The notes: generated from the letters alone by a model not told the origin. DNA of 64,000 nucleotides from an uncultured Ignavibacteriales bacterium (GCA_964611355.1 CAZSYD010000008.1:1-64000); one strand, 5' to 3'. Shown: positions 1-64,000, counted from the first letter of the stretch. A program made the numbers and translations.

Positions 1-274
1 ACTTTGTAAATCGGAGTTTGATTTATATTTAATAAATAGTCAGGAGCGCAAGGCTCCTGATCTGCGGACTATTTCGCCCGGTGCGTCCGTTCCCGATTGT
101 GGAACTCAAGCTATCGGTCAAGTTCAGCCTTAAGATACTCGGTGTTATTGAAGATATTATCGCGAAAGATTGTCTCGCAAAACTTATCCGTTTTGAAGTT
201 TGATAGTCTTCGGGTTTGATGTTGCTCTAATAATAATTCGATGATACCTTGAAAACCGGAGGTCCTGGCAAGAG

Positions 275-2314
275 ATGATACGACAAATTGCTCCGATACT
301 GCGTCGGTTGCATTTGAATCTGCGGCGAACTGATCACATCTATATGGTACTGGTGGCGCTGGTGATTGGACTATTCGGCGGCTTGTGTGCCGTCGGCTTC
401 AGGGAACTGATACGCATTGGTCAACTCGCTGCCTGGTTTCAAAGTGGCAATTTAGTGGATCACATCCGTGGTCTGCCCTGGTGGTGGAAGCTTACTATCC
501 CGACTATCGGCGGCCTGTGCGTGGGTGTTATCACTTACTACTTCGCCCGTGAGGCCAAAGGGCATGGTGTACCTGAAGTCATGGAAGCGGTGGCGCTTCA
601 CGGCGGCCGCATCCGTCCCCGTGTAGTTATCGCCAAGATGGTGGCCTCCGGCATCTGTATTGCGACAGGGGGCTCGGTGGGGAGGGAAGGACCGATCGTT
701 CAAATCGGCTCGTCGCTTGGCTCAACGATTGGTCAATGGCTGAAGATCAACGAGCGACGCCTGCGTACCCTGGTCGGTTGTGGGGCGGCGGCAGGTATCG
801 CGGCGACTTTCAACGCTCCGGTGGCAGGGGCTTTGTTCGCAGTGGAAATAATCCTTGGCGACTTCGGCGTGTCCCAGTTTTCCCCGATTGTTATATCATC
901 GGTCATGGCTACCGTTGTAAGCCGGCATTTCCTCGGTGATTTTCCCGCGTTTGACGTACCCGCATACAGTCTTATCAGCCCCTTTGAGCTCCTTGTCTAT
1001 GCGGTTCTGGGTCTGATTACCGGTCTTGTGGCAGTAGCGTTTGTGAAAGCGTTGTACGGATTTGAAGATCTTTTCGACCGTATTTCACTCTATCCGCCGC
1101 TTAAAACCGTCATTGGAGGCGCCTGCATCGGTATAATTGCTCTGGCCTTTCCCGAAGTTCTGGGAGTTGGCTATGAGACGATAAATGAAGCCTTACGGGG
1201 AGGTATCGTATTAGAACTGCTCTTTTTTCTAATAATAATAAAGATATTTGCCGTATCAATCACTATTGGTTCAGGCGGCTCCGGTGGTATCTTTGCTCCC
1301 TCGCTCTTCATTGGCGCTATGACAGGTGGAGTTATCGGGGCTCTGGTTAATCTTCTTTGGCCCGGAGCCGTAGCCAGCCCCGGAGCGTATGCGCTTGTCG
1401 GCATGGGAGCCGTTGTCGCCGCCAGTACTCACGCTCCAATCACCGCTATTCTAATAATCTTCGAACTTACCAATGATTACAAGATCATCCTGCCGCTTAT
1501 GATCAGTTGTATTATCGCAACCGTCCTGGCGACCAGAGTCCAGAAGGCATCGATTTATACGCTTAAGCTGTTACGGCGGGGAGTTGATATCTATAAAGGG
1601 TACTCCGTCGATGTATTGCGGGGATTGAGAGTTAAGACTGTTATGCGTGAAGATTTTGCTACCGTTCCAGTCAACGCGCCATTGATGTCCGTTGTAGCTC
1701 AGTTCATAGGGCACCGGGGAGACTCAGTATTCGTGGTGGATGACAACCGTCGCCTTTGTGGTATTGTTACCCTGAGTGAAATCCGCCCCGTAATGGCTGA
1801 TACGCAATCGCTAAAAAGCCTGTTGATTGCCGAGGATTTGATGATCGAGAGTAGTTTCCCTGTCTTTAGCCCTGACGATAGCCTGGCGGATGTTATGAAG
1901 CAGTTGGGTCACCATGCATATAGCACTCCCGTGGTGCGTGATGGTGAGATCGTTGGAAGTATCTGGCCTGAAGATGTCATTACTCTGTATAATGCGGAGG
2001 TTTTCAAACGCGACATGGCTTCAGGTTTAGCCTCAACTGTCAACGGCGGGCCGGTGATGGCATCGATACCGGGCGTGAGTAGCGTAAGGATGGCAGAGGT
2101 CCGGATACCGTCTCAGTTTACCGGCAAGACGCTCGCAGAGATAAACATACGAAAACGTTTCGGTGTTACCGTTCTCCTGATAAAACGTAAAGCAAGAGGA
2201 AAGCAGGTATTGGCCGACACTATTCCCACTGCCGGTACGATCTTTAAGCCGGGCGACATCGTCCTGGCGATGGGCGCAGAATCGGACTTGACCCGGTTTG
2301 AGCGCGGCGGATAG
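275..2314 (+). CDS. ClC-family chloride channel/H+ antiporter with C-terminal CBS pair and TrkA-C (RCK_C) domain
   Basis: ClC motifs GHGVPE, GREGP, GAAAGIAATFNAP, GGIFAP; CBS-like segment (VVDDNRRLCGIVT); C-terminal GKTLAEINIRKRFGVTVLLIKR typical of TrkA-C. Confidence 0.93.
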   Translation: MIRQIAPILRRLHLNLRRTDHIYMVLVALVIGLFGGLCAVGFRELIRIGQLAAWFQSGNLVDHIRGLPWWWKLTIPTIGGLCVGVITYYFAREAKGHGVPEVMEAVALHGGRIRPRVVIAKMVASGICIATGGSVGREGPIVQIGSSLGSTIGQWLKINERRLRTLVGCGAAAGIAATFNAPVAGALFAVEIILGDFGVSQFSPIVISSVMATVVSRHFLGDFPAFDVPAYSLISPFELLVYAVLGLITGLVAVAFVKALYGFEDLFDRISLYPPLKTVIGGACIGIIALAFPEVLGVGYETINEALRGGIVLELLFFLIIIKIFAVSITIGSGGSGGIFAPSLFIGAMTGGVIGALVNLLWPGAVASPGAYALVGMGAVVAASTHAPITAILIIFELTNDYKIILPLMISCIIATVLATRVQKASIYTLKLLRRGVDIYKGYSVDVLRGLRVKTVMREDFATVPVNAPLMSVVAQFIGHRGDSVFVVDDNRRLCGIVTLSEIRPVMADTQSLKSLLIAEDLMIESSFPVFSPDDSLADVMKQLGHHAYSTPVVRDGEIVGSIWPEDVITLYNAEVFKRDMASGLASTVNGGPVMASIPGVSSVRMAEVRIPSQFTGKTLAEINIRKRFGVTVLLIKRKARGKQVLADTIPTAGTIFKPGDIVLAMGAESDLTRFERGG

Positions 2315-2723
2315 GCTGATATCTGACCCTCTTCATCGTTGGAAGTGCAAGTTATCTGAGGATGCTTGGTTGGCTTTTCCGGGGAAGGGCTATTTGACTG
2401 CCGGGATGACGCTGTAACGGAGGAATTCTTTGCCTGCCCGCGGTGTCGCCCGTGAAGAAGAAGTAATGGCCGAGTTTTGGGGGTATCGGCAACGATTGTT
2501 TGGAGAACGATCAAACGCAATTAAAGGGTTATTCATTCAGAAATATATTTGAATGAAATTTATCTTTTTGCTTTTGCATGGGGGTACGGTTTTGTTCTTT
2601 GGGTGATTTCAAGATATTATTAAGACTCGGCGGAAGTATTGCGCGTTTGGCCCCATATTTCTTTACGGCCTTTATCTTTTGTGTACCGGTCTTCGGGCAG
2701 AACCGTTATATTAACGCTGATCC

Positions 2724-3356
2724 TTGCAACTGCCTGATGCGGAGCGCCTGATAATGCGGTCATTCCCCACGGAATATGAATCGAAAAAAGAAGTTCTTTT
2801 TTATCCTCGCCAGCCCGAATTTTTTACCGACGATATTCTTGAAATCGGGCCCGGACGGGGCGATTTCCTCCTTTCGGCAGCCTTGCAATGTCCCGATAAA
2901 AAAATAGTCGCTGTTGAGCTGGGGGAAAAACGGTATTTCAAGTTGATTCCCCGGATCGAAAGAAGAGGGTTGACTAATATCCTTTTGATCCACGGCAACG
3001 CCCGTATTGTTCTACCTCGATATTTCCGGCCGGATAGTTTTGAAAAGATATATGTTCTTTTTCCAGATCCCTGGCCAAAGAAACGCCACATTCCTAACCG
3101 GCTGATGTCGGTGGAGTTTATTGAACTTCTGGTGGATTTGCTTCGGCCCGACGGCGAGCTTTATACGGCTACTGATTTCTGGCCGTATGCTGAAATGATA
3201 GTCGATGACGCCGGTCAGGTTTCCCGGCTGCGCAATCTTGGTTCGCCGTATTTTACAACCCTGGCGCATTTTCCCTACTATAATCCTTCTTTATACGAAC
3301 AAAAGTGGCAGGACGAGGGGCGGGCTATTTATTATATGCGTTTTAAGAAGCGGTAA
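2724..3356 (+). CDS. trmB: tRNA (guanine-N7)-methyltransferase
   Basis: LEIGPGRG SAM motif, FPDPWPKKRH signature, ATD motif, YEQK near the C-terminus; true start may be ATG 2754. Confidence 0.92.
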   Translation: MQLPDAERLIMRSFPTEYESKKEVLFYPRQPEFFTDDILEIGPGRGDFLLSAALQCPDKKIVAVELGEKRYFKLIPRIERRGLTNILLIHGNARIVLPRYFRPDSFEKIYVLFPDPWPKKRHIPNRLMSVEFIELLVDLLRPDGELYTATDFWPYAEMIVDDAGQVSRLRNLGSPYFTTLAHFPYYNPSLYEQKWQDEGRAIYYMRFKKR

Positions 3357-3390
3357 CCTGCAGGCGGTTTATTAAATCTTAATACAGGCC

Positions 3391-5979
3391 TTATCGCGGC
3401 ACAAGAAGGAAATTAATATCGCTGATGATATCGCCATCCTCGGTGGCCCTGACTTCGAAGTCTATCGATTCGGGCTGTGAAGCATATCCGTAATTGTTGA
3501 GCTGTTCCGGATCGAGCACGGCGCGATATTTGCCAGGGATCAGTCCAAGGTAATAGAAGTCGCCGTCATTGAACGTGGTTATTTTGGTTTTAGTTCCCTT
3601 GACCAGATTAATAACAATAATCTTTATACCGCCCGCGCCGACTTTTCCGAGGGTCAGCTGCCTCTGGACCATACCGCTGATCTCACCGGCCATAACAATC
3701 GGCACTTCGATGGCCGTTACCATATTCGGATTGAAGGAGACCCTGTAATTTTCGCTGGTCGGCTTCAGGAGCGGGTTGTCAAGGCTGCATTTATCGATCT
3801 GCACCAGATATTCGTCATAAGGATGCAGGCGGTCGTAATAATAGATATTTTCTTTGCCGACCGGTCGGCCGCCGGAACCGCGTACCCTGGCTCTCAATCC
3901 GGGAATCGGCTCGTCGGTTTCATCAAGGATGCCGTTGAAATTGTTGTCCAGAAAGGGACGCAGAACGGCCGACCCGTACCCCACGCCATTAAGGCGATCA
4001 AATCGCAGGGCGGCGGTTTCCTGGTCGTATTGAACCGATCCGCGCTGCATCTGGCTCATGGCTACATGGTAAGGCGAGGCCACCATGCGCGAGGTAAAAT
4101 GGGCAAAGTCGGTGAGCAGGTTCAAGGTTGCCATGATGAGGTTGGTGCCGGAAAGCTCATTCCGTTCGAAAGAGAACGTTAGTTGGCCGGTTCTGAATAT
4201 GCGTTTGGCGAGATGTATGCCGTACCTGTTCAGGAAACGATTCGAATGATCGTAGTCGAGACGAAACTGCGGTTGAAACCAGCGAAACAACTTGGCGGTG
4301 ATATACAGCTCGCTGGTCAGGTTTCTGTTGGTACGATCGGAATGGATAAAGGTGGATACTTTATATTTCCCGATATAACTGACGTGAAAGCGAGAAAACG
4401 AGCCGTTGACACCAAAGGCAGCGTTGGTAAAAGTCCTCTCCGGGAACTTGTCCATAGACAGGTTCAGCCTGATGCCGATTCGCCGGCCCTGGAATCTCAG
4501 CGGGGACGAGATTGAAAAAGATATATTGTTTATCTGGTTGAAGATATTGCGGAAATTATTTCTGTAATAGCGTGTGAATCCTCCGTTAACGCTGACAACG
4601 GAAGGTTTACTGTAATTCAGACCGGCATGCATGGCGTAATCGTTAATATAATATGTGTTGATAGTCATATTGCGAAGCGGCTGAAAGACGGCTTCACCGC
4701 CGTAGATCGGTTTCTCCTCATCGGTGGCGTCAAGCGGGACATCGGCTTCAATGCCGATTGTCAGGCGATGATCCAGACCGTAGAAATAGCCGGCCTGGGA
4801 ATAGAATCCATTATGCCCGTGGGTTTCGGCGTTACCCGTAGCCAGGGAGTATTCAAATTCGCCTTTTGGAATCAGGCTGTGAGGCACCCGGACATTTAGT
4901 TCCTCGGTTTTGTACTCCCCGTTTGGACCGAACATTTTCAGCGTGATAGTGGAAGCCCCATAAAAGATATCAACGTTGAAATCATAATTTCCGCTCTCAT
5001 CAGTGCGCATAAAATCGATCAATTTGCCATCTACGTAAAGCTCGACCTCCCAACCTTCCCCCAGTTCGCCCGACAAATCGATTGTTTGAAAGTACTTACG
5101 GCGCACCTGAGGTTTATTGGTTATCAGGAAACCTTTCATTGATCTTGAAAAAGGTCCGCCCGGGAATATATGGCCGGCTTCAATCTGGGTTAGATACGGG
5201 GAATTGTTGAGAAAGTAGTGCCAGTGATATCGGGCTTGGCGCCAGCCAATGCCGTTTCTTGTGTTTCCTCCGCCGGATAAGGTTAAGTCCCCGCCGAGTA
5301 GCATACTGCCTGCGTTGAGATCAAAATACTGTGTTTTCCGGTTACCGAGAGGCGTGGCGGTAATGAGCCAGTCGATAACGCCCCCTTTCAGGTATTCCCG
5401 CCTGAAAGGCAGTTGTTCAATGTCCTTGAGCGCGATCTCCTTTGATTCCAGTTTGTCATGTTCTTTTTTTCGTTTAAGTTTCTTATAGACCGGAAATTCT
5501 TCGTTCAAGGGGAGCAGCACGCGCAGTTGCGAAAATTCAAATTCCATCTTAAGACCGAAGAAAGTCCCGAAAAGATCAAGGCGCAGGTAAAGGCCGAGAT
5601 CGGTGTAGAAATAATCTTTCTTCTGTAAAATATGTTTTTCTCCCAGAGCCTCAACCAGGCTTTTATCGAGATTTATCTCGTACTTGTCGTCCCCGGTATA
5701 CATGTACCCGTGAAACATACGACCGCTGAGGTCCCGAGTGACGTTTATTTCCAGTACCTGGAAGATTTCCATAAACGGCAGATATATCGTCTGCCCGTCA
5801 TATTGAACGAAAATATCCTTTTTGATTAGATTGGGGACTTCGAAGTTGATAACGATTTCCTCAAGATAATCGTTATCCTGGGAGATAGCAGGCGTTGCCG
5901 CCGTCAGAAGTATGACAGGCAACAGCGCAAAACAGATAAGATACGTTTTGCCCGGTTTCTTGAAGGCGTATAAATCCAT
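3391..5979 (-). CDS. outer-membrane usher-like protein of an atypical chaperone-usher pilus system
   Basis: Signal peptide, beta-rich ~860 aa, plug-like segment WEVELYVDG...GNYDFNVDIFYG...LKMFGPNGE, C-terminal FLDNNFNG and carboxypeptidase-regulatory-like domains; lies downstream of chaperone and pilins. ORF track start is 6045; ATG 5979 is more likely. Confidence 0.7.
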   Translation of the reverse strand: MDLYAFKKPGKTYLICFALLPVILLTAATPAISQDNDYLEEIVINFEVPNLIKKDIFVQYDGQTIYLPFMEIFQVLEINVTRDLSGRMFHGYMYTGDDKYEINLDKSLVEALGEKHILQKKDYFYTDLGLYLRLDLFGTFFGLKMEFEFSQLRVLLPLNEEFPVYKKLKRKKEHDKLESKEIALKDIEQLPFRREYLKGGVIDWLITATPLGNRKTQYFDLNAGSMLLGGDLTLSGGGNTRNGIGWRQARYHWHYFLNNSPYLTQIEAGHIFPGGPFSRSMKGFLITNKPQVRRKYFQTIDLSGELGEGWEVELYVDGKLIDFMRTDESGNYDFNVDIFYGASTITLKMFGPNGEYKTEELNVRVPHSLIPKGEFEYSLATGNAETHGHNGFYSQAGYFYGLDHRLTIGIEADVPLDATDEEKPIYGGEAVFQPLRNMTINTYYINDYAMHAGLNYSKPSVVSVNGGFTRYYRNNFRNIFNQINNISFSISSPLRFQGRRIGIRLNLSMDKFPERTFTNAAFGVNGSFSRFHVSYIGKYKVSTFIHSDRTNRNLTSELYITAKLFRWFQPQFRLDYDHSNRFLNRYGIHLAKRIFRTGQLTFSFERNELSGTNLIMATLNLLTDFAHFTSRMVASPYHVAMSQMQRGSVQYDQETAALRFDRLNGVGYGSAVLRPFLDNNFNGILDETDEPIPGLRARVRGSGGRPVGKENIYYYDRLHPYDEYLVQIDKCSLDNPLLKPTSENYRVSFNPNMVTAIEVPIVMAGEISGMVQRQLTLGKVGAGGIKIIVINLVKGTKTKITTFNDGDFYYLGLIPGKYRAVLDPEQLNNYGYASQPESIDFEVRATEDGDIISDINFLLVPR

Positions 5980-6013
5980 ATGTTTATTCCGGTCAGACAG
6001 CCGATTATTGCAA

Positions 6014-6895
6014 TCATTCAATGACCATTGACCAGTTAATATCATTACCGTATATCATATCCTCTCTTGGAATATCTTTTCGCTCCTTGCTGCTGATGGA
6101 CAGTTCCACTTTGTACGGTTTTTTGAAATCGCCTTCGATGACAGGCAGATCCACCCTGCGTCTCAAATCGCGATAGACGGCAATATCGATTTTTCTGCGG
6201 CTTATCTGTCGGTTGTCGGCGTCAAGAAGACGACATCTGAGAACGGCGAGGTAGGAGGCATTGCCCCGGTTGGCCAGATCGAGCATGACTTCAACCAGCG
6301 AATCGGTTTGTCTGGTCTCGGCCCCGGTCAGTTCGATTTGAGCGACCTGATCCCCGGTCCGGTACTTGATCATAACGGCGGTCCGCATAATCATATTGAG
6401 TTTGGTAATAATCTTGTTATTATCTCCTGGCAGCGGGAGGGTCGTTTCTCCCTCCTCGGAACGCACTACGATCCTGGCCCAATATTCGCCGTCGGTGAGA
6501 CCCTTGGGCGGATTGGCTACCACCCGAACAACCTGCGATCCTCGCGGAGGAACAATAACTTTGCGCGGAAAAGCCTTGACCCAGTCCACGGCCGAACGAG
6601 GATCGGTAACATTTGAGTCCTGCAAAGTGATGCGTACATTTCCAAGGCTGTCTGAAATCGGCAGGCCGAAACTGAAGCTGACGGTGACTTCGGTCGGCTT
6701 GTCGGTAGGATTTTCAATATTGAGCCGACCGGTCCGTTTCTTGTCCGAAAGGACGACCACCGTGGGCGCCACGAGGACACCGGCACTCAAGTCGAGGGCG
6801 GCTAGGAATAGAAATACCAAGATAAATAGAACGCCCCCCGTCTTAGTTACAGACTTAGGCGGGGGGGAGGAGTTGGAGCTTTGCATCTTTACCAT
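6014..6895 (-). CDS. PapD-like periplasmic pilus chaperone
   Basis: Signal peptide, VLVAPTVVVL, FPRKVIVPPRGSQVVRV, DGEYWARIVV, LANRGNA motifs. Confidence 0.78.
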   Translation of the reverse strand: MVKMQSSNSSPPPKSVTKTGGVLFILVFLFLAALDLSAGVLVAPTVVVLSDKKRTGRLNIENPTDKPTEVTVSFSFGLPISDSLGNVRITLQDSNVTDPRSAVDWVKAFPRKVIVPPRGSQVVRVVANPPKGLTDGEYWARIVVRSEEGETTLPLPGDNNKIITKLNMIMRTAVMIKYRTGDQVAQIELTGAETRQTDSLVEVMLDLANRGNASYLAVLRCRLLDADNRQISRRKIDIAVYRDLRRRVDLPVIEGDFKKPYKVELSISSKERKDIPREDMIYGNDINWSMVIE

Positions 6896-7005
6896 CCCAT
6901 CCTATGTTTGGCTTTCCAAAAGCTCCGATTCGGGACCGGCTGTCCATAACCGTTCCGAAAAGGAGGTAAATTTTGAGGCCGTTTTAACCCGGCCTTTGAC
7001 GAAAA

Positions 7006-7569
7006 CTATACCCCGGTGTAAGCCACCGTCAAGATAATACTGCCGGTGTAACTGCCCGCTGTCTGGTCAACCGTAGGAATTATCTTGCCGCCGATGTAAA
7101 CGCCGCAGAACCCGTTGTCACTCAAGTTCACGCCGTCCGGCAGGTTGTATGGGTCTATACCGACGTAACCACCAACGGCCCCCGTGGGGTCTCCCGGAGA
7201 GGCCGCCAGGGCGGTATCGATTGTGCAGTCAGTTGTACTGAAAGCGATTACCATTCGATCCGAATCACCGGCAATGGAGATATACTCCGGCATCTGCAGG
7301 TAGCATGATATACCGGCATTAACCTGACCGGATATAGTGAAAATGCCCGCCTCGGCAACTGTCCGAGCGATCACTACCGGCACACCCTGGTAGGTTGTTC
7401 CGAAGGCGAGCGCTGAAGTGGCGACAACAGCAAGAGCGGTTGCAATTGTGGCTGTGGCCGATCCGGTGGCCACGTCCTGCGCCATTACCATCGAGGGGTT
7501 GACCAGAAATATCACGGCCATACACAGGATGATGGCTGACGGCAACGTTGTCCTTGAAAATCCAAGCAT
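7006..7569 (-). CDS. pilin subunit (DUF4402/Csu-like)
   Basis: Signal peptide ending AQ, LAFG motif, C-terminal GSYTGSIILTVAY. Confidence 0.75.
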   Translation of the reverse strand: MLGFSRTTLPSAIILCMAVIFLVNPSMVMAQDVATGSATATIATALAVVATSALAFGTTYQGVPVVIARTVAEAGIFTISGQVNAGISCYLQMPEYISIAGDSDRMVIAFSTTDCTIDTALAASPGDPTGAVGGYVGIDPYNLPDGVNLSDNGFCGVYIGGKIIPTVDQTAGSYTGSIILTVAYTGV

Positions 7570-7652
7570 TTCTTTCTCCCTCTGTTTGATTGGGAAATAA
7601 CCCGTTATATACTTCGTTTATTTCTTTTTCTCTGTTTTTTTACTCTGTCCAT

Positions 7653-8219
7653 TTAGGTACCGGTATATGCCACCGTCAGGACAATACTGCCGGTGTAACT
7701 GCCGGCGGTTTGGTCAACCGTAGGAATTATCTTGCCGCCGATGTAAACGCCGCAGAATCCGTTGTCGCTCAAGTTCACGCCGTCCGGCAGGTTGTACGGG
7801 TCTATTCCGACGTAACCACCAACGGCCCCCGTGGGGTCTCCCGGAGAGGCCGCCAGGGCGGTATCGATTGTGCAGTCAGTGGTACTGAAAGCAATCACCA
7901 TTCGATCCGAATCACCGGCGATGGAGATATACTCCGGCATCTGCAGGTAGCATGATATACCGGCGTTAGCCTGCCCGGATATGGTGAAAACGCCCGCCTC
8001 GGCAACTGTCCGAGCGATCACTATGGGTACGCCCTGATAGGTGGTCCCGAAGGCGAGCGGTGAAGTGGCAGTAACGGCAAGAGCCGTTTGGATTGTGGCA
8101 GTAATAGACCCAACAGCCACGTCCTGGGCCGTTGCGGTTGACGGTATCGCGGGTATAATCAGGGCAATTGCGATGACAGCGATTCCCATCATCCGAATTG
8201 ATTTTGATGGTTTTTTCAT
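7653..8219 (-). CDS. pilin subunit (DUF4402/Csu-like), close paralog of 7006..7569
   Basis: Same motifs; C-terminal half almost identical to 7006..7569. Confidence 0.75.
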   Translation of the reverse strand: MKKPSKSIRMMGIAVIAIALIIPAIPSTATAQDVAVGSITATIQTALAVTATSPLAFGTTYQGVPIVIARTVAEAGVFTISGQANAGISCYLQMPEYISIAGDSDRMVIAFSTTDCTIDTALAASPGDPTGAVGGYVGIDPYNLPDGVNLSDNGFCGVYIGGKIIPTVDQTAGSYTGSIVLTVAYTGT

Positions 8220-8448
8220 TTCTGCTCCTATTCTGTCAAAATATGAAATTCATATTCCTGTCCTTGTTCTTGTTTTACAAATCGTCAATCAGTTCAAAAT
8301 CTTTACAGTTATTGCAAAAAAAAAGAGGCGAAATACCAGATTTTTTTATCTCTTGCGATTCGCCATGGCAGAAGGCGGTAGCTTTTAATAGGGATTCGAT
8401 AAAAAGATTCGTCAAGAATTCGAAACAGGTAAAGATTCCAATTTGGCC

Positions 8449-8475
8449 AAAAAAAAGGAGAGCCAAGGACTCTCC
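8449..8475 (-). terminator. intrinsic terminator after pilin 8504..9073
   Basis: Minus strand GGAGAG-tccttgg-CTCTCC followed by T8. Confidence 0.65.
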
Positions 8476-8503
8476 CGTTGTAATCGTCTCTTATCGTTGG
8501 TTA

Positions 8504-9073
8504 TTATGTGCCGGTATAGGCAACGGTCAACACGATGCTGCCGGTATAGTTGCCGGCCGTTTGGTCTATTGAGGGAAAGATTTTACCGCCGATGTAAACC
8601 CCGCAGAAGCCGTTATCGCTAAGGTTGACCCCGGAAGGGAGATTGTGCGGATCAACCCCGATATAACCGTCAATGGCGCCGCCGGTCGGGTCTCCCGGGG
8701 AAGCAGCCAGGGCGGTATCAACGGTACAGTCGGTAGTTGAAAATGTTATGAGCATACGGTCAGAGTCGCCGGCAACAGAGATGTACTCCGGCAAATAGAG
8801 ATATAGGTCAATACCGGCGTTGTTTGCCCCGGAAATGGTGAAAACGCCGGCGTCGACCACTGTTCTGGCGACTTCGTTGGGGACACCCTGATAGGTATTG
8901 CCGAAGGCCAGAGGCGAGGTGGCGGTAACCGATAGTGCGGCCAGGATGGTTGCCGTTGCCAGGCCATTGGCAACGTCCTGCGCCATGGCGATTTCTGCGG
9001 GCAGTAATAAAAACAATAACGCCGATACGGCAAATAAAGAGACTAATCTTGACAAGAATTTGTGCGTGCCCAT
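8504..9073 (-). CDS. pilin subunit (DUF4402/Csu-like)
   Basis: Signal peptide, PLAFG, GNYTGSIVLTVAY; paralog of the two downstream pilins. Confidence 0.75.
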   Translation of the reverse strand: MGTHKFLSRLVSLFAVSALLFLLLPAEIAMAQDVANGLATATILAALSVTATSPLAFGNTYQGVPNEVARTVVDAGVFTISGANNAGIDLYLYLPEYISVAGDSDRMLITFSTTDCTVDTALAASPGDPTGGAIDGYIGVDPHNLPSGVNLSDNGFCGVYIGGKIFPSIDQTAGNYTGSIVLTVAYTGT

Positions 9074-9252
9074 TTTAGTGCTCCCCTAATAATTCCCTGT
9101 TACCCTGTGAAACTGCGTCAGGCAACGGTTTACGCAGTACTCTCCTCTGTAAGATAATCGTCCAATTCGCGGCGAAATACCATATTTTGAGGCTAGAAAC
9201 AAACCGTCTGCGTGAAGGTTGTTTGATCGATGAGCAGATCAAAAGAAAGGCA

Positions 9253-9726
9253 TCAGTTGCCGGTCGGCGTTACCGTCAAAACAAGGGTGGCAGAATAGTC
9301 GCCCGAAGGTTGACTTATTTTGGGAATGGCCATTCCGCCCAACCAGATTGTCAGACCGCTGGATCCGAGACGGTAGGTTATCGGGTGCCATGGATCAAGG
9401 TTATCATATCCCGGATTGCTCTGATCCGGCGTGGCGCTTGAATCCATGGCGCAATCGGTTTCCGAAAAGACGAGTTGAATATTGTTGCCGCCTGAGTTCA
9501 TATAGGTCGGCAGGGTGAATTCGATGCTCATTTCGTCGCCTGCAACGCCGGTGACTAAAAATTCGGCCGCCGCGCCGGCGTCGTATTTCGAGACGGTCTT
9601 GGGAATGCTGGGATAAACGTTGCCAAAGCGTAAAGGAGAAATAGCGGTGGCATTTTGGGCATATAATTGAACGCCCAATACGCAAAACACCATAGAGAAA
9701 ATAAGAGGGGCCACTTTGCCGGACAT
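9253..9726 (-). CDS. pilin-like subunit (DUF4402-like)
   Basis: Signal peptide, PLRFG, C-terminal GDYSATLVLTV. Confidence 0.7.
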   Translation of the reverse strand: MSGKVAPLIFSMVFCVLGVQLYAQNATAISPLRFGNVYPSIPKTVSKYDAGAAAEFLVTGVAGDEMSIEFTLPTYMNSGGNNIQLVFSETDCAMDSSATPDQSNPGYDNLDPWHPITYRLGSSGLTIWLGGMAIPKISQPSGDYSATLVLTVTPTGN

Positions 9727-9803
9727 AAATCTCCCCTGATAATCGCTATTAAGTTATAACTGTTGATTAGGTAAGTCAATAATAAATCGGATCCTGTATG
9801 GTC

Positions 9804-10274
9804 CTATATGCCGGCGCAGATTACCGTAATCACCAAATCGGAATTCCCGGGCGGTATTGCCTGCATTAAAAAAGCCAAGTCCAAAACAGCCACCTGCCCA
9901 GAGCGCCGGACAAAGGCCGATACGTTTTTTGTCGGTTCATAATGGGCGGTATAAAACTCGTTACTTTTATAATCAGCGGAGGTAACCTGCAGGATTACGT
10001 TGTTTAAATTGGGGGACATTATGATTCTAAGCAAAGACGAATCGGCAAGACACTCGTTTGACTGCCCCCAAAATGGAAAACCGATACCCGCCTCAGCCGA
10101 TGCGGATGATTCTTCAGGGAAGGTTATTATTCCGGCCGGTCGCTCCACCCTGGCCACGGCGGAGATGGTTGCTGAAGCCGGCATTCTTGGAGTCTCTGCA
10201 AAAACTAAATGAACGGCGAAACTGCAGCATAAGGTTGCCAAAAGCAGAAGATATGAAAAGGATCGCAGGCTCAT
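9804..10274 (-). CDS. secreted hypothetical protein, possibly a divergent minor pilin
   Basis: Signal peptide, ASATISAVARV strand, C-terminal LVITV; co-oriented within the pilin cluster. Confidence 0.5.
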   Translation of the reverse strand: MSLRSFSYLLLLATLCCSFAVHLVFAETPRMPASATISAVARVERPAGIITFPEESSASAEAGIGFPFWGQSNECLADSSLLRIIMSPNLNNVILQVTSADYKSNEFYTAHYEPTKNVSAFVRRSGQVAVLDLAFLMQAIPPGNSDLVITVICAGI

Positions 10275-10399
10275 TACGGTATCTGACGTTATCTTGTGGG
10301 TACGTTTTCAAGATACCGCAGATACCTGTATTGTCAAGGCAATACCGGTCTATAAGGCATTTATGGACTCGGAATCGGTATTTTTGTTCAGACCTTGTG

Positions 10400-10942
10400 C
10401 TAATTGCCCGTGTATGCCGCCGTCAAAACGATATCGCCGGTGTAATCTCCGCCGGTCTGCCAAACGGCCGGTACGACCGTGCCGCCAATCCATACAATGA
10501 TCGTCCCGTCAATTGCGCCAAGGTCCTTGGGCGCGCTCGGACCGTTGGGATTCAGTTCCCCGGCGGGAGCCGTCTGTCCTCCGCCGGTGCCGTCATCGTA
10601 GGCGGCGTCGGAATTGCCGAAATTAATCGGTAAACTGGCGATGGAATCGACAGTGTACATGTATGTCGGTAGAACGAAATCGATGGTCACCTCGGATGAA
10701 GGTGTGCCGGTTATCGTCCACTGGCCGGCAAAGGTCCCGTCGGTTTGTTTATCTACCGATTTGTTTACTCCGGGCATCACCGATCCGAAATTGAGGTCGC
10801 GATTGCCGTCAACCCTCAGACCCGAAATAACCGTGGCAATAGCCTGAATAGTGCCGCTTTCCTGGGCCTTTGTTTCCGGTGCGGTTGCCAGTACGAAAAA
10901 TCCGGCAAACAGCACCAACCAGAGTTTCCCTTTTATCTTCAT
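10400..10942 (-). CDS. pilin subunit (DUF4402-like), first gene of the cluster
   Basis: Signal peptide, DLNFG, VWIGGTV, GDYTGDIVLTAAY. Confidence 0.75.
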   Translation of the reverse strand: MKIKGKLWLVLFAGFFVLATAPETKAQESGTIQAIATVISGLRVDGNRDLNFGSVMPGVNKSVDKQTDGTFAGQWTITGTPSSEVTIDFVLPTYMYTVDSIASLPINFGNSDAAYDDGTGGGQTAPAGELNPNGPSAPKDLGAIDGTIIVWIGGTVVPAVWQTGGDYTGDIVLTAAYTGN

Positions 10943-10990
10943 CTCTCAATTCCCCCAGAGAAATTGTTGTGTGTTTCCGAGACCGATCAA

Positions 10991-11006
10991 TGCAAGGCTG
11001 GTGCCG
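10991..11006 (-). promoter_or_regulatory. sigma-54 (-24/-12) promoter of the pilus cluster
   Basis: Minus strand CGGCACCAGCCTTGCA = GG-N10-GC, ~50 nt upstream of the start codon. Confidence 0.7.
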
Positions 11007-11261
11007 CGTCGTTCACGATAACATAATCAATTGTCGGACAAACGATTAGGTGTGTCGCCAGCCGTCGGCCGAATCATACCGATTGAGAATATATGGGGTT
11101 TTGCCCCCATCCCTTCCGGGCAACTCCATGATATTGATTAGGTTAAGAGTTTATTCAAGGTGTCGAAAAAAATCTTTAATGAATCAAGGGGCTGATCTGT
11201 CGCGGTTCGATTGCTAATTTGCTGGATTCAATCAAATTGGTGAAGCTCACCGATAAAAAAA

Positions 11262-12854
11262 ATGTATGAATCGGCTAAACCGGTATGGGAAAATTCCGAT
11301 ACACATAATAAGAGTTGCTGTTCAAATTTCGAACAGCGAAATAAAAAAATGCGAGCAGAAGCAAAAAAGATGATGGTCTCGCGACAACACAAGATAGTCA
11401 TTCTGTTGGCTGCGCTGATCTTTACTGCCGCTTCTGCGTCGGGGCAGGATTCGCTCTGGTCCGACAGTTACGGCGGCTATTACAATGAGTGCGGTCATTC
11501 GGCGGTCAGGCTGAGCAATGGAGATCTGCTGCTTGTCGGATCGACTTTTTCCTATGGCTCCGGTGATTATGATATCTATCTGGTTAAGGTGGATTCGACC
11601 GGTACTATGATATGGTCGAAAACGTACGGCGGCTCCGGCACAGAATACGGATACGATATCCAGATGACTTCCGACAGCGGTTTTGTGATTGTCGGATCGA
11701 CAACCTCATCGGGAAGCGGTAAAAGCGATCTTTACCTGATTAAAATAAATGCTTCCGGCACGGAGTTATGGTCAAAAACATATGGCGGCTCCGAAGATGA
11801 CTTCGGAAGCTCGGTCAGGATGACTTCCGACAGCGGTTTTATTATCTGCGGGACGACCAGTTCGTTTGGAAGCGGAACCGATATTTATTTTATCAAAACC
11901 GACAGCCTGGGAGATTCAAGCTGGACAAAAACCTACGGCGGCTCTTCCGGAGAATCGGGGTCAGCCGTCCGCCTTGCCGCTGACAGCGGGTATATAATTA
12001 TCGGCCATACCGGCTCCTATGGCACCGGATACAGCAGTATTTACCTGGTCAGAACCGGCGAGATGGGCGATACACTCTGGACCGCCAATTATGGCGGCAA
12101 TCGAGCTGATTTGGGTTATTGTGTGGAGCCGACTAATGACAAGGGATATATCCTGGCTGGCGCCACCGCGCCTGACGGAGAAAATTTCTATGATGCTTAC
12201 CTGATAAAAGTCGATTCGTTCGGAGTAACCACATGGGACAGTACATATGGCGGATCATATGGAGATATGGCCTATTCGGTTCAGACGACGTCCGACGGCG
12301 GGTATATCCTTGCGGGAACCTCCGAAGTCAACGGCGGTCGAAAGATTGATATTTTCATGGTCAAAACCGACGCCGCCGGAGATATCGAATGGGACAGTAC
12401 TTATGGAGGCGCCGAAGCCGATTATTGCCGTTCAGTGCTGGTTGACCCGCAGGGTGACTATCTGGGCGTCGGTTATACTTATTCATCCACATCCGGAGGA
12501 TCGGATGTTTACCTGATTAAAATCCAGGCGGCCGGTGGGACTGCCGTAGACCCGTTCGAACCGGCGCTTCCCTCGGACAGGTTTACCCTTTCGCAGAATT
12601 TTCCCAATCCGTTTAATATATCGACACGGATTGAATTCGAACTGCCGCGACGCGCGTCTTACAGCCTGACTATTTACAATGTCCTCGGCCAGGTAATCCG
12701 ACGCTGGGAGGATAACGCTGTCCCGCCCGGCCGGTATTTGCTCCACTGGGACGGGCGCGACGATTATGGTTGCGTTGTCGCTTCGGGCATTTATTTCTAT
12801 CAACTGCAGGCGGCCGATTTCCATGAAGCAAAAAAGATGGTTTTGTTGAAGTGA
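11262..12854 (+). CDS. secreted beta-propeller repeat protein with FlgD-Ig/T9SS-like C-terminal sorting domain
   Basis: Repeats W.KTYGG...D.G...G.T.S.G.G..D.Y.IK.D; C-terminal LSQNFPNPFN...WDGRD...SGIYFY...KKMVLLK; real start probably ~11350-11370. Confidence 0.85.
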   Translation: MYESAKPVWENSDTHNKSCCSNFEQRNKKMRAEAKKMMVSRQHKIVILLAALIFTAASASGQDSLWSDSYGGYYNECGHSAVRLSNGDLLLVGSTFSYGSGDYDIYLVKVDSTGTMIWSKTYGGSGTEYGYDIQMTSDSGFVIVGSTTSSGSGKSDLYLIKINASGTELWSKTYGGSEDDFGSSVRMTSDSGFIICGTTSSFGSGTDIYFIKTDSLGDSSWTKTYGGSSGESGSAVRLAADSGYIIIGHTGSYGTGYSSIYLVRTGEMGDTLWTANYGGNRADLGYCVEPTNDKGYILAGATAPDGENFYDAYLIKVDSFGVTTWDSTYGGSYGDMAYSVQTTSDGGYILAGTSEVNGGRKIDIFMVKTDAAGDIEWDSTYGGAEADYCRSVLVDPQGDYLGVGYTYSSTSGGSDVYLIKIQAAGGTAVDPFEPALPSDRFTLSQNFPNPFNISTRIEFELPRRASYSLTIYNVLGQVIRRWEDNAVPPGRYLLHWDGRDDYGCVVASGIYFYQLQAADFHEAKKMVLLK

Positions 12855-12911
12855 GTTGGATTATCGAAGTGGCCCATTCATCTTCTTGAACATATCACTT
12901 TGCGAACACGC

Positions 12912-12943
12912 AAAAAAAAACGGCACCGGGAAGGCGCCGTTTT
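12912..12943. terminator. bidirectional intrinsic terminator
   Basis: A9-CGGCACC-gggaa-GGCGCCG-TTTT between convergent genes. Confidence 0.7.
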
Positions 12944-12969
12944 AGTCCAGGTTGTATTATCACGAAGCT

Positions 12970-13569
12970 TTATTTTCTACGACGGAGAAGTCCCAGCCCG
13001 GTCAGACCGACGCCAAAGAGCAACATCGTGGCCGGTTCGGGAATGGCGCTGGTGCTGACTACTAAGGTAACTCTCTCTATCACGTAATAGTGGCAATCGG
13101 GGTCGAAGGAAAAACCGAAGTTACCGTCAACCGCGAAATCGGTCAGATCATCGATAAGATCAAGATCATTGAAATTGAAGCTGAGGTTGGTTCTGTTTTC
13201 ATAACCGCCGATCGGGTCTGACCAAGTGGCGATAGGGACATCCAAACCGCCAAAGTAATCCTCAAAGCCGGAATTGGGGTCGTCAAATTCGGTTATACCG
13301 AGGGCGGCGTTATCACGGAGGTTCATATAGAGGAAGTTTTCTTCAGCCCGCCAATTGTAGATGCCTTTGAAAGTCAAAGTTGCGCTGTAGATTTCATCGT
13401 CCACATCCCACAATGTTCCCAGGCCCCATGTGTATGCCTTGTCATGATTCAGGCCGCCATTGAGCGGGCTGAAAGCATCAGTGGCGTAAGTGTATATGGC
13501 TGCCTGCGTAGAAACGGCGCCGAAAAGCATGGTGGCCAGGACGGCTGCTATGGTTAATGTCTTTTTCAT
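12970..13569 (-). CDS. PEP-CTERM sorting domain protein
   Basis: Signal peptide; C-terminal IPEPATMLLFGVGLTGLGLLRRRK. Confidence 0.92.
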   Translation of the reverse strand: MKKTLTIAAVLATMLFGAVSTQAAIYTYATDAFSPLNGGLNHDKAYTWGLGTLWDVDDEIYSATLTFKGIYNWRAEENFLYMNLRDNAALGITEFDDPNSGFEDYFGGLDVPIATWSDPIGGYENRTNLSFNFNDLDLIDDLTDFAVDGNFGFSFDPDCHYYVIERVTLVVSTSAIPEPATMLLFGVGLTGLGLLRRRK

Positions 13570-13625
13570 ACCGGATCAACTCCTTTGTTATCGATAAGGC
13601 ATTATATTTCTTTGCCTATAAATTG

Positions 13626-13642
13626 AGCAAATAACGGGCCAA
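13626..13642 (-). promoter_or_regulatory. sigma-54 promoter of the PEP-CTERM gene
   Basis: Minus strand TTGGCCCGTTATTTGCT (GG-N10-GC); TGT-N11-ACA boxes at 13727-13743 and 13820-13836. Confidence 0.75.
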
Positions 13643-14043
13643 AAACGCGACCATGTCTCAATACATTGAAACATAACAAGTTATCACAAGATAATAAAGA
13701 ATAGACGATATGCCGGGCAAAAAAAGTGTCAAGTTTCTTTACACCCCCAATATCAATATGTCCTTCTGTGGTTATGATACTGCATTTAAGTTCAACAGGT
13801 TAGAAGATTTAAGGGGCATTGTCCGGAAATGCTACATTTTATTCTATGATTCGACTTTGGAAGCCCCGAATTTTATCCTGCGCAAAAAAAAGACGGCGCA
13901 ACGCATAGGCCTTCCAAAAATTTCAATGCCTTGTAGCAATAGTACTTACGGCAAATAGCGTTATATATTAAATCCGGCGCCTAATACAAAGCGGCGGCCT
14001 TACGACCGCCGCGTATTGGTTTGGATCGAGGGAAGATCAAAGA

Positions 14044-15666
14044 CTATACGCTCGATACTGCGGCGCCTGTCGGCCCGGCCTTTTTCACCTCATCAGGAAC
14101 GTCTTTGGCAAACCCGGCGAAATTCTCGTGGAAACGGCGGGCCAGGTCTTTCGCCTTTTCGTCATAGGCGCTTTTATCCAGCCAGGTCTGGCGAGGATTG
14201 AGGATCTCCGGCGGAACGTCAGGGCAGGCCTGGGGAACATTCAGGCCAAAGATGGGATCTTTTTCGTAAGGCACGTTATCGAGTTTGCCTGAAAGCGCCC
14301 CGCGGACAATGGCGCGCGTGTACGGCAGCGACATCCTTTCACCGATGCCGTACGGCCCGCCGGTCCAGCCGGTATTGATAAGCCAGCAGCTGACCTTGTG
14401 CCTGGCGATTTTTTCCCTCAGGAGCTTGCTATAGACGGTCGGGGGCAGAGCCATGAACGGTGCTCCGAAACATGTGCTGAAAGTCGCTTTGGGTTCGTCG
14501 CCCATTCCGACTTCGGTACCGGCCACCTTGGCGGTATAGCCGGAGATAAACTGGTAGCCGGCCTGTTCCGGCGTCAGGCGGCTGACCGGCGGCAGAACGC
14601 CGAAAGCGTCGCACGTCAACATGACGATATTTTTCGGATGCCCGGCGGTACCTTCCCTGATGGTGTTGGGAATATGGCTGATGGGATAAGCGGCGCGAGT
14701 GTTTTCGGTCAACGAATTGTCGTTCAGGTCAACATGCCTCGTATCGATATCGAAAGCGACGTTTTCAAGAATGGTTCCGAATTTTCGGGTGGTTTCGTAG
14801 ATATCAGGTTCATCTTCTTCCGAAAGACGGATAACCTTGGCGTAACAGCCGCCCTCGAAGTTAAATATTCCTTTCTTTGACCAGCCGTGCTCGTCGTCGC
14901 CGATTAATCTGCGCTCCTTGTCGGCTGAGAGAGTCGTTTTGCCGGTGCCGGAGAGACCGAAGAACAATGCCGTATCATCATTGGGACCGACGTTTGCCGA
15001 GCAGTGCATCGATAAAATATTTTGCGTCGGCAGAAGGAAATTGAGCACGGTGAAGATAGACTTTTTGATTTCACCAGCGTAACTGGTCCCGCCAATCAGC
15101 ACCATTTTCTTCTCAAAACTCAATAGAATAAAGGCCTCGCTGTTGGTGCCGTCAATTTCGGGAATGGCGCGAAATTCCGGCATAGCAAGGACGGTAAATT
15201 CCGGTATATGTTCTTGCCTTTCCCCGGGGTCGTGAATTTGCCGGAACATATTCCGCGCAAACAGGCTTTGCCAGGCCTTTTCGGTAATAACGCGGATTGG
15301 TACCTGGAATTCCGGATCGGCTCCGGCGTGGCAGTCCTGAACAAAAATGTCTTTGCCCTGCAGGTAAGCCTGCAGTCGAAGGAAAATGGCCCTGAATTTT
15401 TCGGGATCAAACGACCTGTTGACATCTCCCCACCAGACCTTGTCGGCGCTGATACTATCCTTGACTATAAACCGGTCGTTGGGGCTGCGGCCGGTATGGT
15501 AGCCGGTACGTACGACGATAGGACCCAAATGCGAGATATAACCCTCGTGCCGCTTGACGATTTCTTCATAAAGCTGAGGCGTGGTGGCATTCCAGTAGAC
15601 GTTTCCGAGATTAGTCAACCCGAGCTGATCGAGGGTTTTGCTGCTTCCATGAGACATAACCTGCAT
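14044..15666 (-). CDS. pckA: phosphoenolpyruvate carboxykinase (ATP)
   Basis: TGRSP, YAGEIKKS, GLSGTGKTTLS P-loop, IGDDEHGW, NFEGGCYAK, FSTCFGAPF. Confidence 0.97.
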   Translation of the reverse strand: MQVMSHGSSKTLDQLGLTNLGNVYWNATTPQLYEEIVKRHEGYISHLGPIVVRTGYHTGRSPNDRFIVKDSISADKVWWGDVNRSFDPEKFRAIFLRLQAYLQGKDIFVQDCHAGADPEFQVPIRVITEKAWQSLFARNMFRQIHDPGERQEHIPEFTVLAMPEFRAIPEIDGTNSEAFILLSFEKKMVLIGGTSYAGEIKKSIFTVLNFLLPTQNILSMHCSANVGPNDDTALFFGLSGTGKTTLSADKERRLIGDDEHGWSKKGIFNFEGGCYAKVIRLSEEDEPDIYETTRKFGTILENVAFDIDTRHVDLNDNSLTENTRAAYPISHIPNTIREGTAGHPKNIVMLTCDAFGVLPPVSRLTPEQAGYQFISGYTAKVAGTEVGMGDEPKATFSTCFGAPFMALPPTVYSKLLREKIARHKVSCWLINTGWTGGPYGIGERMSLPYTRAIVRGALSGKLDNVPYEKDPIFGLNVPQACPDVPPEILNPRQTWLDKSAYDEKAKDLARRFHENFAGFAKDVPDEVKKAGPTGAAVSSV

Positions 15667-16023
15667 TTATTTACTCCTTTACTCCAAGTTTTCTTATTCT
15701 CCCCGGCATAGACTGGCGTCCGGTTTCGCCATTGGGGCCTTTCAATAGATCGGCAGACGGTTTATATAGGTTAAACCTATAACACATTACGTCTATTAAA
15801 TCAATATCTGTGCGGGATACATGCGAAGAATCCCCATAGAGTATTAAGGCAGTGTTTCCGAGCCTGTAAGCGATTTTTTTCCGTGATATCTCTGCAGGAA
15901 ATCATTATCATGGGTTTGGCGAGCGGGAAGCGTGTAGAATGCCTGATGATAGGATTGGGGAATGGTTAAGAATTTTAAAAAGCAGGCTGAAAATAATACT
16001 CAAAATCCAAAAGGCTCGATTTT

Positions 16024-16473
16024 ATGAAGAAATTTCTGGGCAATTTTTTCGGCAATCGGCAGGAGACGGTTCCGGATAAAACCGATCCGGAGCGAAATCT
16101 CCAGATTGCCACGGCGGCCCTGCTTCTGGAAATCGCCGGCGTCGACGATGAGTTCACCGATGACGAACGGAATGAAATTGTTGCGACCCTGAAAAGCCGC
16201 TTCAATATTACTACCGATGAGGTAGATAATATACTTGAAGCAACTCGTGGGGAGCTTGGAAAACGGATCGACCTCTACTTTTTTACCAACCGGATCAACG
16301 AACACTTTGATAACGCTGAAAAAATAGAAATTATCGAGATGGTCTGGCGGGTGATCTATGCCGACCGGCACCTCGACGGTCACGAGGATTTCCTCGTCCA
16401 CCGCCTTGCCAAACTTTTAAGGCTTCAGCATTCCCAGCTTATCGACGCCAAGCTGCGGGTTAAGCGATCGTGA
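16024..16473 (+). CDS. TerB-family (tellurite-resistance-like) protein
   Basis: ATAALLLEIAGVDDEFTDDER...VWRVIYADRHLDGHEDFLVHRLAKLL. Confidence 0.85.
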   Translation: MKKFLGNFFGNRQETVPDKTDPERNLQIATAALLLEIAGVDDEFTDDERNEIVATLKSRFNITTDEVDNILEATRGELGKRIDLYFFTNRINEHFDNAEKIEIIEMVWRVIYADRHLDGHEDFLVHRLAKLLRLQHSQLIDAKLRVKRS

Positions 16474-16476
16474 CAT

Positions 16477-16505
16477 AAAAAAAGGACGGCCGGCGCCGTC
16501 CCCTT
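16477..16505 (-). terminator. intrinsic terminator between convergent genes
   Basis: A7-GGACGGC-cggc-GCCGTCC. Confidence 0.6.
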
Positions 16506-16528
16506 ATATCGATTTCGGTTCAGGTTTT

Positions 16529-17758
16529 TTATTCTATGACTTCCAGAACATTTATGTTCCTCTTTTTCAGTTCTTCCATAAATCGATCGTAGGCTTTTCC
16601 CTTGATACAGTCTTCAGGTGGAACTATACCTTTCTCCGTGATCAGGCCTTCCATGATAAGCTTGGCGGCAATGGCGCAGGGAAAACCGGTGACCCGCATC
16701 ATCGAGGACATCCCGTTTTCTTTATCGGCTTCATCCCACATGAAATGCTCGATTTTTATCGGTTTGCCGTTTTTAATCCCCTTGGTAGTATTGTACATGA
16801 CACAGACATCGGTTTCGCCATCAAGCGGCCGGAGTTTGGGCGTTATAAGAGAAAGCAGGAACTCACGGGGAACGATCCTGGCGCCGTTAAAATCCTGCGG
16901 TTCGATATCTAGTAACCCGCATTCCTTCAGGGTATCGACGCCCGGCCAGTGCCCGGGCCAGCGGACGGTTTTTTCGGCGAATTCCTTAAGCTCCGGCCGG
17001 GAGTAGATAAAGCTGGGCATGCCGGGGGTTACCGCGCATTGCAGCTCCTCGTTTTGGCCGAATTTGCTGAATTGGAATGTTTCGCGATCGCCGATGGCCG
17101 GCACTTCGACGACTTTACCGTCCTTGATTACATTAAGCTTGATCATATACTCCCGCAGGACATGTTCAAAGGCCCATGTAATCATATACCTGAGGGGATG
17201 TTTTGCCGCATATTCTTTGGCCGGAATGCCGCCGACGCGGGCTATGGCCGATTCTGCAGTGTCCATTTTCCGGATAGCTTCGCCGACGGTTACATTGCTT
17301 AAGCCCGGGGCAAAACCCATGCCGTCGATGAAAGTGACCCCATTGGCGATGGCGGTATCGTGCAACCAGTCCCCGTATTCGTTGAGGGTTTCCCCCCCGG
17401 GGAGTTCCAAACCCTCGATTTCATATGTGTCCGGACGACGGTGATACTCCTCGAGCATATCAACCACGTTCAGGCCTGCTTCAATGGCAGAATGAATCAT
17501 TCTATAACTTGTCCGGCGATTCGGCATTGCGTTGATTCCGACGTCGTATTCCTTCATCAGTTTGATCGCCAATTCCCTGTCGTTGACGTCAAGAACATGC
17601 GGGACAATCTTGTCGCTGCCCACCCATTGTTTGACCTTTTCCAGCTTATCTTTCCGCCGCCCCGTTATGCCTATGGCCTTGATGTCTTTATCCTTAGCCA
17701 GGTCCCATGTTACCGCGGAACCGATTTTTCCCGAACCGCCAAATACCAAAGCTTTCAT
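16529..17758 (-). CDS. saccharopine dehydrogenase-family NAD(P) oxidoreductase (lysine 6-dehydrogenase-like)
   Basis: GGSGKIG Rossmann motif, GMGFAPGLSN, VGGIP, EKTVRWPGH, SSMMRVTGFP. Confidence 0.88.
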   Translation of the reverse strand: MKALVFGGSGKIGSAVTWDLAKDKDIKAIGITGRRKDKLEKVKQWVGSDKIVPHVLDVNDRELAIKLMKEYDVGINAMPNRRTSYRMIHSAIEAGLNVVDMLEEYHRRPDTYEIEGLELPGGETLNEYGDWLHDTAIANGVTFIDGMGFAPGLSNVTVGEAIRKMDTAESAIARVGGIPAKEYAAKHPLRYMITWAFEHVLREYMIKLNVIKDGKVVEVPAIGDRETFQFSKFGQNEELQCAVTPGMPSFIYSRPELKEFAEKTVRWPGHWPGVDTLKECGLLDIEPQDFNGARIVPREFLLSLITPKLRPLDGETDVCVMYNTTKGIKNGKPIKIEHFMWDEADKENGMSSMMRVTGFPCAIAAKLIMEGLITEKGIVPPEDCIKGKAYDRFMEELKKRNINVLEVIE

Positions 17759-18080
17759 AAGGTAATTCCTCCGTTCATTGTTGTTAGCGCTTTTAAAGTC
17801 TGCATAATCTCAGACTTGCCGCCTGATTTCGATATTGAGGTAACATTTTGCGTGGTTTGGCGTAAAAGTCAAGAGGTATTGGATAATTTTACAGCTTGTG
17901 GCAGCTAAACTCCGGAAGGGTTCTCATACATGCCCAATAGGGAAAATATGGGGCTATTGACCGCTGACTTTGTGAAAAAATGAACTTGCCAGAACAGACT
18001 TTGGTTGTTATATACAGGCTGGCCCCTGCCCGTGAAAGGCCGGAAAGAAACTGAACGGAAAAGATTCCTGACTTCTGGAG

Positions 18081-19385
18081 GTGCCTATGAAAATACAGGA
18101 TACCAAAACTGAGCGGATTGAAAAAACCAATACATTGGGATTCTCCGCGCTGAGTGATGATGAAATTATCGGCTTTGAAGAACAATTCGGCGCTTGTCAT
18201 TATAGCCGCTTGAAAATAGTTATCCGCAAAGCGGAAGGCGCCTGGCTTTATACTCAGGGCGGCAAAAAGATTTTGGATTGCCTGGCTGCTTATTCGGCCG
18301 CCAACCCCGGGCATAATCACCCCAAAATCGTCAATGCCGCCATTAAGGCGCTTCAATGCGGTTATTCATCGGTTATTTCCAACGTCGTATATACGGACCT
18401 GCTGGCCCTGCTTTCCAGGCGTGTCGCAGAATTATTGCCTCAACTGGCGCCTCGGTTCGGCAGCAACGGGAACAAGGTGTTGCCAAAGAACGGCGGCGTT
18501 GAATCGGTTACCACGGCTATCAAACTGGCTCGCTATTTTGGCTATAAGCAAAAAGGGATACCGGACGGCAAACAGGAAATAATAGTTTTTGATAACAATT
18601 TCCACGGGCGGACAATTTCGGTTATTTCGTTCTCCTCGTCCAGGAAGTATAAAGAAGGATTTGGTCCGCTGGTCTCCGGCTTTGTTTCGGTTCCGTATGG
18701 GGATGTGGAGGCGGTCAAAAAAGCGATCACGCCCAACACCTGTGGTATCCTGGTCGAGCCTATGCAGGGCGAGGGTGGCATGTATATCCCGCCCGACGGT
18801 TTCCTGACGGGCCTGCGAGAACTGGCCGACGACAACGATCTGCTCCTCATGTTTGACGAGATTCAGGTCGGCCTTGGGCGCACCGGCAAGATGTTCTGTT
18901 TCGAGCATGAAAACGTTATTCCCGATGCGGTTATCCTCGGCAAAGCTATCTCCGGCGGCCTTGCTCCATTGTCGGTTATGGTAACCAATACCGAATTGAT
19001 GGATATAGTCTTCACTCCCGGCTCCGACGGTTCCACTTTTGGCGGGTATCCTTATGCCTGCGCCTGCGGACTGGCGGCGCTGGATGTTGTCGAGAAGGAG
19101 AATCTTCCGCGGCGGTCAGCGGAAATAGGCAAAATCCTCAAGGACAAGATCCTGGATATCGCCTCCCGCTCATCGCATGTCAAAGAAGTCCGGGGTCGGG
19201 GCTTATTTATCGGCATAGAGGTTAAATCGGGCGACGCCATGGTTTACTGTCGTAAGCTGCTTGAGATGAATATGCTGGCTAACGACAGCCACCATCATAC
19301 CATTCGTATCAGTCCGCCGCTGATAATCGGTGAAACTGAAGTGGATTATATCGCCGAGCGTCTTGAAAAGGTCCTTGTCGATTGA
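18081..19385 (+). CDS. rocD: ornithine aminotransferase (class III PLP enzyme)
   Basis: DCLAAYSAANPGH, NNFHGRT, EPMQGEGG, DEIQVGLGRTG, LGKAISGG, STFGG. Confidence 0.85.
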   Translation: MPMKIQDTKTERIEKTNTLGFSALSDDEIIGFEEQFGACHYSRLKIVIRKAEGAWLYTQGGKKILDCLAAYSAANPGHNHPKIVNAAIKALQCGYSSVISNVVYTDLLALLSRRVAELLPQLAPRFGSNGNKVLPKNGGVESVTTAIKLARYFGYKQKGIPDGKQEIIVFDNNFHGRTISVISFSSSRKYKEGFGPLVSGFVSVPYGDVEAVKKAITPNTCGILVEPMQGEGGMYIPPDGFLTGLRELADDNDLLLMFDEIQVGLGRTGKMFCFEHENVIPDAVILGKAISGGLAPLSVMVTNTELMDIVFTPGSDGSTFGGYPYACACGLAALDVVEKENLPRRSAEIGKILKDKILDIASRSSHVKEVRGRGLFIGIEVKSGDAMVYCRKLLEMNMLANDSHHHTIRISPPLIIGETEVDYIAERLEKVLVD

Positions 19386-19410
19386 TATATGACCGTGATG
19401 TGAATTAATT

Positions 19411-19441
19411 CAGCCCGCTGTCTGGCGGGCTGTTTTTTTTT
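19411..19441 (+). terminator. intrinsic terminator after rocD
   Basis: CAGCCCGC-tgtctg-GCGGGCTG followed by a T run. Confidence 0.8.
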
Positions 19442-19693
19442 AGGTTGACTTACGTGTGAGCCTCCGGCGGAGCGAGAAGCCATAGACCAATCGGGGATTT
19501 TTATATCCTTGACTTGGAAAAGAACGTCTGGATAAAACAGTCGGAACCGGATGAAAACCATCCGGATTAATCCAAACTGCGATCTTTTTTCACATCCGTA
19601 AATGATCTCGCGAGTATTTCTCTTCCGGAGGTAATTACCTTAAATATCAAGTTATCCGGTGATTACGGCCGGTTGTAACATTAGATATTTGGC

Positions 19694-19722
19694 TTGACTT
19701 GGTTTGGCGGCTGGCTTAAATT
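19694..19722 (+). promoter_or_regulatory. candidate sigma-70 promoter of the triplicated membrane operon
   Basis: TTGACT-N17-TAAATT ~170 nt upstream of 19889. Confidence 0.45.
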
Positions 19723-19888
19723 TAGTCTTTATTTTTGCTATCGGTCATCGGCCGGCTGCCATGGTTCTTGTGAAACGCATGCCGATAAACGGCGGACTGG
19801 TTTTTATCGTCTGATGATTAAACAAAATGGGTTACGTTCGCGTTTGACGGCAGTTATAGCGCGATGACCGAAAATATAAGGAATCGTT

Positions 19889-21142
19889 ATGAATAGACGG
19901 CTTTGCGCTTTTTCTTCCTATGCGGTTCTGTTCTTTGTCCTGCTGATTCCCCTGCAAATCACAGCTCAACCGGAGACTATGGGCGACAGCGCGGCAGTAG
20001 CCAAACCGGCTTATGATTCGGCCTTTATCAAAGAACAGACGTCGCAGTCAGCCTTTAATATCGCCGCGAAGGATCGCGATAACGATGCCGGCGGTGCCAT
20101 CAGGTTGACCTGGGATCTTTCGCCTGATGATTTTGAAAACGGCAACGTCAAGGAATACCTGATCCTCCGCAGTAAATCGGCTCAGGGGCCTTTCGATGAA
20201 TTGGGAAACGTCACCCGGGGCGTGGGTAGTTTTATCGATAACCAGGCCGAAATGGGTACGCAGTTTTTCTACAAAATCGTTGCCTTAAACTACGAAAAGG
20301 TAAACAGCGAGTATCTCTGGAAGGCAAGCAGCGAATCGGCCGTGATCGGACCGGTCAAATCGAGCGCGCAGTGGTTTAACGCCGACCGCAAATATATATT
20401 TATCGGCATAGTTATTCTTTGCGCCGCCATAATATACTTCATTTACGCCGCCAAGTCCGGCAAGAGTCTTTATATCCGGAAGATTGCCGGAATAGAGGAG
20501 GTTGAAAATGCCGTTGGCCGCGCCACCGAGATGGGTCGTGCGATTTACTACATCCCAGGCATCAATGATATGGACGACGTTCAAACACTGGCCAGCGTGA
20601 CCATTCTGGGTCGTGTTTCAATCATTGCGGCGGAAAATGATACTCGTATCGATGTTCCCGTTTCACGGTCGATGGTTATGGTTACGGCCAAGGAAGTGGT
20701 CAAGGAGTCATATAGTAAGGCCGGGCGGCCCGATTCATTTCAGGACGATCAGGTTCGATATTTGACCGACGACCAGTTTGGTTATGCTGCTGCCGTTGAC
20801 GGCCTTTTTGTCCGCGAAAAACCGGCTACGATTTTTATGATTGGCGCGTTTTTCGCTGAGTCGTTAATCATTGCCGAAACGGGTAACAGCATCGGCGCCA
20901 TTCAGATCGCCGGTACGGCGATGCCGGCCCAGTTGCCTTTCTTTGTGGCGGCGTGCGATTATACACTGATCGGTGAAGAGCTGTTTGCCGCATCGGCCTA
21001 TCTTTCGCGTGAGCCGAAGCTGCTTGGATCGCTCAAGGGTCAGGATGTCGGCAAGGCCATTTTCCTCGCCGCTATTGTGATTGGAATAATACTGGAAAGT
21101 CTGGGCGTATGCAATGTTTCTTCACTTTTTGAAGCACATTAG
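19889..21142 (+). CDS. module 1 subunit A: signal peptide + FN3-like domain + TM + DUF6754-like domain + TM
   Basis: FN3-like (IRLTWD...YLILRS...FFYKIVA); conserved IRKIAG...AVGRATEMG...REKPA...FFAES...AGT...PFFVAACDYTLIGEELFAASAYL. Confidence 0.8.
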   Translation: MNRRLCAFSSYAVLFFVLLIPLQITAQPETMGDSAAVAKPAYDSAFIKEQTSQSAFNIAAKDRDNDAGGAIRLTWDLSPDDFENGNVKEYLILRSKSAQGPFDELGNVTRGVGSFIDNQAEMGTQFFYKIVALNYEKVNSEYLWKASSESAVIGPVKSSAQWFNADRKYIFIGIVILCAAIIYFIYAAKSGKSLYIRKIAGIEEVENAVGRATEMGRAIYYIPGINDMDDVQTLASVTILGRVSIIAAENDTRIDVPVSRSMVMVTAKEVVKESYSKAGRPDSFQDDQVRYLTDDQFGYAAAVDGLFVREKPATIFMIGAFFAESLIIAETGNSIGAIQIAGTAMPAQLPFFVAACDYTLIGEELFAASAYLSREPKLLGSLKGQDVGKAIFLAAIVIGIILESLGVCNVSSLFEAH

Positions 21143-21162
21143 AAGAATAAGGGTTTAATTAA

Positions 21163-21837
21163 ATGAGACGTGAGATTCCGTTAGCAATTACGTCTATAGT
21201 TGGTGTTGCCTTCGCGGTGGCCTATTTTATCCCTCATGAGCCGTTCAATAGATTTGAACACTGGTTTACCGACTGGTTTGTGATTATCGCCGCTTTCGCT
21301 ATCTGGCTGGGAGCGTTAAACCTGATGAAGATATCTTTCACGAAGGTTATCCGAAAAAACAGGGATTGGCCGTATGCCACACTGATTATAATATCCTTTT
21401 TAACAATGGCCTTCATCGGCTTTTATGAGGGTTACCGCGGGCTTTATGCCGATCCTCCGTTCAGTTTTCGTGATCCCGGCACCGCTTTTGACTGGATGTA
21501 CGTCAATGTATATTCCGCCCTTTCGGCGACGATGTTTGCGCTTCTGGCGTTTTTTGTCGCTTCGGCTTCGTACCGGGCTTTTCGGGCCAGAAACCTTGAG
21601 GCGACGCTGCTTCTTCTGGCCGCCTTTTTTGTCATGCTGGGGCGGGTTCCGGTCGGCGATATTCTCACTGCCTGGCTCCCGCGGGATTTCCAGATGTCGC
21701 AATGGGCCAACTGGATTATGCAGGTACCCAATGTTGCCGGTCAGCGCGCCATTATGATCGGTATCGCACTGGGCCTGGTGTCCATGTCGTTGCGAATAAT
21801 ACTCGGAATTGAGCGGGCCTACCTGGGAGGTGACTGA
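21163..21837 (+). CDS. module 1 subunit B: polytopic membrane protein of unknown function
   Basis: ~6 TM segments; ATMFALLAFFVASASYRAFRARN motif; RAIMIGIALG...LRIILGIER. Confidence 0.8.
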   Translation: MRREIPLAITSIVGVAFAVAYFIPHEPFNRFEHWFTDWFVIIAAFAIWLGALNLMKISFTKVIRKNRDWPYATLIIISFLTMAFIGFYEGYRGLYADPPFSFRDPGTAFDWMYVNVYSALSATMFALLAFFVASASYRAFRARNLEATLLLLAAFFVMLGRVPVGDILTAWLPRDFQMSQWANWIMQVPNVAGQRAIMIGIALGLVSMSLRIILGIERAYLGGD

Positions 21838-22820
21838 TGAGGACTAAAGAACTATTAGTCTCCGGAATTATTGTACTTTGTCTTTTGATCTGCAAATTTA
21901 TCCTGCCCAAGCCGATTCAATTTTCGACGACAACCTCGGTGCTGGTTATGATTCTTCTTGGGCTTGTCTTTGTTGTTATTCTGATTTTAACCATACAGGG
22001 GAAGTTTATCGGCCGCCGAGTTGTATTTCTCCTGGTCGGGATATCCTTGCTTCTTCCGTTTTTTATGAAGTTTTCTCTGCCGCTCCAGATTTCTCCCGAG
22101 GTTCAGGAGGTTTTTGATTCACTTGAACGGCTGCCTCCCGGTTCCAAGGTCCTGTGTGCTTTTGACTATGATCCGCCGTCGGCGCCGGAGCTCCAGCCGA
22201 TGGCCGATGCCTTTATTGAATATGCTTTTGAACGCGACTTGAAGGTGATTATTATGGGACTTTGGCCGCAGGGGCCGCAGCAGGCCGATCAGGCTATCCA
22301 GGCTGCCTTTAAAAAGTATCCTGAATTACGGAAAAAAATTAAATATGGTGTTGACTACGTCAATCTTGGCTTTCAAGCCGGGAATGAGTTCGTTATCCTC
22401 AGAATGGGCGAGAGCTTCAAAGCCATGTTCCCCAAAGACATGTACAATACCCCGTACGATTCGATTCCACTCGTCAAAAACATCAGGAACCTTTCCAATA
22501 TAGATTTTGCCATGAACTTCTCTGCCGGCAAGCCCGGAACCGCCGAATGGGTACAGGTGGCGGTTGACCGTTTTGACCTGCCGATGGCGGCCGGAAACAC
22601 GGCCGTTCAGGCTCCAATGGTTTATCCTTACCTTAAGGCAGGCCAGTTGCACGGTCTTATGGGCGGCATGACGGGCGGAGCTGAATTCGAAAAGCTGACC
22701 AGAAAACCGGGCAAGGCGACCGGCTATCTGCTTTCGCAATCATTCGCACATATGGTCGTCATTGCCTTTGTTATCATCGGCAATGTCTCTTTCATACGAC
22801 AAAGAAGGGAGAGAAAATAA
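21837..22820 (+). CDS. module 1 subunit C: membrane-anchored alpha/beta-domain protein of unknown function
   Basis: N-terminal TMs, FDYDP..PE.PM, YG.DYV.LG, YPY...Q..GL.GG..GAAE, C-terminal AH...IIGN TM. Confidence 0.8.
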   Translation: MRTKELLVSGIIVLCLLICKFILPKPIQFSTTTSVLVMILLGLVFVVILILTIQGKFIGRRVVFLLVGISLLLPFFMKFSLPLQISPEVQEVFDSLERLPPGSKVLCAFDYDPPSAPELQPMADAFIEYAFERDLKVIIMGLWPQGPQQADQAIQAAFKKYPELRKKIKYGVDYVNLGFQAGNEFVILRMGESFKAMFPKDMYNTPYDSIPLVKNIRNLSNIDFAMNFSAGKPGTAEWVQVAVDRFDLPMAAGNTAVQAPMVYPYLKAGQLHGLMGGMTGGAEFEKLTRKPGKATGYLLSQSFAHMVVIAFVIIGNVSFIRQRRERK

Positions 22821-23456
22821 ATGGGATTCTGGGAAGTATTCGGGGTCTGGCTGGCGGCGCTGATGACCATCGGCATCATCTCCTTTCTTTACAGGGATAA
22901 CATCCTGTATAAGGCTTGCGAGGCAATATTCGTCGGAGTATCGGCCGGTTACTGGTTTGTCATTTACTACTGGGACATGCTGTACAAGAAATTCTATGTG
23001 CAGGTGTCCGATCCCACCAATCCGGAAAGATATATTCCCTGGTTTGGATTTGCCCTGGGTATTTTAATGTTGACCAGGCTGTTCGGCAAAGTCGGGTGGC
23101 TGTCGCGCTGGCCTCTGGCTTTTGTCGTCGGCGCTACGGCCGGTCTTTACATGATGATCTATTTTGTCTCCAATGCCATGGTGCAGGTCTCCTCGACTAT
23201 CGTTCCCATTTTGCAGGGGAGCGCCCCTGATATCATTGCCAACACAGTCATCGCCGTCGGAACGTTCTGCGGGCTGGTTTATTTTTTCTTTTCCAAGGAA
23301 CATAAGGGCGCTTTTGGCGGCGCCGCCAAGATTGGCGTCTGGTTTTTGATGATTACTTTCGGCGCTTCGTTCGGATACACTGTAATGAGTCGTATGTCAC
23401 TCATGATTGGCAGACTGGATTTCCTTTTTGGGAAGTGGCTTGAGATGATTATATGA
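22821..23456 (+). CDS. module 1 subunit D: polytopic membrane protein of unknown function
   Basis: SFLYRDN..YK..E..FVGVS.GY; YFFFSKEHKGAFG; LMITFGASFGYTVM.R. Confidence 0.8.
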   Translation: MGFWEVFGVWLAALMTIGIISFLYRDNILYKACEAIFVGVSAGYWFVIYYWDMLYKKFYVQVSDPTNPERYIPWFGFALGILMLTRLFGKVGWLSRWPLAFVVGATAGLYMMIYFVSNAMVQVSSTIVPILQGSAPDIIANTVIAVGTFCGLVYFFFSKEHKGAFGGAAKIGVWFLMITFGASFGYTVMSRMSLMIGRLDFLFGKWLEMII

Positions 23457-24688
23457 CAAAAATCGCCGCTGTTTTTCTCTGTTTGATCGTCACCCCTATT
23501 TCGGGAGATATTCTTTGGGCCGAGGATCTCTCCCCCGCCGGCAATACTTCCGGCGGCACTTTTTCTTCCGTCGCTCCCTATCAGCCTGCTCCTGCCGACA
23601 ATGTTGTCGCCGTCGATCATAAATATGACAACGGCGGCGTGATTGATATTACCTGGGATAAATCGCCCGACGATCCGCGCGAAATTCTGGGATACAATAT
23701 TTACCGTTCCCGCACCGACGAACCGTTTGAAATGATCGGATTTGTTCTTCCGGGTATAACTTCATTTGCCGACGAAGGCGTCGAAAACGATATCCCGTAT
23801 CGCTACAAAATCGGTACCGTCCGGGAAGGCGGCGAGTTTTTCTCGGATGTCTCGGCGCCGGTTGCGGCCGCCTGGGAGCTTTTCAATTTTGATCTGTTGA
23901 ATCTCTTCCTTTTGGCGATTGTCGTTTGCGGTGCGGTGATCTGGTTTATTTCTTCGGCCAGATCGGGTAAAAAACTTTTTGTCCGCAAAATCGGCGGGCT
24001 TGAGGCGCTGGACGAGGCAGTCGGTCGGGCTACCGAAATGGGCCGCCCGATACTTTTTATTCCCGGTATCCTTGATATGGACGACGTTCAGACATTGGCT
24101 GCGATTACTATCCTTGGGCGGATATCCAGGATTGTGGCTGATTATGACAGCAAGATTCGTATGCCGGTATCGCGGTCGCTGGTAATGACGACGGCGCGCG
24201 AAACGATCCGGGAATCGTATCTGGCCGCAGGCAGGCCGGACGCTTACAGCAACGATATGGTTCAATACATAACCGACGAGCAATTCGGTTACGTGGCCGC
24301 GGTCAACGGTATCATGGTGCGCGAGAAACCGGCCACCTGCCTGTATCTGGGCGCTTTTTTCGCCGAATCGCTTATTCTGGCCGAAACCGGCAACAGCATC
24401 GGAGCTATTCAGATCGCCGGGACGGCTCGGCCGGGTCAATTGCCTTTCTTTGTGGCGGCCTGCGATTATACTCTCATCGGCGAGGAACTTTTTGCCGCTT
24501 CTGCCTACCTGTCCGAAGACCCCAAACAGCTCGGTTCACTCAAAGGTCAGGATGTGGGAAAAGTAGTCGCCATGGCAGCGATCGTCATCGGTACGCTGTC
24601 AATGACTTTGGCTTCGGCCTGGAATATCTCTTTCATGGACTGGGTACTAAGGGTAATGCTGAGTATATTCACGATCAATGTACCGTAG
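23453..24688 (+). CDS. module 2 subunit A (FN3 + DUF6754-like)
   Basis: Paralog of 19889..21142 (AVGRATEMG, CDYTLIGEELFAASAYL). Confidence 0.8.
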   Translation: MTKIAAVFLCLIVTPISGDILWAEDLSPAGNTSGGTFSSVAPYQPAPADNVVAVDHKYDNGGVIDITWDKSPDDPREILGYNIYRSRTDEPFEMIGFVLPGITSFADEGVENDIPYRYKIGTVREGGEFFSDVSAPVAAAWELFNFDLLNLFLLAIVVCGAVIWFISSARSGKKLFVRKIGGLEALDEAVGRATEMGRPILFIPGILDMDDVQTLAAITILGRISRIVADYDSKIRMPVSRSLVMTTARETIRESYLAAGRPDAYSNDMVQYITDEQFGYVAAVNGIMVREKPATCLYLGAFFAESLILAETGNSIGAIQIAGTARPGQLPFFVAACDYTLIGEELFAASAYLSEDPKQLGSLKGQDVGKVVAMAAIVIGTLSMTLASAWNISFMDWVLRVMLSIFTINVP

Positions 24689-24719
24689 GTAACCGATTAA
24701 TGGAGAAACTCAGGCAACG

Positions 24720-25397
24720 ATGAAGCGAACAATACCGGTAATTATTACCTCCGTTGTCGGGACGGTTCTTATTTTTTCCGTTTTTTTCCCGTCCGGCAGG
24801 ACGCTGGGCGAGGATTTCTCGCTGTTTTTTGATATTATTGCCGTTTTCGCCTTTTTTCTGGGGGGCGGCAACCTGGTCAGGATTCATATAACCAAGATTT
24901 ATCGCCAGAGGCCGGACTGGGGTTTTTCCATAGTTACCCTGATCGGCTTTTTTATTACCCTGACGGTCGGCCTTTTCAAGCTCGGTAACGCGGAAGGTAT
25001 TTCCGGTTCGGTAACGGCCGCAGGGTCGCTTTTGCAGGAAATTTTTGTCAACATCATTACGCCGCTAAGTTCAACTATGTATGCGCTGCTGGCTTTTTAT
25101 GTCGCGTCGGCCTCGTACCGGGCTTTTCGGGCCAAGAACAGGGAGGCGACCATTCTTTTGATCGCCGCTTTTATTATTCTGCTGGGAAGGACCCCCTTCG
25201 GTATGATGCTGACCCAGTGGATTCCGGAATCGTTTTCGATATTACAGATTCCCAACCTTGCCGTCTGGATTATGAACTCTGCCAACCTGGCCGGGCAACG
25301 AGCTATTTTGATCGGCGTCGGGCTGGGTGTGGTGGCGATGTCGCTGCGGCTGATTTTGGGGATGGACAGGACTTATCTGGGGAGTGATAGTGAGTAA
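24720..25397 (+). CDS. module 2 subunit B membrane protein
   Basis: Paralog of 21163..21837 (ASASYRAFRAKN). Confidence 0.8.
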   Translation: MKRTIPVIITSVVGTVLIFSVFFPSGRTLGEDFSLFFDIIAVFAFFLGGGNLVRIHITKIYRQRPDWGFSIVTLIGFFITLTVGLFKLGNAEGISGSVTAAGSLLQEIFVNIITPLSSTMYALLAFYVASASYRAFRAKNREATILLIAAFIILLGRTPFGMMLTQWIPESFSILQIPNLAVWIMNSANLAGQRAILIGVGLGVVAMSLRLILGMDRTYLGSDSE

Positions 25398-26307
25398 CAT
25401 CGGTGTAATCATATCACTGATCATTATCTCCGGCGGACTGCTGGCGATACTCATCTATTCACTGCGCGGCCGCGATGTTGACCGTCGCATTATCTTTTTA
25501 TTCGTTTTCATTGCCGTGGCCTCGGCCGTTTTGTTCAATATCGAGTTCAAGGAACATCCCACACTGATTGTAAAAAAGGTTTTTGATAAGATTGAAAACC
25601 TGCCGTCCGGCTCACGGGTATTGATTTCGTTCGACTATGATCCGGCCATGAAACCGGAAGTGCACCCGATGGCCAACTCGTTTGTGCGGCACTGCCTGGT
25701 TAAAGGCCATAAGTTGTGCCTGATGTCGCTCTGGCCGCAGGGACAGGCGTTGATGACCGAAACCCTGGAAGAGGTTATCCTGGAAGAGTTCCCGGAAGCC
25801 CGGTACGGTGAAGATTACGTTATGCTCGGTTACAAGGCCGGCAATGAAGGGGTTCTCAACGTTATTATCACCGACTTTAGAAAAATGTACGCGACCGATG
25901 CGCGCGGTACCAATATCGATTCGATTCCAATTTTTAAAGAGATCAAGTCGGCCAAAGACATGGACCTGATATTGCCGATTGGCGGCGGTAAACCGGGGCC
26001 AAAAGAATGGATTCTGTTTGTCGGCGATCCCGGCAACGTGCCTGTCGCACCCGGTTTGGCCGCGGTGGTGGCGCCCTTGATTTATCCCTATTATCCCAAG
26101 CAGGCGATAGGCCTTTTGGGCGGGGTTAAAGGCGCGGCTGAGTATGAATCGGAGTTGAGGCAGAAATATCCTCGTTTCCGGGACGTTTATGCCCCGGCGC
26201 TGCGCATGATGGGCCCTCAAACGTTGGCTCATATCGTTATTATGGCTTTTATAGTTATCGGCAACATAGCTTTCTTCAGGCGAAAAAGGAGCGAAACCGG
26301 TGCGTAA
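25384..26307 (+). CDS. module 2 subunit C membrane-anchored protein
   Basis: Paralog of 21837..22820 (FDYDP, YGEDYVMLG, GAAEYE). Confidence 0.8.
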   Translation: MIVSNIGVIISLIIISGGLLAILIYSLRGRDVDRRIIFLFVFIAVASAVLFNIEFKEHPTLIVKKVFDKIENLPSGSRVLISFDYDPAMKPEVHPMANSFVRHCLVKGHKLCLMSLWPQGQALMTETLEEVILEEFPEARYGEDYVMLGYKAGNEGVLNVIITDFRKMYATDARGTNIDSIPIFKEIKSAKDMDLILPIGGGKPGPKEWILFVGDPGNVPVAPGLAAVVAPLIYPYYPKQAIGLLGGVKGAAEYESELRQKYPRFRDVYAPALRMMGPQTLAHIVIMAFIVIGNIAFFRRKRSETGA

Positions 26308-27115
26308 GGGTCCGGTCATAATCACGGCCGTGGTCGTCTGCCTGTTTATCGTGAGCTGGATAATCAAGGCGGTTAATGTCCCTGCAGAAGACAGCGTTTT
26401 CAGGGCTTTTGCCCAGGGCTTCGGGGTTACTTTTGCCGCTTTCCTGACGCTGGCCGTCATGTCGTTTCTTTATCGGGACAACCCTTTTTATAAATTCGCC
26501 GAGCATCTCTACGTCGGCGTCTCGGCCGCCTACGCCATGAGTCTGGGTTTCTGGACGACTATCGTCGGTAATCTTTTTCCGCGCATATCGGAGGGCTTGT
26601 GCAACTGGTTCGAAGTCCCGTATACTGAATTTGAATGGCATTTCCTTATTCCTCCGGCTCTTGGGATTATTTTGCTTATGCGGCTTTCGCCGAAGGGAGG
26701 GTGGATTTCGCGCTGGGCGCTGGCCTTTATCGTCGGCACAACCGCCGGATTGAATCTGCCGCGCTTTTTGCGTTCCGATTTTATCGAACAGATTTCAGCG
26801 ACTTTTTTGCCGCTTCTTGTCAACTGGCATGGAATCGGTGACTTCTTTTCAAATCTCTCTCTTTCGGCTTCGGGGCAACTGGTTTCTATTCTTACCAACG
26901 TGGTTATAGTCGTGGGCGTTTTCTGCGGTATCGTTTATTTCTTCTTTTCCAAGGAGCACAAGGGCGCCTTTGGCGCAGCTTCCCGCTTTGGTATCTGGAT
27001 TTTGATGATAACTTTCGGCGCATCCTTTGGATATACCGTCATGGGGCGTATTTCGCTTCTGGTTGGAAGGCTTACCTTCCTTGGGCACGATTGGCTGGGA
27101 CTTATAACGAGGTAA
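26300..27115 (+). CDS. module 2 subunit D membrane protein
   Basis: Paralog of 22821..23456 (SFLYRDNPFYK, FGASFGYTVMGR). Confidence 0.8.
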   Translation: MRKGPVIITAVVVCLFIVSWIIKAVNVPAEDSVFRAFAQGFGVTFAAFLTLAVMSFLYRDNPFYKFAEHLYVGVSAAYAMSLGFWTTIVGNLFPRISEGLCNWFEVPYTEFEWHFLIPPALGIILLMRLSPKGGWISRWALAFIVGTTAGLNLPRFLRSDFIEQISATFLPLLVNWHGIGDFFSNLSLSASGQLVSILTNVVIVVGVFCGIVYFFFSKEHKGAFGAASRFGIWILMITFGASFGYTVMGRISLLVGRLTFLGHDWLGLITR

Positions 27116-27153
27116 TATATAACGGGAGTGAACAGATAAATGGTGGAGCAAGC

Positions 27154-28362
27154 ATGAAAAGAATTGTCTTATTTATGGCGGTGGCGTTTCTCCTGCCTGT
27201 CGCTTGCGGGGCGCAGCAGAAGGGGGTCGCCGATTCGGTCCCGGACGCGGCGCTTCCCGGTTCGCCGGGCAACGTTGCTGCCTTTGATACCCCGCATGAC
27301 AATGGTCATTCGATTACGCTGACATGGGAACTGTCGCCCGACGACGGTCAGGGGAGAAATAGCGTCATCGGCTACCGTATTATGAGGGCCGAATCGCCCG
27401 ACGGGCCCTTTGAGGATCGCGGAATGGTTGCTTCGGGAGCGACCACCAAGAAGGATTCGGGAGTCAAGGAAAAGGAAGACCCGGCTTACTTTCCGAGAGG
27501 CCACGACTTTTACTACAAGGTTGTGGCCCTGTCAGCCGACGCCGAAGCAGCATCGGGTGTGGTCGGGCCGGTTCAGGGAGTCGGTCAATGGTTTAATCCG
27601 AATAAATGGCCGGTTTTGATTTTTGTCGGGGTGTTTACTTCTTTTACTCTTTACTTCATTTCGCGCGCCAAAAAGGGAGCCAAGCTCTATATTCGCCCCC
27701 TGGCCGGTATTGACGCAGTTGACGAAGCTATCGGGCGCGCCACCGAAATGGGCAAACCTATTCTTTACATTCTTGGTCTGGGAACAGCGGCCGATATCGC
27801 CACCATCGCATCTTTTACTATTCTGGGACGCGTCGCTAAAAAAGTAGCGGAGTATCAAACTTCCCTGATTGTTCCCTGTTACGATCCGATCGTAATGACT
27901 ATCGCGCAGGAAACGGTCAAGACCGCGTATTATGACGCCGGCCATCCCGACGCCTACAACGACGATATGGTTTTCTTCATTACCCAGTTCCAGTTTGCTT
28001 ATGTTGGCGCGGTCAACGGTATCATGCTTCGTGAACGTCCCGCGACCAATTTTTATATGGGTAAGTTTTACGCCGAATCGCTGCTTATGGCCGAAACCGG
28101 ATCGCTGGCCGGTTCCGTTCAGATTGCCGGAACCGACGAGGTGACCCAGATTCCTTTCTTCGTGGTGGCCTGCGATTATACCCTCATCGGCGAGGAACTG
28201 TACGCCGCCTCAGCCTATCTGGGTCGTGAGCCGGTCCTTCTGGGATCGCTTAAGGCTCAGGATTACGGCAAGGCTATGGTGCTTATCTGCGGTGTTCTTG
28301 GAGTCATAGCGGCTATTTTGGGCTGGGATTGGTTTGTGAACCTGTTCCAGGTCGGCGAGTAG
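27154..28362 (+). CDS. module 3 subunit A (FN3 + DUF6754-like)
   Basis: Paralog of the other A genes; ATG 27154 follows GGAG and begins a signal peptide (ORF track start 27091). Confidence 0.8.
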   Translation: MKRIVLFMAVAFLLPVACGAQQKGVADSVPDAALPGSPGNVAAFDTPHDNGHSITLTWELSPDDGQGRNSVIGYRIMRAESPDGPFEDRGMVASGATTKKDSGVKEKEDPAYFPRGHDFYYKVVALSADAEAASGVVGPVQGVGQWFNPNKWPVLIFVGVFTSFTLYFISRAKKGAKLYIRPLAGIDAVDEAIGRATEMGKPILYILGLGTAADIATIASFTILGRVAKKVAEYQTSLIVPCYDPIVMTIAQETVKTAYYDAGHPDAYNDDMVFFITQFQFAYVGAVNGIMLRERPATNFYMGKFYAESLLMAETGSLAGSVQIAGTDEVTQIPFFVVACDYTLIGEELYAASAYLGREPVLLGSLKAQDYGKAMVLICGVLGVIAAILGWDWFVNLFQVGE

Positions 28363-28376
28363 GAAGGAGCAGGAAT

Positions 28377-29021
28377 ATGAAAAAAGAAATACCTCTTTTT
28401 ATTGTTCTTATCACCGGCACATTCATGGCGATTCAGTTCTTTGTGCCGCACGGGACTTCCGAGTACGTCTATGAATATATGCTGGACTGGACGATCATCA
28501 TCGGCATATTCGCTCTGGCCCTGGGAATATGGTCTTTTATCCGGGTAAACACCGATAAAATCAGGCGCAAAGCCGAGAACTGGCAGTATGCTATTATTGC
28601 TATCGCCGGGCTGGTTGCAATGACTTTGTTCGGTACGACTGCAATGACATTGCTTGGCGCGGAAAGTACCGGATTGGAATCGTATATGTTCCGCCATTTC
28701 TTCAACTATATCATGATCCCGATCCATTCCACCATGTTTTCGCTCCTGGCGTTTTTTATCGCTTCGGCTGCGTTCAGGGCTTTCCGGGCGCACTCGGCGC
28801 TGGCTACGCTATTACTCCTGTCGGCGCTGATTATCATGTTAAGGTTCAATCCCTACCTCGGCCCGCTGGGCTCGCTCGATGCGAAGCTGGCTTCGTGGAT
28901 TATAAATGTGCCAAACCTGGCAGCCAAACGCGCCATTATAATCGGAATCGGTCTGGGGATGGTGGCAACGGCGCTCAAGGTTATCCTGGGTATTGAACGT
29001 TCCTACATGGGCAAGGATTGA
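28377..29021 (+). CDS. module 3 subunit B membrane protein
   Basis: ASAAFRAFRA motif; ATG 28377 (MKKEIP) aligns with MRREIP/MKRTIP of the paralogs. Confidence 0.8.
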   Translation: MKKEIPLFIVLITGTFMAIQFFVPHGTSEYVYEYMLDWTIIIGIFALALGIWSFIRVNTDKIRRKAENWQYAIIAIAGLVAMTLFGTTAMTLLGAESTGLESYMFRHFFNYIMIPIHSTMFSLLAFFIASAAFRAFRAHSALATLLLLSALIIMLRFNPYLGPLGSLDAKLASWIINVPNLAAKRAIIIGIGLGMVATALKVILGIERSYMGKD

Positions 29022-29881
29022 TGGAGGCCGGAATGAATATAATGGAACGCATTAGTAAACTGGATCGGCGGTGGGTATTTCTGGTACTGGCAATAGTCGT
29101 AGTGATATCATTGCTGATCGAATTCAGAACACCGATCCGGGTAAATAAAGAAGTGCGCACAGTCTATGAATTCGTCGAAAGTTGCGAGCCGGGTAGTTAT
29201 GTCCATCTGGCTATTGATTACGACCCCGGTTCGCTGGCCGAAATGCACCCGATGACTTATGCCATTATGGAGCAGTTGCTGGCTAAGGATATAAAGGTAA
29301 TCATGACGGCCCTGTCCCAGAATGGCCCCGGAATGGCCGAGCAGGCTATGCTTGAAATAATGGATTCGGTAAAGATTTTGCACGGCAAGGAAGTTATCTA
29401 CGGTGAAGATATAGTCTTTCTGGGGTACAAGCCGTATCCGGCCATTGTAATAATGGGCATGGGTCAGAATTACCGGCTGTCGTTTCCCAGCGATTATTAC
29501 AATACTCCGATCGACAGCCTGCCGATGATGCGGAAGATTGTCAACTACGACGACATCGAGGGCATCATCCTGATCACCGGCACTAGCGGTATCGACTACT
29601 GGATTGCCTATGCCAACGGTCGATACAACGCCAAACTGGCGGTCGGCGTCACCGGCGTTATGGCGGCCGATTATTATCCGTACCTCCGGTCGGGTCAGAT
29701 TTTCGGACTGATGGGCGGTATGCTCGGCGCGGCGGAATATGAAAAACTGGTCGGTAAGCCGGGCCCGGCCACGGAGGCGATGCGGGTCCAGGTCTGGGCT
29801 CATATCGTCATAATCCTCTTTATCATCATTGGCAATATCGGGTATTTCCTGTCCCGACGAGCGAAAGGAGGGGTACAATGA
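29018..29881 (+). CDS. module 3 subunit C membrane-anchored protein
   Basis: IDYDP, YGEDIVFLG, YPY..SGQ..GLMGG..GAAEYE. Confidence 0.8.
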   Translation: MMEAGMNIMERISKLDRRWVFLVLAIVVVISLLIEFRTPIRVNKEVRTVYEFVESCEPGSYVHLAIDYDPGSLAEMHPMTYAIMEQLLAKDIKVIMTALSQNGPGMAEQAMLEIMDSVKILHGKEVIYGEDIVFLGYKPYPAIVIMGMGQNYRLSFPSDYYNTPIDSLPMMRKIVNYDDIEGIILITGTSGIDYWIAYANGRYNAKLAVGVTGVMAADYYPYLRSGQIFGLMGGMLGAAEYEKLVGKPGPATEAMRVQVWAHIVIILFIIIGNIGYFLSRRAKGGVQ

Positions 29882-30615
29882 TGACCTGGGAAACGATTCT
29901 CTGGACGACAGCCGCCATTCTTTTAACTCTGGCGACCTTTTCCTTTCTTTATCGGGATAATCCCTTTTACAAGATCGTCGAGCATCTTTTTGTCGGTGTA
30001 TCGGTCGGATATTTCACCATCATCCTGTGGTATAACGGCCTGATGCCGACGCTCTGGGATCGACTTGTGGACGGCAAATGGTGGTATCTGATTCCCGGTC
30101 TTTTGGGAGTGCTGATGTGGTTCCGTTTCTCCAAGAAAATGAGCTGGATTTCAAGATACCCGATTGCCATATATCTGGGCATTGCCACCGGTGTCGCCAT
30201 ACCGGTGGAGATGCAGAATCGTGTCAACCGACAACTGGCCAATACGATGATTTCGCCCGATTTCGCTTCCGGCTTCTGGACCGGCTTTTCGGACGTGGTA
30301 ATCATCATCGGAGTTTTCTGCGGACTGTTTTATTTCTTCTTCTCGGTTCCTCATAAAGGCGCTTTTGGAAGCGTGGCCAAACTCGGTATTTATATACTGA
30401 TGATTGGTTTCGGCGCTTCATTTGGCTATACCGTCATGGGACGTATCTCGCTCTTTATTCAGCGCGTGCAGTATATTCGTGACTGGGCCGGCATGTGCGT
30501 AGACAGAGGCGGCGGCCCTCAGGCCATGATGTGGATTATAATTTTATTGATTGCACTTCTGATTCTCCTGGAGATACTAAGGCAGATGCGAAAGAAAACG
30601 GCTGAAATGGTTTGA
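29878..30615 (+). CDS. module 3 subunit D membrane protein
   Basis: SFLYRDNPFYK, FGASFGYTVMGR; one extra C-terminal TM. Confidence 0.8.
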   Translation: MMTWETILWTTAAILLTLATFSFLYRDNPFYKIVEHLFVGVSVGYFTIILWYNGLMPTLWDRLVDGKWWYLIPGLLGVLMWFRFSKKMSWISRYPIAIYLGIATGVAIPVEMQNRVNRQLANTMISPDFASGFWTGFSDVVIIIGVFCGLFYFFFSVPHKGAFGSVAKLGIYILMIGFGASFGYTVMGRISLFIQRVQYIRDWAGMCVDRGGGPQAMMWIIILLIALLILLEILRQMRKKTAEMV

Positions 30616-30635
30616 TAACGAGAAGAGTAATTCCG

Positions 30636-30664
30636 AGGCCTCGCTGACGCGGGGCCTTTTTTTT
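30636..30664 (+). terminator. intrinsic terminator ending the 12-gene operon
   Basis: AGGCCTCGC-tgac-GCGGGGCCT followed by a T run. Confidence 0.8.
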
Positions 30665-31108
30665 GGTTAAAAAAAATCGTCGGAGTGTAAAAAAACAGTG
30701 AACATTTTTCCCCAAAATTAGTATATTAATATAGGAGGCGGGGAAACGAAAGATATCTTTCGAGCCTTCTTACATCACCATACTTTCCTGTGATCAGATT
30801 TTTCGGGGGAAGAATAAGAGGTTTGTTTATGACCGATTTTGTTGTAATGCAATGACTTATGTGAATGATGTAAGCTTTTGTGTATTAGCGAGATCATAAA
30901 TAAACTTTTTATATATGATTGTAACCGATTATGCAGTATGAGGGTATAGGAAATAAATTTTCGACAAGCCCAAGATTTTCCTTGACAAACCGCAAGGGAA
31001 AGCCTTTTTTCAATCAAAGGAGAGCTCCGAACATCTTTATGGGCGTTTATGGCTTGTTTGGCCCGAAAAAGGGAGTTTTGAGGGTGTAACGCGAAAGCGA
31101 GGTGAAGA

Positions 31109-31432
31109 ATGCCACGGAAGCGTACTTCTTCTGCTATAAGTATTTCCAACAAAAAAGCCGGAAAGAGAGGAAAATTGTCGACCGCCGAGGCACGCCGAGA
31201 GTACCAGCGCAACTATTATCAAACGCACAAGGAGAAGGCCAAAGAGTATCAGCGGCTGTACAATCTTACGCATAAGAAAAAACGCGGCGGTCGGGGGAAA
31301 GCCAATTTTGTCTGCCCTCGGGATGCGGCTCGGATGACGTTTAATCCCTGTGATATTATGAATTCTCCCGTCGAGAAAACCTTGAAGATGATCGAAAAAA
31401 TCATATCTGGTGAGCGTCTCTTTACCATGTAA
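31109..31432 (+). CDS. small highly basic hypothetical protein
   Basis: RBS GAGGTG before the ATG; K/R-rich with REYQRNYYQTHKEKAKEYQRLY helix. Confidence 0.65.
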   Translation: MPRKRTSSAISISNKKAGKRGKLSTAEARREYQRNYYQTHKEKAKEYQRLYNLTHKKKRGGRGKANFVCPRDAARMTFNPCDIMNSPVEKTLKMIEKIISGERLFTM

Positions 31433-31569
31433 GAGGCTGTTTTTCCGTATCCTTGTAAGCCGGACAAAAAAAGGCGGCCAGGGGTTACCTTAATCTTTAT
31501 TATTATGTAAATTGTATTTTTTTGTCCGATAGCAGTAAAAGGAGATTTGCCTAATAGATTTGAATTGGA

Positions 31570-34461
31570 GTGAAAATGGCCAAGACCGAAAAAAAGACAA
31601 AATCTGTTTCCCTGAAGGTTGACCCGAAGTCCAAAGCTCGGCTTTTCTATTTCTTTGGTGGAGGTAAGGCCGAGGGTCAGGGAACTATGAAGGATCTGCT
31701 GGGCGGCAAAGGAGCCGGCCTGGCTGAGATGACCAATATTAAAGTTCCGGTTCCGCCTGGGTTTACCATTACGACCGAAGCTTGTCGTATTTACTATGAT
31801 TCCGGTATGTCGCTTCCGGCCTGGTTTGATAAGGAAATGAGAAGTTATATGGCCAGGGTTGAGAGGAAGATGAGAGCCAAATTCGGTGATTCCAAAAATC
31901 CGCTTCTGGTCTCGGTTCGTTCCGGCGCCAAGTTTTCCATGCCGGGCATGATGGATACCGTGCTTAACCTGGGGCTCAATGAGAAAACCCTGCAGGGAAT
32001 TATTGATCGGACAGGTGATCAGCGTTTTGCCTACGATAATTATCGTCGATTTATTTCTATGTTTGGTAACGTTGTTCTGGGAATCGACAAGGATCTTTTT
32101 GAAGATATTATTCAAGAGAAGAAACGGGAGAAGAAGATCCGTCAGGATAGTTCCCTGCAGGTGAAGGACCTTCAGGATATAGTTGAAAAGTTCAAAAGGA
32201 TCATTGAGAAGAAAACGGGCGAGGCATTTCCTGAAGACCCGTGGGAGCAGTTGGTCATGGCCCGTGATGCCGTGTTTCGGTCATGGCATAACCCTCGCGC
32301 CATAACTTATCGCCGACTGAATAATATCCCATCCGATTTGGGGACGGCGGTTAACATCCAGGCAATGGTCTTCGGCAACATGGGCAATAATTCCGGCACC
32401 GGAGTAGGCTTTACCCGTAATCCGGCCACGGGAGAGAAGGAGTTTTATGGCGAATATCTCTTAAATGCCCAGGGTGAGGATGTCGTGGCCGGTATCAGAA
32501 CGCCATCGCCGATCAACCGGCTCAAAAACGAAATGCCGGGTATCTTTAACGAACTGCGCGATATTACGGACATGCTGGAGAAACATTACCGGGATGTTCA
32601 GGATTTCGAGTTTACCATTCAGGATGGCACGCTCTTTATGCTTCAGACCCGCGCCGGCAAGCGTACGGTTCAAGCGGCGTTGAAAATCGCCGTGGACATG
32701 GTCGGGGAAGGTTTGATCTCCGAAGAAGAAGCTTTGATGAGAATTGAACCAACTCAACTGGATCAACTGTTGCATCCCCGCCTTGATCCCAAGGCCGAAT
32801 ATGAAGTCATTGCCACCGGGCTGGCGGCTTCTCCGGGGGCCGCGTCAGGTGTAGCAGTATTTTCCGCCGAGGATGCGGTTCGATACGCGGTCGACAAGAA
32901 AGACTGCATTCTTGTGCGTCAGGAAACCAATCCGGATGATATCGGGGGGATGCATTCCTCGGTCGGCATCCTTACCAGCCGGGGCGGCATGACTTCACAC
33001 GCCGCCGTCGTTGCCCGTGGTATGGGTAGACCCTGTGTGGCGGGATGCGAAAAGGTTCGGGTCAATGAGGCCAAAAAGCGGTTCTGGGTCGGTCAATTAG
33101 TCATTAAGGAAGGCGAGGTAATTACTATTGACGGATCTTCCGGGAATGTCATTATCGGAAAGGTGCCGACTATAGAACCGGAGCTTTCGGGCGAGTTTGC
33201 CGAGTTGATGGAATGGGCGGACGATGTGCGTCGTCTGGGAGTGCGCACCAACGCCGATAACTCTGCGGATGCGGCTCAGGCGATCAAGTTCGGTGCCGAA
33301 GGTATAGGGCTGTGCCGCACCGAACATATGTTCTTTTCCGGTAATCGTCTTCCGATTGTCCAAGAGATGATTCTGGCTGATTCCATAGAAAAACGCCAGG
33401 AGGCGCTCGACAAGCTTCTCCCGTTCCAGAGGGATGACTTCAAGAAGATATTTGATGTCATGGCCGGGTTGCCGGTCACGATCAGGACGCTCGACCCGCC
33501 GCTTCATGAATTTTTGCCTGATCGCGAGGAGGTTGAAGCCAAAATCGCCGAACTCGACAAGAATGATGAAGAATACGACGAAAAGCTGGCAAAAATTAAA
33601 AAGATGATTGCCCGAATAGATGATTTAAAGGAAATGAATCCGATGCTGGGCCATCGCGGTTGCCGCCTGGGAATCCTTTATCCGGAAATAACCGAAACGC
33701 AGGTGCGGGCGATTATCGAAGCGGCCTGCATGTCGATCAAGGCGGGTAAAAAGGTCTATCCCGAGATCATGATCCCCCTGGTTGGTCATATTAACGAATT
33801 CAAGAACCAGAAGGAAGTTGTCGATCGGACCGCACTGGAAACCATGAACAAGATGAAGACAAAGGTTGACTACCTAGTTGGCACCATGATAGAGATACCG
33901 CGAGCCGCTCTGACGGCTGATGAAATCGCCGGCGAGGCGCAGTTCTTCTCATTCGGGACCAACGACCTGACGCAGATGGCGATGGGATACTCGCGTGATG
34001 ATGCCGGTCGGTTCCTCGGTTATTATATCGAGAAAGGAATCTTGCCGGGCAATCCGTTTGTATCAATCGATGCTGTTGGCGTTGGTGAGCTGGTAAGGAT
34101 AGGATTTAATAAAGGCCGGGCGGCTAATCCCGATCTCAAGGTTGGCATCTGCGGCGAGCACGGTGGAGATCCCGATTCGATCCGGTTTTTCCATGAAGTC
34201 GGTCTGGATTACGTTTCCTGTTCACCGTTCAGGGTTCCGATCGCGCGTTTGGTGGCGGCCCAGACCGTCCTGCGCGAAAAGGGGGCACTGGCAGCGCCCT
34301 CCGGGAAAAGGAGAACCGCCAGGAAGGTAGTCAGGAAACCCGTGCCCAAAAAAAGCGCCAGGATCAAAGGCAAATCCAAAATCTCCGCCGTTGGCGACGG
34401 GAAGAGAATAAAACTGAAAAAGGCAGCGACTTCTACGCGGGGTAGTATGTCCAAGAAATAG
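31570..34461 (+). CDS. ppdK: pyruvate, phosphate dikinase
   Basis: LLGGKGA, SMPGMMDTVLNLG, GGMTSHAAVVARG (phospho-His), GLCRTEHM, FSFGTNDLTQ, GICGEHGG. Confidence 0.97.
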   Translation: MKMAKTEKKTKSVSLKVDPKSKARLFYFFGGGKAEGQGTMKDLLGGKGAGLAEMTNIKVPVPPGFTITTEACRIYYDSGMSLPAWFDKEMRSYMARVERKMRAKFGDSKNPLLVSVRSGAKFSMPGMMDTVLNLGLNEKTLQGIIDRTGDQRFAYDNYRRFISMFGNVVLGIDKDLFEDIIQEKKREKKIRQDSSLQVKDLQDIVEKFKRIIEKKTGEAFPEDPWEQLVMARDAVFRSWHNPRAITYRRLNNIPSDLGTAVNIQAMVFGNMGNNSGTGVGFTRNPATGEKEFYGEYLLNAQGEDVVAGIRTPSPINRLKNEMPGIFNELRDITDMLEKHYRDVQDFEFTIQDGTLFMLQTRAGKRTVQAALKIAVDMVGEGLISEEEALMRIEPTQLDQLLHPRLDPKAEYEVIATGLAASPGAASGVAVFSAEDAVRYAVDKKDCILVRQETNPDDIGGMHSSVGILTSRGGMTSHAAVVARGMGRPCVAGCEKVRVNEAKKRFWVGQLVIKEGEVITIDGSSGNVIIGKVPTIEPELSGEFAELMEWADDVRRLGVRTNADNSADAAQAIKFGAEGIGLCRTEHMFFSGNRLPIVQEMILADSIEKRQEALDKLLPFQRDDFKKIFDVMAGLPVTIRTLDPPLHEFLPDREEVEAKIAELDKNDEEYDEKLAKIKKMIARIDDLKEMNPMLGHRGCRLGILYPEITETQVRAIIEAACMSIKAGKKVYPEIMIPLVGHINEFKNQKEVVDRTALETMNKMKTKVDYLVGTMIEIPRAALTADEIAGEAQFFSFGTNDLTQMAMGYSRDDAGRFLGYYIEKGILPGNPFVSIDAVGVGELVRIGFNKGRAANPDLKVGICGEHGGDPDSIRFFHEVGLDYVSCSPFRVPIARLVAAQTVLREKGALAAPSGKRRTARKVVRKPVPKKSARIKGKSKISAVGDGKRIKLKKAATSTRGSMSKK

Positions 34462-34489
34462 GACTTCCCGGTGAGAAGCAAAAAGATTA

Positions 34490-34515
34490 GCGCCCGTCGA
34501 ATGGCGGGCGTTTTT
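34490..34515 (+). terminator. intrinsic terminator after ppdK
   Basis: CGCCCGTC-gaat-GGCGGGCG-TTTTT. Confidence 0.7.
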
Positions 34516-34550
34516 AATTTTGATAATGCCGGGCTTGGGTCGGGGCTTCT

Positions 34551-35084
34551 TTATTCTTCGCCTTTCATTTGTTTGCGCCAGGCAGCCAATTCCTGCGCGG
34601 CGCGATCATCTTCGATGTCCAATATCCAGATACCGGCCAGATAAGAATCAGAGGTAACTTCAACTTTCAGTTTGTCGGTTAAGCGATAGGCCTTGAAGCC
34701 ATGGTCGTCAATAAAGACAATATGCATCAGCTTTCCGTCGGATGTTGATTCAATGCGCGCTTCGGGCATTTGGTCGCGAAAATCTATAAAGCGAATATCG
34801 GCCGATTCCGGAGCCGGTGGCGGTTTCAAATTTTTACGCGTCCGCCAGCTTTTACGCTCAACGAGTACCTGGATTGATAAAAGCCGTCCCCTGGAATCGA
34901 TATCAAAGGACAGTTGAGGCGAATCGAGATAAGAGAAGAATTTTCCTTCCGGAAAAAGGGACACAATCAGGGTTTCCTCTTCCGCCTGATAAAAAGCCCG
35001 GCTGAAAGATTCCCCTTCGGCCGGGCTTTGAATAAAAATCCTGATGCCTTTCGCGCTGTTCAGTTTTTCGGTTTCTTTTCCCAT
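34551..35084 (-). CDS. hypothetical protein with two DUF2283-like repeats
   Basis: FYQAEEETLIVSL...SFDIDSRGRLLSIQVL and DGKLMHIVF...VEVTSDSYLAGIWILD; overlaps the end of cpoB. Confidence 0.55.
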   Translation of the reverse strand: MGKETEKLNSAKGIRIFIQSPAEGESFSRAFYQAEEETLIVSLFPEGKFFSYLDSPQLSFDIDSRGRLLSIQVLVERKSWRTRKNLKPPPAPESADIRFIDFRDQMPEARIESTSDGKLMHIVFIDDHGFKAYRLTDKLKVEVTSDSYLAGIWILDIEDDRAAQELAAWRKQMKGEE

Positions 35085-35881
35085 GCTTCGATTTTATCCC
35101 TGACCTGTTCAAATTCGACGGTGCCCGGAAAATCGTTTTTCAGAATCAGGAAATATTCGAGAGCCTTCTTCTTATCGCCCAAATCCTCGTAACAGCGACC
35201 CAGCTTAAAGTAGGCGGTGGCCCGTTTTTCCGAATCGGGATAATTATCAAGGACTTTTTTGTATTCCTCGATAGCCCGTTCGAACTGCCTCATTTCATAA
35301 TACGCCTCGGCAATCCAGTATTGGCTATTGTCGGATAGATCGCCATTCGGGCAGTATTTAAGATAGTCGGAAAAGCCGGAAATAGCCAGATCGTGCTGAC
35401 CGCGATACATATCCTTGAAGGCGTTGTCCCACAGGCGACGGCAATCGACCGACGATACCATACTGGTATCATAAGCGCTGGAATCGGCGGCCGTGCTATC
35501 GGCTGGTTCTTCCGCAGTAACCGGGGGCTGGATGAGACCGCTCTCTCCGCCGGTATGCTGCGCCAGTCGATAAACAAGCTGCTGCAGATCGCGTAATTGG
35601 TTTTCTATCTGCGTCAGCCGGGCGCCCGTTTCGTCAAGGGCCGTGCGCATTTCAACCCGAAGACGATTCTCGTTTTCAATTCCGCCGGTTATGAGCGAAT
35701 CGACTTTATCAAGCTTTGCCTTCAGCAGTTTCTGGTCGTTACGGACCTGGTTGACTTTTTCTTCCACCCGCAAAACATCCTGCTTGGCGGCGCAACCGGA
35801 CAGCAGAAACATTAGAAAAGGCAGAGATATCGCGGCAAGGCGGTATCTCCATCCACGTATGTTTTTCGTAAAGCGCATCAA
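35060..35881 (-). CDS. cpoB: Tol-Pal system protein CpoB/YbgF (TPR), lipoprotein-like
   Basis: LSGC lipobox, coiled coil, TPRs with NSQYWIAE; follows pal. Confidence 0.88.
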   Translation of the reverse strand: MMRFTKNIRGWRYRLAAISLPFLMFLLSGCAAKQDVLRVEEKVNQVRNDQKLLKAKLDKVDSLITGGIENENRLRVEMRTALDETGARLTQIENQLRDLQQLVYRLAQHTGGESGLIQPPVTAEEPADSTAADSSAYDTSMVSSVDCRRLWDNAFKDMYRGQHDLAISGFSDYLKYCPNGDLSDNSQYWIAEAYYEMRQFERAIEEYKKVLDNYPDSEKRATAYFKLGRCYEDLGDKKKALEYFLILKNDFPGTVEFEQVRDKIEAWEKKPKN

Positions 35882-35887
35882 CGTGGG

Positions 35888-36397
35888 TTACTTCTTAAGT
35901 ACCCGGAATTGGCCGCGGCGGTTTTTCGCCCAGGCGTCTTCATTATGACCCGGGTCGGCGGGCTGTTCCTCGCCATAGCTTATAGTCTCGATTCGGTCAA
36001 CCGAAATACCGAGATCGACCAGATAATTCTTAATCGAGACGGCCCGCCTGTCACCCAGCGCAAGGTTGTATTCCACCGTGCCCCGTTCGTCGCAATGACC
36101 TTCGATCTTGATGATAATATCCGGGTTGCCTTTGAGAGTTTCCGCATTCTTGTCAAGGCGCAGTTTTTGGTCACTGCGAATGTTGTACTTGTCAAAGTCG
36201 AAGTAAACGGTCTGGAAATCGGCCTCGGTAATCTCCGGCGGCGGGGGCGGTGGTGGCGGTGGTGGTGGCGGTGGTGGTGGTGGCGTCGTGTCCACCTCGG
36301 TTATCGGTTCTTCTACCGGCGGTTTCACCTTTTTTGGACAACCGGTCAAAAAGGCCACGATAATTATCAGTCCGATGACAATCAGGAGTTTCTTCAT
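35888..36397 (-). CDS. pal: peptidoglycan-associated lipoprotein
   Basis: LTGC lipobox; VYFDFDK, IEGHCDERGTVEYNLALGDRRA, SYGEE, NRR. Confidence 0.95.
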   Translation of the reverse strand: MKKLLIVIGLIIIVAFLTGCPKKVKPPVEEPITEVDTTPPPPPPPPPPPPPPPPEITEADFQTVYFDFDKYNIRSDQKLRLDKNAETLKGNPDIIIKIEGHCDERGTVEYNLALGDRRAVSIKNYLVDLGISVDRIETISYGEEQPADPGHNEDAWAKNRRGQFRVLKK

Positions 36398-36513
36398 CTT
36401 ATCCTCCTTGAAATCTTTTTACAATTGAAGATTATTTTCTCTCCCTTTATTGAAAACACGGTACTATAATGCCTTACTCAACGCAACTAATATTTACCGT
36501 TTTATGAAAAATT

Positions 36514-37818
36514 CTACCTCTTATATCCTGACCAGGCCGGGTTGGAATTTCCCCCTCCCGTGGTCAACCGCTTTTGTTCATTACCAAAGCGGTCCATAAT
36601 GAATATCTCTTTTGACCCTGTTCGTGTTGACGAGAAGATTACATGATTACCGTCAGGCGACCAGTGCGGATTTTCGTTACCGCCTTTATTGGTCAGAACG
36701 CGAAAATTGTCGCCGGTAACGTCAATCGTGCAGATATTAAAACGCCCCCGAACGCGGCTGACGAATACTATATTGCTTCCTTTTGGCGACCAATCCGGTG
36801 AATCGTTATAATTGCCTATGTAGGTCAGACGGCGAACGTTTATGCCGTCCCTGTCCATGATATAAATCTGAGGCGTGCCGGTTCGGTCGGAAGAGAAAGC
36901 GATCTCACTGCCCGTCGGCGACCAGCAGGGGCTTGATTCAATAGAAGCCGTATACGTCAAACGCCTTTTTATCCGTCCGGAGCGATGCAAGAGGTAAAGT
37001 TCGGCGTTGCCGTCGCGCGAAAGGGCGCAGATGATTTCTTTACCGTCGGGAGAAGCTCGGGCGGCGGAATTGATACCCGGATAGGCGGCCAGAAGATTAA
37101 CCGAGCCGTCGCGAGAATCATATTGATATAAATACGGATCGCCGCTCATGTAGGATGTATATAGTATTTTTTGACCGTCGGGGGCAATGGACGGCGAAAT
37201 GTTAATCGAGCCGTTGCCGGTCAACTGATGGATACCGGCGCCGTCATAGTCGCAAAGAAAAAGCTCCTTGTTGCCGGTGCGATTCGAGATGAAGCAGACG
37301 CGGGTATCGAAAATACCCTCGTCGCCGGTCAGGTAATAAATGATTTCATCGGCGATCTTGTGCGCCAGCCGCCTGTAATTGGAAACCGGCGATCTGAATT
37401 TGCCCCGGGCGAATTCAAGCCCCGACCTTGTGGAGTGAAGACTGTATTTTATGGTTAGATCATCGCCGGTAAATTCTCCCGCGCCTTTGACGATATATTG
37501 CGCTCCCAGGTGTTTCCATCCCAGCAAAGTCATAACCTTGAGTTCCATATGACGCATGTAGAACGTATCCAGCTCGATAATTTCGTAGAAAGGTGAAAAA
37601 TCGAGGTCATTGCGGATGATCTCCGCCAGGCGGACCAGGATGACCGAATCTTCCACCGGGAGCCGGGTGTTTTCTTTACCGGTGAAACGCTCAACGGCGA
37701 TTTTTATCTCTTCGAATCCGTACCTGGGATCGAGCCGGCCGTAATAATCTTCTACTTGGGCGAAAGCGAAGGTTGCAATTAGAAAAACGGCAATTGTCAG
37801 AAGCGGCATTTTTTTCAT
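36514..37818 (-). CDS. tolB: Tol-Pal beta-propeller protein
   Basis: NDLDFS N-domain, AHKIAD, PD40 repeats (P.WSP.G). Confidence 0.93.
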   Translation of the reverse strand: MKKMPLLTIAVFLIATFAFAQVEDYYGRLDPRYGFEEIKIAVERFTGKENTRLPVEDSVILVRLAEIIRNDLDFSPFYEIIELDTFYMRHMELKVMTLLGWKHLGAQYIVKGAGEFTGDDLTIKYSLHSTRSGLEFARGKFRSPVSNYRRLAHKIADEIIYYLTGDEGIFDTRVCFISNRTGNKELFLCDYDGAGIHQLTGNGSINISPSIAPDGQKILYTSYMSGDPYLYQYDSRDGSVNLLAAYPGINSAARASPDGKEIICALSRDGNAELYLLHRSGRIKRRLTYTASIESSPCWSPTGSEIAFSSDRTGTPQIYIMDRDGINVRRLTYIGNYNDSPDWSPKGSNIVFVSRVRGRFNICTIDVTGDNFRVLTNKGGNENPHWSPDGNHVIFSSTRTGSKEIFIMDRFGNEQKRLTTGGGNSNPAWSGYKR

Positions 37819-38522
37819 TCTTGTCTCGGTTCGTAGGGAAATTCAAGATGGATGCCGATGATATCGTCCCGGAAATCGGCCGGCAGCGGCGGCAAGGGGG
37901 ACGATACCTGCACCGCTCGAAGGCAGGCCCGGTCGTAAGCCGGGATGCCGGATGATTTCTCGATAACCGGGTCGAGCACCGACCCGGATCGAATGACCTG
38001 AAAATAGACAACGCACGAGAGCGGCTGGTTGGCGGCCACCGGATTTGACCAGTGACGCTGAATTTTGCCGAAAGCCTGCACAAAGAAATACGGGTAGTTG
38101 AAACCCGCGTTGTCGATTGCCACCGAACCGAACATAGTTCCGGGACCAAGCTGGTCGCTTACGTCGGTTCCGCCTTTCCTGTCAACGTCGCCTTTCCGGG
38201 TCTTGTCCTTATAACCGGTATCCCGTCTCGGTTTTGGTTTTTCTTTCTCCTTTTCAAGCTCATAACTTTCGGTCCGCGACTCGGGTGTAACGATGGGCGT
38301 GGCGACTTCTTCTTTGAAAACCGCCTCCGGTATCGTAATCTCCGGCATTTTGCCTTTAATCAGGGCCGGATCGCCAAGCGGCGGCAGTTCAATAATATTG
38401 ACCGCGGCGTATTCGAAATCGGGCCTTACTATGGCAGCAAAGGGATTAAGCAGGGTGACCATCAAAATCAGTCCGAAATGGAGAAAAAAGGAATAGAGGA
38501 AATCTTTGCTCGTTATTTCCAT
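37815..38522 (-). CDS. TolA/TonB C-terminal domain protein
   Basis: N-terminal TM with S..LH, C-terminal KIQRHW...SSGIPAYDRACLRAV...PLPPLP. Confidence 0.85.
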   Translation of the reverse strand: MEITSKDFLYSFFLHFGLILMVTLLNPFAAIVRPDFEYAAVNIIELPPLGDPALIKGKMPEITIPEAVFKEEVATPIVTPESRTESYELEKEKEKPKPRRDTGYKDKTRKGDVDRKGGTDVSDQLGPGTMFGSVAIDNAGFNYPYFFVQAFGKIQRHWSNPVAANQPLSCVVYFQVIRSGSVLDPVIEKSSGIPAYDRACLRAVQVSSPLPPLPADFRDDIIGIHLEFPYEPRQE

Positions 38523-38945
38523 TTATTTCCTCTTTTTAGGCTTGTCATTTTCGATAGGCGATGTTACCAGGCCCAGGTATTCGACGCCCATCTCTTTTAA
38601 TCTGGCCACCACGTCAACTACGGCGGCATAGATAACGCCGCTGTCGGCCCGGATATAGACCGAGGAAGTGTTCTTGTTTCTCATCACCGCGTCCAGCCGT
38701 TCTTCAAAGTCGGGAAGGCGCACCCAGATGTCATCGATAAAAATGCCTCCCTTTTTATCTATCGTCAGGACCACGCCTTCGCCCAGATCTTCCTGGGCCA
38801 CCGTTCTGGTTTTGGGGAGGTTAACGTCTATCCCCGATTGAAGCATCGGGGCGGTAATCATAAAGATTATCAAAAGTACCAGCACCACGTCGACCAGGTT
38901 GGTAACGTTAATGTCGGCCATATGCCGGTATTGCCTCTTGATCAC
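38523..38945 (-). CDS. tolR: TolR/ExbD
   Basis: DINVTNLVDVVLVLLIIFMITAP, IRAD. Confidence 0.9.
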   Translation of the reverse strand: MIKRQYRHMADINVTNLVDVVLVLLIIFMITAPMLQSGIDVNLPKTRTVAQEDLGEGVVLTIDKKGGIFIDDIWVRLPDFEERLDAVMRNKNTSSVYIRADSGVIYAAVVDVVARLKEMGVEYLGLVTSPIENDKPKKRK

Positions 38946-39790
38946 AGGTAACTGTCCTTCTTGAGCCGGGCGAGGAGTTCCAGGCTGAAGTTACTGGCCT
39001 GGTCAAATATATACTTGAGCTTGTTATTGGCCCAGTTGTATCCGATAACGGCCGGAATAGCCGCCGCCAGGCCGACGATGGTAGCCAGCAGGGCCTCGGC
39101 TATACCGGGCGCCACGACCGTCAGGGATGCCGAACCGCGCTCGCCGATCGACCAGAACGAATCCATTACGCCGACGACCGTGCCCAAAAGCCCGAGAAAC
39201 GGAGCCGAATTGGCCGTGGTGGCCAGAAAAACAACGTATTTTTCAAGCTTTCCTGTTTCCTCGACTACGGTTTTATCGAGCATGAGGGAAATCGTCCTGA
39301 AATCGTCTTCGTCCAGCTTTCGTTTCGATTCCTGCCTTCCGCCTCCGGCGTTTTTCGCTTCCATAACAGCGTCGGCTTCCCTGATTCCAACCGAATAAAT
39401 AACCGACAGCGGAGTCGAACGGAAATTCTTTACCTGTCCCAGTAAGCCGGAAATCTCCTGCGAACGCGAAAACAGGGAGCCGAATTTCAGGGATTGATCG
39501 TTGGTTTCCTTGAATAAACGATACTTGTTGACCATGATTCCCCACGAAACAAGAGACATGATTACCAGGGTGATAATGATTAATATCCCGAAAAACGAGG
39601 AATCGCTCAGGATTTCCCAGACGCCGCCGGACAGTAAAGCCGGATGAATCCTTACCGGTAAGTTAAACGCCATGGCCGGAGTCATCGCCGATAATAGTAG
39701 TACACAGCTCATATTATTCCTATACATAAATAATTTTACACCGGTTGCGCCAAATGGTTTGCCGGCTTTGCCAATCAGATTTGTAATCAT
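38942..39790 (-). CDS. tolQ: TolQ/ExbB proton channel
   Basis: APFLGLLGTVVGVM, VAPGIAEALLAT.VGL.AAIPA; real start probably downstream (~39723 or later). Confidence 0.9.
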   Translation of the reverse strand: MITNLIGKAGKPFGATGVKLFMYRNNMSCVLLLSAMTPAMAFNLPVRIHPALLSGGVWEILSDSSFFGILIIITLVIMSLVSWGIMVNKYRLFKETNDQSLKFGSLFSRSQEISGLLGQVKNFRSTPLSVIYSVGIREADAVMEAKNAGGGRQESKRKLDEDDFRTISLMLDKTVVEETGKLEKYVVFLATTANSAPFLGLLGTVVGVMDSFWSIGERGSASLTVVAPGIAEALLATIVGLAAAIPAVIGYNWANNKLKYIFDQASNFSLELLARLKKDSYL

Positions 39791-39839
39791 AGGTTAACGT
39801 TGCCTGACAGGCAACAAAAAACAGGGAGACAGTCCACAA

Positions 39840-40016
39840 GAGGTTGTCCCATAAGTCCCCCGCCATCGCGAGGTCGCCCGCCAAATGGCTGGGCGACCGT
39901 GGCGATCTCAAATCTGTAATTGTATCCGCGATAAGAGATTGCCGCGTCGCTTCGCTCCTCGCAATGACATCTCTTGGAGCCGACGTGATTAAAAATGACG
40001 CTTTTGGGACAACCTC
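39840..40016. mobile_element. 177-bp MITE-like element with terminal inverted repeats and a 4-bp target duplication
   Basis: Left GAGGTTGTCCCATAAG, right CTTTTGGGACAACCTC (15/16 match); ACAA at both 39836-39839 and 40017-40020; internal REP-like inverted pair. Confidence 0.72.
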
Positions 40017-40363
40017 ACAACGACGGCCGGCTGTCATATCGGAATTCAACCTGAACAAGCTATCTACGCTAATAGGCATACCGATGCAGGATTTTTCTAA
40101 GTCTTTTCATACCAATAAATCAGATGAAGAAATCTCGGGCGGGTATTGACAAAGCGATCGGTACGGATTAACATAAATTATATAGTTTTAGCCAGAATGT
40201 ATGGAAGTTGGGTTGCCCGAGACTGTTTTGCTTCCGTACCACCGTCCAAAAGGTCAACTCGGTATTGCATTTGCTTATACAGGTATGGAGATATATAAGC
40301 GGGACGGGACTTATTTGGGCTGATTTAAGAGACGTCCCTGATTTCGGAGAAGCTCCGGTGTTT

Positions 40364-43063
40364 ATGGGAAAAACCGTAAATAGAAAATTATTACTGGCGG
40401 GACTGGCGATTCTCGCTGTTCTGTTTTGCCCGTCCTTTGTCTTTGCCCAGGGTTCCATATATGGCACGGTGCATAATTCCGACCTGACGGTTCCGTCTGA
40501 AGGCGATATCAGCTTTTTCGGATACCTCGACGATACCGATGAGGAGATACGTATAGATTCGTCTATCGGCACCGCGTACGATTACGATGTTGATAGCAAT
40601 ATCGGGTACTGGTACGATGACTTTCAGAATTACCTAACCGAAGCGCCGGGCAATCCTTACGACTTTCATTTTTTCAACTTTGCCAACGAGCAGGGATTTA
40701 TACTGTCCAAGATTATTCCCAACAACTCATTACAGCAAGAAAACATTACCTTGGCGCCGGTCTCCTGGCCATCGGCCATAAACGGCTTGGCCGGACAGGC
40801 CGTTTCGTCGTCTGCCATAGTAGTCAGTTGGAACGGCGTTCCGGGTTATACTTACCATGTTTATCGTCGCGTGGATCCATCATATGGTTCGTTATTTCGG
40901 ATCGACGATCCCACCGGATCGCTTTCTAATCCCGGCGTTCCTGACAGCTTTTTTGTAGATGTCAATACCGACGATTCCAGCGGTTACCATTATCTGGTGA
41001 TCGCCGAGGACGCATCAGGAAATCTGAGTCCTCATTCCGAATTTATAAACGTCAGTTCAGCCGCGGTTGAAGCTCCAATAATTGCCTCCGTTGTTCCCGA
41101 AAGCGGCCTTGCCGGAGGAGGCACAGCGATTACTATTACAGGCAATGGCTTTGATATAGCTGGAGTTACCGCGACCATCGGCGGAGCGGCGGTCACGTCG
41201 CTTGTAGTCGTTTCTCCTTTTGAAATAACGGGTTTGACGCCGCCCGGCGGCGCGGGAGCAGCCGACGTGGTGGTAACTAATACGGCTTCCGGGCTTTCGT
41301 CATCTCCCCTTGTGGACGGCTTTACCTATATTGGTAATTTACCGCCGGCACTTGATCCGATCGGCAACCAGACCGTGGCCGAGGGAGGCAGTCTGACCGT
41401 TCCGGTTTCGGCCACCGATCCTGACAGCACAATTCCGGTTCTGACGGCTTCGCCCCTGCCGGATAATGCGGCATTTAGCGATAACGGGAGCGGGAAGGGT
41501 GTTTTTAATTTTAATCCGGACTTCGATCAGGCTGATGATTACCGGATTACCATCAAGGCGGCCGATGAAATGGATCCGTCCCTGATTGATACAACAACAT
41601 TTTCGATTACGGTAACCAACACCAACCGCGCGCCTGAACTTACCCCTGTCGACGATACCTCCATTGTTGAATACGGCAGCCTGCAATTAATCATCACCGC
41701 TTATGACCCCGACGGCACAATGCCGTTATTGACGGAGGATGACCTGCCCGTTAATGCCGATTTTACGGATAACGGCGATGGCACCGGCACGTTCATTTTT
41801 GAACCTTTGACGGGTCAGGCGGGCGATCATATCATTACTTTTCGGGCCACGGACGAACCGGATGAAGGGGCGGAAGCGCTGGAAGACAGCGTATCGGTAA
41901 CCATCACGGTAACAAACGTCAACCGTCCGCCGCAGCTTTTGTCGCCGGCCGATGGTTCCATTATTCTGGATCAATCTCCTACTCTCGATTGGAGCGATGT
42001 CCCGGGCGCCGACAGTTGCGAAGTATGGGTTGACAATAGTCCCATGGTTAATTCGTCAAAACGCAAATATATCGGCACAGCCTCTCAATGGACAGTATCG
42101 CTGGATTTACCTTTCGGCGCGTGGTACTGGAAGGTTCGAGCATATTATCCTTCCGGTCGGAGTGAATGGAGCGTGGTATTCAGCTTCAGGATATGCGATA
42201 TTCCGGATACTCCCACGCTTGTGCGGCCATTGAACGGGTCGACCGGTCTCAGTCAGCCGATCAGTATGGACTGGGGCGACGTGGGCGGCGCAGCAATTTA
42301 TCGCCTGAGGATAGTCGGTAGTCAAATCGACACGCTGTTAACCGTTTCCAGCTTCAGCGCTTCGGGGTTGAGTAATGGAACGGCATATTCCTGGCAAGTA
42401 CAAGCGCAGAATGCATGTGGTTTCTGGAGCGGATGGAGCCCTCAGTGGAGCTTTACTACCGACTGCCCGGTTCCACAGCCGCCTTCGCTTGTCAGTCCGC
42501 CGGACGGAGATACTGTTGAGCTGGTGGAAATTGTCTGGAACAGCGTAAGCGAGGCATCGAATTATCATCTGCAGGTTGATACCAACCCTGCTTTTGGCAA
42601 TCCGGAAATCGATACGATGTTAACATCCGTCGGTTTTGCCACCACCGAACTGGCCGATATGACCGAATATTGCTGGCGTGTCAGAGCGGAAAACGATTGC
42701 GGCTGGAGTCAGTGGAGCCAGGTGTGGAAATTTATTACTAATACGCCGACTGGCGTAACCGAAGATGAATTATCCGGGCTGCCGAATGAGTTCGCTCTGA
42801 GTCAGAATTATCCAAACCCGTTTAACCCTTCTTCCATGATCGATTACAGCCTGTCGAACCGATCTTATGTAAGGCTGGATGTTTTTAACCTGGTCGGCGA
42901 ACTGGTGGTAACGTTAGTCGACGAGGTCAAGTCTCCCGGCCGATATTCGGTAGTGTGGAACGGTAAAGACCAGTCAGGCAAGCCGGTACCAAGCGGCGTG
43001 TACTTATATCGCCTGCAGGCCGGTTCCTTTGCCGCTTCGAAAAAGATGATGCTTTTGAAATAA
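40364..43063 (+). CDS. large secreted protein: FN3, IPT/TIG, Ig/cadherin-like repeats, FlgD/T9SS-like C-terminal domain
   Basis: Signal peptide from ATG 40364 (ORF track start 40208); GGTAITITGNGF (IPT); N.PP.L...ATDPD repeats; LSQNYPNPFN...SGVYLYRL...KKMMLLK. Confidence 0.85.
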   Translation: MGKTVNRKLLLAGLAILAVLFCPSFVFAQGSIYGTVHNSDLTVPSEGDISFFGYLDDTDEEIRIDSSIGTAYDYDVDSNIGYWYDDFQNYLTEAPGNPYDFHFFNFANEQGFILSKIIPNNSLQQENITLAPVSWPSAINGLAGQAVSSSAIVVSWNGVPGYTYHVYRRVDPSYGSLFRIDDPTGSLSNPGVPDSFFVDVNTDDSSGYHYLVIAEDASGNLSPHSEFINVSSAAVEAPIIASVVPESGLAGGGTAITITGNGFDIAGVTATIGGAAVTSLVVVSPFEITGLTPPGGAGAADVVVTNTASGLSSSPLVDGFTYIGNLPPALDPIGNQTVAEGGSLTVPVSATDPDSTIPVLTASPLPDNAAFSDNGSGKGVFNFNPDFDQADDYRITIKAADEMDPSLIDTTTFSITVTNTNRAPELTPVDDTSIVEYGSLQLIITAYDPDGTMPLLTEDDLPVNADFTDNGDGTGTFIFEPLTGQAGDHIITFRATDEPDEGAEALEDSVSVTITVTNVNRPPQLLSPADGSIILDQSPTLDWSDVPGADSCEVWVDNSPMVNSSKRKYIGTASQWTVSLDLPFGAWYWKVRAYYPSGRSEWSVVFSFRICDIPDTPTLVRPLNGSTGLSQPISMDWGDVGGAAIYRLRIVGSQIDTLLTVSSFSASGLSNGTAYSWQVQAQNACGFWSGWSPQWSFTTDCPVPQPPSLVSPPDGDTVELVEIVWNSVSEASNYHLQVDTNPAFGNPEIDTMLTSVGFATTELADMTEYCWRVRAENDCGWSQWSQVWKFITNTPTGVTEDELSGLPNEFALSQNYPNPFNPSSMIDYSLSNRSYVRLDVFNLVGELVVTLVDEVKSPGRYSVVWNGKDQSGKPVPSGVYLYRLQAGSFAASKKMMLLK

Positions 43064-43257
43064 CGCCTCGGCTTGATAAAGCCTGCCCGCCATTTATTCG
43101 AGATACAAATAAACCCATCTCTGAAGATTATCTATCAAACGGTTATTATCAGATTGATGACAAAGCCAGAGAGTATCATCCTGGGAAGTCCTGCGCAGCG
43201 CTGCGAAGTCCTGAGTGAAGCGAAGGAAGTAAGACAGAGCAAGTAAAGCGAAAAACG

Positions 43258-43333
43258 ACACGGCGATCTCGAAAATTCGAATATTATAGTGACCTTGAGA
43301 TTGCCGCGGTCGCCAGGGCTACTTTGCAATGAC
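43258..43333. repeat. degenerate copy of the REP-like inverted repeat found inside the MITE
   Basis: CGGCGATCTC...GAGATTGCCGCG...GCAATGAC shared with 39900-39968. Confidence 0.55.
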
Positions 43334-43405
43334 TCGGGTATTGGTTTATCAACCGGCAGTGACCCGCCTGTGGGCAGGTGTTTCAAATTCAGGATTTTTA
43401 AGTAG

Positions 43406-44212
43406 TTATTTCCGGCGATTGATTATACCGATTCCAACCATACCAAGGCCAAGAAGAATCATCGTGCACGGCTCGGGGATGGCGTCCATCGTATAGGTGC
43501 CATGAATCAGGTCATTGCCGCAGCTTATGGTTGTGTTGAAAAACAGTTCATCGCCGAGGTTCCAGTCAAAATAATCCAAGTCAATCTTGAACTCATGTGC
43601 CCAGACGCTGTGCGGTCCGCCGCCACCTAAAGGAGAAGCCTCGGCATCATTGAACTCGGTCAGAGTATGTTCGATCAAATGACTTTGGTTCCAATCGGTA
43701 ACCTGATAAGCCCCGACCGCGCCTTCCACCCAGGTGCCGTAGTAGCTTCCGGGTTGATCGGGAATTCCCGAAACGCCGGCGACGTGTTGCAGGAATGTGG
43801 TGTTTCCAATGAATTCGTCGGTCTGACCCAGGTCGATGGCGTAAGTGTTGGCGTTATAATCGCCGGTACCGAAAAAGATATCGCCGTGATAGTATTTTTG
43901 GCCGGGATAATAACTCGTGGTCGCGTACATTCCGAAAGAACTGGTCATGGCCACGTATAGATGCTTGGCGTCCATATAGACAAAAAAGCCTTCCAGGTCG
44001 AAATGTTCACCCTGCGCGCCGCCGGGCGAGGGAAGAGCGCCAACATGAGGGTAGTTTATGGGAGCCCAGTCGTTATTGGAGCCTGTAGCACTGGCCGGAA
44101 CGACATCAAACGGCGAATCGCCGAAATCGTGTAACTGCCAGTTCAAGGCCATCGCGGGATTTCCAAGCAGGATGGCGATCACGATAAAAGCTGCAGTCGA
44201 AAAACGCTTCAT
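43406..44212 (-). CDS. PEP-CTERM sorting domain protein
   Basis: C-terminal IPEPCTMILLGLGMVGIGIINRRK; signal peptide from ATG 44212 (RBS AAGGGG; the promoter position makes the 44251 start unlikely). Confidence 0.92.
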   Translation of the reverse strand: MKRFSTAAFIVIAILLGNPAMALNWQLHDFGDSPFDVVPASATGSNNDWAPINYPHVGALPSPGGAQGEHFDLEGFFVYMDAKHLYVAMTSSFGMYATTSYYPGQKYYHGDIFFGTGDYNANTYAIDLGQTDEFIGNTTFLQHVAGVSGIPDQPGSYYGTWVEGAVGAYQVTDWNQSHLIEHTLTEFNDAEASPLGGGGPHSVWAHEFKIDLDYFDWNLGDELFFNTTISCGNDLIHGTYTMDAIPEPCTMILLGLGMVGIGIINRRK

Positions 44213-44261
44213 GTTATATACCCCTTGACGAATATTATTCTCTTTTTTCACTCATTATAGG

Positions 44262-44409
44262 AGCAATTGATATGCCATTAGAGTAATTGTTACATTTAAC
44301 ATTATAACTTATTGATAATTAATAAAATAGAAGATAGCAGCAATTTTGGGCGGTGGTATTTACCACTTTTTAATCAGGTTTTCTAGCTAAACTGTAGGGA
44401 ATCAGGACA
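44262..44409 (-). promoter_or_regulatory. sigma-54 promoter + IHF site + enhancer-like box
   Basis: TGGCATATCAATTGCT (44262-44277, minus), IHF consensus TATCAATAAGTTA (44305-44317, minus), TGT-N11-ACA (44393-44409). Confidence 0.75.
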
Positions 44410-44856
44410 GTTGAGGGATTTCGATTTAATAATGTCTCTCAATACCTGGGGAATATTCGACTTTATACATATTATGCGATAATTTCAATTTCAATAAATG
44501 TACGGCACACCCGTTTGCCGGAATTTCCTGTAATTGATTAAACTATAATAGAATAGACTTGGTAGATTGTTGATAACAAGCGTTGCGTTAAACAACGGTG
44601 GGTCTCTGTTGGTTGTAAAAAACCATGCAAAAGCGATATATCCGGTATTAGGGTATCATTTATCAGGTTTTTAATCGGCAATGCTTACTGTCCGCAAACC
44701 GGACAAACCGCCTAATCTTTGGTCTATTATCGTTATTTATTGCCGTTCAAGAAGATAATGAGTAAATGCTGTCCAGCTTTACTACAATCAAAATCCATGC
44801 TGTTTTGCGGTTGATTACCAAGCGGCCCTGATGATTAAGATACTTGGAGGAATTAT

Positions 44857-46128
44857 ATGAATTCTGATCAAAGAACGGCTTCCCCTTTATCCGGGACGGC
44901 CATGTTTGAGAATGTCCGTTTCAGGGAATCTCAGCCTGTTGTCATGAAAGGCGCTCACGAACGGATGTCAACGGGTATTGCCTTTCTTTCGGGGGAATGG
45001 CGAGAAAGCCGCTTCCGGGTAAGGCTATATCGTTTTATGGCCGAATCTATCCCGCTTATAAGCTCCGTGATCTGGACCTGGGGTCGTCTGGCGGCTGCGC
45101 CCGGCGAGTTTACCTTTTTCAGGAATAACAACCGGGTAGAAAATTCCCAGGCCCGGGCGGTTCTGGATGAGCTTTTTGGCCGGATCAATAAGATCAATTT
45201 TGGCCGAACCGGATACGAGGCGGATATATTGCCGCCGTTTTTCAAATCGCTGTTTCTTGACGGGGCCATCCTCGGCAGGATGAAACTTTACAATGACCTT
45301 TCCGGTATCGATAATTTCCGCTTTTTTGATCTGTCTCAGATTACCATGAAGATCTCCCCCAACGGGGATATCACCGCCGTAGTTACCAACGATGATGGAG
45401 AAACCGTTTATGTCGGGCCGGAGCTGTTTCACTATGCTCTCGACGCCAACCTCGCCAATCCTTACGGCCGTTCGATACTGAAGGCGATTCCGTTTGTTTC
45501 ATTTGTGGAGCAGCAGCTGGTTGATGATATGCGGCGCAGTACGCATAATGCCGGGTATCACCGCCTGCATGTCAGGATAAAACCGCCGGACAGGAAGGAA
45601 GGCGAAGGCGACGAGGCTTACGTCAACCGCGCCAACAGTTATTTCGACAGCACCGTATCGATGATTAAAGATATCGAGCCGGAGGATAATCCGGTTACCT
45701 GGGATGACGTTGCCATCGAATATATCGGTCCTCAGCAGCAGGGCGGGGTCAGGTCGAATAACTGGTATCTCAGTCATCGGGCCATGATAGAAGAGATATG
45801 CAGCGGGACGCACCTGGCGCCGTTTCTTCTGGGATATTCGTACAATGCCACCACCAACTGGGCGCAATTCAAGTACGATCTTGTCATGCGGCAGGTCGCC
45901 TCGGTGCAGAACGCCGCCATCAATTTCCTGAACTGGCTGGCCAATATTGAGCTGTCCCTGAAAGGATTTGACCTGACCGCTCAGTGGCGGTTTGATAATA
46001 ATTTCCCGGCCCTGGCAGGAGAGATAACGGACGTAAAAGGTAAGGAAGCTCGCCGTGTGATCGATCTTTACAACGCCGGCTTGGTTGACAGGGAAGCGGC
46101 CGCCGCCGCGGCAGCGAGGTTGGTTTAG
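44857..46128 (+). CDS. phage portal-like protein
   Basis: RBS GGAGG; LYRFMAESIPLISS, NPYGRSILKAIPF (YGxS motif), EEICSGTHLAPFLLG; first gene of the head cluster. Confidence 0.72.
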   Translation: MNSDQRTASPLSGTAMFENVRFRESQPVVMKGAHERMSTGIAFLSGEWRESRFRVRLYRFMAESIPLISSVIWTWGRLAAAPGEFTFFRNNNRVENSQARAVLDELFGRINKINFGRTGYEADILPPFFKSLFLDGAILGRMKLYNDLSGIDNFRFFDLSQITMKISPNGDITAVVTNDDGETVYVGPELFHYALDANLANPYGRSILKAIPFVSFVEQQLVDDMRRSTHNAGYHRLHVRIKPPDRKEGEGDEAYVNRANSYFDSTVSMIKDIEPEDNPVTWDDVAIEYIGPQQQGGVRSNNWYLSHRAMIEEICSGTHLAPFLLGYSYNATTNWAQFKYDLVMRQVASVQNAAINFLNWLANIELSLKGFDLTAQWRFDNNFPALAGEITDVKGKEARRVIDLYNAGLVDREAAAAAAARLV

Positions 46129-46130
46129 GC

Positions 46131-47495
46131 ACGAAAACGGGCAGTGGCCGTAAACGGAATACTTACGAGCCGGGGCGTGTAAGCTGGCGGCGGGCGCTGA
46201 AAGACCCTGTTTATTTTTCTCGAACAGTCCTGGGAATTAATCCTCACCCCGGGCAGGCCGAATGGCTGGTCAATTCCAATCGCGCGGAAAATCTTCTGGC
46301 GACCGGAAATCGCTGGGGCAAATCGTTCGTTCAGGCAATTAAAATCATTCACCGGGCGATGTTCAAAATTCGGTCGTTAAGAAACGACGGCGACGGCCGC
46401 TATAACATCGTGGCCGCCTCGATAACCCAGGATCAGGCCAACATCATCTTCAACACCGTCGTTCGTATTATCCGGCGCAATATCCTCCTGAAGGCGCTGG
46501 TCAAATCATTCAAACGGACACCTTATCCTGAAATGGTTCTTGGTAACGGGGCCGTTATTACCGCCCGGACGACGCAGAATCGAGGGCATTACCTGCTGGG
46601 CAACGATTATGATTTCTTTTCTTTCGACGAAGCGGCATTTGAGGTCGATCCGGAGTACCTGATAAACGACGTCATCATGATGCGTCTGACAGACCGAAAC
46701 GGTCGGCTTGATTTGATCTCGACGCCAAACGGTAAAAACTGGTTTTATCGTCGGATGCTGGAGCTTCAAAAAGACCCTCAGCGGGGATACGTGCAGTTTG
46801 GCGACAGTCGCGACAATCCTTATATTTCGGAGCATGCTATTGCGCTTCGCCTTAAGAACCTGCCGCCTGACCGGGTGGCGCAAAATATCGCCGGACAGTT
46901 TATTGATAACGACCGGACCATCTTCAGTACCGACGATATCGACCGGGCGATGGCCGAGCGCAGTCTTGAACCGTTCCGCGAGGGACGGCGATATATTTCC
47001 GGGTGGGATTTGGCACGCAAGCAGACTCATACGGTCGGCATGACCTTTGACGTGACCGATAAGCCGTACCGAATGGTCGCCTTTGCCCGATTCAATAACC
47101 GCGACTGGTCAGACGTGGTGTTTGCTATTCGAAAAATGCAGACCGAATACAAAAGCATGCTGGTTGTTGACGCTACCGGGCTGGGCGACGTCATTGTTTC
47201 GGAACTGGCCGATCTCAATCCGATAGGAGTCGTTTTTACGCCTCGGCAAAAGGGCGAGCTTCTCGGTAATTTGCTTCTGCTTCACAACCGTCGCGAAATC
47301 AAATACCAGGACGTTGTTCAAAATGAAGCGGGCAACCGGGTCTGGAGCCTGGAAGGGGAAATGCGTGAGATTACCTGGGACAATAACAACCGTTTTGACG
47401 CCGTAATGGCGATGGCGTTGGCGGTCTGGCCGAAACGAAGCCGGATGATTTTTCCCGGCAGCGGGCCATTGCCGGTTAAGGTATCGAGGTTGTAA
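46131..47495 (+). CDS. terminase large subunit
   Basis: Frame open from 46089: DPVYF..PHPGQ, Walker A TGNRWGKS (46302-46325), Walker B FFSFDEAA, coupling motif ISTPNG, RNase H-like GWDLA, VDATG, FDAVMAMALA. First ATG (46359) lies after the Walker A; start at ACG 46131 is inferred. Confidence 0.85.
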   Translation, partial: TKTGSGRKRNTYEPGRVSWRRALKDPVYFSRTVLGINPHPGQAEWLVNSNRAENLLATGNRWGKSFVQAIKIIHRAMFKIRSLRNDGDGRYNIVAASITQDQANIIFNTVVRIIRRNILLKALVKSFKRTPYPEMVLGNGAVITARTTQNRGHYLLGNDYDFFSFDEAAFEVDPEYLINDVIMMRLTDRNGRLDLISTPNGKNWFYRRMLELQKDPQRGYVQFGDSRDNPYISEHAIALRLKNLPPDRVAQNIAGQFIDNDRTIFSTDDIDRAMAERSLEPFREGRRYISGWDLARKQTHTVGMTFDVTDKPYRMVAFARFNNRDWSDVVFAIRKMQTEYKSMLVVDATGLGDVIVSELADLNPIGVVFTPRQKGELLGNLLLLHNRREIKYQDVVQNEAGNRVWSLEGEMREITWDNNNRFDAVMAMALAVWPKRSRMIFPGSGPLPVKVSRL

Positions 47496-47629
47496 AAGAA
47501 AAACCGCCGGAACAGGCGACTCTTTATTGCTTTGGATATAATAGTATTAATTGTTGCGGATGATGATATACCAAATATCAAGGAGAAAATCGTACCATTC
47601 GCTTATATTACAAGCGTCAATTATCAGGA

Positions 47630-47734
47630 TCATCCGCCGTACACGTCGGCGAAGGTGATTCCAATAGCTATGAAGAAGACGATCCAGCCGACGATTAAGG
47701 ACCATGCGCTCTTGCGTTTTTTGTACCTGACCAT
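47630..47734 (-). CDS. 34-aa single-TM peptide MVRYKKRKSAWSLIVGWIVFFIAIGITFADVYGG (absent from the ORF track)
   Basis: RBS GAAAGGT 6 nt before the ATG; sigma-54 motif upstream; basic N-terminus followed by a hydrophobic helix. Confidence 0.6.
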   Translation of the reverse strand: MVRYKKRKSAWSLIVGWIVFFIAIGITFADVYGG

Positions 47735-47778
47735 ATCCAGACCTTTCGTAATTCAATAATTTCCTATTCTACCTCATG

Positions 47779-47794
47779 AGCAACCGGTGTTCCT
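47779..47794 (-). promoter_or_regulatory. sigma-54 promoter of the small peptide gene
   Basis: Minus strand AGGAACACCGGTTGCT (GG-N10-GC). Confidence 0.6.
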
Positions 47795-47979
47795 GAGCGT
47801 TGTTCAAAATCCGGTCTGGACAATTTGTTGCCGTTCAACCGGATAAGTTTACCTCGCAAAAAAGCCTCTTCCCTCACCGGAGGCAAAAGCCTGCAAATCG
47901 ATGCCGATATTGCGCTCAATTACCATCAATCCGGCGCAGATTCCGGAAGAGCCGGTTTATTAAAAAGGCTGGAGGAAAA

Positions 47980-49884
47980 ATGGGTAACCTGTCGGGATGT
48001 CTGACTGCCAAACTGGCCGATAAGGATGAGAATTACTCAAAAAATCTGGTGGATGAAATCAATCGACGGGTAAAACCTCCTCGGCCGGTCGGGCCGGATG
48101 ACGTTTATATTCGGGCGATGTATATTGTCTCCGACCAGGTAAACGGCCAGGGGGGACGCTTTGCCGAGGAAGAACTGGACCGATTGGCCGAGCTTCTTGT
48201 CGATTCGCCGGTCATGGTCGGCCATAAACGCGACAGCCTGCCGGTGGCGCGTAATTTCAAAGCGGAAAAGGTAGTAATCGACGGCCGTACCTGGATACGA
48301 TCATATTTCTACTGGATGAAAGAAAGCGACGGCGCCGAAGATCTGAAAAACAATATCGACGGCGGTATCTACAAGGAATGTTCGATCAGTTTCCTGTTCA
48401 GGTTCCCGGAATGCTCCATCTGCGGTCAGGATATCCGGCAGTGCCGGCATATCCCTTTTCAGGAATACGAAGTTTCTCCGGGCAATAAGGAAATTGCGCA
48501 TTTCAAATATCGCCAAATTGAAAAAGTGCTGGAAACTTCGCTGGTCTTTCGCGGCTCCATTCCCGATACCCGCATTACCGACAAGTTGTCATCCACTGGA
48601 AACGATCAAAGCATAACCGAAACCGTGACCTCGGCGGCGTTATTTTCCAAGAGCGATGATGCAGCAGAACCAGGAGATCGTTCACGAAGCTTTGGAAGCG
48701 CCGTTTTGCATTTTGAGCAGTTTGAGGGTTTTCGAATTAACGAACGATCAGTCGGCCTTTTCATTTTCCCGTATCAGCCCGGGCTTGTAATCAGAGCGAG
48801 GAAAAAAGACAGCCGGGTTGAACTGGAATCGAAGCTATTGCTGCCGGAAACGGTCCGTTGTCATCTGGCTGAAGTGTTAACCGGCGTCAGGGTCGATTCG
48901 TTTATCGCCGATCTGCTGCTGTTTGCCACGCGCGGTAAAGAACGATTGAACGGTTTCGGGCTGATGCAGATAATTGAAACGGAAAAGAATCTTCATCGTC
49001 TGCGCCTGCGCTTCTGCGACCTGATTGAAGCCGATGGGCGCAATTTCATCAACGATCCCTATGAAGAAAGATTAGAGCGACTGGCGGATATTTTCGGCGA
49101 TTTAAAACTGGATAATATCGAAGTCTTGCGTCCTCGCAAGATCGGCGTCAAAGACCGTCAACCAAACCTGGATCAATCGGAAGTGAGCCGATACAGCTTT
49201 GGTCTTGAGGTAGTGGCCGAGAACGATGACGCAACCCTTAGCCGGTATATTCTCGGTCGTGACAGTCTGATTCCCGCGCATATTGAACGGATAAGCGTCA
49301 AAAGCCGGGAGCACCTCAACTGCACCGTCAGGCCAATAAGCGAAAAGGACAACCTCATCGGAATCGTATGCCCCAAAGCGGCCGGTATGGAAAAGGGAGT
49401 CATGGTACTGTTGCCTGGCGTGAAGTCTGTGGGCGGCAAACATTCGTCCGGCATAAAAATTATTGATCTTCTGCCCGGGACCGAGTCGATTGATATCGCC
49501 GCAATAACAAAGTGCGCTGACAGTAAAGGCGAGAAGCTTTACCTGGCGGAATCCGACAACCGGCTGATTCTTTGCTTCAAGTTGGACAGGCGGTGGCATA
49601 AAATAATCGTTTATCATTTTTCACAACGCCTGTTCCGGCTGGGAAGACGATTTATTGCTACTCTTGATATGGACGGAGATATCCCTGCCACGCGCTCTTC
49701 CATGCAACAAGCGCAACTGAAGTCTGTTAGTCGAACAGGCCGATTGACGCTTGTTCGATTAATGCGCGGATCATCTGTCTTTGGCGATACATCAGGATTA
49801 TGGCTGCGGCCGGTTTTGATTGACGGTCAGGAAAGATTTCTTTTTTACGCGGACGGCGTTACTCGTCATCAAGAAGGATTATGA
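47980..49884 (+). CDS. prohead-protease-like protein with CxxC..CxH motif fused to a degenerate DNA-ligase-like C-terminal region
   Basis: RBS GGAGG before ATG 47980 (ORF track start 47800); PVMVGH, IDGGIYKECSISF, CSICGQDIRQCRH, LETSLV; later FCDLIEADGRNFINDPYEERLERLADIF. Confidence 0.6.
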   Translation: MGNLSGCLTAKLADKDENYSKNLVDEINRRVKPPRPVGPDDVYIRAMYIVSDQVNGQGGRFAEEELDRLAELLVDSPVMVGHKRDSLPVARNFKAEKVVIDGRTWIRSYFYWMKESDGAEDLKNNIDGGIYKECSISFLFRFPECSICGQDIRQCRHIPFQEYEVSPGNKEIAHFKYRQIEKVLETSLVFRGSIPDTRITDKLSSTGNDQSITETVTSAALFSKSDDAAEPGDRSRSFGSAVLHFEQFEGFRINERSVGLFIFPYQPGLVIRARKKDSRVELESKLLLPETVRCHLAEVLTGVRVDSFIADLLLFATRGKERLNGFGLMQIIETEKNLHRLRLRFCDLIEADGRNFINDPYEERLERLADIFGDLKLDNIEVLRPRKIGVKDRQPNLDQSEVSRYSFGLEVVAENDDATLSRYILGRDSLIPAHIERISVKSREHLNCTVRPISEKDNLIGIVCPKAAGMEKGVMVLLPGVKSVGGKHSSGIKIIDLLPGTESIDIAAITKCADSKGEKLYLAESDNRLILCFKLDRRWHKIIVYHFSQRLFRLGRRFIATLDMDGDIPATRSSMQQAQLKSVSRTGRLTLVRLMRGSSVFGDTSGLWLRPVLIDGQERFLFYADGVTRHQEGL

Positions 49885-50542
49885 GCCGCCGGCTGCCTCC
49901 GCCCCGGGAGAGGAGCTTGACCAGTCCGACGTTGTCGGCATAATACTCATCGACGACCATCATTGTGTCGGGACTGGTTTCATTGAAAAAAAGACAGGAT
50001 TTGAAATAGTACGATTCGTAGGAATTGGTGGGCAGGACGATGTCGATTTTTCCCTCGAACGTCCGCTGCGTCAGGTAACCGTAATTAAGAAACAGCAGCG
50101 CGCTTTTCTCATCGTACTGCGGCGATATGACCGACCATGAGCTGCCGATAGCGTATTCGCGAGGCATGATGATCGGCGTGGGAGTATAGAAAAGAGTTTC
50201 CGGAGGGTTAACGTCATAACGGATCAGGCCGGTGTGCAGAACGCCCAGCGGATCGACGGTCAAAACGTCATGGGGAGTTCCGTCAACAGTCAGTTCGACC
50301 TGATTACCTTCGCCTTCGGTTATTTCAAGCGACAGGTCGGTAGTGTCAATTGTAACCGAGTAATCGGGGATATAGGTGACGATGCTGTCATAAATAACAT
50401 AGTGCAGGGTATGGTTCCGTTTCAGACCCAGCAGGTCGGCGCTATCAGGATAATCGACCACCGGAGGAGATTCGGAGGATTTGTCGCATCCGACCGCGAC
50501 AAAGATCATAATCAGAAATATGGCAATAGTAATCCTATACAT
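49859..50542 (-). CDS. lipoprotein of unknown function
   Basis: Lipobox VAVGC; C-terminal EYYADNVGLVK motif. Confidence 0.75.
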   Translation of the reverse strand: MYRITIAIFLIMIFVAVGCDKSSESPPVVDYPDSADLLGLKRNHTLHYVIYDSIVTYIPDYSVTIDTTDLSLEITEGEGNQVELTVDGTPHDVLTVDPLGVLHTGLIRYDVNPPETLFYTPTPIIMPREYAIGSSWSVISPQYDEKSALLFLNYGYLTQRTFEGKIDIVLPTNSYESYYFKSCLFFNETSPDTMMVVDEYYADNVGLVKLLSRGGGSRRLIILLDDE

Positions 50543-50613
50543 GACCTGTATCCTTTCACCGCAGTAAAATCGTTTTCAATAGGTTTGGTCAATATAAAAA
50601 AGGAGGAACAACA

Positions 50614-50931
50614 TTGAATAAATGGCGACAACTGGCGCCCAGGGTTCATTCGTTTCATACCGTATTGATGATTATAATTACCTTGGGTTATCTCCTGGCG
50701 ACGCATCTTTCCACGATCAGCAGCCTCAAGGCGGCCATCGCAGGTAAGGCGGACCGGTCGGAACTGGAACATCTCGACAAAAAACTAACAAGAATTGAGG
50801 TGAAGCTGGAGGAGGCGGTTATTACAAAGAATGAATTCAACCGCCTGCGCGAACATCTTGACCGGACCATAATGGAAGTCGCTCTCAGGTTTGAAGGCGG
50901 AAGAGAAAGGGACGCCGAACATGGAAAATAA
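50614..50931 (+). CDS. TM + coiled-coil protein (XhlA/holin-accessory-like)
   Basis: RBS AAGGAGG, TTG start; one TM followed by heptad repeats LDKKLTRIEVKLEE. Confidence 0.5.
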   Translation: MNKWRQLAPRVHSFHTVLMIIITLGYLLATHLSTISSLKAAIAGKADRSELEHLDKKLTRIEVKLEEAVITKNEFNRLREHLDRTIMEVALRFEGGRERDAEHGK

Positions 50932-51367
50932 ACTGCAGGAACTGGATCGGGCTTTGTGCGAATTCATTGCGATTCTTGATAATGACTCAGGGACAGATTC
51001 CACTGAAGACGGCGTGGGCCTTGACCATCCGCATACGGAATTGATTGATTTTGATCGTTTGCGCGGAATGCTGGATGAAACGATGGCGGCCTTGCGCGAC
51101 GCCTTGCAGCGCGAGCGGCAGGCGGAGGTCGTCAGGAAGTGGCTGATCTCGCGCATAACGGCAATGCGGCGGGGGAGAAAAGCGATCCTGTTGCAGCATC
51201 ACGCCGGTGATGTTTCCACACCCATGCCGGAAGCGACGCTGCCGGAGCTTTTACGCCTGTTCGAAGATGAATCGGCCGGATTGCGGAGGCTGTCTCCGAC
51301 TGAAAAGTCTTTACCCGGAATTACGTCCGAATATAAGAGGAATAAGTATCTGCCATATAAATCTTAA
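50921..51367 (+). CDS. helical hypothetical protein in the scaffold-gene position
   Basis: Predicted helical, directly upstream of decoration and capsid genes; ATG 50921 overlaps the previous gene. Confidence 0.5.
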   Translation: MENKLQELDRALCEFIAILDNDSGTDSTEDGVGLDHPHTELIDFDRLRGMLDETMAALRDALQRERQAEVVRKWLISRITAMRRGRKAILLQHHAGDVSTPMPEATLPELLRLFEDESAGLRRLSPTEKSLPGITSEYKRNKYLPYKS

Positions 51368-51441
51368 CCCCGGATGAGGGAGTTATTCCCGGCCGGAGTT
51401 TTTATTAACGGGCCGGTCCGGATCAAACGAAAGGAGTCAAT

Positions 51442-51864
51442 GTGACTGTCAGATCACAAAACCTGGAGACGATAAATCCCGTTTACGCAACCTTCAGTAT
51501 TCACCAGACCGAAAACGTCGATGACCTCAAGGATACCAATATCGGCGAGCCGGTCGGCCTGACGGGCGACTATGAAGTCGGGCGCACTTCAGCCGGTTCG
51601 ATATTGCTCGGCAAACTGGTGGCGCTGACTTTGACCGACGCTGATGACGGCCAGAGACTGGCTACGGTTCAGATCGGCGGTATTTGTACGCTGCCGATTT
51701 CGGCGACCAATCCGGCCGTTGGCGACCGCGTTGTCGGTGGAACGCCCGGCACGGTAAAGCAGGCTCCGGCTTTGACCGGCAACGATCCGGCTGGCGGCAA
51801 CGTCGCGCGCGGGACGGTTATTGCCGTTAGCGGCACGACCGAGTGTACGCTCATTTTCAACTAA
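51442..51864 (+). CDS. capsid decoration/cement-like protein
   Basis: RBS AAGGAG; small G-rich beta protein (GEPVGL, ATVQIGG, VGDRVVG..GTVK) immediately before the MCP. Confidence 0.6.
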   Translation: MTVRSQNLETINPVYATFSIHQTENVDDLKDTNIGEPVGLTGDYEVGRTSAGSILLGKLVALTLTDADDGQRLATVQIGGICTLPISATNPAVGDRVVGGTPGTVKQAPALTGNDPAGGNVARGTVIAVSGTTECTLIFN

Positions 51865-51882
51865 ACAAAAAAAGGAGATATA

Positions 51883-52989
51883 ATGAATCCTGATAGATTT
51901 TTTTCCAGTCCGTTCGGCGTCGGGCTTTTGAAAATGGCGGAAGCGGAACCGGAAAGATCGGGACCGATTGATCTTTCGCGGGCGTCGGAACTGGAAATCG
52001 ATCGCGAGACCTACATGGAGGCGCAGTCGCGGGGAATGACCCTCAGCGAGCTTCTGGAAGCCGACGAGTACGATCCTTCACCCGTCGGCTGCCCGCTGGA
52101 CGCCTTTGAACGCCAGTTGGCCGTAAGCGGCATTCGCGTCGGCGGCAAAAACAGCAGCGCCGTCGATCTTTTCTATAAGAATGCGCCGGCGCTTCTGCCG
52201 GAGTTTATCCTGCGCGAAGTGCGCAAGGGGCAGAAGATGCGTCCGGAGTTGGATCGCCTGCTTTCCGGCAGCACCGTCATTCAGAGCAACCGATACACTC
52301 CGTTTTTCATCGACACCTCCGATACCGATAAGTTTTCACTGCGACCGGTCGGGGAAGGGGCCGAGATTCCCGGCCTGACCGTTACGGAACAGAAACATTC
52401 GATTAACATTCGCGATTACGGCTTGTCCCTGAAAACATCTTACAAGACGCTGCGGCATCGTTCGACGGCCCAGTTCAAGGTACTTTTATGGTACATCGGC
52501 TTTCGATTGCAGACCGACAAAATCGCCCTGGTGGTCGACACCATCGTCAACGGCGACGGCAACGAAAACGGCGCATCGGTGATAAACTCAGCCGTGAGCG
52601 GAACGCTGGACTACGCCGACCTGATCAAACTATGGGCGGAGTTTTCGCCGTTTGAAATGAACCATATCATCTGCCACATCAATACCCTGAAGACCATCCT
52701 GACGCTGAGCGAGTTCAAGGACCCGCTGGCCGGGTATCGTTTCGGACGCACGGGGGAACTGTTCACGCCGCTGGGAGCGGCCCTGGTTCGCTGCGACGAC
52801 GTCGCAACTGATCATGTTATCGGTCTCGATTCCCGCTTTGCCGTCGAAGAAGTTGTCAGCCAGCCGTTGATGGTTGAGTTTGACAAAATCATCGAAGCCA
52901 AGTTCGAGGAAGCGGTGATTTCGGAATCGGTATCTTATGCCAAGGTGGTCAAGGAAGCCTCGGTTATTCTCGATTACAACTACTCGTAA
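51883..52989 (+). CDS. phage major capsid protein (HK97-fold likely)
   Basis: RBS AAGGAG; 368 aa; LLPEFILREVR, VGEGAEIP E-loop motif, KTSY, IVNGDGN, C-terminal beta strands. Confidence 0.8.
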   Translation: MNPDRFFSSPFGVGLLKMAEAEPERSGPIDLSRASELEIDRETYMEAQSRGMTLSELLEADEYDPSPVGCPLDAFERQLAVSGIRVGGKNSSAVDLFYKNAPALLPEFILREVRKGQKMRPELDRLLSGSTVIQSNRYTPFFIDTSDTDKFSLRPVGEGAEIPGLTVTEQKHSINIRDYGLSLKTSYKTLRHRSTAQFKVLLWYIGFRLQTDKIALVVDTIVNGDGNENGASVINSAVSGTLDYADLIKLWAEFSPFEMNHIICHINTLKTILTLSEFKDPLAGYRFGRTGELFTPLGAALVRCDDVATDHVIGLDSRFAVEEVVSQPLMVEFDKIIEAKFEEAVISESVSYAKVVKEASVILDYNYS

Positions 52990-52996
52990 ACAAGTT

Positions 52997-53022
52997 GGGC
53001 CCGGCCTCCTGTGGTCGGGCCC
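52997..53022 (+). terminator. GC-rich hairpin after the capsid gene (attenuator or mRNA stabiliser)
   Basis: GGGCCCGGCC-tcctgt-GGTCGGGCCC, short T tail. Confidence 0.45.
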
Positions 53023-53037
53023 GTTTCAGAGGAGACG

Positions 53038-54450
53038 ATGAATAAGTTTATTGCCAACAGCACCGCCGACAGCCCGCTGGGAATACCGCCCGGAAGAAAA
53101 TGCCTGATTGTTCCGAGCGGCCGGTATGCCGGTCGGGCAGCCATCCTTTACGCCGACTCGCCTTCAACTATCAAGCTGGTCCGGGCCGACCCGCCGTTTG
53201 CGAATTTCTCCACGCCGTCTGATGTCGTTACCGACTCTGCCGACACGCCCTTTGACGCCCACATGAACAGCGGCGGCGACATTTACATTGCATACATTGA
53301 AACGTCAACCAACGATTTGAAGTTCGTCAAGCTGACCTTTGACGGGGGAGCATGGCTGGTCGGCGCTCCCGTGACCGTTTACAACGACGGCGACAGTTCC
53401 TATCCCTGTATTTGCAAACTCTCAACCGGTCGGTTATGGATTGCCTACACCCGACTGTCGGGCGGTAATTATTATATCAGTGCCAAGGTTTCAATCGACG
53501 ACGGAGAGACCTGGACGATGGCTTCCGATCCCGGCGACACCCTGACATCAGGCGACGATTCCGCTTACTGCAAAATGGTGGAAAGGAATCAATACCAGTT
53601 CGTTTCCTACAGCGAGGGAGGCGATAAGATCGCCTATCGGTCCAAGACGATCAGCGCGGTTATCTGGGGCAGCGAAGTTGTCCTCGCCTCAGAGGGCGGT
53701 TACGATGAAAACCTTACTGCCGCGGTAAGTTCCGACGGACGGATCGGTGTAGCTTACGTCTCTGCGACCGGGTTGAAATTCAGGGAATATAACGGGTCGT
53801 ACTGGTCCGGGGAAGCGACGCTTGACAGCAACACCGTGGCCTGGCCGGTGGTGTCGTATCAGGGCGGTGAGGCGTACGTGCTATACACTCGCAGCCGGGG
53901 CGCCAATATGAACCAGGCTTTCTATACCAAAAAGGAAAACGACAGTTTTTCCTCGCCGGAACCGCTGGACGTCAGAAAGGCGGATTTGAAGAAGCTTTTG
54001 CTCTATAACGCTTCCAGCGGGAGTTACGAGGACAAGACAGATGAAGCGGCTTCATCCGAAACGGCCGATGTTTTCCACTCGGCCTCGAATGCGCTGCTTT
54101 CCGCGGTTGGCGATGCGCTGTTTATCGGTATAGATGAGCCGTTCAACTATCTTCATTTGCTGTTGTCCACTACCGGAGCCGGCGGCGAAGTCAACTGGAA
54201 GTACTGGGACGGCCAGACATGGAAAGCGTTTACGCCCGTTTCCGGAACGTGGCACTTCGCCGCGGCTGAACATGACCTGCTTTTATGGAGCGACTTCGAT
54301 TCAATCCCGGACGACTGGCAGAAAAAAACAATTTCCGAAAGCAGTTGTTACTGGATTGTCGCAACGGTAACGTCGGCCTTCACGACGGCGCCGGTCGGTT
54401 CCCGCATTAACGCTATTTCCAACCTTAAAGCAATATCGGCACAGGTGTAA
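53038..54450 (+). CDS. beta-propeller (BNR/Asp-box) protein with a C-terminal beta-sandwich domain
   Basis: RBS GAGGAG before ATG 53038; SIDDGETW Asp-box; repeated IYIAY/LWIAY/IGVAY blades; no signal peptide. Confidence 0.6.
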   Translation: MNKFIANSTADSPLGIPPGRKCLIVPSGRYAGRAAILYADSPSTIKLVRADPPFANFSTPSDVVTDSADTPFDAHMNSGGDIYIAYIETSTNDLKFVKLTFDGGAWLVGAPVTVYNDGDSSYPCICKLSTGRLWIAYTRLSGGNYYISAKVSIDDGETWTMASDPGDTLTSGDDSAYCKMVERNQYQFVSYSEGGDKIAYRSKTISAVIWGSEVVLASEGGYDENLTAAVSSDGRIGVAYVSATGLKFREYNGSYWSGEATLDSNTVAWPVVSYQGGEAYVLYTRSRGANMNQAFYTKKENDSFSSPEPLDVRKADLKKLLLYNASSGSYEDKTDEAASSETADVFHSASNALLSAVGDALFIGIDEPFNYLHLLLSTTGAGGEVNWKYWDGQTWKAFTPVSGTWHFAAAEHDLLLWSDFDSIPDDWQKKTISESSCYWIVATVTSAFTTAPVGSRINAISNLKAISAQV

Positions 54451-54452
54451 AT

Positions 54453-55265
54453 ATGGGTTTAACCAGCATAAGCCAGGTGCGCAATCATCTCAACCGGATA
54501 AATCTCGGCGAAGGCGAGATCCGTAACCACGCCGTACGGCTTACTTCGGAAAGTTATGTCAACCTGCCGCACGGGCATATTGTAACCGGTTCGGAGACGG
54601 TTAAAGCGGTCGAAAATGATATTCCTTATTCGGAGATTATCGCCCTCGATTCAAGCCCGGTATCGCTGACTTATTCCAGGCTTGTTTCGGGCACAGTTGT
54701 CTGCGCCGGCGACAGCTCGCTTTCGAAGATATATCAGGAAAACATCGATTTTTCGGTGGATTATGGCGAGGGGACGGTGGCGCGGATTGACGGCGGGGGT
54801 ATCGAAGCGGGATGCGACGTGAGCATCTGGTATCTGTATTATCGCGTTTACCAGCGAGGCGTCGATTATCTTTTCGATTATGATCGGGGTCGTACCCGGC
54901 GGATCGCAACCGGCGCCATCGAAGAAGGCCAGGAGATAGCGGTTGATTATCAACTGGGAGATTCAGAATTCTCCGACGCCGAAATAGAACAGGGCATCAC
55001 CGAAGCGGAAGCCGAGATTGCGAGGCTGATCCACCCGGATTACCGTGAATCAACCGATCCGGCTCTTCAGACGGCCGCCACTTGTTTGACTTTGTCGGTT
55101 TTATGTCGAAATGCGGCCGGGATGGCTGTCTCCGGCGGATCGCCAGGCGACCGCAGCCTGTCGGGCTGGATGGAGCTGTCGGATTCGTACCGGCAGACGG
55201 CGGTTCGGCTGCTGAGCTGGTTTCGCCGTGAGACGTCAGGACTTCGGACTCCGCGATTGTCATAG
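54453..55265 (+). CDS. head-completion/adaptor-like protein with inserted beta-repeat domains
   Basis: N-terminal LTSISQVRNHL and C-terminal SDAEIEQGITEAEAEI...LQTAATCL resemble gp6/gp15 adaptors; two Y...DY..DY..G...R...G.I..G..V..Y repeats. Confidence 0.5.
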   Translation: MGLTSISQVRNHLNRINLGEGEIRNHAVRLTSESYVNLPHGHIVTGSETVKAVENDIPYSEIIALDSSPVSLTYSRLVSGTVVCAGDSSLSKIYQENIDFSVDYGEGTVARIDGGGIEAGCDVSIWYLYYRVYQRGVDYLFDYDRGRTRRIATGAIEEGQEIAVDYQLGDSEFSDAEIEQGITEAEAEIARLIHPDYRESTDPALQTAATCLTLSVLCRNAAGMAVSGGSPGDRSLSGWMELSDSYRQTAVRLLSWFRRETSGLRTPRLS

Positions 55266-55279
55266 AGGGGAATATGTAA

Positions 55280-55654
55280 ATGAATACGACATTGTCATAT
55301 CTGCGCGGGCGGCGGGCCTGGCTGGTTGATGGGCTGACCGTGTGGGGGGCGGAAAGCGAAGCGGAAATTTTGATGGCTGCTATGGAGACGATCGGCTCCG
55401 ATAATCGCGTCTGCTTCTGGCAGATTTCCCTGGGAGGGCATCGGCAGGAGGTGACCTTTGCCGATTTGATCGACAATCGGGGCAATCATCTACCCGAGCA
55501 GATAAAAAAGCCGACGGTGATAATCGTTCCCCGCGAAAGCAGTAGCGCTTATGTCAAAGCCGTCCGGGGCGAGGCTGGCTTTATAGTCGCCAAAAGCGAC
55601 ACCGATGGCAAATCGGTAGTGGTTGATCTGTTAATTTTTGAGACCGGGTTGTAG
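55280..55654 (+). CDS. hypothetical protein
   Basis: RBS GAGGGG; co-oriented in the cluster. Confidence 0.6.
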   Translation: MNTTLSYLRGRRAWLVDGLTVWGAESEAEILMAAMETIGSDNRVCFWQISLGGHRQEVTFADLIDNRGNHLPEQIKKPTVIIVPRESSSAYVKAVRGEAGFIVAKSDTDGKSVVVDLLIFETGL

Positions 55655-55659
55655 AGCGG

Positions 55660-55917
55660 GTGGCGAAAAGACAGAAGAAAAAACCGGCGGCCCCAAAGGC
55701 CGCGGGAGGGAAACGGTTCTCTTCGGATATGGAGTTGCTTGAATATCTGAAGGATACCATCGTTTCCCAAATCGAGAAGGGAACCATAAGCCTGAAAGTG
55801 GGTGATCTTTTGAAAATACTGGAGATTCAGAAAAAACTGTCCTCCGACACCAGCGCCGAAGAGAAGTTCTGGGAGATTATTGAACAGATTCGGCAGACGG
55901 AATTGAAGGACGAATGA
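55660..55917 (+). CDS. small basic/helical hypothetical protein (possible small-terminase-like)
   Basis: K-rich N-terminus, KVGDLLKILEIQKKL helix; function is inference only. Confidence 0.5.
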   Translation: MAKRQKKKPAAPKAAGGKRFSSDMELLEYLKDTIVSQIEKGTISLKVGDLLKILEIQKKLSSDTSAEEKFWEIIEQIRQTELKDE

Positions 55918-55960
55918 GGGCGTCAACACATCACGCGCCAATAGCTGATTTGGCGGCACA

Positions 55961-56779
55961 ATGAAAAGGCTGTTTCCGATACTGGTTTTTCTGTTTTCTT
56001 CGACTGTCCTGGGCGGGAGTTATACAATTTCTTCACCCGGGGCGACAGACTGTCGGGCGACGTTTATCAATGGCCGCTCAGGCAAGTCGCTGACCAACTT
56101 CGGCCAGGTGAACTTCGTTCGTTCCGGTTATTATTACGGAGAAATCCGGGGACTGATTGATTTTGAGGCTCTGGCCGATTCCATGCGACAGGTCGTTAAT
56201 GACAGCGGGTCGGTGACCTGGGACAGCGCCATAGTTGGACTAACCCATTACAATGTTACGGCTCCCGACGACAGTATATATGTTTCCGTTTATAAGGTAA
56301 TACGCATGTGGGAAGAGGGGTTGGGCGACGGCGCACTGGGTTCCGGCAAAGATACGTGCGGTGCCTGCTGGGACAGCGCCAACGCTGCGGGGTATTCCGG
56401 TTGTTCCGGTACGGCAGCCGACTGGGGAACCGACGGCTGTGATAATACCGGCAATGACCGTTCTTCGACGAGGGAAACATTCGGCTCGCACGCCGATTCA
56501 ATTTTAATACACGACGGCATATCTACGGGGACACCGGTTGATTTTTATATCTCCGGCTCAACCGTAACCGATACGTTGGGAGAGGGGCTTATTTTTATCC
56601 CCGTCGATTACGGCGACCCTTCTCCACCAACCAACAATCCCTGCATAGCGACATTTTACTCCGACGATTATACAACCATTGCATCACGCCAGCCAAAGAT
56701 AACCGTTTACTATACTCCAACCGGCGGCGGCGAAGAACCCCGCCGACGCAGGCGAATGTTGTCGGGAGGCTCACAATGA
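55961..56779 (+). CDS. secreted DNRLRE/TGF-beta-propeptide-like domain protein
   Basis: Signal peptide; TNFG, RGLIDF, WDSAIVGL, YKVIRMWEEG, FYSDD...QPKITVYY; C-terminal RRRRR. Confidence 0.6.
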   Translation: MKRLFPILVFLFSSTVLGGSYTISSPGATDCRATFINGRSGKSLTNFGQVNFVRSGYYYGEIRGLIDFEALADSMRQVVNDSGSVTWDSAIVGLTHYNVTAPDDSIYVSVYKVIRMWEEGLGDGALGSGKDTCGACWDSANAAGYSGCSGTAADWGTDGCDNTGNDRSSTRETFGSHADSILIHDGISTGTPVDFYISGSTVTDTLGEGLIFIPVDYGDPSPPTNNPCIATFYSDDYTTIASRQPKITVYYTPTGGGEEPRRRRRMLSGGSQ

Positions 56780-58761
56780 GAAGAATATATATTTTAATTC
56801 TGGTATTTTGTTTGTGCACGGCGGCGCAGGCGAATTTCCTGGGGATAAAAAAGGCTTCGGAAACAGTGGTGTTCCCGGTGCAGCCGCCTCTCGATTCGGC
56901 CGGTATCCCGGGAACGGCGGATTCGATCCAGGTTATTACTTACGCCGACAACGACGCCACCAGAGCGTACGGCGCAACCGGAACCGGTTATTCCTGCGCG
57001 GGAATTGATACCACCAAAGACTACGGCGGGACGCTTATCTGGTTTTCCGACCGGATTCAGGATATCGACGGGGACGGCGGCAACGTGGAGCTGGCTGTTC
57101 AGATTGTTGCTTGGGTTGACGGACTGCCCACGCATACTTTCGCCACGATGCAGGTCGTCTCCGACTCGCTCGAAAATTTCCTCGATGCGGCGATGGATTC
57201 ATCCTCGAGCGCCGCGGCGTTATCCAAGGATTGCCTTGACAGCCTGCAGAATCAGGACGACTGGGTCGGGAACGTGCGGTATAACTGCGCCGATTCGATT
57301 CTGAGGCTGCGTGGTTTGCACGTTCGAGGAACGAATGCGGGCGATACGGGGCTGATTGCCATTGGCCATACCGACGGGTCCGGGGCGTACTTCAGCGGCG
57401 GCGCGGGTAATGCGCACGGGCTTTATGCCCGCGGTTTCGGAACCGGCAACGGCTTTTTAATTCAGGCTGATTCCACCGGCCACGGTATCCGGGCTCAGGG
57501 CGGACAAACCAGCGGCGACGGTATTCTTGCCGAGGCTCGCGGAAGCGCCTCCTCCTCTTACGGTATCCGGGGTAACGGGCAGGCGGCCGGTGCAGGCATC
57601 TATGGTTATGGCGGTCCGTCCGGAAACGGTATTCAGGGCGTCAGCGGCGGTGCCGGGCATGGCGCATATTTCAGGGGCGGTTCATCCGGCGGCCATGGCT
57701 TTTTGGCCGAAGCGCAGGCGGGCGACAGTTGCGGTATCGCGGCGCGCGGTCATGGTTCGGGCGGTGATTTTGCAGTCACTATTGATCTCGACGATCTGAC
57801 AGGTACCCTCGATGCCTCGGAGATTGGGACTGGTGCCATCGGTGGCGATGAGATGGCCGCTTCGGCGGCGGCGGAAATGGCCGTCGGCGTCTGGGGATAC
57901 CTGCTTGACACCGCCTGGACAGCCGGATCGTTCGGCGACTCCGCCAAAGGATGGGGCGCGACATCCGCTTCCGGTCTTGATTCGGGAGTGGTGCAGCGAA
58001 TTGCCAATCGGCGCCTCGATTCAACCCAGACGGCCGACGTGATCTCAGGGACGATTGACAGTATTGGCGGCGGCGGGGTTGACGCTATATGGAATGAAAC
58101 TCAAGCCGATCACGGCCAGGCCGGTACTTTTGGTTTCTACCTTGATGCGCCCATAAGCGGTATCGAAGCGCCTTCGGGAAGCGGGTCGTACCCGGTGACT
58201 CTGGCCGTGATTGACAGCGTCAATGCTCAGGTTGTTCCGGGAGCAAAACTATCGGTTTATAATCTCGGTCTTGACGCCCTTTTGGCGATCGGCGCTACCG
58301 GATCGGAAGGGACGGCGGTCTTTAATCTTGACTCCGGCGGTTATGTTGTCTCCACATTCGCGCCGGGATATATTTTTTCGACGTATGATACCATAACCGT
58401 TTCCGGAACCACCAGCGATAGTATCGCCGGGTATCGGTTTGATCCCGGCAGTCCGCCGGTTGGGGATCTTTGCCGGGTGTACGGGTTTATCTACGGTATC
58501 GACGGCCGGCCGGTAGAAGGGGTCCGGGTGGACGCGCAGATTACCGACGGCGTTGTCCGGCATAATTCGACGATTATCAGTCCATACCGGAAAAGCGTCG
58601 TTACCGATTCGACCGGATACTTCTATCTCGATTTGATACCTTCCGACAAGCTGGCCCCGCCACAGACGGAATACCTGATAACCGCGACCTATCCCGCGGG
58701 AACGATCCTGAAGAAGAAAATCCAGGTCCCTGCCGGCGACAACTGGCTTCTGGCCTGGTAG
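56776..58761 (+). CDS. signal-peptide-bearing Gly-rich fibre-like protein with C-terminal carboxypeptidase-regulatory-like domains
   Basis: G.G....G repeats (HGLYARG/NGFLIQA/HGIRAQG); DAIWNE...H..AGTFG; CRVYGFIYGIDGRPVEGV...TDSTGYFYLDL. Confidence 0.6.
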   Translation: MRRIYILILVFCLCTAAQANFLGIKKASETVVFPVQPPLDSAGIPGTADSIQVITYADNDATRAYGATGTGYSCAGIDTTKDYGGTLIWFSDRIQDIDGDGGNVELAVQIVAWVDGLPTHTFATMQVVSDSLENFLDAAMDSSSSAAALSKDCLDSLQNQDDWVGNVRYNCADSILRLRGLHVRGTNAGDTGLIAIGHTDGSGAYFSGGAGNAHGLYARGFGTGNGFLIQADSTGHGIRAQGGQTSGDGILAEARGSASSSYGIRGNGQAAGAGIYGYGGPSGNGIQGVSGGAGHGAYFRGGSSGGHGFLAEAQAGDSCGIAARGHGSGGDFAVTIDLDDLTGTLDASEIGTGAIGGDEMAASAAAEMAVGVWGYLLDTAWTAGSFGDSAKGWGATSASGLDSGVVQRIANRRLDSTQTADVISGTIDSIGGGGVDAIWNETQADHGQAGTFGFYLDAPISGIEAPSGSGSYPVTLAVIDSVNAQVVPGAKLSVYNLGLDALLAIGATGSEGTAVFNLDSGGYVVSTFAPGYIFSTYDTITVSGTTSDSIAGYRFDPGSPPVGDLCRVYGFIYGIDGRPVEGVRVDAQITDGVVRHNSTIISPYRKSVVTDSTGYFYLDLIPSDKLAPPQTEYLITATYPAGTILKKKIQVPAGDNWLLAW

Positions 58762-58774
58762 AAAGGAAGAAAGA

Positions 58775-59101
58775 ATGTCATTTCCGGGTTCAATACTTGA
58801 TTTTATCGCCAACAATCTACTCAGTCTCGCCGGCGGTATATGGGCGGCGGTCGGTTTTCTGATTACCTGGCTGGCCAAACAATACCTGGTTCCTCTCCTG
58901 AAGGTGGAAAGGAATCGGCGGTATGCCCGATGGATTGCAGCCATCGCCGATGAGTTGACGGATGATTTGAAAGCGCGTTATCCGGGCAATAAATGGATCA
59001 GCGAACTGGATGAGGCCGTCGATCGAATTATGGAGATTTGCGGCATCGAAAAAGCGATTGCCGGACGGGCAATCCGGGCTGCGGTTGCCCGGAAAAGCTG
59101 A
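58775..59101 (+). CDS. holin-like membrane protein (LL-H-like)
   Basis: N-terminal TM followed by an amphipathic helical tail ending RAIRAAV; last gene of the cluster. Confidence 0.5.
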   Translation: MSFPGSILDFIANNLLSLAGGIWAAVGFLITWLAKQYLVPLLKVERNRRYARWIAAIADELTDDLKARYPGNKWISELDEAVDRIMEICGIEKAIAGRAIRAAVARKS

Positions 59102-59112
59102 GAATCCCAAAC

Positions 59113-59143
59113 GAAAACCCCGCCGAAGGCCGGCGGGGTTTTC
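59113..59143. terminator. bidirectional intrinsic terminator
   Basis: GAAAACCCCGCCG-aaggc-CGGCGGGGTTTTC between convergent genes. Confidence 0.8.
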
Positions 59144-59165
59144 AATCTATCATAAAACCCTGTAA

Positions 59166-61358
59166 TTAGGGGCAAGGAGGCGGCCCTGACAGGAACAGGT
59201 ATTTGTGTAAATAAATAACGTCGGAAATATCCACCGAACCATCGCAGTTGACATCAGCCGCTTCGTGGCCGGTAACCGGTGGCGGGCCGTCGCCGTACAG
59301 GAAATTGGTCAGATAGACGATATCGGCCGGGGTCACACCACCGTCATCGTCAACGTCACCCGGAATACAACCAACGATACAATCGATATGTGTCAGAACT
59401 GAGGTGCAACCCTTATTGCCGTTGGCGTCATGGGCGGTGGCGAAAAGGAAATAGAGCGAATCTTCATCCAGAGAACCGGTATCCCAGTAGAATTGCCAGC
59501 CGTCCCCCGGGTTGGCGTCGATACCGACGGCGGTGCGGCTGACCGTCCAGTCAAAAGGAACAGCCCCGACCATAATATCGACCTCAACCCACACGTCATT
59601 GTACGATATCCATAGCTTGTCGGCTTCTTCTTTAGCCGTGAAGTCGTTGATTGCGGCGGTTACCGGATTGACCATGCTTAAAACATAATGGCGGTTGTTA
59701 TCGGCCAGGCCGGTGGCGCCGGCGATCGTCATCCACACTCCGGGATTGCCGGATATCCCGACCATAACAATATATTCGTAATCCTCGGCCCAACTGCGTA
59801 ACATGGCCATGGTTGGCTGGCGATCAATATGCAAATCAAGCTGATTTCCGTGGGCGACAACATATTCGCGCAGTCCCGAAACGAATTCGCCGTCATAGGA
59901 TCCAAGATTTTCCCGGATGTGCATGGCGGAAAAAAGGCGATCTATGAGCTGGGTATCGGTCAATGTAGTCGTGCCTTCGGTTAAGAGATAGTTGTATCCC
60001 TTGTCGAACCAGTACCTGATGGCCGTGGCCGCCGCCGCCGGCCCAGAGCAATAATCGCCGTATTCGCCCTCCGAAGCCGGATTGCCATCACCGGGGTCAT
60101 CGTCGACATCACCCCCAAGCTGCTGGTCGATGACGGTCAGCGGCAGCGAAAATGCCCGGCTGGCGTTCTTGATGTCAAAGGTCATATAGGTCAAATCTTC
60201 ATCGGTACAGCTAAGCTGAGCCATGATACTGGTGCAGACATTCTGACCGAAAGTCGGCTGGATGAATTCGGGCGTCGGGGGCGTCGGGTCGATATGGACG
60301 CTTACCTCTGAGGTGTCCGCTCGGCCGAGGGTATCGGAGACAATTACTCGCAACTGGTAATCATTTTCCGGAAGTCCGCCAGTGTTCCATGAATATGAAA
60401 GGCCGTCGCCGGTTCCCGAAGGGGTTACGCCGTTTCGCAACTGGGGATTGTCATTATCGTCGGTCCCGATATCAACCCAGGAATCACCGAGATAATACCG
60501 GAACTGCGCCCTGTCGATTATTTCCGAGCCGGCAGCGTCATTGGCCCATAAATCGACAGCCATACCGAGGAACTGGTTGTGTTCCGGATGAATAAATCGA
60601 GCTGCCGGAGCGGGTTGGTCGCCGGACATTCCGCCGGTGGTACCGCTCGAGAAAAGAACCAGGCGTCCGGGAAATATTTTGAACGGGTTGGACGGGTCAG
60701 TGCGGTTGTAAACCGTATCCAGGTCGACGTATCCGTCTCCCCAGTCGTTATAGGAAATGCACGGTTCGGGAAAAGTATCGGTAACCACGGCGCAGGAGGT
60801 GGGTGTGCCGGCATCGGCGAAGTATGCGCCGACGAAGTACGGCCCGTTGATCACCACCGGAGTGTCGAGGGGAAAGGTAACCATGTAAAGACTGGGTACG
60901 GTGATCTCGATTTGGTATAGCGGCGTGATGGCTAGAATGGTATCCGGTTTGGGACAGTTGGGATTGGTTCGGTCAACTCCTTCAACGTCGACCGATATGA
61001 AAACGGTCCCGGTATCGACAAAATAAAGGGCAAAGTGGACGTTTTCGACAGTAAACGGATAAGGCTTGTCGCAACTCAGAGACGGGTCCTGGTAAGCTTT
61101 ATACAACTCGTCGCCGATCACCCAGGGATAGATATAATAAATTATATCACCGCCGGCATAGACTGTACAGGTGTCGCCGGTTCGCAGCCGCGGAGTAACG
61201 CCTTTGGGACTTATCGAGACCGGGTTGGTATCGGTAATTTTGTTTATCTGAGGCGGTGGTTTTACGACGTGCGCAGCTTCCGCGGGAGCTAATATGAAAA
61301 TCGTCACAACTATTGCAAAAAGGATAAAAAAACGTCGTGGATAAATATTATCGTACAT
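59166..61358 (-). CDS. secreted protein with Ig-like domains, a C39/papain-like domain and a C-terminal dockerin
   Basis: Signal peptide; YCSGPAAAATAIRYW; GDVDDDGGVTPADIVYL...ADVNCDGSVDISDVIYL. Confidence 0.75.
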   Translation of the reverse strand: MYDNIYPRRFFILFAIVVTIFILAPAEAAHVVKPPPQINKITDTNPVSISPKGVTPRLRTGDTCTVYAGGDIIYYIYPWVIGDELYKAYQDPSLSCDKPYPFTVENVHFALYFVDTGTVFISVDVEGVDRTNPNCPKPDTILAITPLYQIEITVPSLYMVTFPLDTPVVINGPYFVGAYFADAGTPTSCAVVTDTFPEPCISYNDWGDGYVDLDTVYNRTDPSNPFKIFPGRLVLFSSGTTGGMSGDQPAPAARFIHPEHNQFLGMAVDLWANDAAGSEIIDRAQFRYYLGDSWVDIGTDDNDNPQLRNGVTPSGTGDGLSYSWNTGGLPENDYQLRVIVSDTLGRADTSEVSVHIDPTPPTPEFIQPTFGQNVCTSIMAQLSCTDEDLTYMTFDIKNASRAFSLPLTVIDQQLGGDVDDDPGDGNPASEGEYGDYCSGPAAAATAIRYWFDKGYNYLLTEGTTTLTDTQLIDRLFSAMHIRENLGSYDGEFVSGLREYVVAHGNQLDLHIDRQPTMAMLRSWAEDYEYIVMVGISGNPGVWMTIAGATGLADNNRHYVLSMVNPVTAAINDFTAKEEADKLWISYNDVWVEVDIMVGAVPFDWTVSRTAVGIDANPGDGWQFYWDTGSLDEDSLYFLFATAHDANGNKGCTSVLTHIDCIVGCIPGDVDDDGGVTPADIVYLTNFLYGDGPPPVTGHEAADVNCDGSVDISDVIYLHKYLFLSGPPPCP

Positions 61359-61530
61359 CCTTGAACTCCTCTGTTCAGCAAGTGCTGACGCCGGCCGGAC
61401 AGCCGATTTTTTATCGTTATTATAGATATCGAAAGAAAAAACTTTTTCTGAAGGAGAGATTTCTATTCCATACCGGGCTTAATCGTTTATATTTCCAAGT
61501 GATTGATTTTTGAACACCGACAAATGGTAA

Positions 61531-62388
61531 ATGCCTGATAAGCTTCCCAGACGGCCGCCGTGGCTCAAAGTAAGAGCTTTCGGTGGCGACGAATTTCATC
61601 GGATTACAAAGCGGTTAAGAGGATTATCGCTGCGCACGGTTTGCGAAGAGGCCAAATGTCCCAACCGGGGCGAATGCTTCAATTCGGGCACCGCTACGTT
61701 TCTCCTTATGGGACCGACCTGCACTCGCAACTGCCGTTTCTGTAACATCGGCGGCGGCCGGCCGCAACCGCTTGATCCCGATGAGCCGGGAAACGTCGCC
61801 CGCATGGCCGCCGAGTTGAATCTTACCCACGTTGTAGTTACTTCCGTTACGCGGGATGATTTGCCTGACGAAGGCGCGGGATGCTTCCGGGATACGATCC
61901 TTGAGATACGCAGGAGGTGCCCCGAATCCACGATTGAGATATTGACGCCCGACTTCAATGGAAGGAAAGAGCTTTTGGATATCGCCCTTGGGGCTCCACC
62001 AGACGTTTTCAATCATAACGTCGAAACGATTCCACGCCTTTATCCTTCGGTCAGGCCCCGGGCTGATTTCCGGCGGTCACTGGATGTTCTTGGTTATGCC
62101 GCCGGTAAATATCCGGATATTCGTATCAAGTCAGGTCTGATGGTTGGCCTGGGCGAGACAATCACTGAACTGGTCGATGTTTTTCGTGGGTTGGTCGGAG
62201 CCAAAGTGGAAATACTGACGATTGGGCAGTATCTGCCGCCGACCAGAAATCATTATCCTGTCGCCCGATTTTATACCCCTGATGAATTCATAGAGCTAAA
62301 AGAGACAGCCGAAAAGGCCGGTATTCCGGTAGTTGTCTCCGGGCCGATGGTTCGTTCCTCTTACCGGGCAGGCTCATTGATCAACTGA
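61531..62388 (+). CDS. lipA: lipoyl synthase
   Basis: CEEAKCPNRGEC, CTRNCRFC, NHNVET, KSGLMVGLGE, RSSY. Confidence 0.97.
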   Translation: MPDKLPRRPPWLKVRAFGGDEFHRITKRLRGLSLRTVCEEAKCPNRGECFNSGTATFLLMGPTCTRNCRFCNIGGGRPQPLDPDEPGNVARMAAELNLTHVVVTSVTRDDLPDEGAGCFRDTILEIRRRCPESTIEILTPDFNGRKELLDIALGAPPDVFNHNVETIPRLYPSVRPRADFRRSLDVLGYAAGKYPDIRIKSGLMVGLGETITELVDVFRGLVGAKVEILTIGQYLPPTRNHYPVARFYTPDEFIELKETAEKAGIPVVVSGPMVRSSYRAGSLIN

Positions 62389-62457
62389 ACAGATCATCTT
62401 TCCAACAATATTTGCTCGACAACCCGGCTCCCTGTAAGTAATCCCAAAATTGTTCCG

Positions 62458-63969
62458 ATGGGTAATAGGGGTAACTGTTTTATGACCGGCACTGAGCACA
62501 AATATCGACTCATCATTGTCGATGATGAGCCATATATCTGCAATATCGTCACCGAGGCCCTTTCGGCTGTGGACGAGTACGAGGTTATCGCTTTTTCCGA
62601 TCCTCAAAAGGCTATTGACTATATCGGCAAAAACCGGCTCGATCTGGTTTTGACAGATCTGGTTATGGGCGACTATTCGGGGGTGACTATTTTTGAACAG
62701 GCGTTTCGTTATCACCCGGATTGTATTGTTATATTGATGACCGCCTATCCGACAGTAGATAATGCCATCTCGGTACTCAGAAAAGGGGCCTATGACTATC
62801 TGGTCAAACCGTTTAAGCTGGAAACCCTCAGGAATGCCGTCAAGCGGGGGCTCGAACATCTGGAACTGGCCCGTGAAAACCTGCATTTGAAGGAACAACT
62901 GGCGCTGTACAAGCTGTCGGGGGCCATCAGCGGCTCAACTTCCCTCCAGTCGATTTTGAATCTGGTGGCAGATACTGCCAGATCGATCATCGGAGTCGAA
63001 GGGGTATCGATTCTGGTTCGAGATCGTGATTGCGATATTCCCTCATCGTACCTGGCCAGAGGAGAACCGCCCGACAAGGAGAGCGAAAAATTCCTGAAGG
63101 GCGATCACGAGTTATGCCGCTCTGCCATGGAGGAGCTTAAGGCCAAAGTCAGAAGCGTCGAGATTACCGGGCGCAAGGCGAAAATTCGATCACTGGTGGC
63201 GCATCCTTTAATGTCACGAGGAGAGGCGATTGGGCTGTTAAATGTTATTCAGGAAGATCGTTTTATGCCGATCAAGCCGGGGCAGTCGCACCTTCTCTCG
63301 ATCATCGCCGGCAAGGCAGCATCGGCGATAGAAAACAGTCGCCTCTACGAACATCTGCAATCGTCCTATCTTAAGGCGATAAAAGCGTTGGCTAATGCTA
63401 TTGAAGCACGGGATCGGTACACTCGCGGTCATACCGAGCGGGTAACTATCCTGGCCGATTCGATTGCCACCCGGCTGGGCTGGTCGGAAATTAAGCGGGC
63501 TGAGTTGAAAATGGGATGCACGCTTCACGATATCGGCAAGATTGGGGTACCGGATGCCGTTCTGAATAAACGGGGACATTTAAGCGAAAAAGAACGAGAA
63601 CAAATGAATATGCACCCGATCCTGGGCGCCGGCATCCTGGAGGGAATTGATTACCTCAAGCCGGCTGTCCCGTATATTTTATACCATCACGAAAAATACG
63701 ATGGGACCGGTTATCCGCATGGACTTAGGGGAGAAGATATTCCTCTCGAGGGCCGTCTTCTAGCTGTGGTTGACACCTATGACGCCGTTGTCTCCGATCG
63801 CCCCTACCGAGACGGCGCCCCGCCGGAGAAAGCGATTGCCGAACTCGAAGAACATAAGGGTATCCAGTTTGACCCGGTGATAGTCGATATTTTCGTCTCG
63901 ATCTGGAAAGAGGGTTTAATCGATCAACTTGGAATTTATAAAGAGACAGAGCCGGCGACGGTTCAGTGA
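62458..63969 (+). CDS. response regulator-GAF-HD-GYP c-di-GMP phosphodiesterase
   Basis: IVDDE...TDLVM...KPF receiver; GAF; HDIGK, HHEKYDGTGYP. Confidence 0.92.
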   Translation: MGNRGNCFMTGTEHKYRLIIVDDEPYICNIVTEALSAVDEYEVIAFSDPQKAIDYIGKNRLDLVLTDLVMGDYSGVTIFEQAFRYHPDCIVILMTAYPTVDNAISVLRKGAYDYLVKPFKLETLRNAVKRGLEHLELARENLHLKEQLALYKLSGAISGSTSLQSILNLVADTARSIIGVEGVSILVRDRDCDIPSSYLARGEPPDKESEKFLKGDHELCRSAMEELKAKVRSVEITGRKAKIRSLVAHPLMSRGEAIGLLNVIQEDRFMPIKPGQSHLLSIIAGKAASAIENSRLYEHLQSSYLKAIKALANAIEARDRYTRGHTERVTILADSIATRLGWSEIKRAELKMGCTLHDIGKIGVPDAVLNKRGHLSEKEREQMNMHPILGAGILEGIDYLKPAVPYILYHHEKYDGTGYPHGLRGEDIPLEGRLLAVVDTYDAVVSDRPYRDGAPPEKAIAELEEHKGIQFDPVIVDIFVSIWKEGLIDQLGIYKETEPATVQ

Positions 63970-64000
63970 ATCGGCATCGGGGCAAAGGAAATAATAAACA

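Follow-up and report, generated by a model that had tools for sequence, protein, structure and literature searches.

What do twelve genes encode that repeat one four-gene order three times, and what supplies their products with energy? The genes, which are co-directional and closely packed, occupy positions 19889-30615 on the plus strand of the 64,000-nucleotide stretch of DNA analysed here (the window). An earlier note on this DNA had read them as an A-B-C-D set in triplicate, closed by a terminator and encoding an undescribed multi-subunit membrane complex, and the ORF list and a terminator scan confirm that layout (Table 1). C1 and D1 abut, gaps of 20 and 31 nt follow A1 and A2, and reading frames overlap by 1 nt at B1/C1, by 4 nt at each of D1/A2, B3/C3 and C3/D3, by 8 nt at C2/D2 and by 14 nt at B2/C2. 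The TTG starts listed for A3 and B3 are probably too early; judging from the sequence, the true starts would be in-frame ATG codons at 27154 (A3, giving MKRIVLF) and 28377 (B3, giving MKKEIPLF), whose products resemble the N-termini of the other copies. A second terminator (19411-19432) lies downstream of the preceding gene. In an alignment with six relatives, the CTTGAC box of the candidate promoter and parts of its TAAATT box are kept. The 5′ leader is weakly conserved in sequence among these relatives; the predicted fold of 19723-19895 has -54.6 kcal/mol (z -3.04, with 0 of 200 shuffles as stable), and comparison of the leader with Rfam gave no match below E 0.2.

Table 1. Features of the operon, in window coordinates.
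Feature	Position	Strand	Description
Sigma-70-like promoter	19694..19722	+	TTGACT, 17 nt, TAAATT; promoter scan, 9/12 matches
Structured 5′ leader ahead of A1	19723..19888	+	RNA fold
A1	19889..21142	+	Pfam DUF6754 E 4.8e-119, 396.6 bits
B1	21163..21837	+	Polytopic membrane protein, ~6 TM helices (ORF list, hydropathy)
C1	21837..22820	+	TM helices either side of an outward-facing Rossmann-like domain, ~215 aa
D1	22821..23456	+	Polytopic membrane protein, N terminus outside
A2	23453..24688	+	Pfam DUF6754 E 1.4e-121, 404.9 bits; 52% identity to A1
B2	24720..25397	+	49% identity to B1
C2	25384..26307	+	36% identity to C1
D2	26300..27115	+	51% identity to D1
A3	27091..28362	+	DUF6754 E 3.1e-118, 394.0 bits; 47% identity to A1
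B3	28329..29021	+	40% identity to B1
C3	29018..29881	+	39% identity to C1
D3	29878..30615	+	42% identity to D1
Strong intrinsic terminator ending the operon	30635..30668	+	Hairpin 30635-30658, 10-bp stem, 7 GC, then T run; TTTTTTGGTT

Each subunit class keeps the motifs that had been listed for it, invariant across all three copies (GRATEMG and CDYTLIGEEL.AASAYL in A, ASA..RAFRA in B, DYDP and G.AE.E in C, SFLYRDN and FGASFGYTVM.R in D), and the copies are well diverged, with 36-52% identity to the first copy depending on the subunit. A tree of 122 modules has three clades that correspond, across the phylum, to the place of a module in its array (support 0.95-1.0), which indicates that the triplication is ancient and, as proposed earlier, has been retained. 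In nearly all of 72 related loci the genes keep the order A-B-C-D; the few departures are at locus ends, at split ORFs or are isolated A genes, and three full sets occur in at least 26 loci. The same genome has a fourth module on a separate contig (C68), whose A protein is without the FN3 part; this lone set, and others like it in further genomes, disfavour the suggestion that the twelve proteins form one large hetero-oligomer. A is present in all 121 sampled genomes of the phylum at two to six copies each, a search with just the C profile recovers 5219 representatives (50% clustering), and module proteins occur in thousands of metagenomic protein clusters. A literature search found no paper on the system.

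By hydropathy and charge, A1 consists of a signal or N-terminal helix, an exported FN3-like domain, a TM helix, a cytoplasmic DUF6754 domain and a C-terminal TM helix, and the family profile of A matches FN3 domains of titin and other proteins. All four A proteins match the whole PF20539 (DUF6754) model at E 1e-117 to 1e-121, the fourth with 390.9 bits against a gathering score of 27 bits. PF20539, often annotated ‘fibronectin type III domain-containing protein’, is a catalogue entry without function and accounts for A alone; the other three subunits are without any family. The invariant SYRAFRA of B1 sits in a cytoplasmic loop. The domain of C lies outside, on the opposite face from DUF6754. 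Natural C-D fusions, three of which are among the 150 representatives listed (P0263, P0280 and P0356), have one additional TM helix in the linker, which places the N terminus of D outside; the fusions also show C and D to function jointly. Two polar residues within the membrane, H305 and N316 in the final helix of C, are conserved in 98% of 125 diverse sequences, and C also has conserved acidic residues.

In agreement with the earlier note, none of the twelve proteins matches an ABC ATPase, binding-protein or redox family in Pfam, and an NCBIfam search of the same proteins returned nothing. The description of the complex as undescribed likewise stands, since B, C and D have no match in Pfam or NCBIfam at E <= 0.01 (secondary carrier and TRAP-type families included) and their family profiles find no PDB chain at E <= 1; among 74 C members, no consistent family appears at E <= 1. 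A Foldseek search with a model of a homologous C-D fusion gave 0 PDB matches at E <= 0.001. Across the outside domain of C the pLDDT is > 90, and VIA-align matches the modelled domain to generic Rossmann folds in a flat list (Z 8-10, up to 10.2); on this model it is a single generic Rossmann-like domain, unlike a binding protein with two lobes. The D half of the model has a pLDDT of only 50-90, and VIA-align barely tested it. Between paralogous clades, divergence is greatest in the outward-facing parts, which makes the proposal of three specificities plausible; identity within versus between clades is 57% versus 36% for the C outside domain and 34% versus 29% for the A ectodomain, and 77% versus 63% for the cytoplasmic DUF6754 domain.

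What is not supported in the earlier reading is a secondary transporter, or a module free of any ATPase. There is indeed no ATPase gene in the operon or the window flanks, and ABC_tran (PF00005) matches none of the twelve operon proteins, nor E, F or G. Away from the operon, on contig C89, the genome encodes E, a GlmL/MutL-family protein, and its 377-aa partner G. E matches Pfam MutL (PF13941) end to end (E 1.6e-129, 433 bits, model positions 1-450), has a weak Hydantoinase_A match and a C-terminal extension of ~130 aa, and matches no solved structure by sequence. It contains DCGSTTTK, DIGGATTD and GSGG, which we take to be the phosphate-1, phosphate-2 and adenosine motifs of the ASKHA (actin-fold) proteins, and it looks like a working ATPase. 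E, G or both adjoin ABCD arrays in 34 of the 72 loci, as a divergent g-f-e in 15 and a co-directional E-G in 11, the remainder being cut by locus ends. With G used as the marker for the pair, 119 of the 121 genomes of the phylum have it, nearly always once, and of 51 Cloacimonadota genomes, A and G occur together in 46, neither occurs in five, and no genome has one without the other, the two genes often lying hundreds of kb apart. This adjacency and co-occurrence argue that an ATPase does belong to the system. That the module is a self-contained secondary transporter or ion-translocating complex powered by an ion gradient is very improbable: the conserved membrane-helix His and Asn of C and its acidic residues would suit one, as would an operon without an ATPase gene, but the perfect A-G match, the near-universal single G and a best-conserved part that is a soluble domain in the cytoplasm all speak against it.

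The family of E is known only from GlmL/MutL of B12-dependent glutamate mutase operons, and the membrane modules might therefore handle a cofactor, of the cobalamin type or another, that E and G service. B12-enzyme reactivases consist of an actin-fold ATPase and a swivelling domain. By structure comparison G appears to have a central swivelling beta/beta/alpha domain between an N-terminal barrel-sandwich and a C-terminal KOW-like barrel, the central domain scoring Z 9.7 with PTS enzyme I (rmsd 2.5, 104 residues), 9.0 with rifampin phosphotransferase, 8.6 with RraA and 8.4 with the pyruvate kinase C-domain; Foldseek found no match for G at E <= 0.001. A further likeness to reactivases is that E-like and G-like parts can be fused in one protein, as in a natural fusion of 1057 aa with 39% identity to E and 26% to G. 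One fused E-G paralogue (locus L088) adjoins a B12-binding-domain protein, but the other E-G fusion adjoins a glycosyltransferase instead, A-D and the regular neighbours are without a B12-binding or B12-enzyme family, and four to six modules per genome are hard to square with one cofactor. A role in cofactor service has, on this balance, hardly any likelihood. E and G differ from GlmL/MutL and the reactivases in that the pair goes with membrane modules rather than with a B12 enzyme, and in the C-terminal extension of E.

The mobile (phospho-histidine) domain of PEP-utilising enzymes has what we take to be a catalytic His motif, G-G-x-T-x-H; G is without an invariant catalytic His, its GGETHG being one residue short in spacing and His occupying the position in 115 of 139 sequences, with Q, Y or S otherwise and W or P in fusions. 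The barrel-sandwich resembles RnfC (Z 8.0) and NqrA (Z 7.4) over ~67 residues, with weak Pfam hits in homologues. This is a loose echo of Rnf and Na+-NQR, which also share two polytopic subunits of ~200 aa, together with subunits bearing one soluble domain at either membrane face; however, the B, C and D profiles find no Nqr or Rnf chain at E <= 1 in a PDB copy that holds both sets of structures, and the operon proteins are without a flavin or Fe-S family by Pfam.

The best explanation, advanced tentatively, is that interchangeable inner-membrane modules share one ATPase and probably serve uptake. Each A-B-C-D set would form one inner-membrane hetero-oligomer, in which B and D make up the polytopic core, C sets its Rossmann-like domain on the outer face, and A has the highly conserved DUF6754 domain in the cytoplasm and, outside, a binding domain that varies (FN3 in this case). 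The four diverged modules of the genome would share one soluble energiser, E and G from another contig, which may dock on the DUF6754 domain and use ATP to drive conformational cycles of the module. The likeliest role would be inner-membrane translocation, probably uptake, with different modules for different substrates; we infer the direction and the nature of the cargo, and the logic would be like that of ECF and ABC importers, the ancestry not. The likeness lies in one cytoplasmic ATPase unit per genome set against two to six membrane modules, in two polytopic subunits with an outward-facing domain, and in the invariant cytoplasmic loop of B, which could act as a coupling helix. The differences are that the module lacks an ABC ATPase, any permease family of the ABC or ECF type and a binding-protein fold, and that the ATPase has the actin/ASKHA fold. 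Since no studied system matches and the modules appear to work with a single actin-fold ATPase pair, the whole looks like an undescribed ATP-driven membrane machine. That reactivase-like E and swivel-domain G make a new kind of primary active machine, common to interchangeable four-subunit modules that each bear recognition domains of their own on the outer face and import, or move in some other way, their own substrate, is possible but rather doubtful.

Among importers, this genome (96% complete) has only one BPD_transp_1 permease pair, with no BPD_transp_2 and no SBP_bac_5 above cut-off, and it has ~24 ABC ATPase domains, all away from the operon. Neighbours of the related loci are heterogeneous overall and include TonB-dependent receptors, gcvP, FTCD and S51 and S8 peptidases; the presence of such genes near some loci was counted in favour of uptake, together with the small number of canonical importers. 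Counted against it were the heterogeneity of the neighbours and the unconserved amino-acid genes of the flanks, the ~24 ABC ATPase domains that remain (import by secondary carriers may also occur), the lack of resemblance of any part to a transporter by sequence and of the C-D model by fold, the single-domain, generic fold of the outer part of C, and inserted ectodomains that suit protein or glycan binding more than small solutes. Presence in 121 of 121 genomes, moreover, looks like housekeeping more than nutrient choice.

The ectodomains and the universality within the phylum would also fit ATP-driven modules that export, insert, anchor or process envelope components such as lipid-linked glycans, proteins or surface layers. 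What homologues carry as outward-facing inserts are domains that bind proteins or glycans, namely FN3, PQQ-like propellers (in 27 of 120 listed long forms of A), FG-GAP (in B) and, in C, CARDB and HEAT. In locus L031 a periplasmic S49 (SppA-type) peptidase is joined to a solo A protein, one long form bears a PMT_2 glycosyltransferase family, and in 12 of the 72 loci e-f-g lie a short way upstream of tolQ/R/A-like genes, tolB and pal, in the same orientation. The Tol link is found in one phylum only and across gaps of 290-520 bp, however, and so may be mere synteny. Four to six paralogous modules per genome would be an unusual number for a biogenesis machine, glycosyltransferase and lipid-carrier genes are absent from the regular neighbours, and the taxa of the Atlas clusters may point to single-membrane lineages and archaea too. 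Envelope or surface assembly is unlikely.

FN3, FG-GAP, propeller and CARDB domains are also classic adhesion and recognition domains, and the complex might bind ligands or surfaces outside and pass force or signal to DUF6754 and the actin-fold E without net transport; the terminal KOW/SH3-like barrel of G belongs to a type by which peripheral subunits are docked on complexes. Such a sensor or adhesion complex is improbable. The fourth A protein is without an ectodomain, yet its B, C and D are retained; two strongly conserved polytopic subunits with membrane polar residues are unneeded for signalling alone; no signalling output domain is linked to the system; and E belongs to the enzyme-like hydantoinase/GlmL branch, presumably distinct from the filament-forming actins.

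Collectively, the interpretation first given to this locus is partly supported. Its flanking genes have the identities assigned to them, but the step from these to amino-acid or peptide uptake is unsupported; among the 72 related loci the aminotransferase recurs once, and the saccharopine dehydrogenase and PEPCK not at all. Uptake of amino acids or peptides may still take place, though what speaks for it is different and weaker. Two kinds of natural fusion, C-D and E-G, and the presence of the system in a cultured planctomycete make it testable. Although the module occurs in 121 of 121 genomes of the phylum and in 46 of the 51 Cloacimonadota genomes, only one of its four subunits has a family entry. 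If an actin-fold ATPase powers exchangeable membrane modules, membranes would be energised on a new principle, and ABC and ECF systems would be joined by a third solution, one that is universal in Zixibacteria and widespread among uncultured bacteria; it would also close a wide gap in what is predicted of the physiology of many uncultured anaerobes, whether in substrate uptake or in envelope building.

The twelve genes form a single run of co-directional reading frames in which four membrane-protein genes, A to D, follow one another in the same order three times (A1 to D3, the number denoting the copy). This layout, the close junctions and the terminator had all been described in the earlier note and were recovered, and each motif that the note quoted is invariant in alignments of the three copies. 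B1 and C1 overlap by 1 nt and C1 abuts D1; overlaps of 4 nt occur at D1/A2, B3/C3 and C3/D3 and of 8-14 nt at B2/C2 and C2/D2, and gaps (20-38 nt) are confined to the surroundings of the A genes. For A3 and B3 the true start probably lies downstream of the listed TTG; in-frame ATG codons give N termini that resemble those of the other copies. Identity to the first copy is 47-52% for A, 40-49% for B, 36-39% for C and 42-51% for D.

Upstream of A1, a promoter scan found a promoter-like site whose -35 box and parts of whose -10 box are kept in six relatives. The leader that follows is predicted to fold, over a long range, into a stem of -54.6 kcal/mol (z -3.04, none of 200 shuffles as stable), and it holds a 17-codon reading frame that overlaps a small hairpin with a T run after it. 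This structure makes a leader peptide attenuator a candidate, against which stand the absence of sequence conservation in the leader alignment of the six relatives and of any match to it in Rfam.

Coordinates of features in the window, on other contigs of its genome (C6) and in related loci from other genomes (L numbers)
Feature	Sequence	Coordinates	Strand	Remark
FlgD_ig-like and PEP-CTERM proteins	window	11262-13569	opposite to each other	530 aa and 199 aa
Terminator	window	19411-19432		closes upstream gene
Promoter-like site	window	19694-19722
Leader	window	19723-19888		conserved promoter to A1
Leader reading frame	window	19761-19814		ATG to TGA
Hairpin and T run	window	19780-19794
Twelve A-D genes	window	19889-30615
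In-frame ATG, A3	window	27154
In-frame ATG, B3	window	28377
Strong terminator	window	30635-30658		3' of D3
Tol-Pal cluster	window	34551-39790	-	with TolQ/R/A/Pal-sized reading frames
YbgF-like TPR	window	35060-35881		Pfam
TolB	window	36514-37818		Pfam
BPD_transp_1 matches	C6	8029-9398		two, adjacent
Third-module B with insert	L062	14929-16707
Third-module B with insert	L048	15211-16986
Solo DUF6754 protein	L031	9938-12325
ATPase/G-like fusion	L088	3033-6206	-
ATPase/G-like fusion	L089	6844-9825	-

A further A-B-C-D set, the fourth of the genome (2.57 Mb, 96% complete), lies on contig C68 and has an A gene that lacks FN3. A search for related loci gave 617 relatives, from which 72 loci were retained, nearly all of them Zixibacteria by record title. 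Local profile searches showed that almost all of these keep the A-B-C-D order, the few exceptions lying at locus ends or split reading frames or being isolated A genes, and at least 26 loci hold three complete sets. Concatenated sequences of 122 modules (118 from loci passing length filters and four from the window's genome) gave a maximum-likelihood tree with three clades, which track array position and hold 50, 36 and 36 modules (support 0.95-1.0). Modules 1, 2 and 3 of the window fall in the matching clades, beside the same-position modules of three other loci (L008, L011 and L012), and the module on C68 forms a long branch. The triplication is thus older than the sampled radiation and has been retained; the earlier note had called it old and retained. 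Divergence between clades differs from one part of the module to another.

Identity of module parts within and between the array-position clades
Part	Within clade	Between clades
A ectodomain	34%	29%
DUF6754 domain	77%	63%
B	61%	44%
C outside domain	57%	36%
D	59%	44%

A is the only subunit with a library family (Pfam DUF6754, E-values of 1e-118 to 1e-121); neither Pfam nor NCBIfam has a model that B, C or D matches at E <= 0.01. For each subunit a family profile of 74 sequences was searched against the PDB, where those of B, C and D found no chain at E <= 1, which led to rejection of a kinship of these subunits with Rnf/Nqr, and that of A found FN3 domains only. Pairing of A with C or of B with D as hidden duplicates was likewise rejected (hhalign probabilities of 0.8% and 15%, each on a transmembrane helix only). 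At E <= 0.001 the C profile matches 5219 representative proteins, of which 1236 reach E <= 1e-30.

Hydropathy and the positive-inside rule predict that A consists of a signal or N-terminal helix, an outside FN3 domain, one transmembrane helix, a cytoplasmic DUF6754 domain of about 200 aa and a C-terminal transmembrane helix. B is predicted to have about six transmembrane helices, with both ends inside and a cytoplasmic loop that holds the invariant SYRAFRA. For C the prediction is an invariant DRR in the cytoplasm, then one or more transmembrane helices, an outward domain of about 215 aa, a further transmembrane helix and a basic inside tail, and D is predicted to be polytopic. The matches listed include at least three natural C-D fusion proteins, the linker of each containing exactly one extra transmembrane helix, which is independent evidence that C ends inside and that D begins outside. 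Residues conserved across diverse phyla are R211, T213, E214, Q296, R309, E324, E330, D357, E363, E364, D386 and K389 in A, and D110, E118, D173, D201 and E285 in C, together with H305 and N316 in the last transmembrane helix of C.

A structure model of one C-D fusion (P0280; 94 aligned sequences, mean pLDDT 79.3, pTM 0.71) shows the C outside domain, at pLDDT >90, as a three-layer alpha/beta fold in which six strands alternate with helices. No PDB entry matched the model in Foldseek at E <= 0.001. VIA-align scored several Rossmann-type folds alike, at Z 8-10 (MT0777, KTN/RCK domains, SDRs, sirtuins), in a list that barely covers the D half; such flatness points to a common fold rather than a family.

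The earlier note had seen no ABC ATPase and had inferred a secondary transporter or ion-translocating complex. On contig C89 lies the genome's one gene of the PF13941 (MutL) family, E (616 aa, E-value 1.6e-129), which has the sequences DCGSTTTK, DIGGATTD and GSGG, presumably actin-fold nucleotide motifs. Next come F, an exported protein of 275 aa anchored at its C terminus, and G, a 377-aa protein that matches no Pfam family. E and/or G directly adjoin A-D arrays in 34 of the 72 loci, 15 times as a divergent g-f-e and 11 times as a co-directional E-G, the remainder being cut by locus ends. Across 121 genomes of the phylum, A is present in every one (80 of 80 genera, 2-6 matches each) and G in 119, almost always once; five genomes labelled otherwise have 1-5 copies of A and one strong copy of G. 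The sample drawn for the phylum of a second, Acidobacteriota-labelled record (G124) consisted of these same genomes, since that record falls in the same GTDB phylum. Locus L046 and several 'Ignavibacteriales' records bear Acidobacteriota or Ignavibacteriales titles, yet behave as members of the window's GTDB phylum.

In Cloacimonadota, where A and G are often distant on the chromosome, 46 of 51 genomes have both genes and none has one alone. The five lacking them, an identical set for both genes, are small (1.5-1.6 Mb) and may be one clade, so that one loss event may explain the absence. A 1057-aa Cloacimonadota protein joins an E-like part (39% identity, E-value 3e-118) to a G-like part (26%, 4e-23), and a 993-aa relative is built likewise. 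From the sequence comparisons of adjacency, co-occurrence and natural fusion, E and G act together, and the same evidence argues that the module is not ATPase-free. A carrier working without an ATPase, to which the absence of an ATPase gene from the operon points, is very improbable. A cofactor-related system, suggested by the ties of E's family to B12 enzymes, is the least credible reading. A paralogous E/G branch, independent of the membrane modules, is seen in L088 and L089, whose fusions of a MutL/GlmL-like ATPase with a G-like part (about 1000 aa, one with an N-terminal zinc ribbon) neighbour a B12-binding-domain protein in one case and a GT4 glycosyltransferase in the other.

Sequence searches found no relative of E among solved structures, in the ESM Atlas a G homologue (P0006) retrieved nothing beyond its own family, and the G model (pLDDT 82.9) had no Foldseek match at E <= 0.001. 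By VIA-align, the first part of G is a barrel-sandwich resembling the N-terminal domains of RnfC (Z 8.0) and NqrA (Z 7.4), the central part a beta/beta/alpha domain of the swivelling kind (PTS enzyme I, Z 9.7; rifampin phosphotransferase, Z 9.0; RraA, Z 8.6) and the third a KOW/SH3-like barrel (Z 7-8.4). A PTS-like phosphorelay from E as kinase through a G histidine to an A cysteine was rejected as a general mechanism, because only 115 of 139 G sequences have the swivel-domain His168; Cys356 of A, outside the conserved set, is kept in <97% of 266.

The flanking genes were named correctly in the earlier note (PEPCK, saccharopine dehydrogenase, class-III aminotransferase and PPDK). Its argument from them to amino-acid or peptide uptake is not supported: among the 72 loci the aminotransferase recurs once, the dehydrogenase and PEPCK never and PPDK five times, and they were rejected as functional hints. 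Nine single-module or non-Zixibacteria loci have mixed neighbours (gcvP, TonB-dependent receptors, FTCD, S51 and S8 peptidases, radical SAM and others). tolB recurs in 12 loci; e-f-g lies just upstream of a Tol-Pal-type cluster, on the same strand, in 12 of the 72, and on another contig in the window's genome. The FlgD_ig-like domain, C-terminal in the 530-aa protein of the window, is of a sorting type and also lies beside modules in L075 and L070.

Inserted binding modules are tolerated by all three subunits with outward-facing parts. Among 120 long A forms listed, 12 have FN3 and 27 PQQ-like propellers; B takes FG-GAP inserts, C CARDB and HEAT, and one form of D an EF-hand. A homologue of D is also present in a cultured planctomycete, Stratiformator vulcanicus. 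In L062 and L048 the insert in B is about 370 aa of FG-GAP repeats (E-value 5e-28). The solo DUF6754 protein of L031, which lacks the other three subunits as neighbours, has its outward C terminus fused to an S49 (SppA-type) peptidase domain (E-value 1e-43). Envelope assembly or export would account for the kind of ectodomains, the S49 fusion, the Tol synteny and the universality of the system, and is a rather unlikely function. A role in sensing or adhesion, with which the adhesion-type ectodomains and the actin-fold partner are consistent, is improbable.

No test made here assigns the A-D/E/G system to a known kind. Literature searches, supplements lying outside them, found no paper on DUF6754, PF20539 or PF13941 and, among the matches listed, nothing relevant on GlmL; of the literature on ASKHA, glutamate mutase and hydantoinase, the listed abstracts contain nothing on this system.

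Uptake is the function that we tentatively favour, with somewhat less than even confidence. It is suggested by the many paralogues per energiser, by the concentration of divergence on the outside, by some of the neighbours and by the scarcity of canonical importers in the genome, where the two BPD_transp_1 matches stand beside about 24 ABC ATPase domains and neither BPD_transp_2 nor SBP_bac_5 scored above the cut-off. Collectively, the observed facts fit a modular machine, in which four diverged inner-membrane modules, each with an outward recognition side and a highly conserved cytoplasmic docking domain, would have in common one soluble E/G ATPase unit that may dock on DUF6754, with ATP driving translocation.
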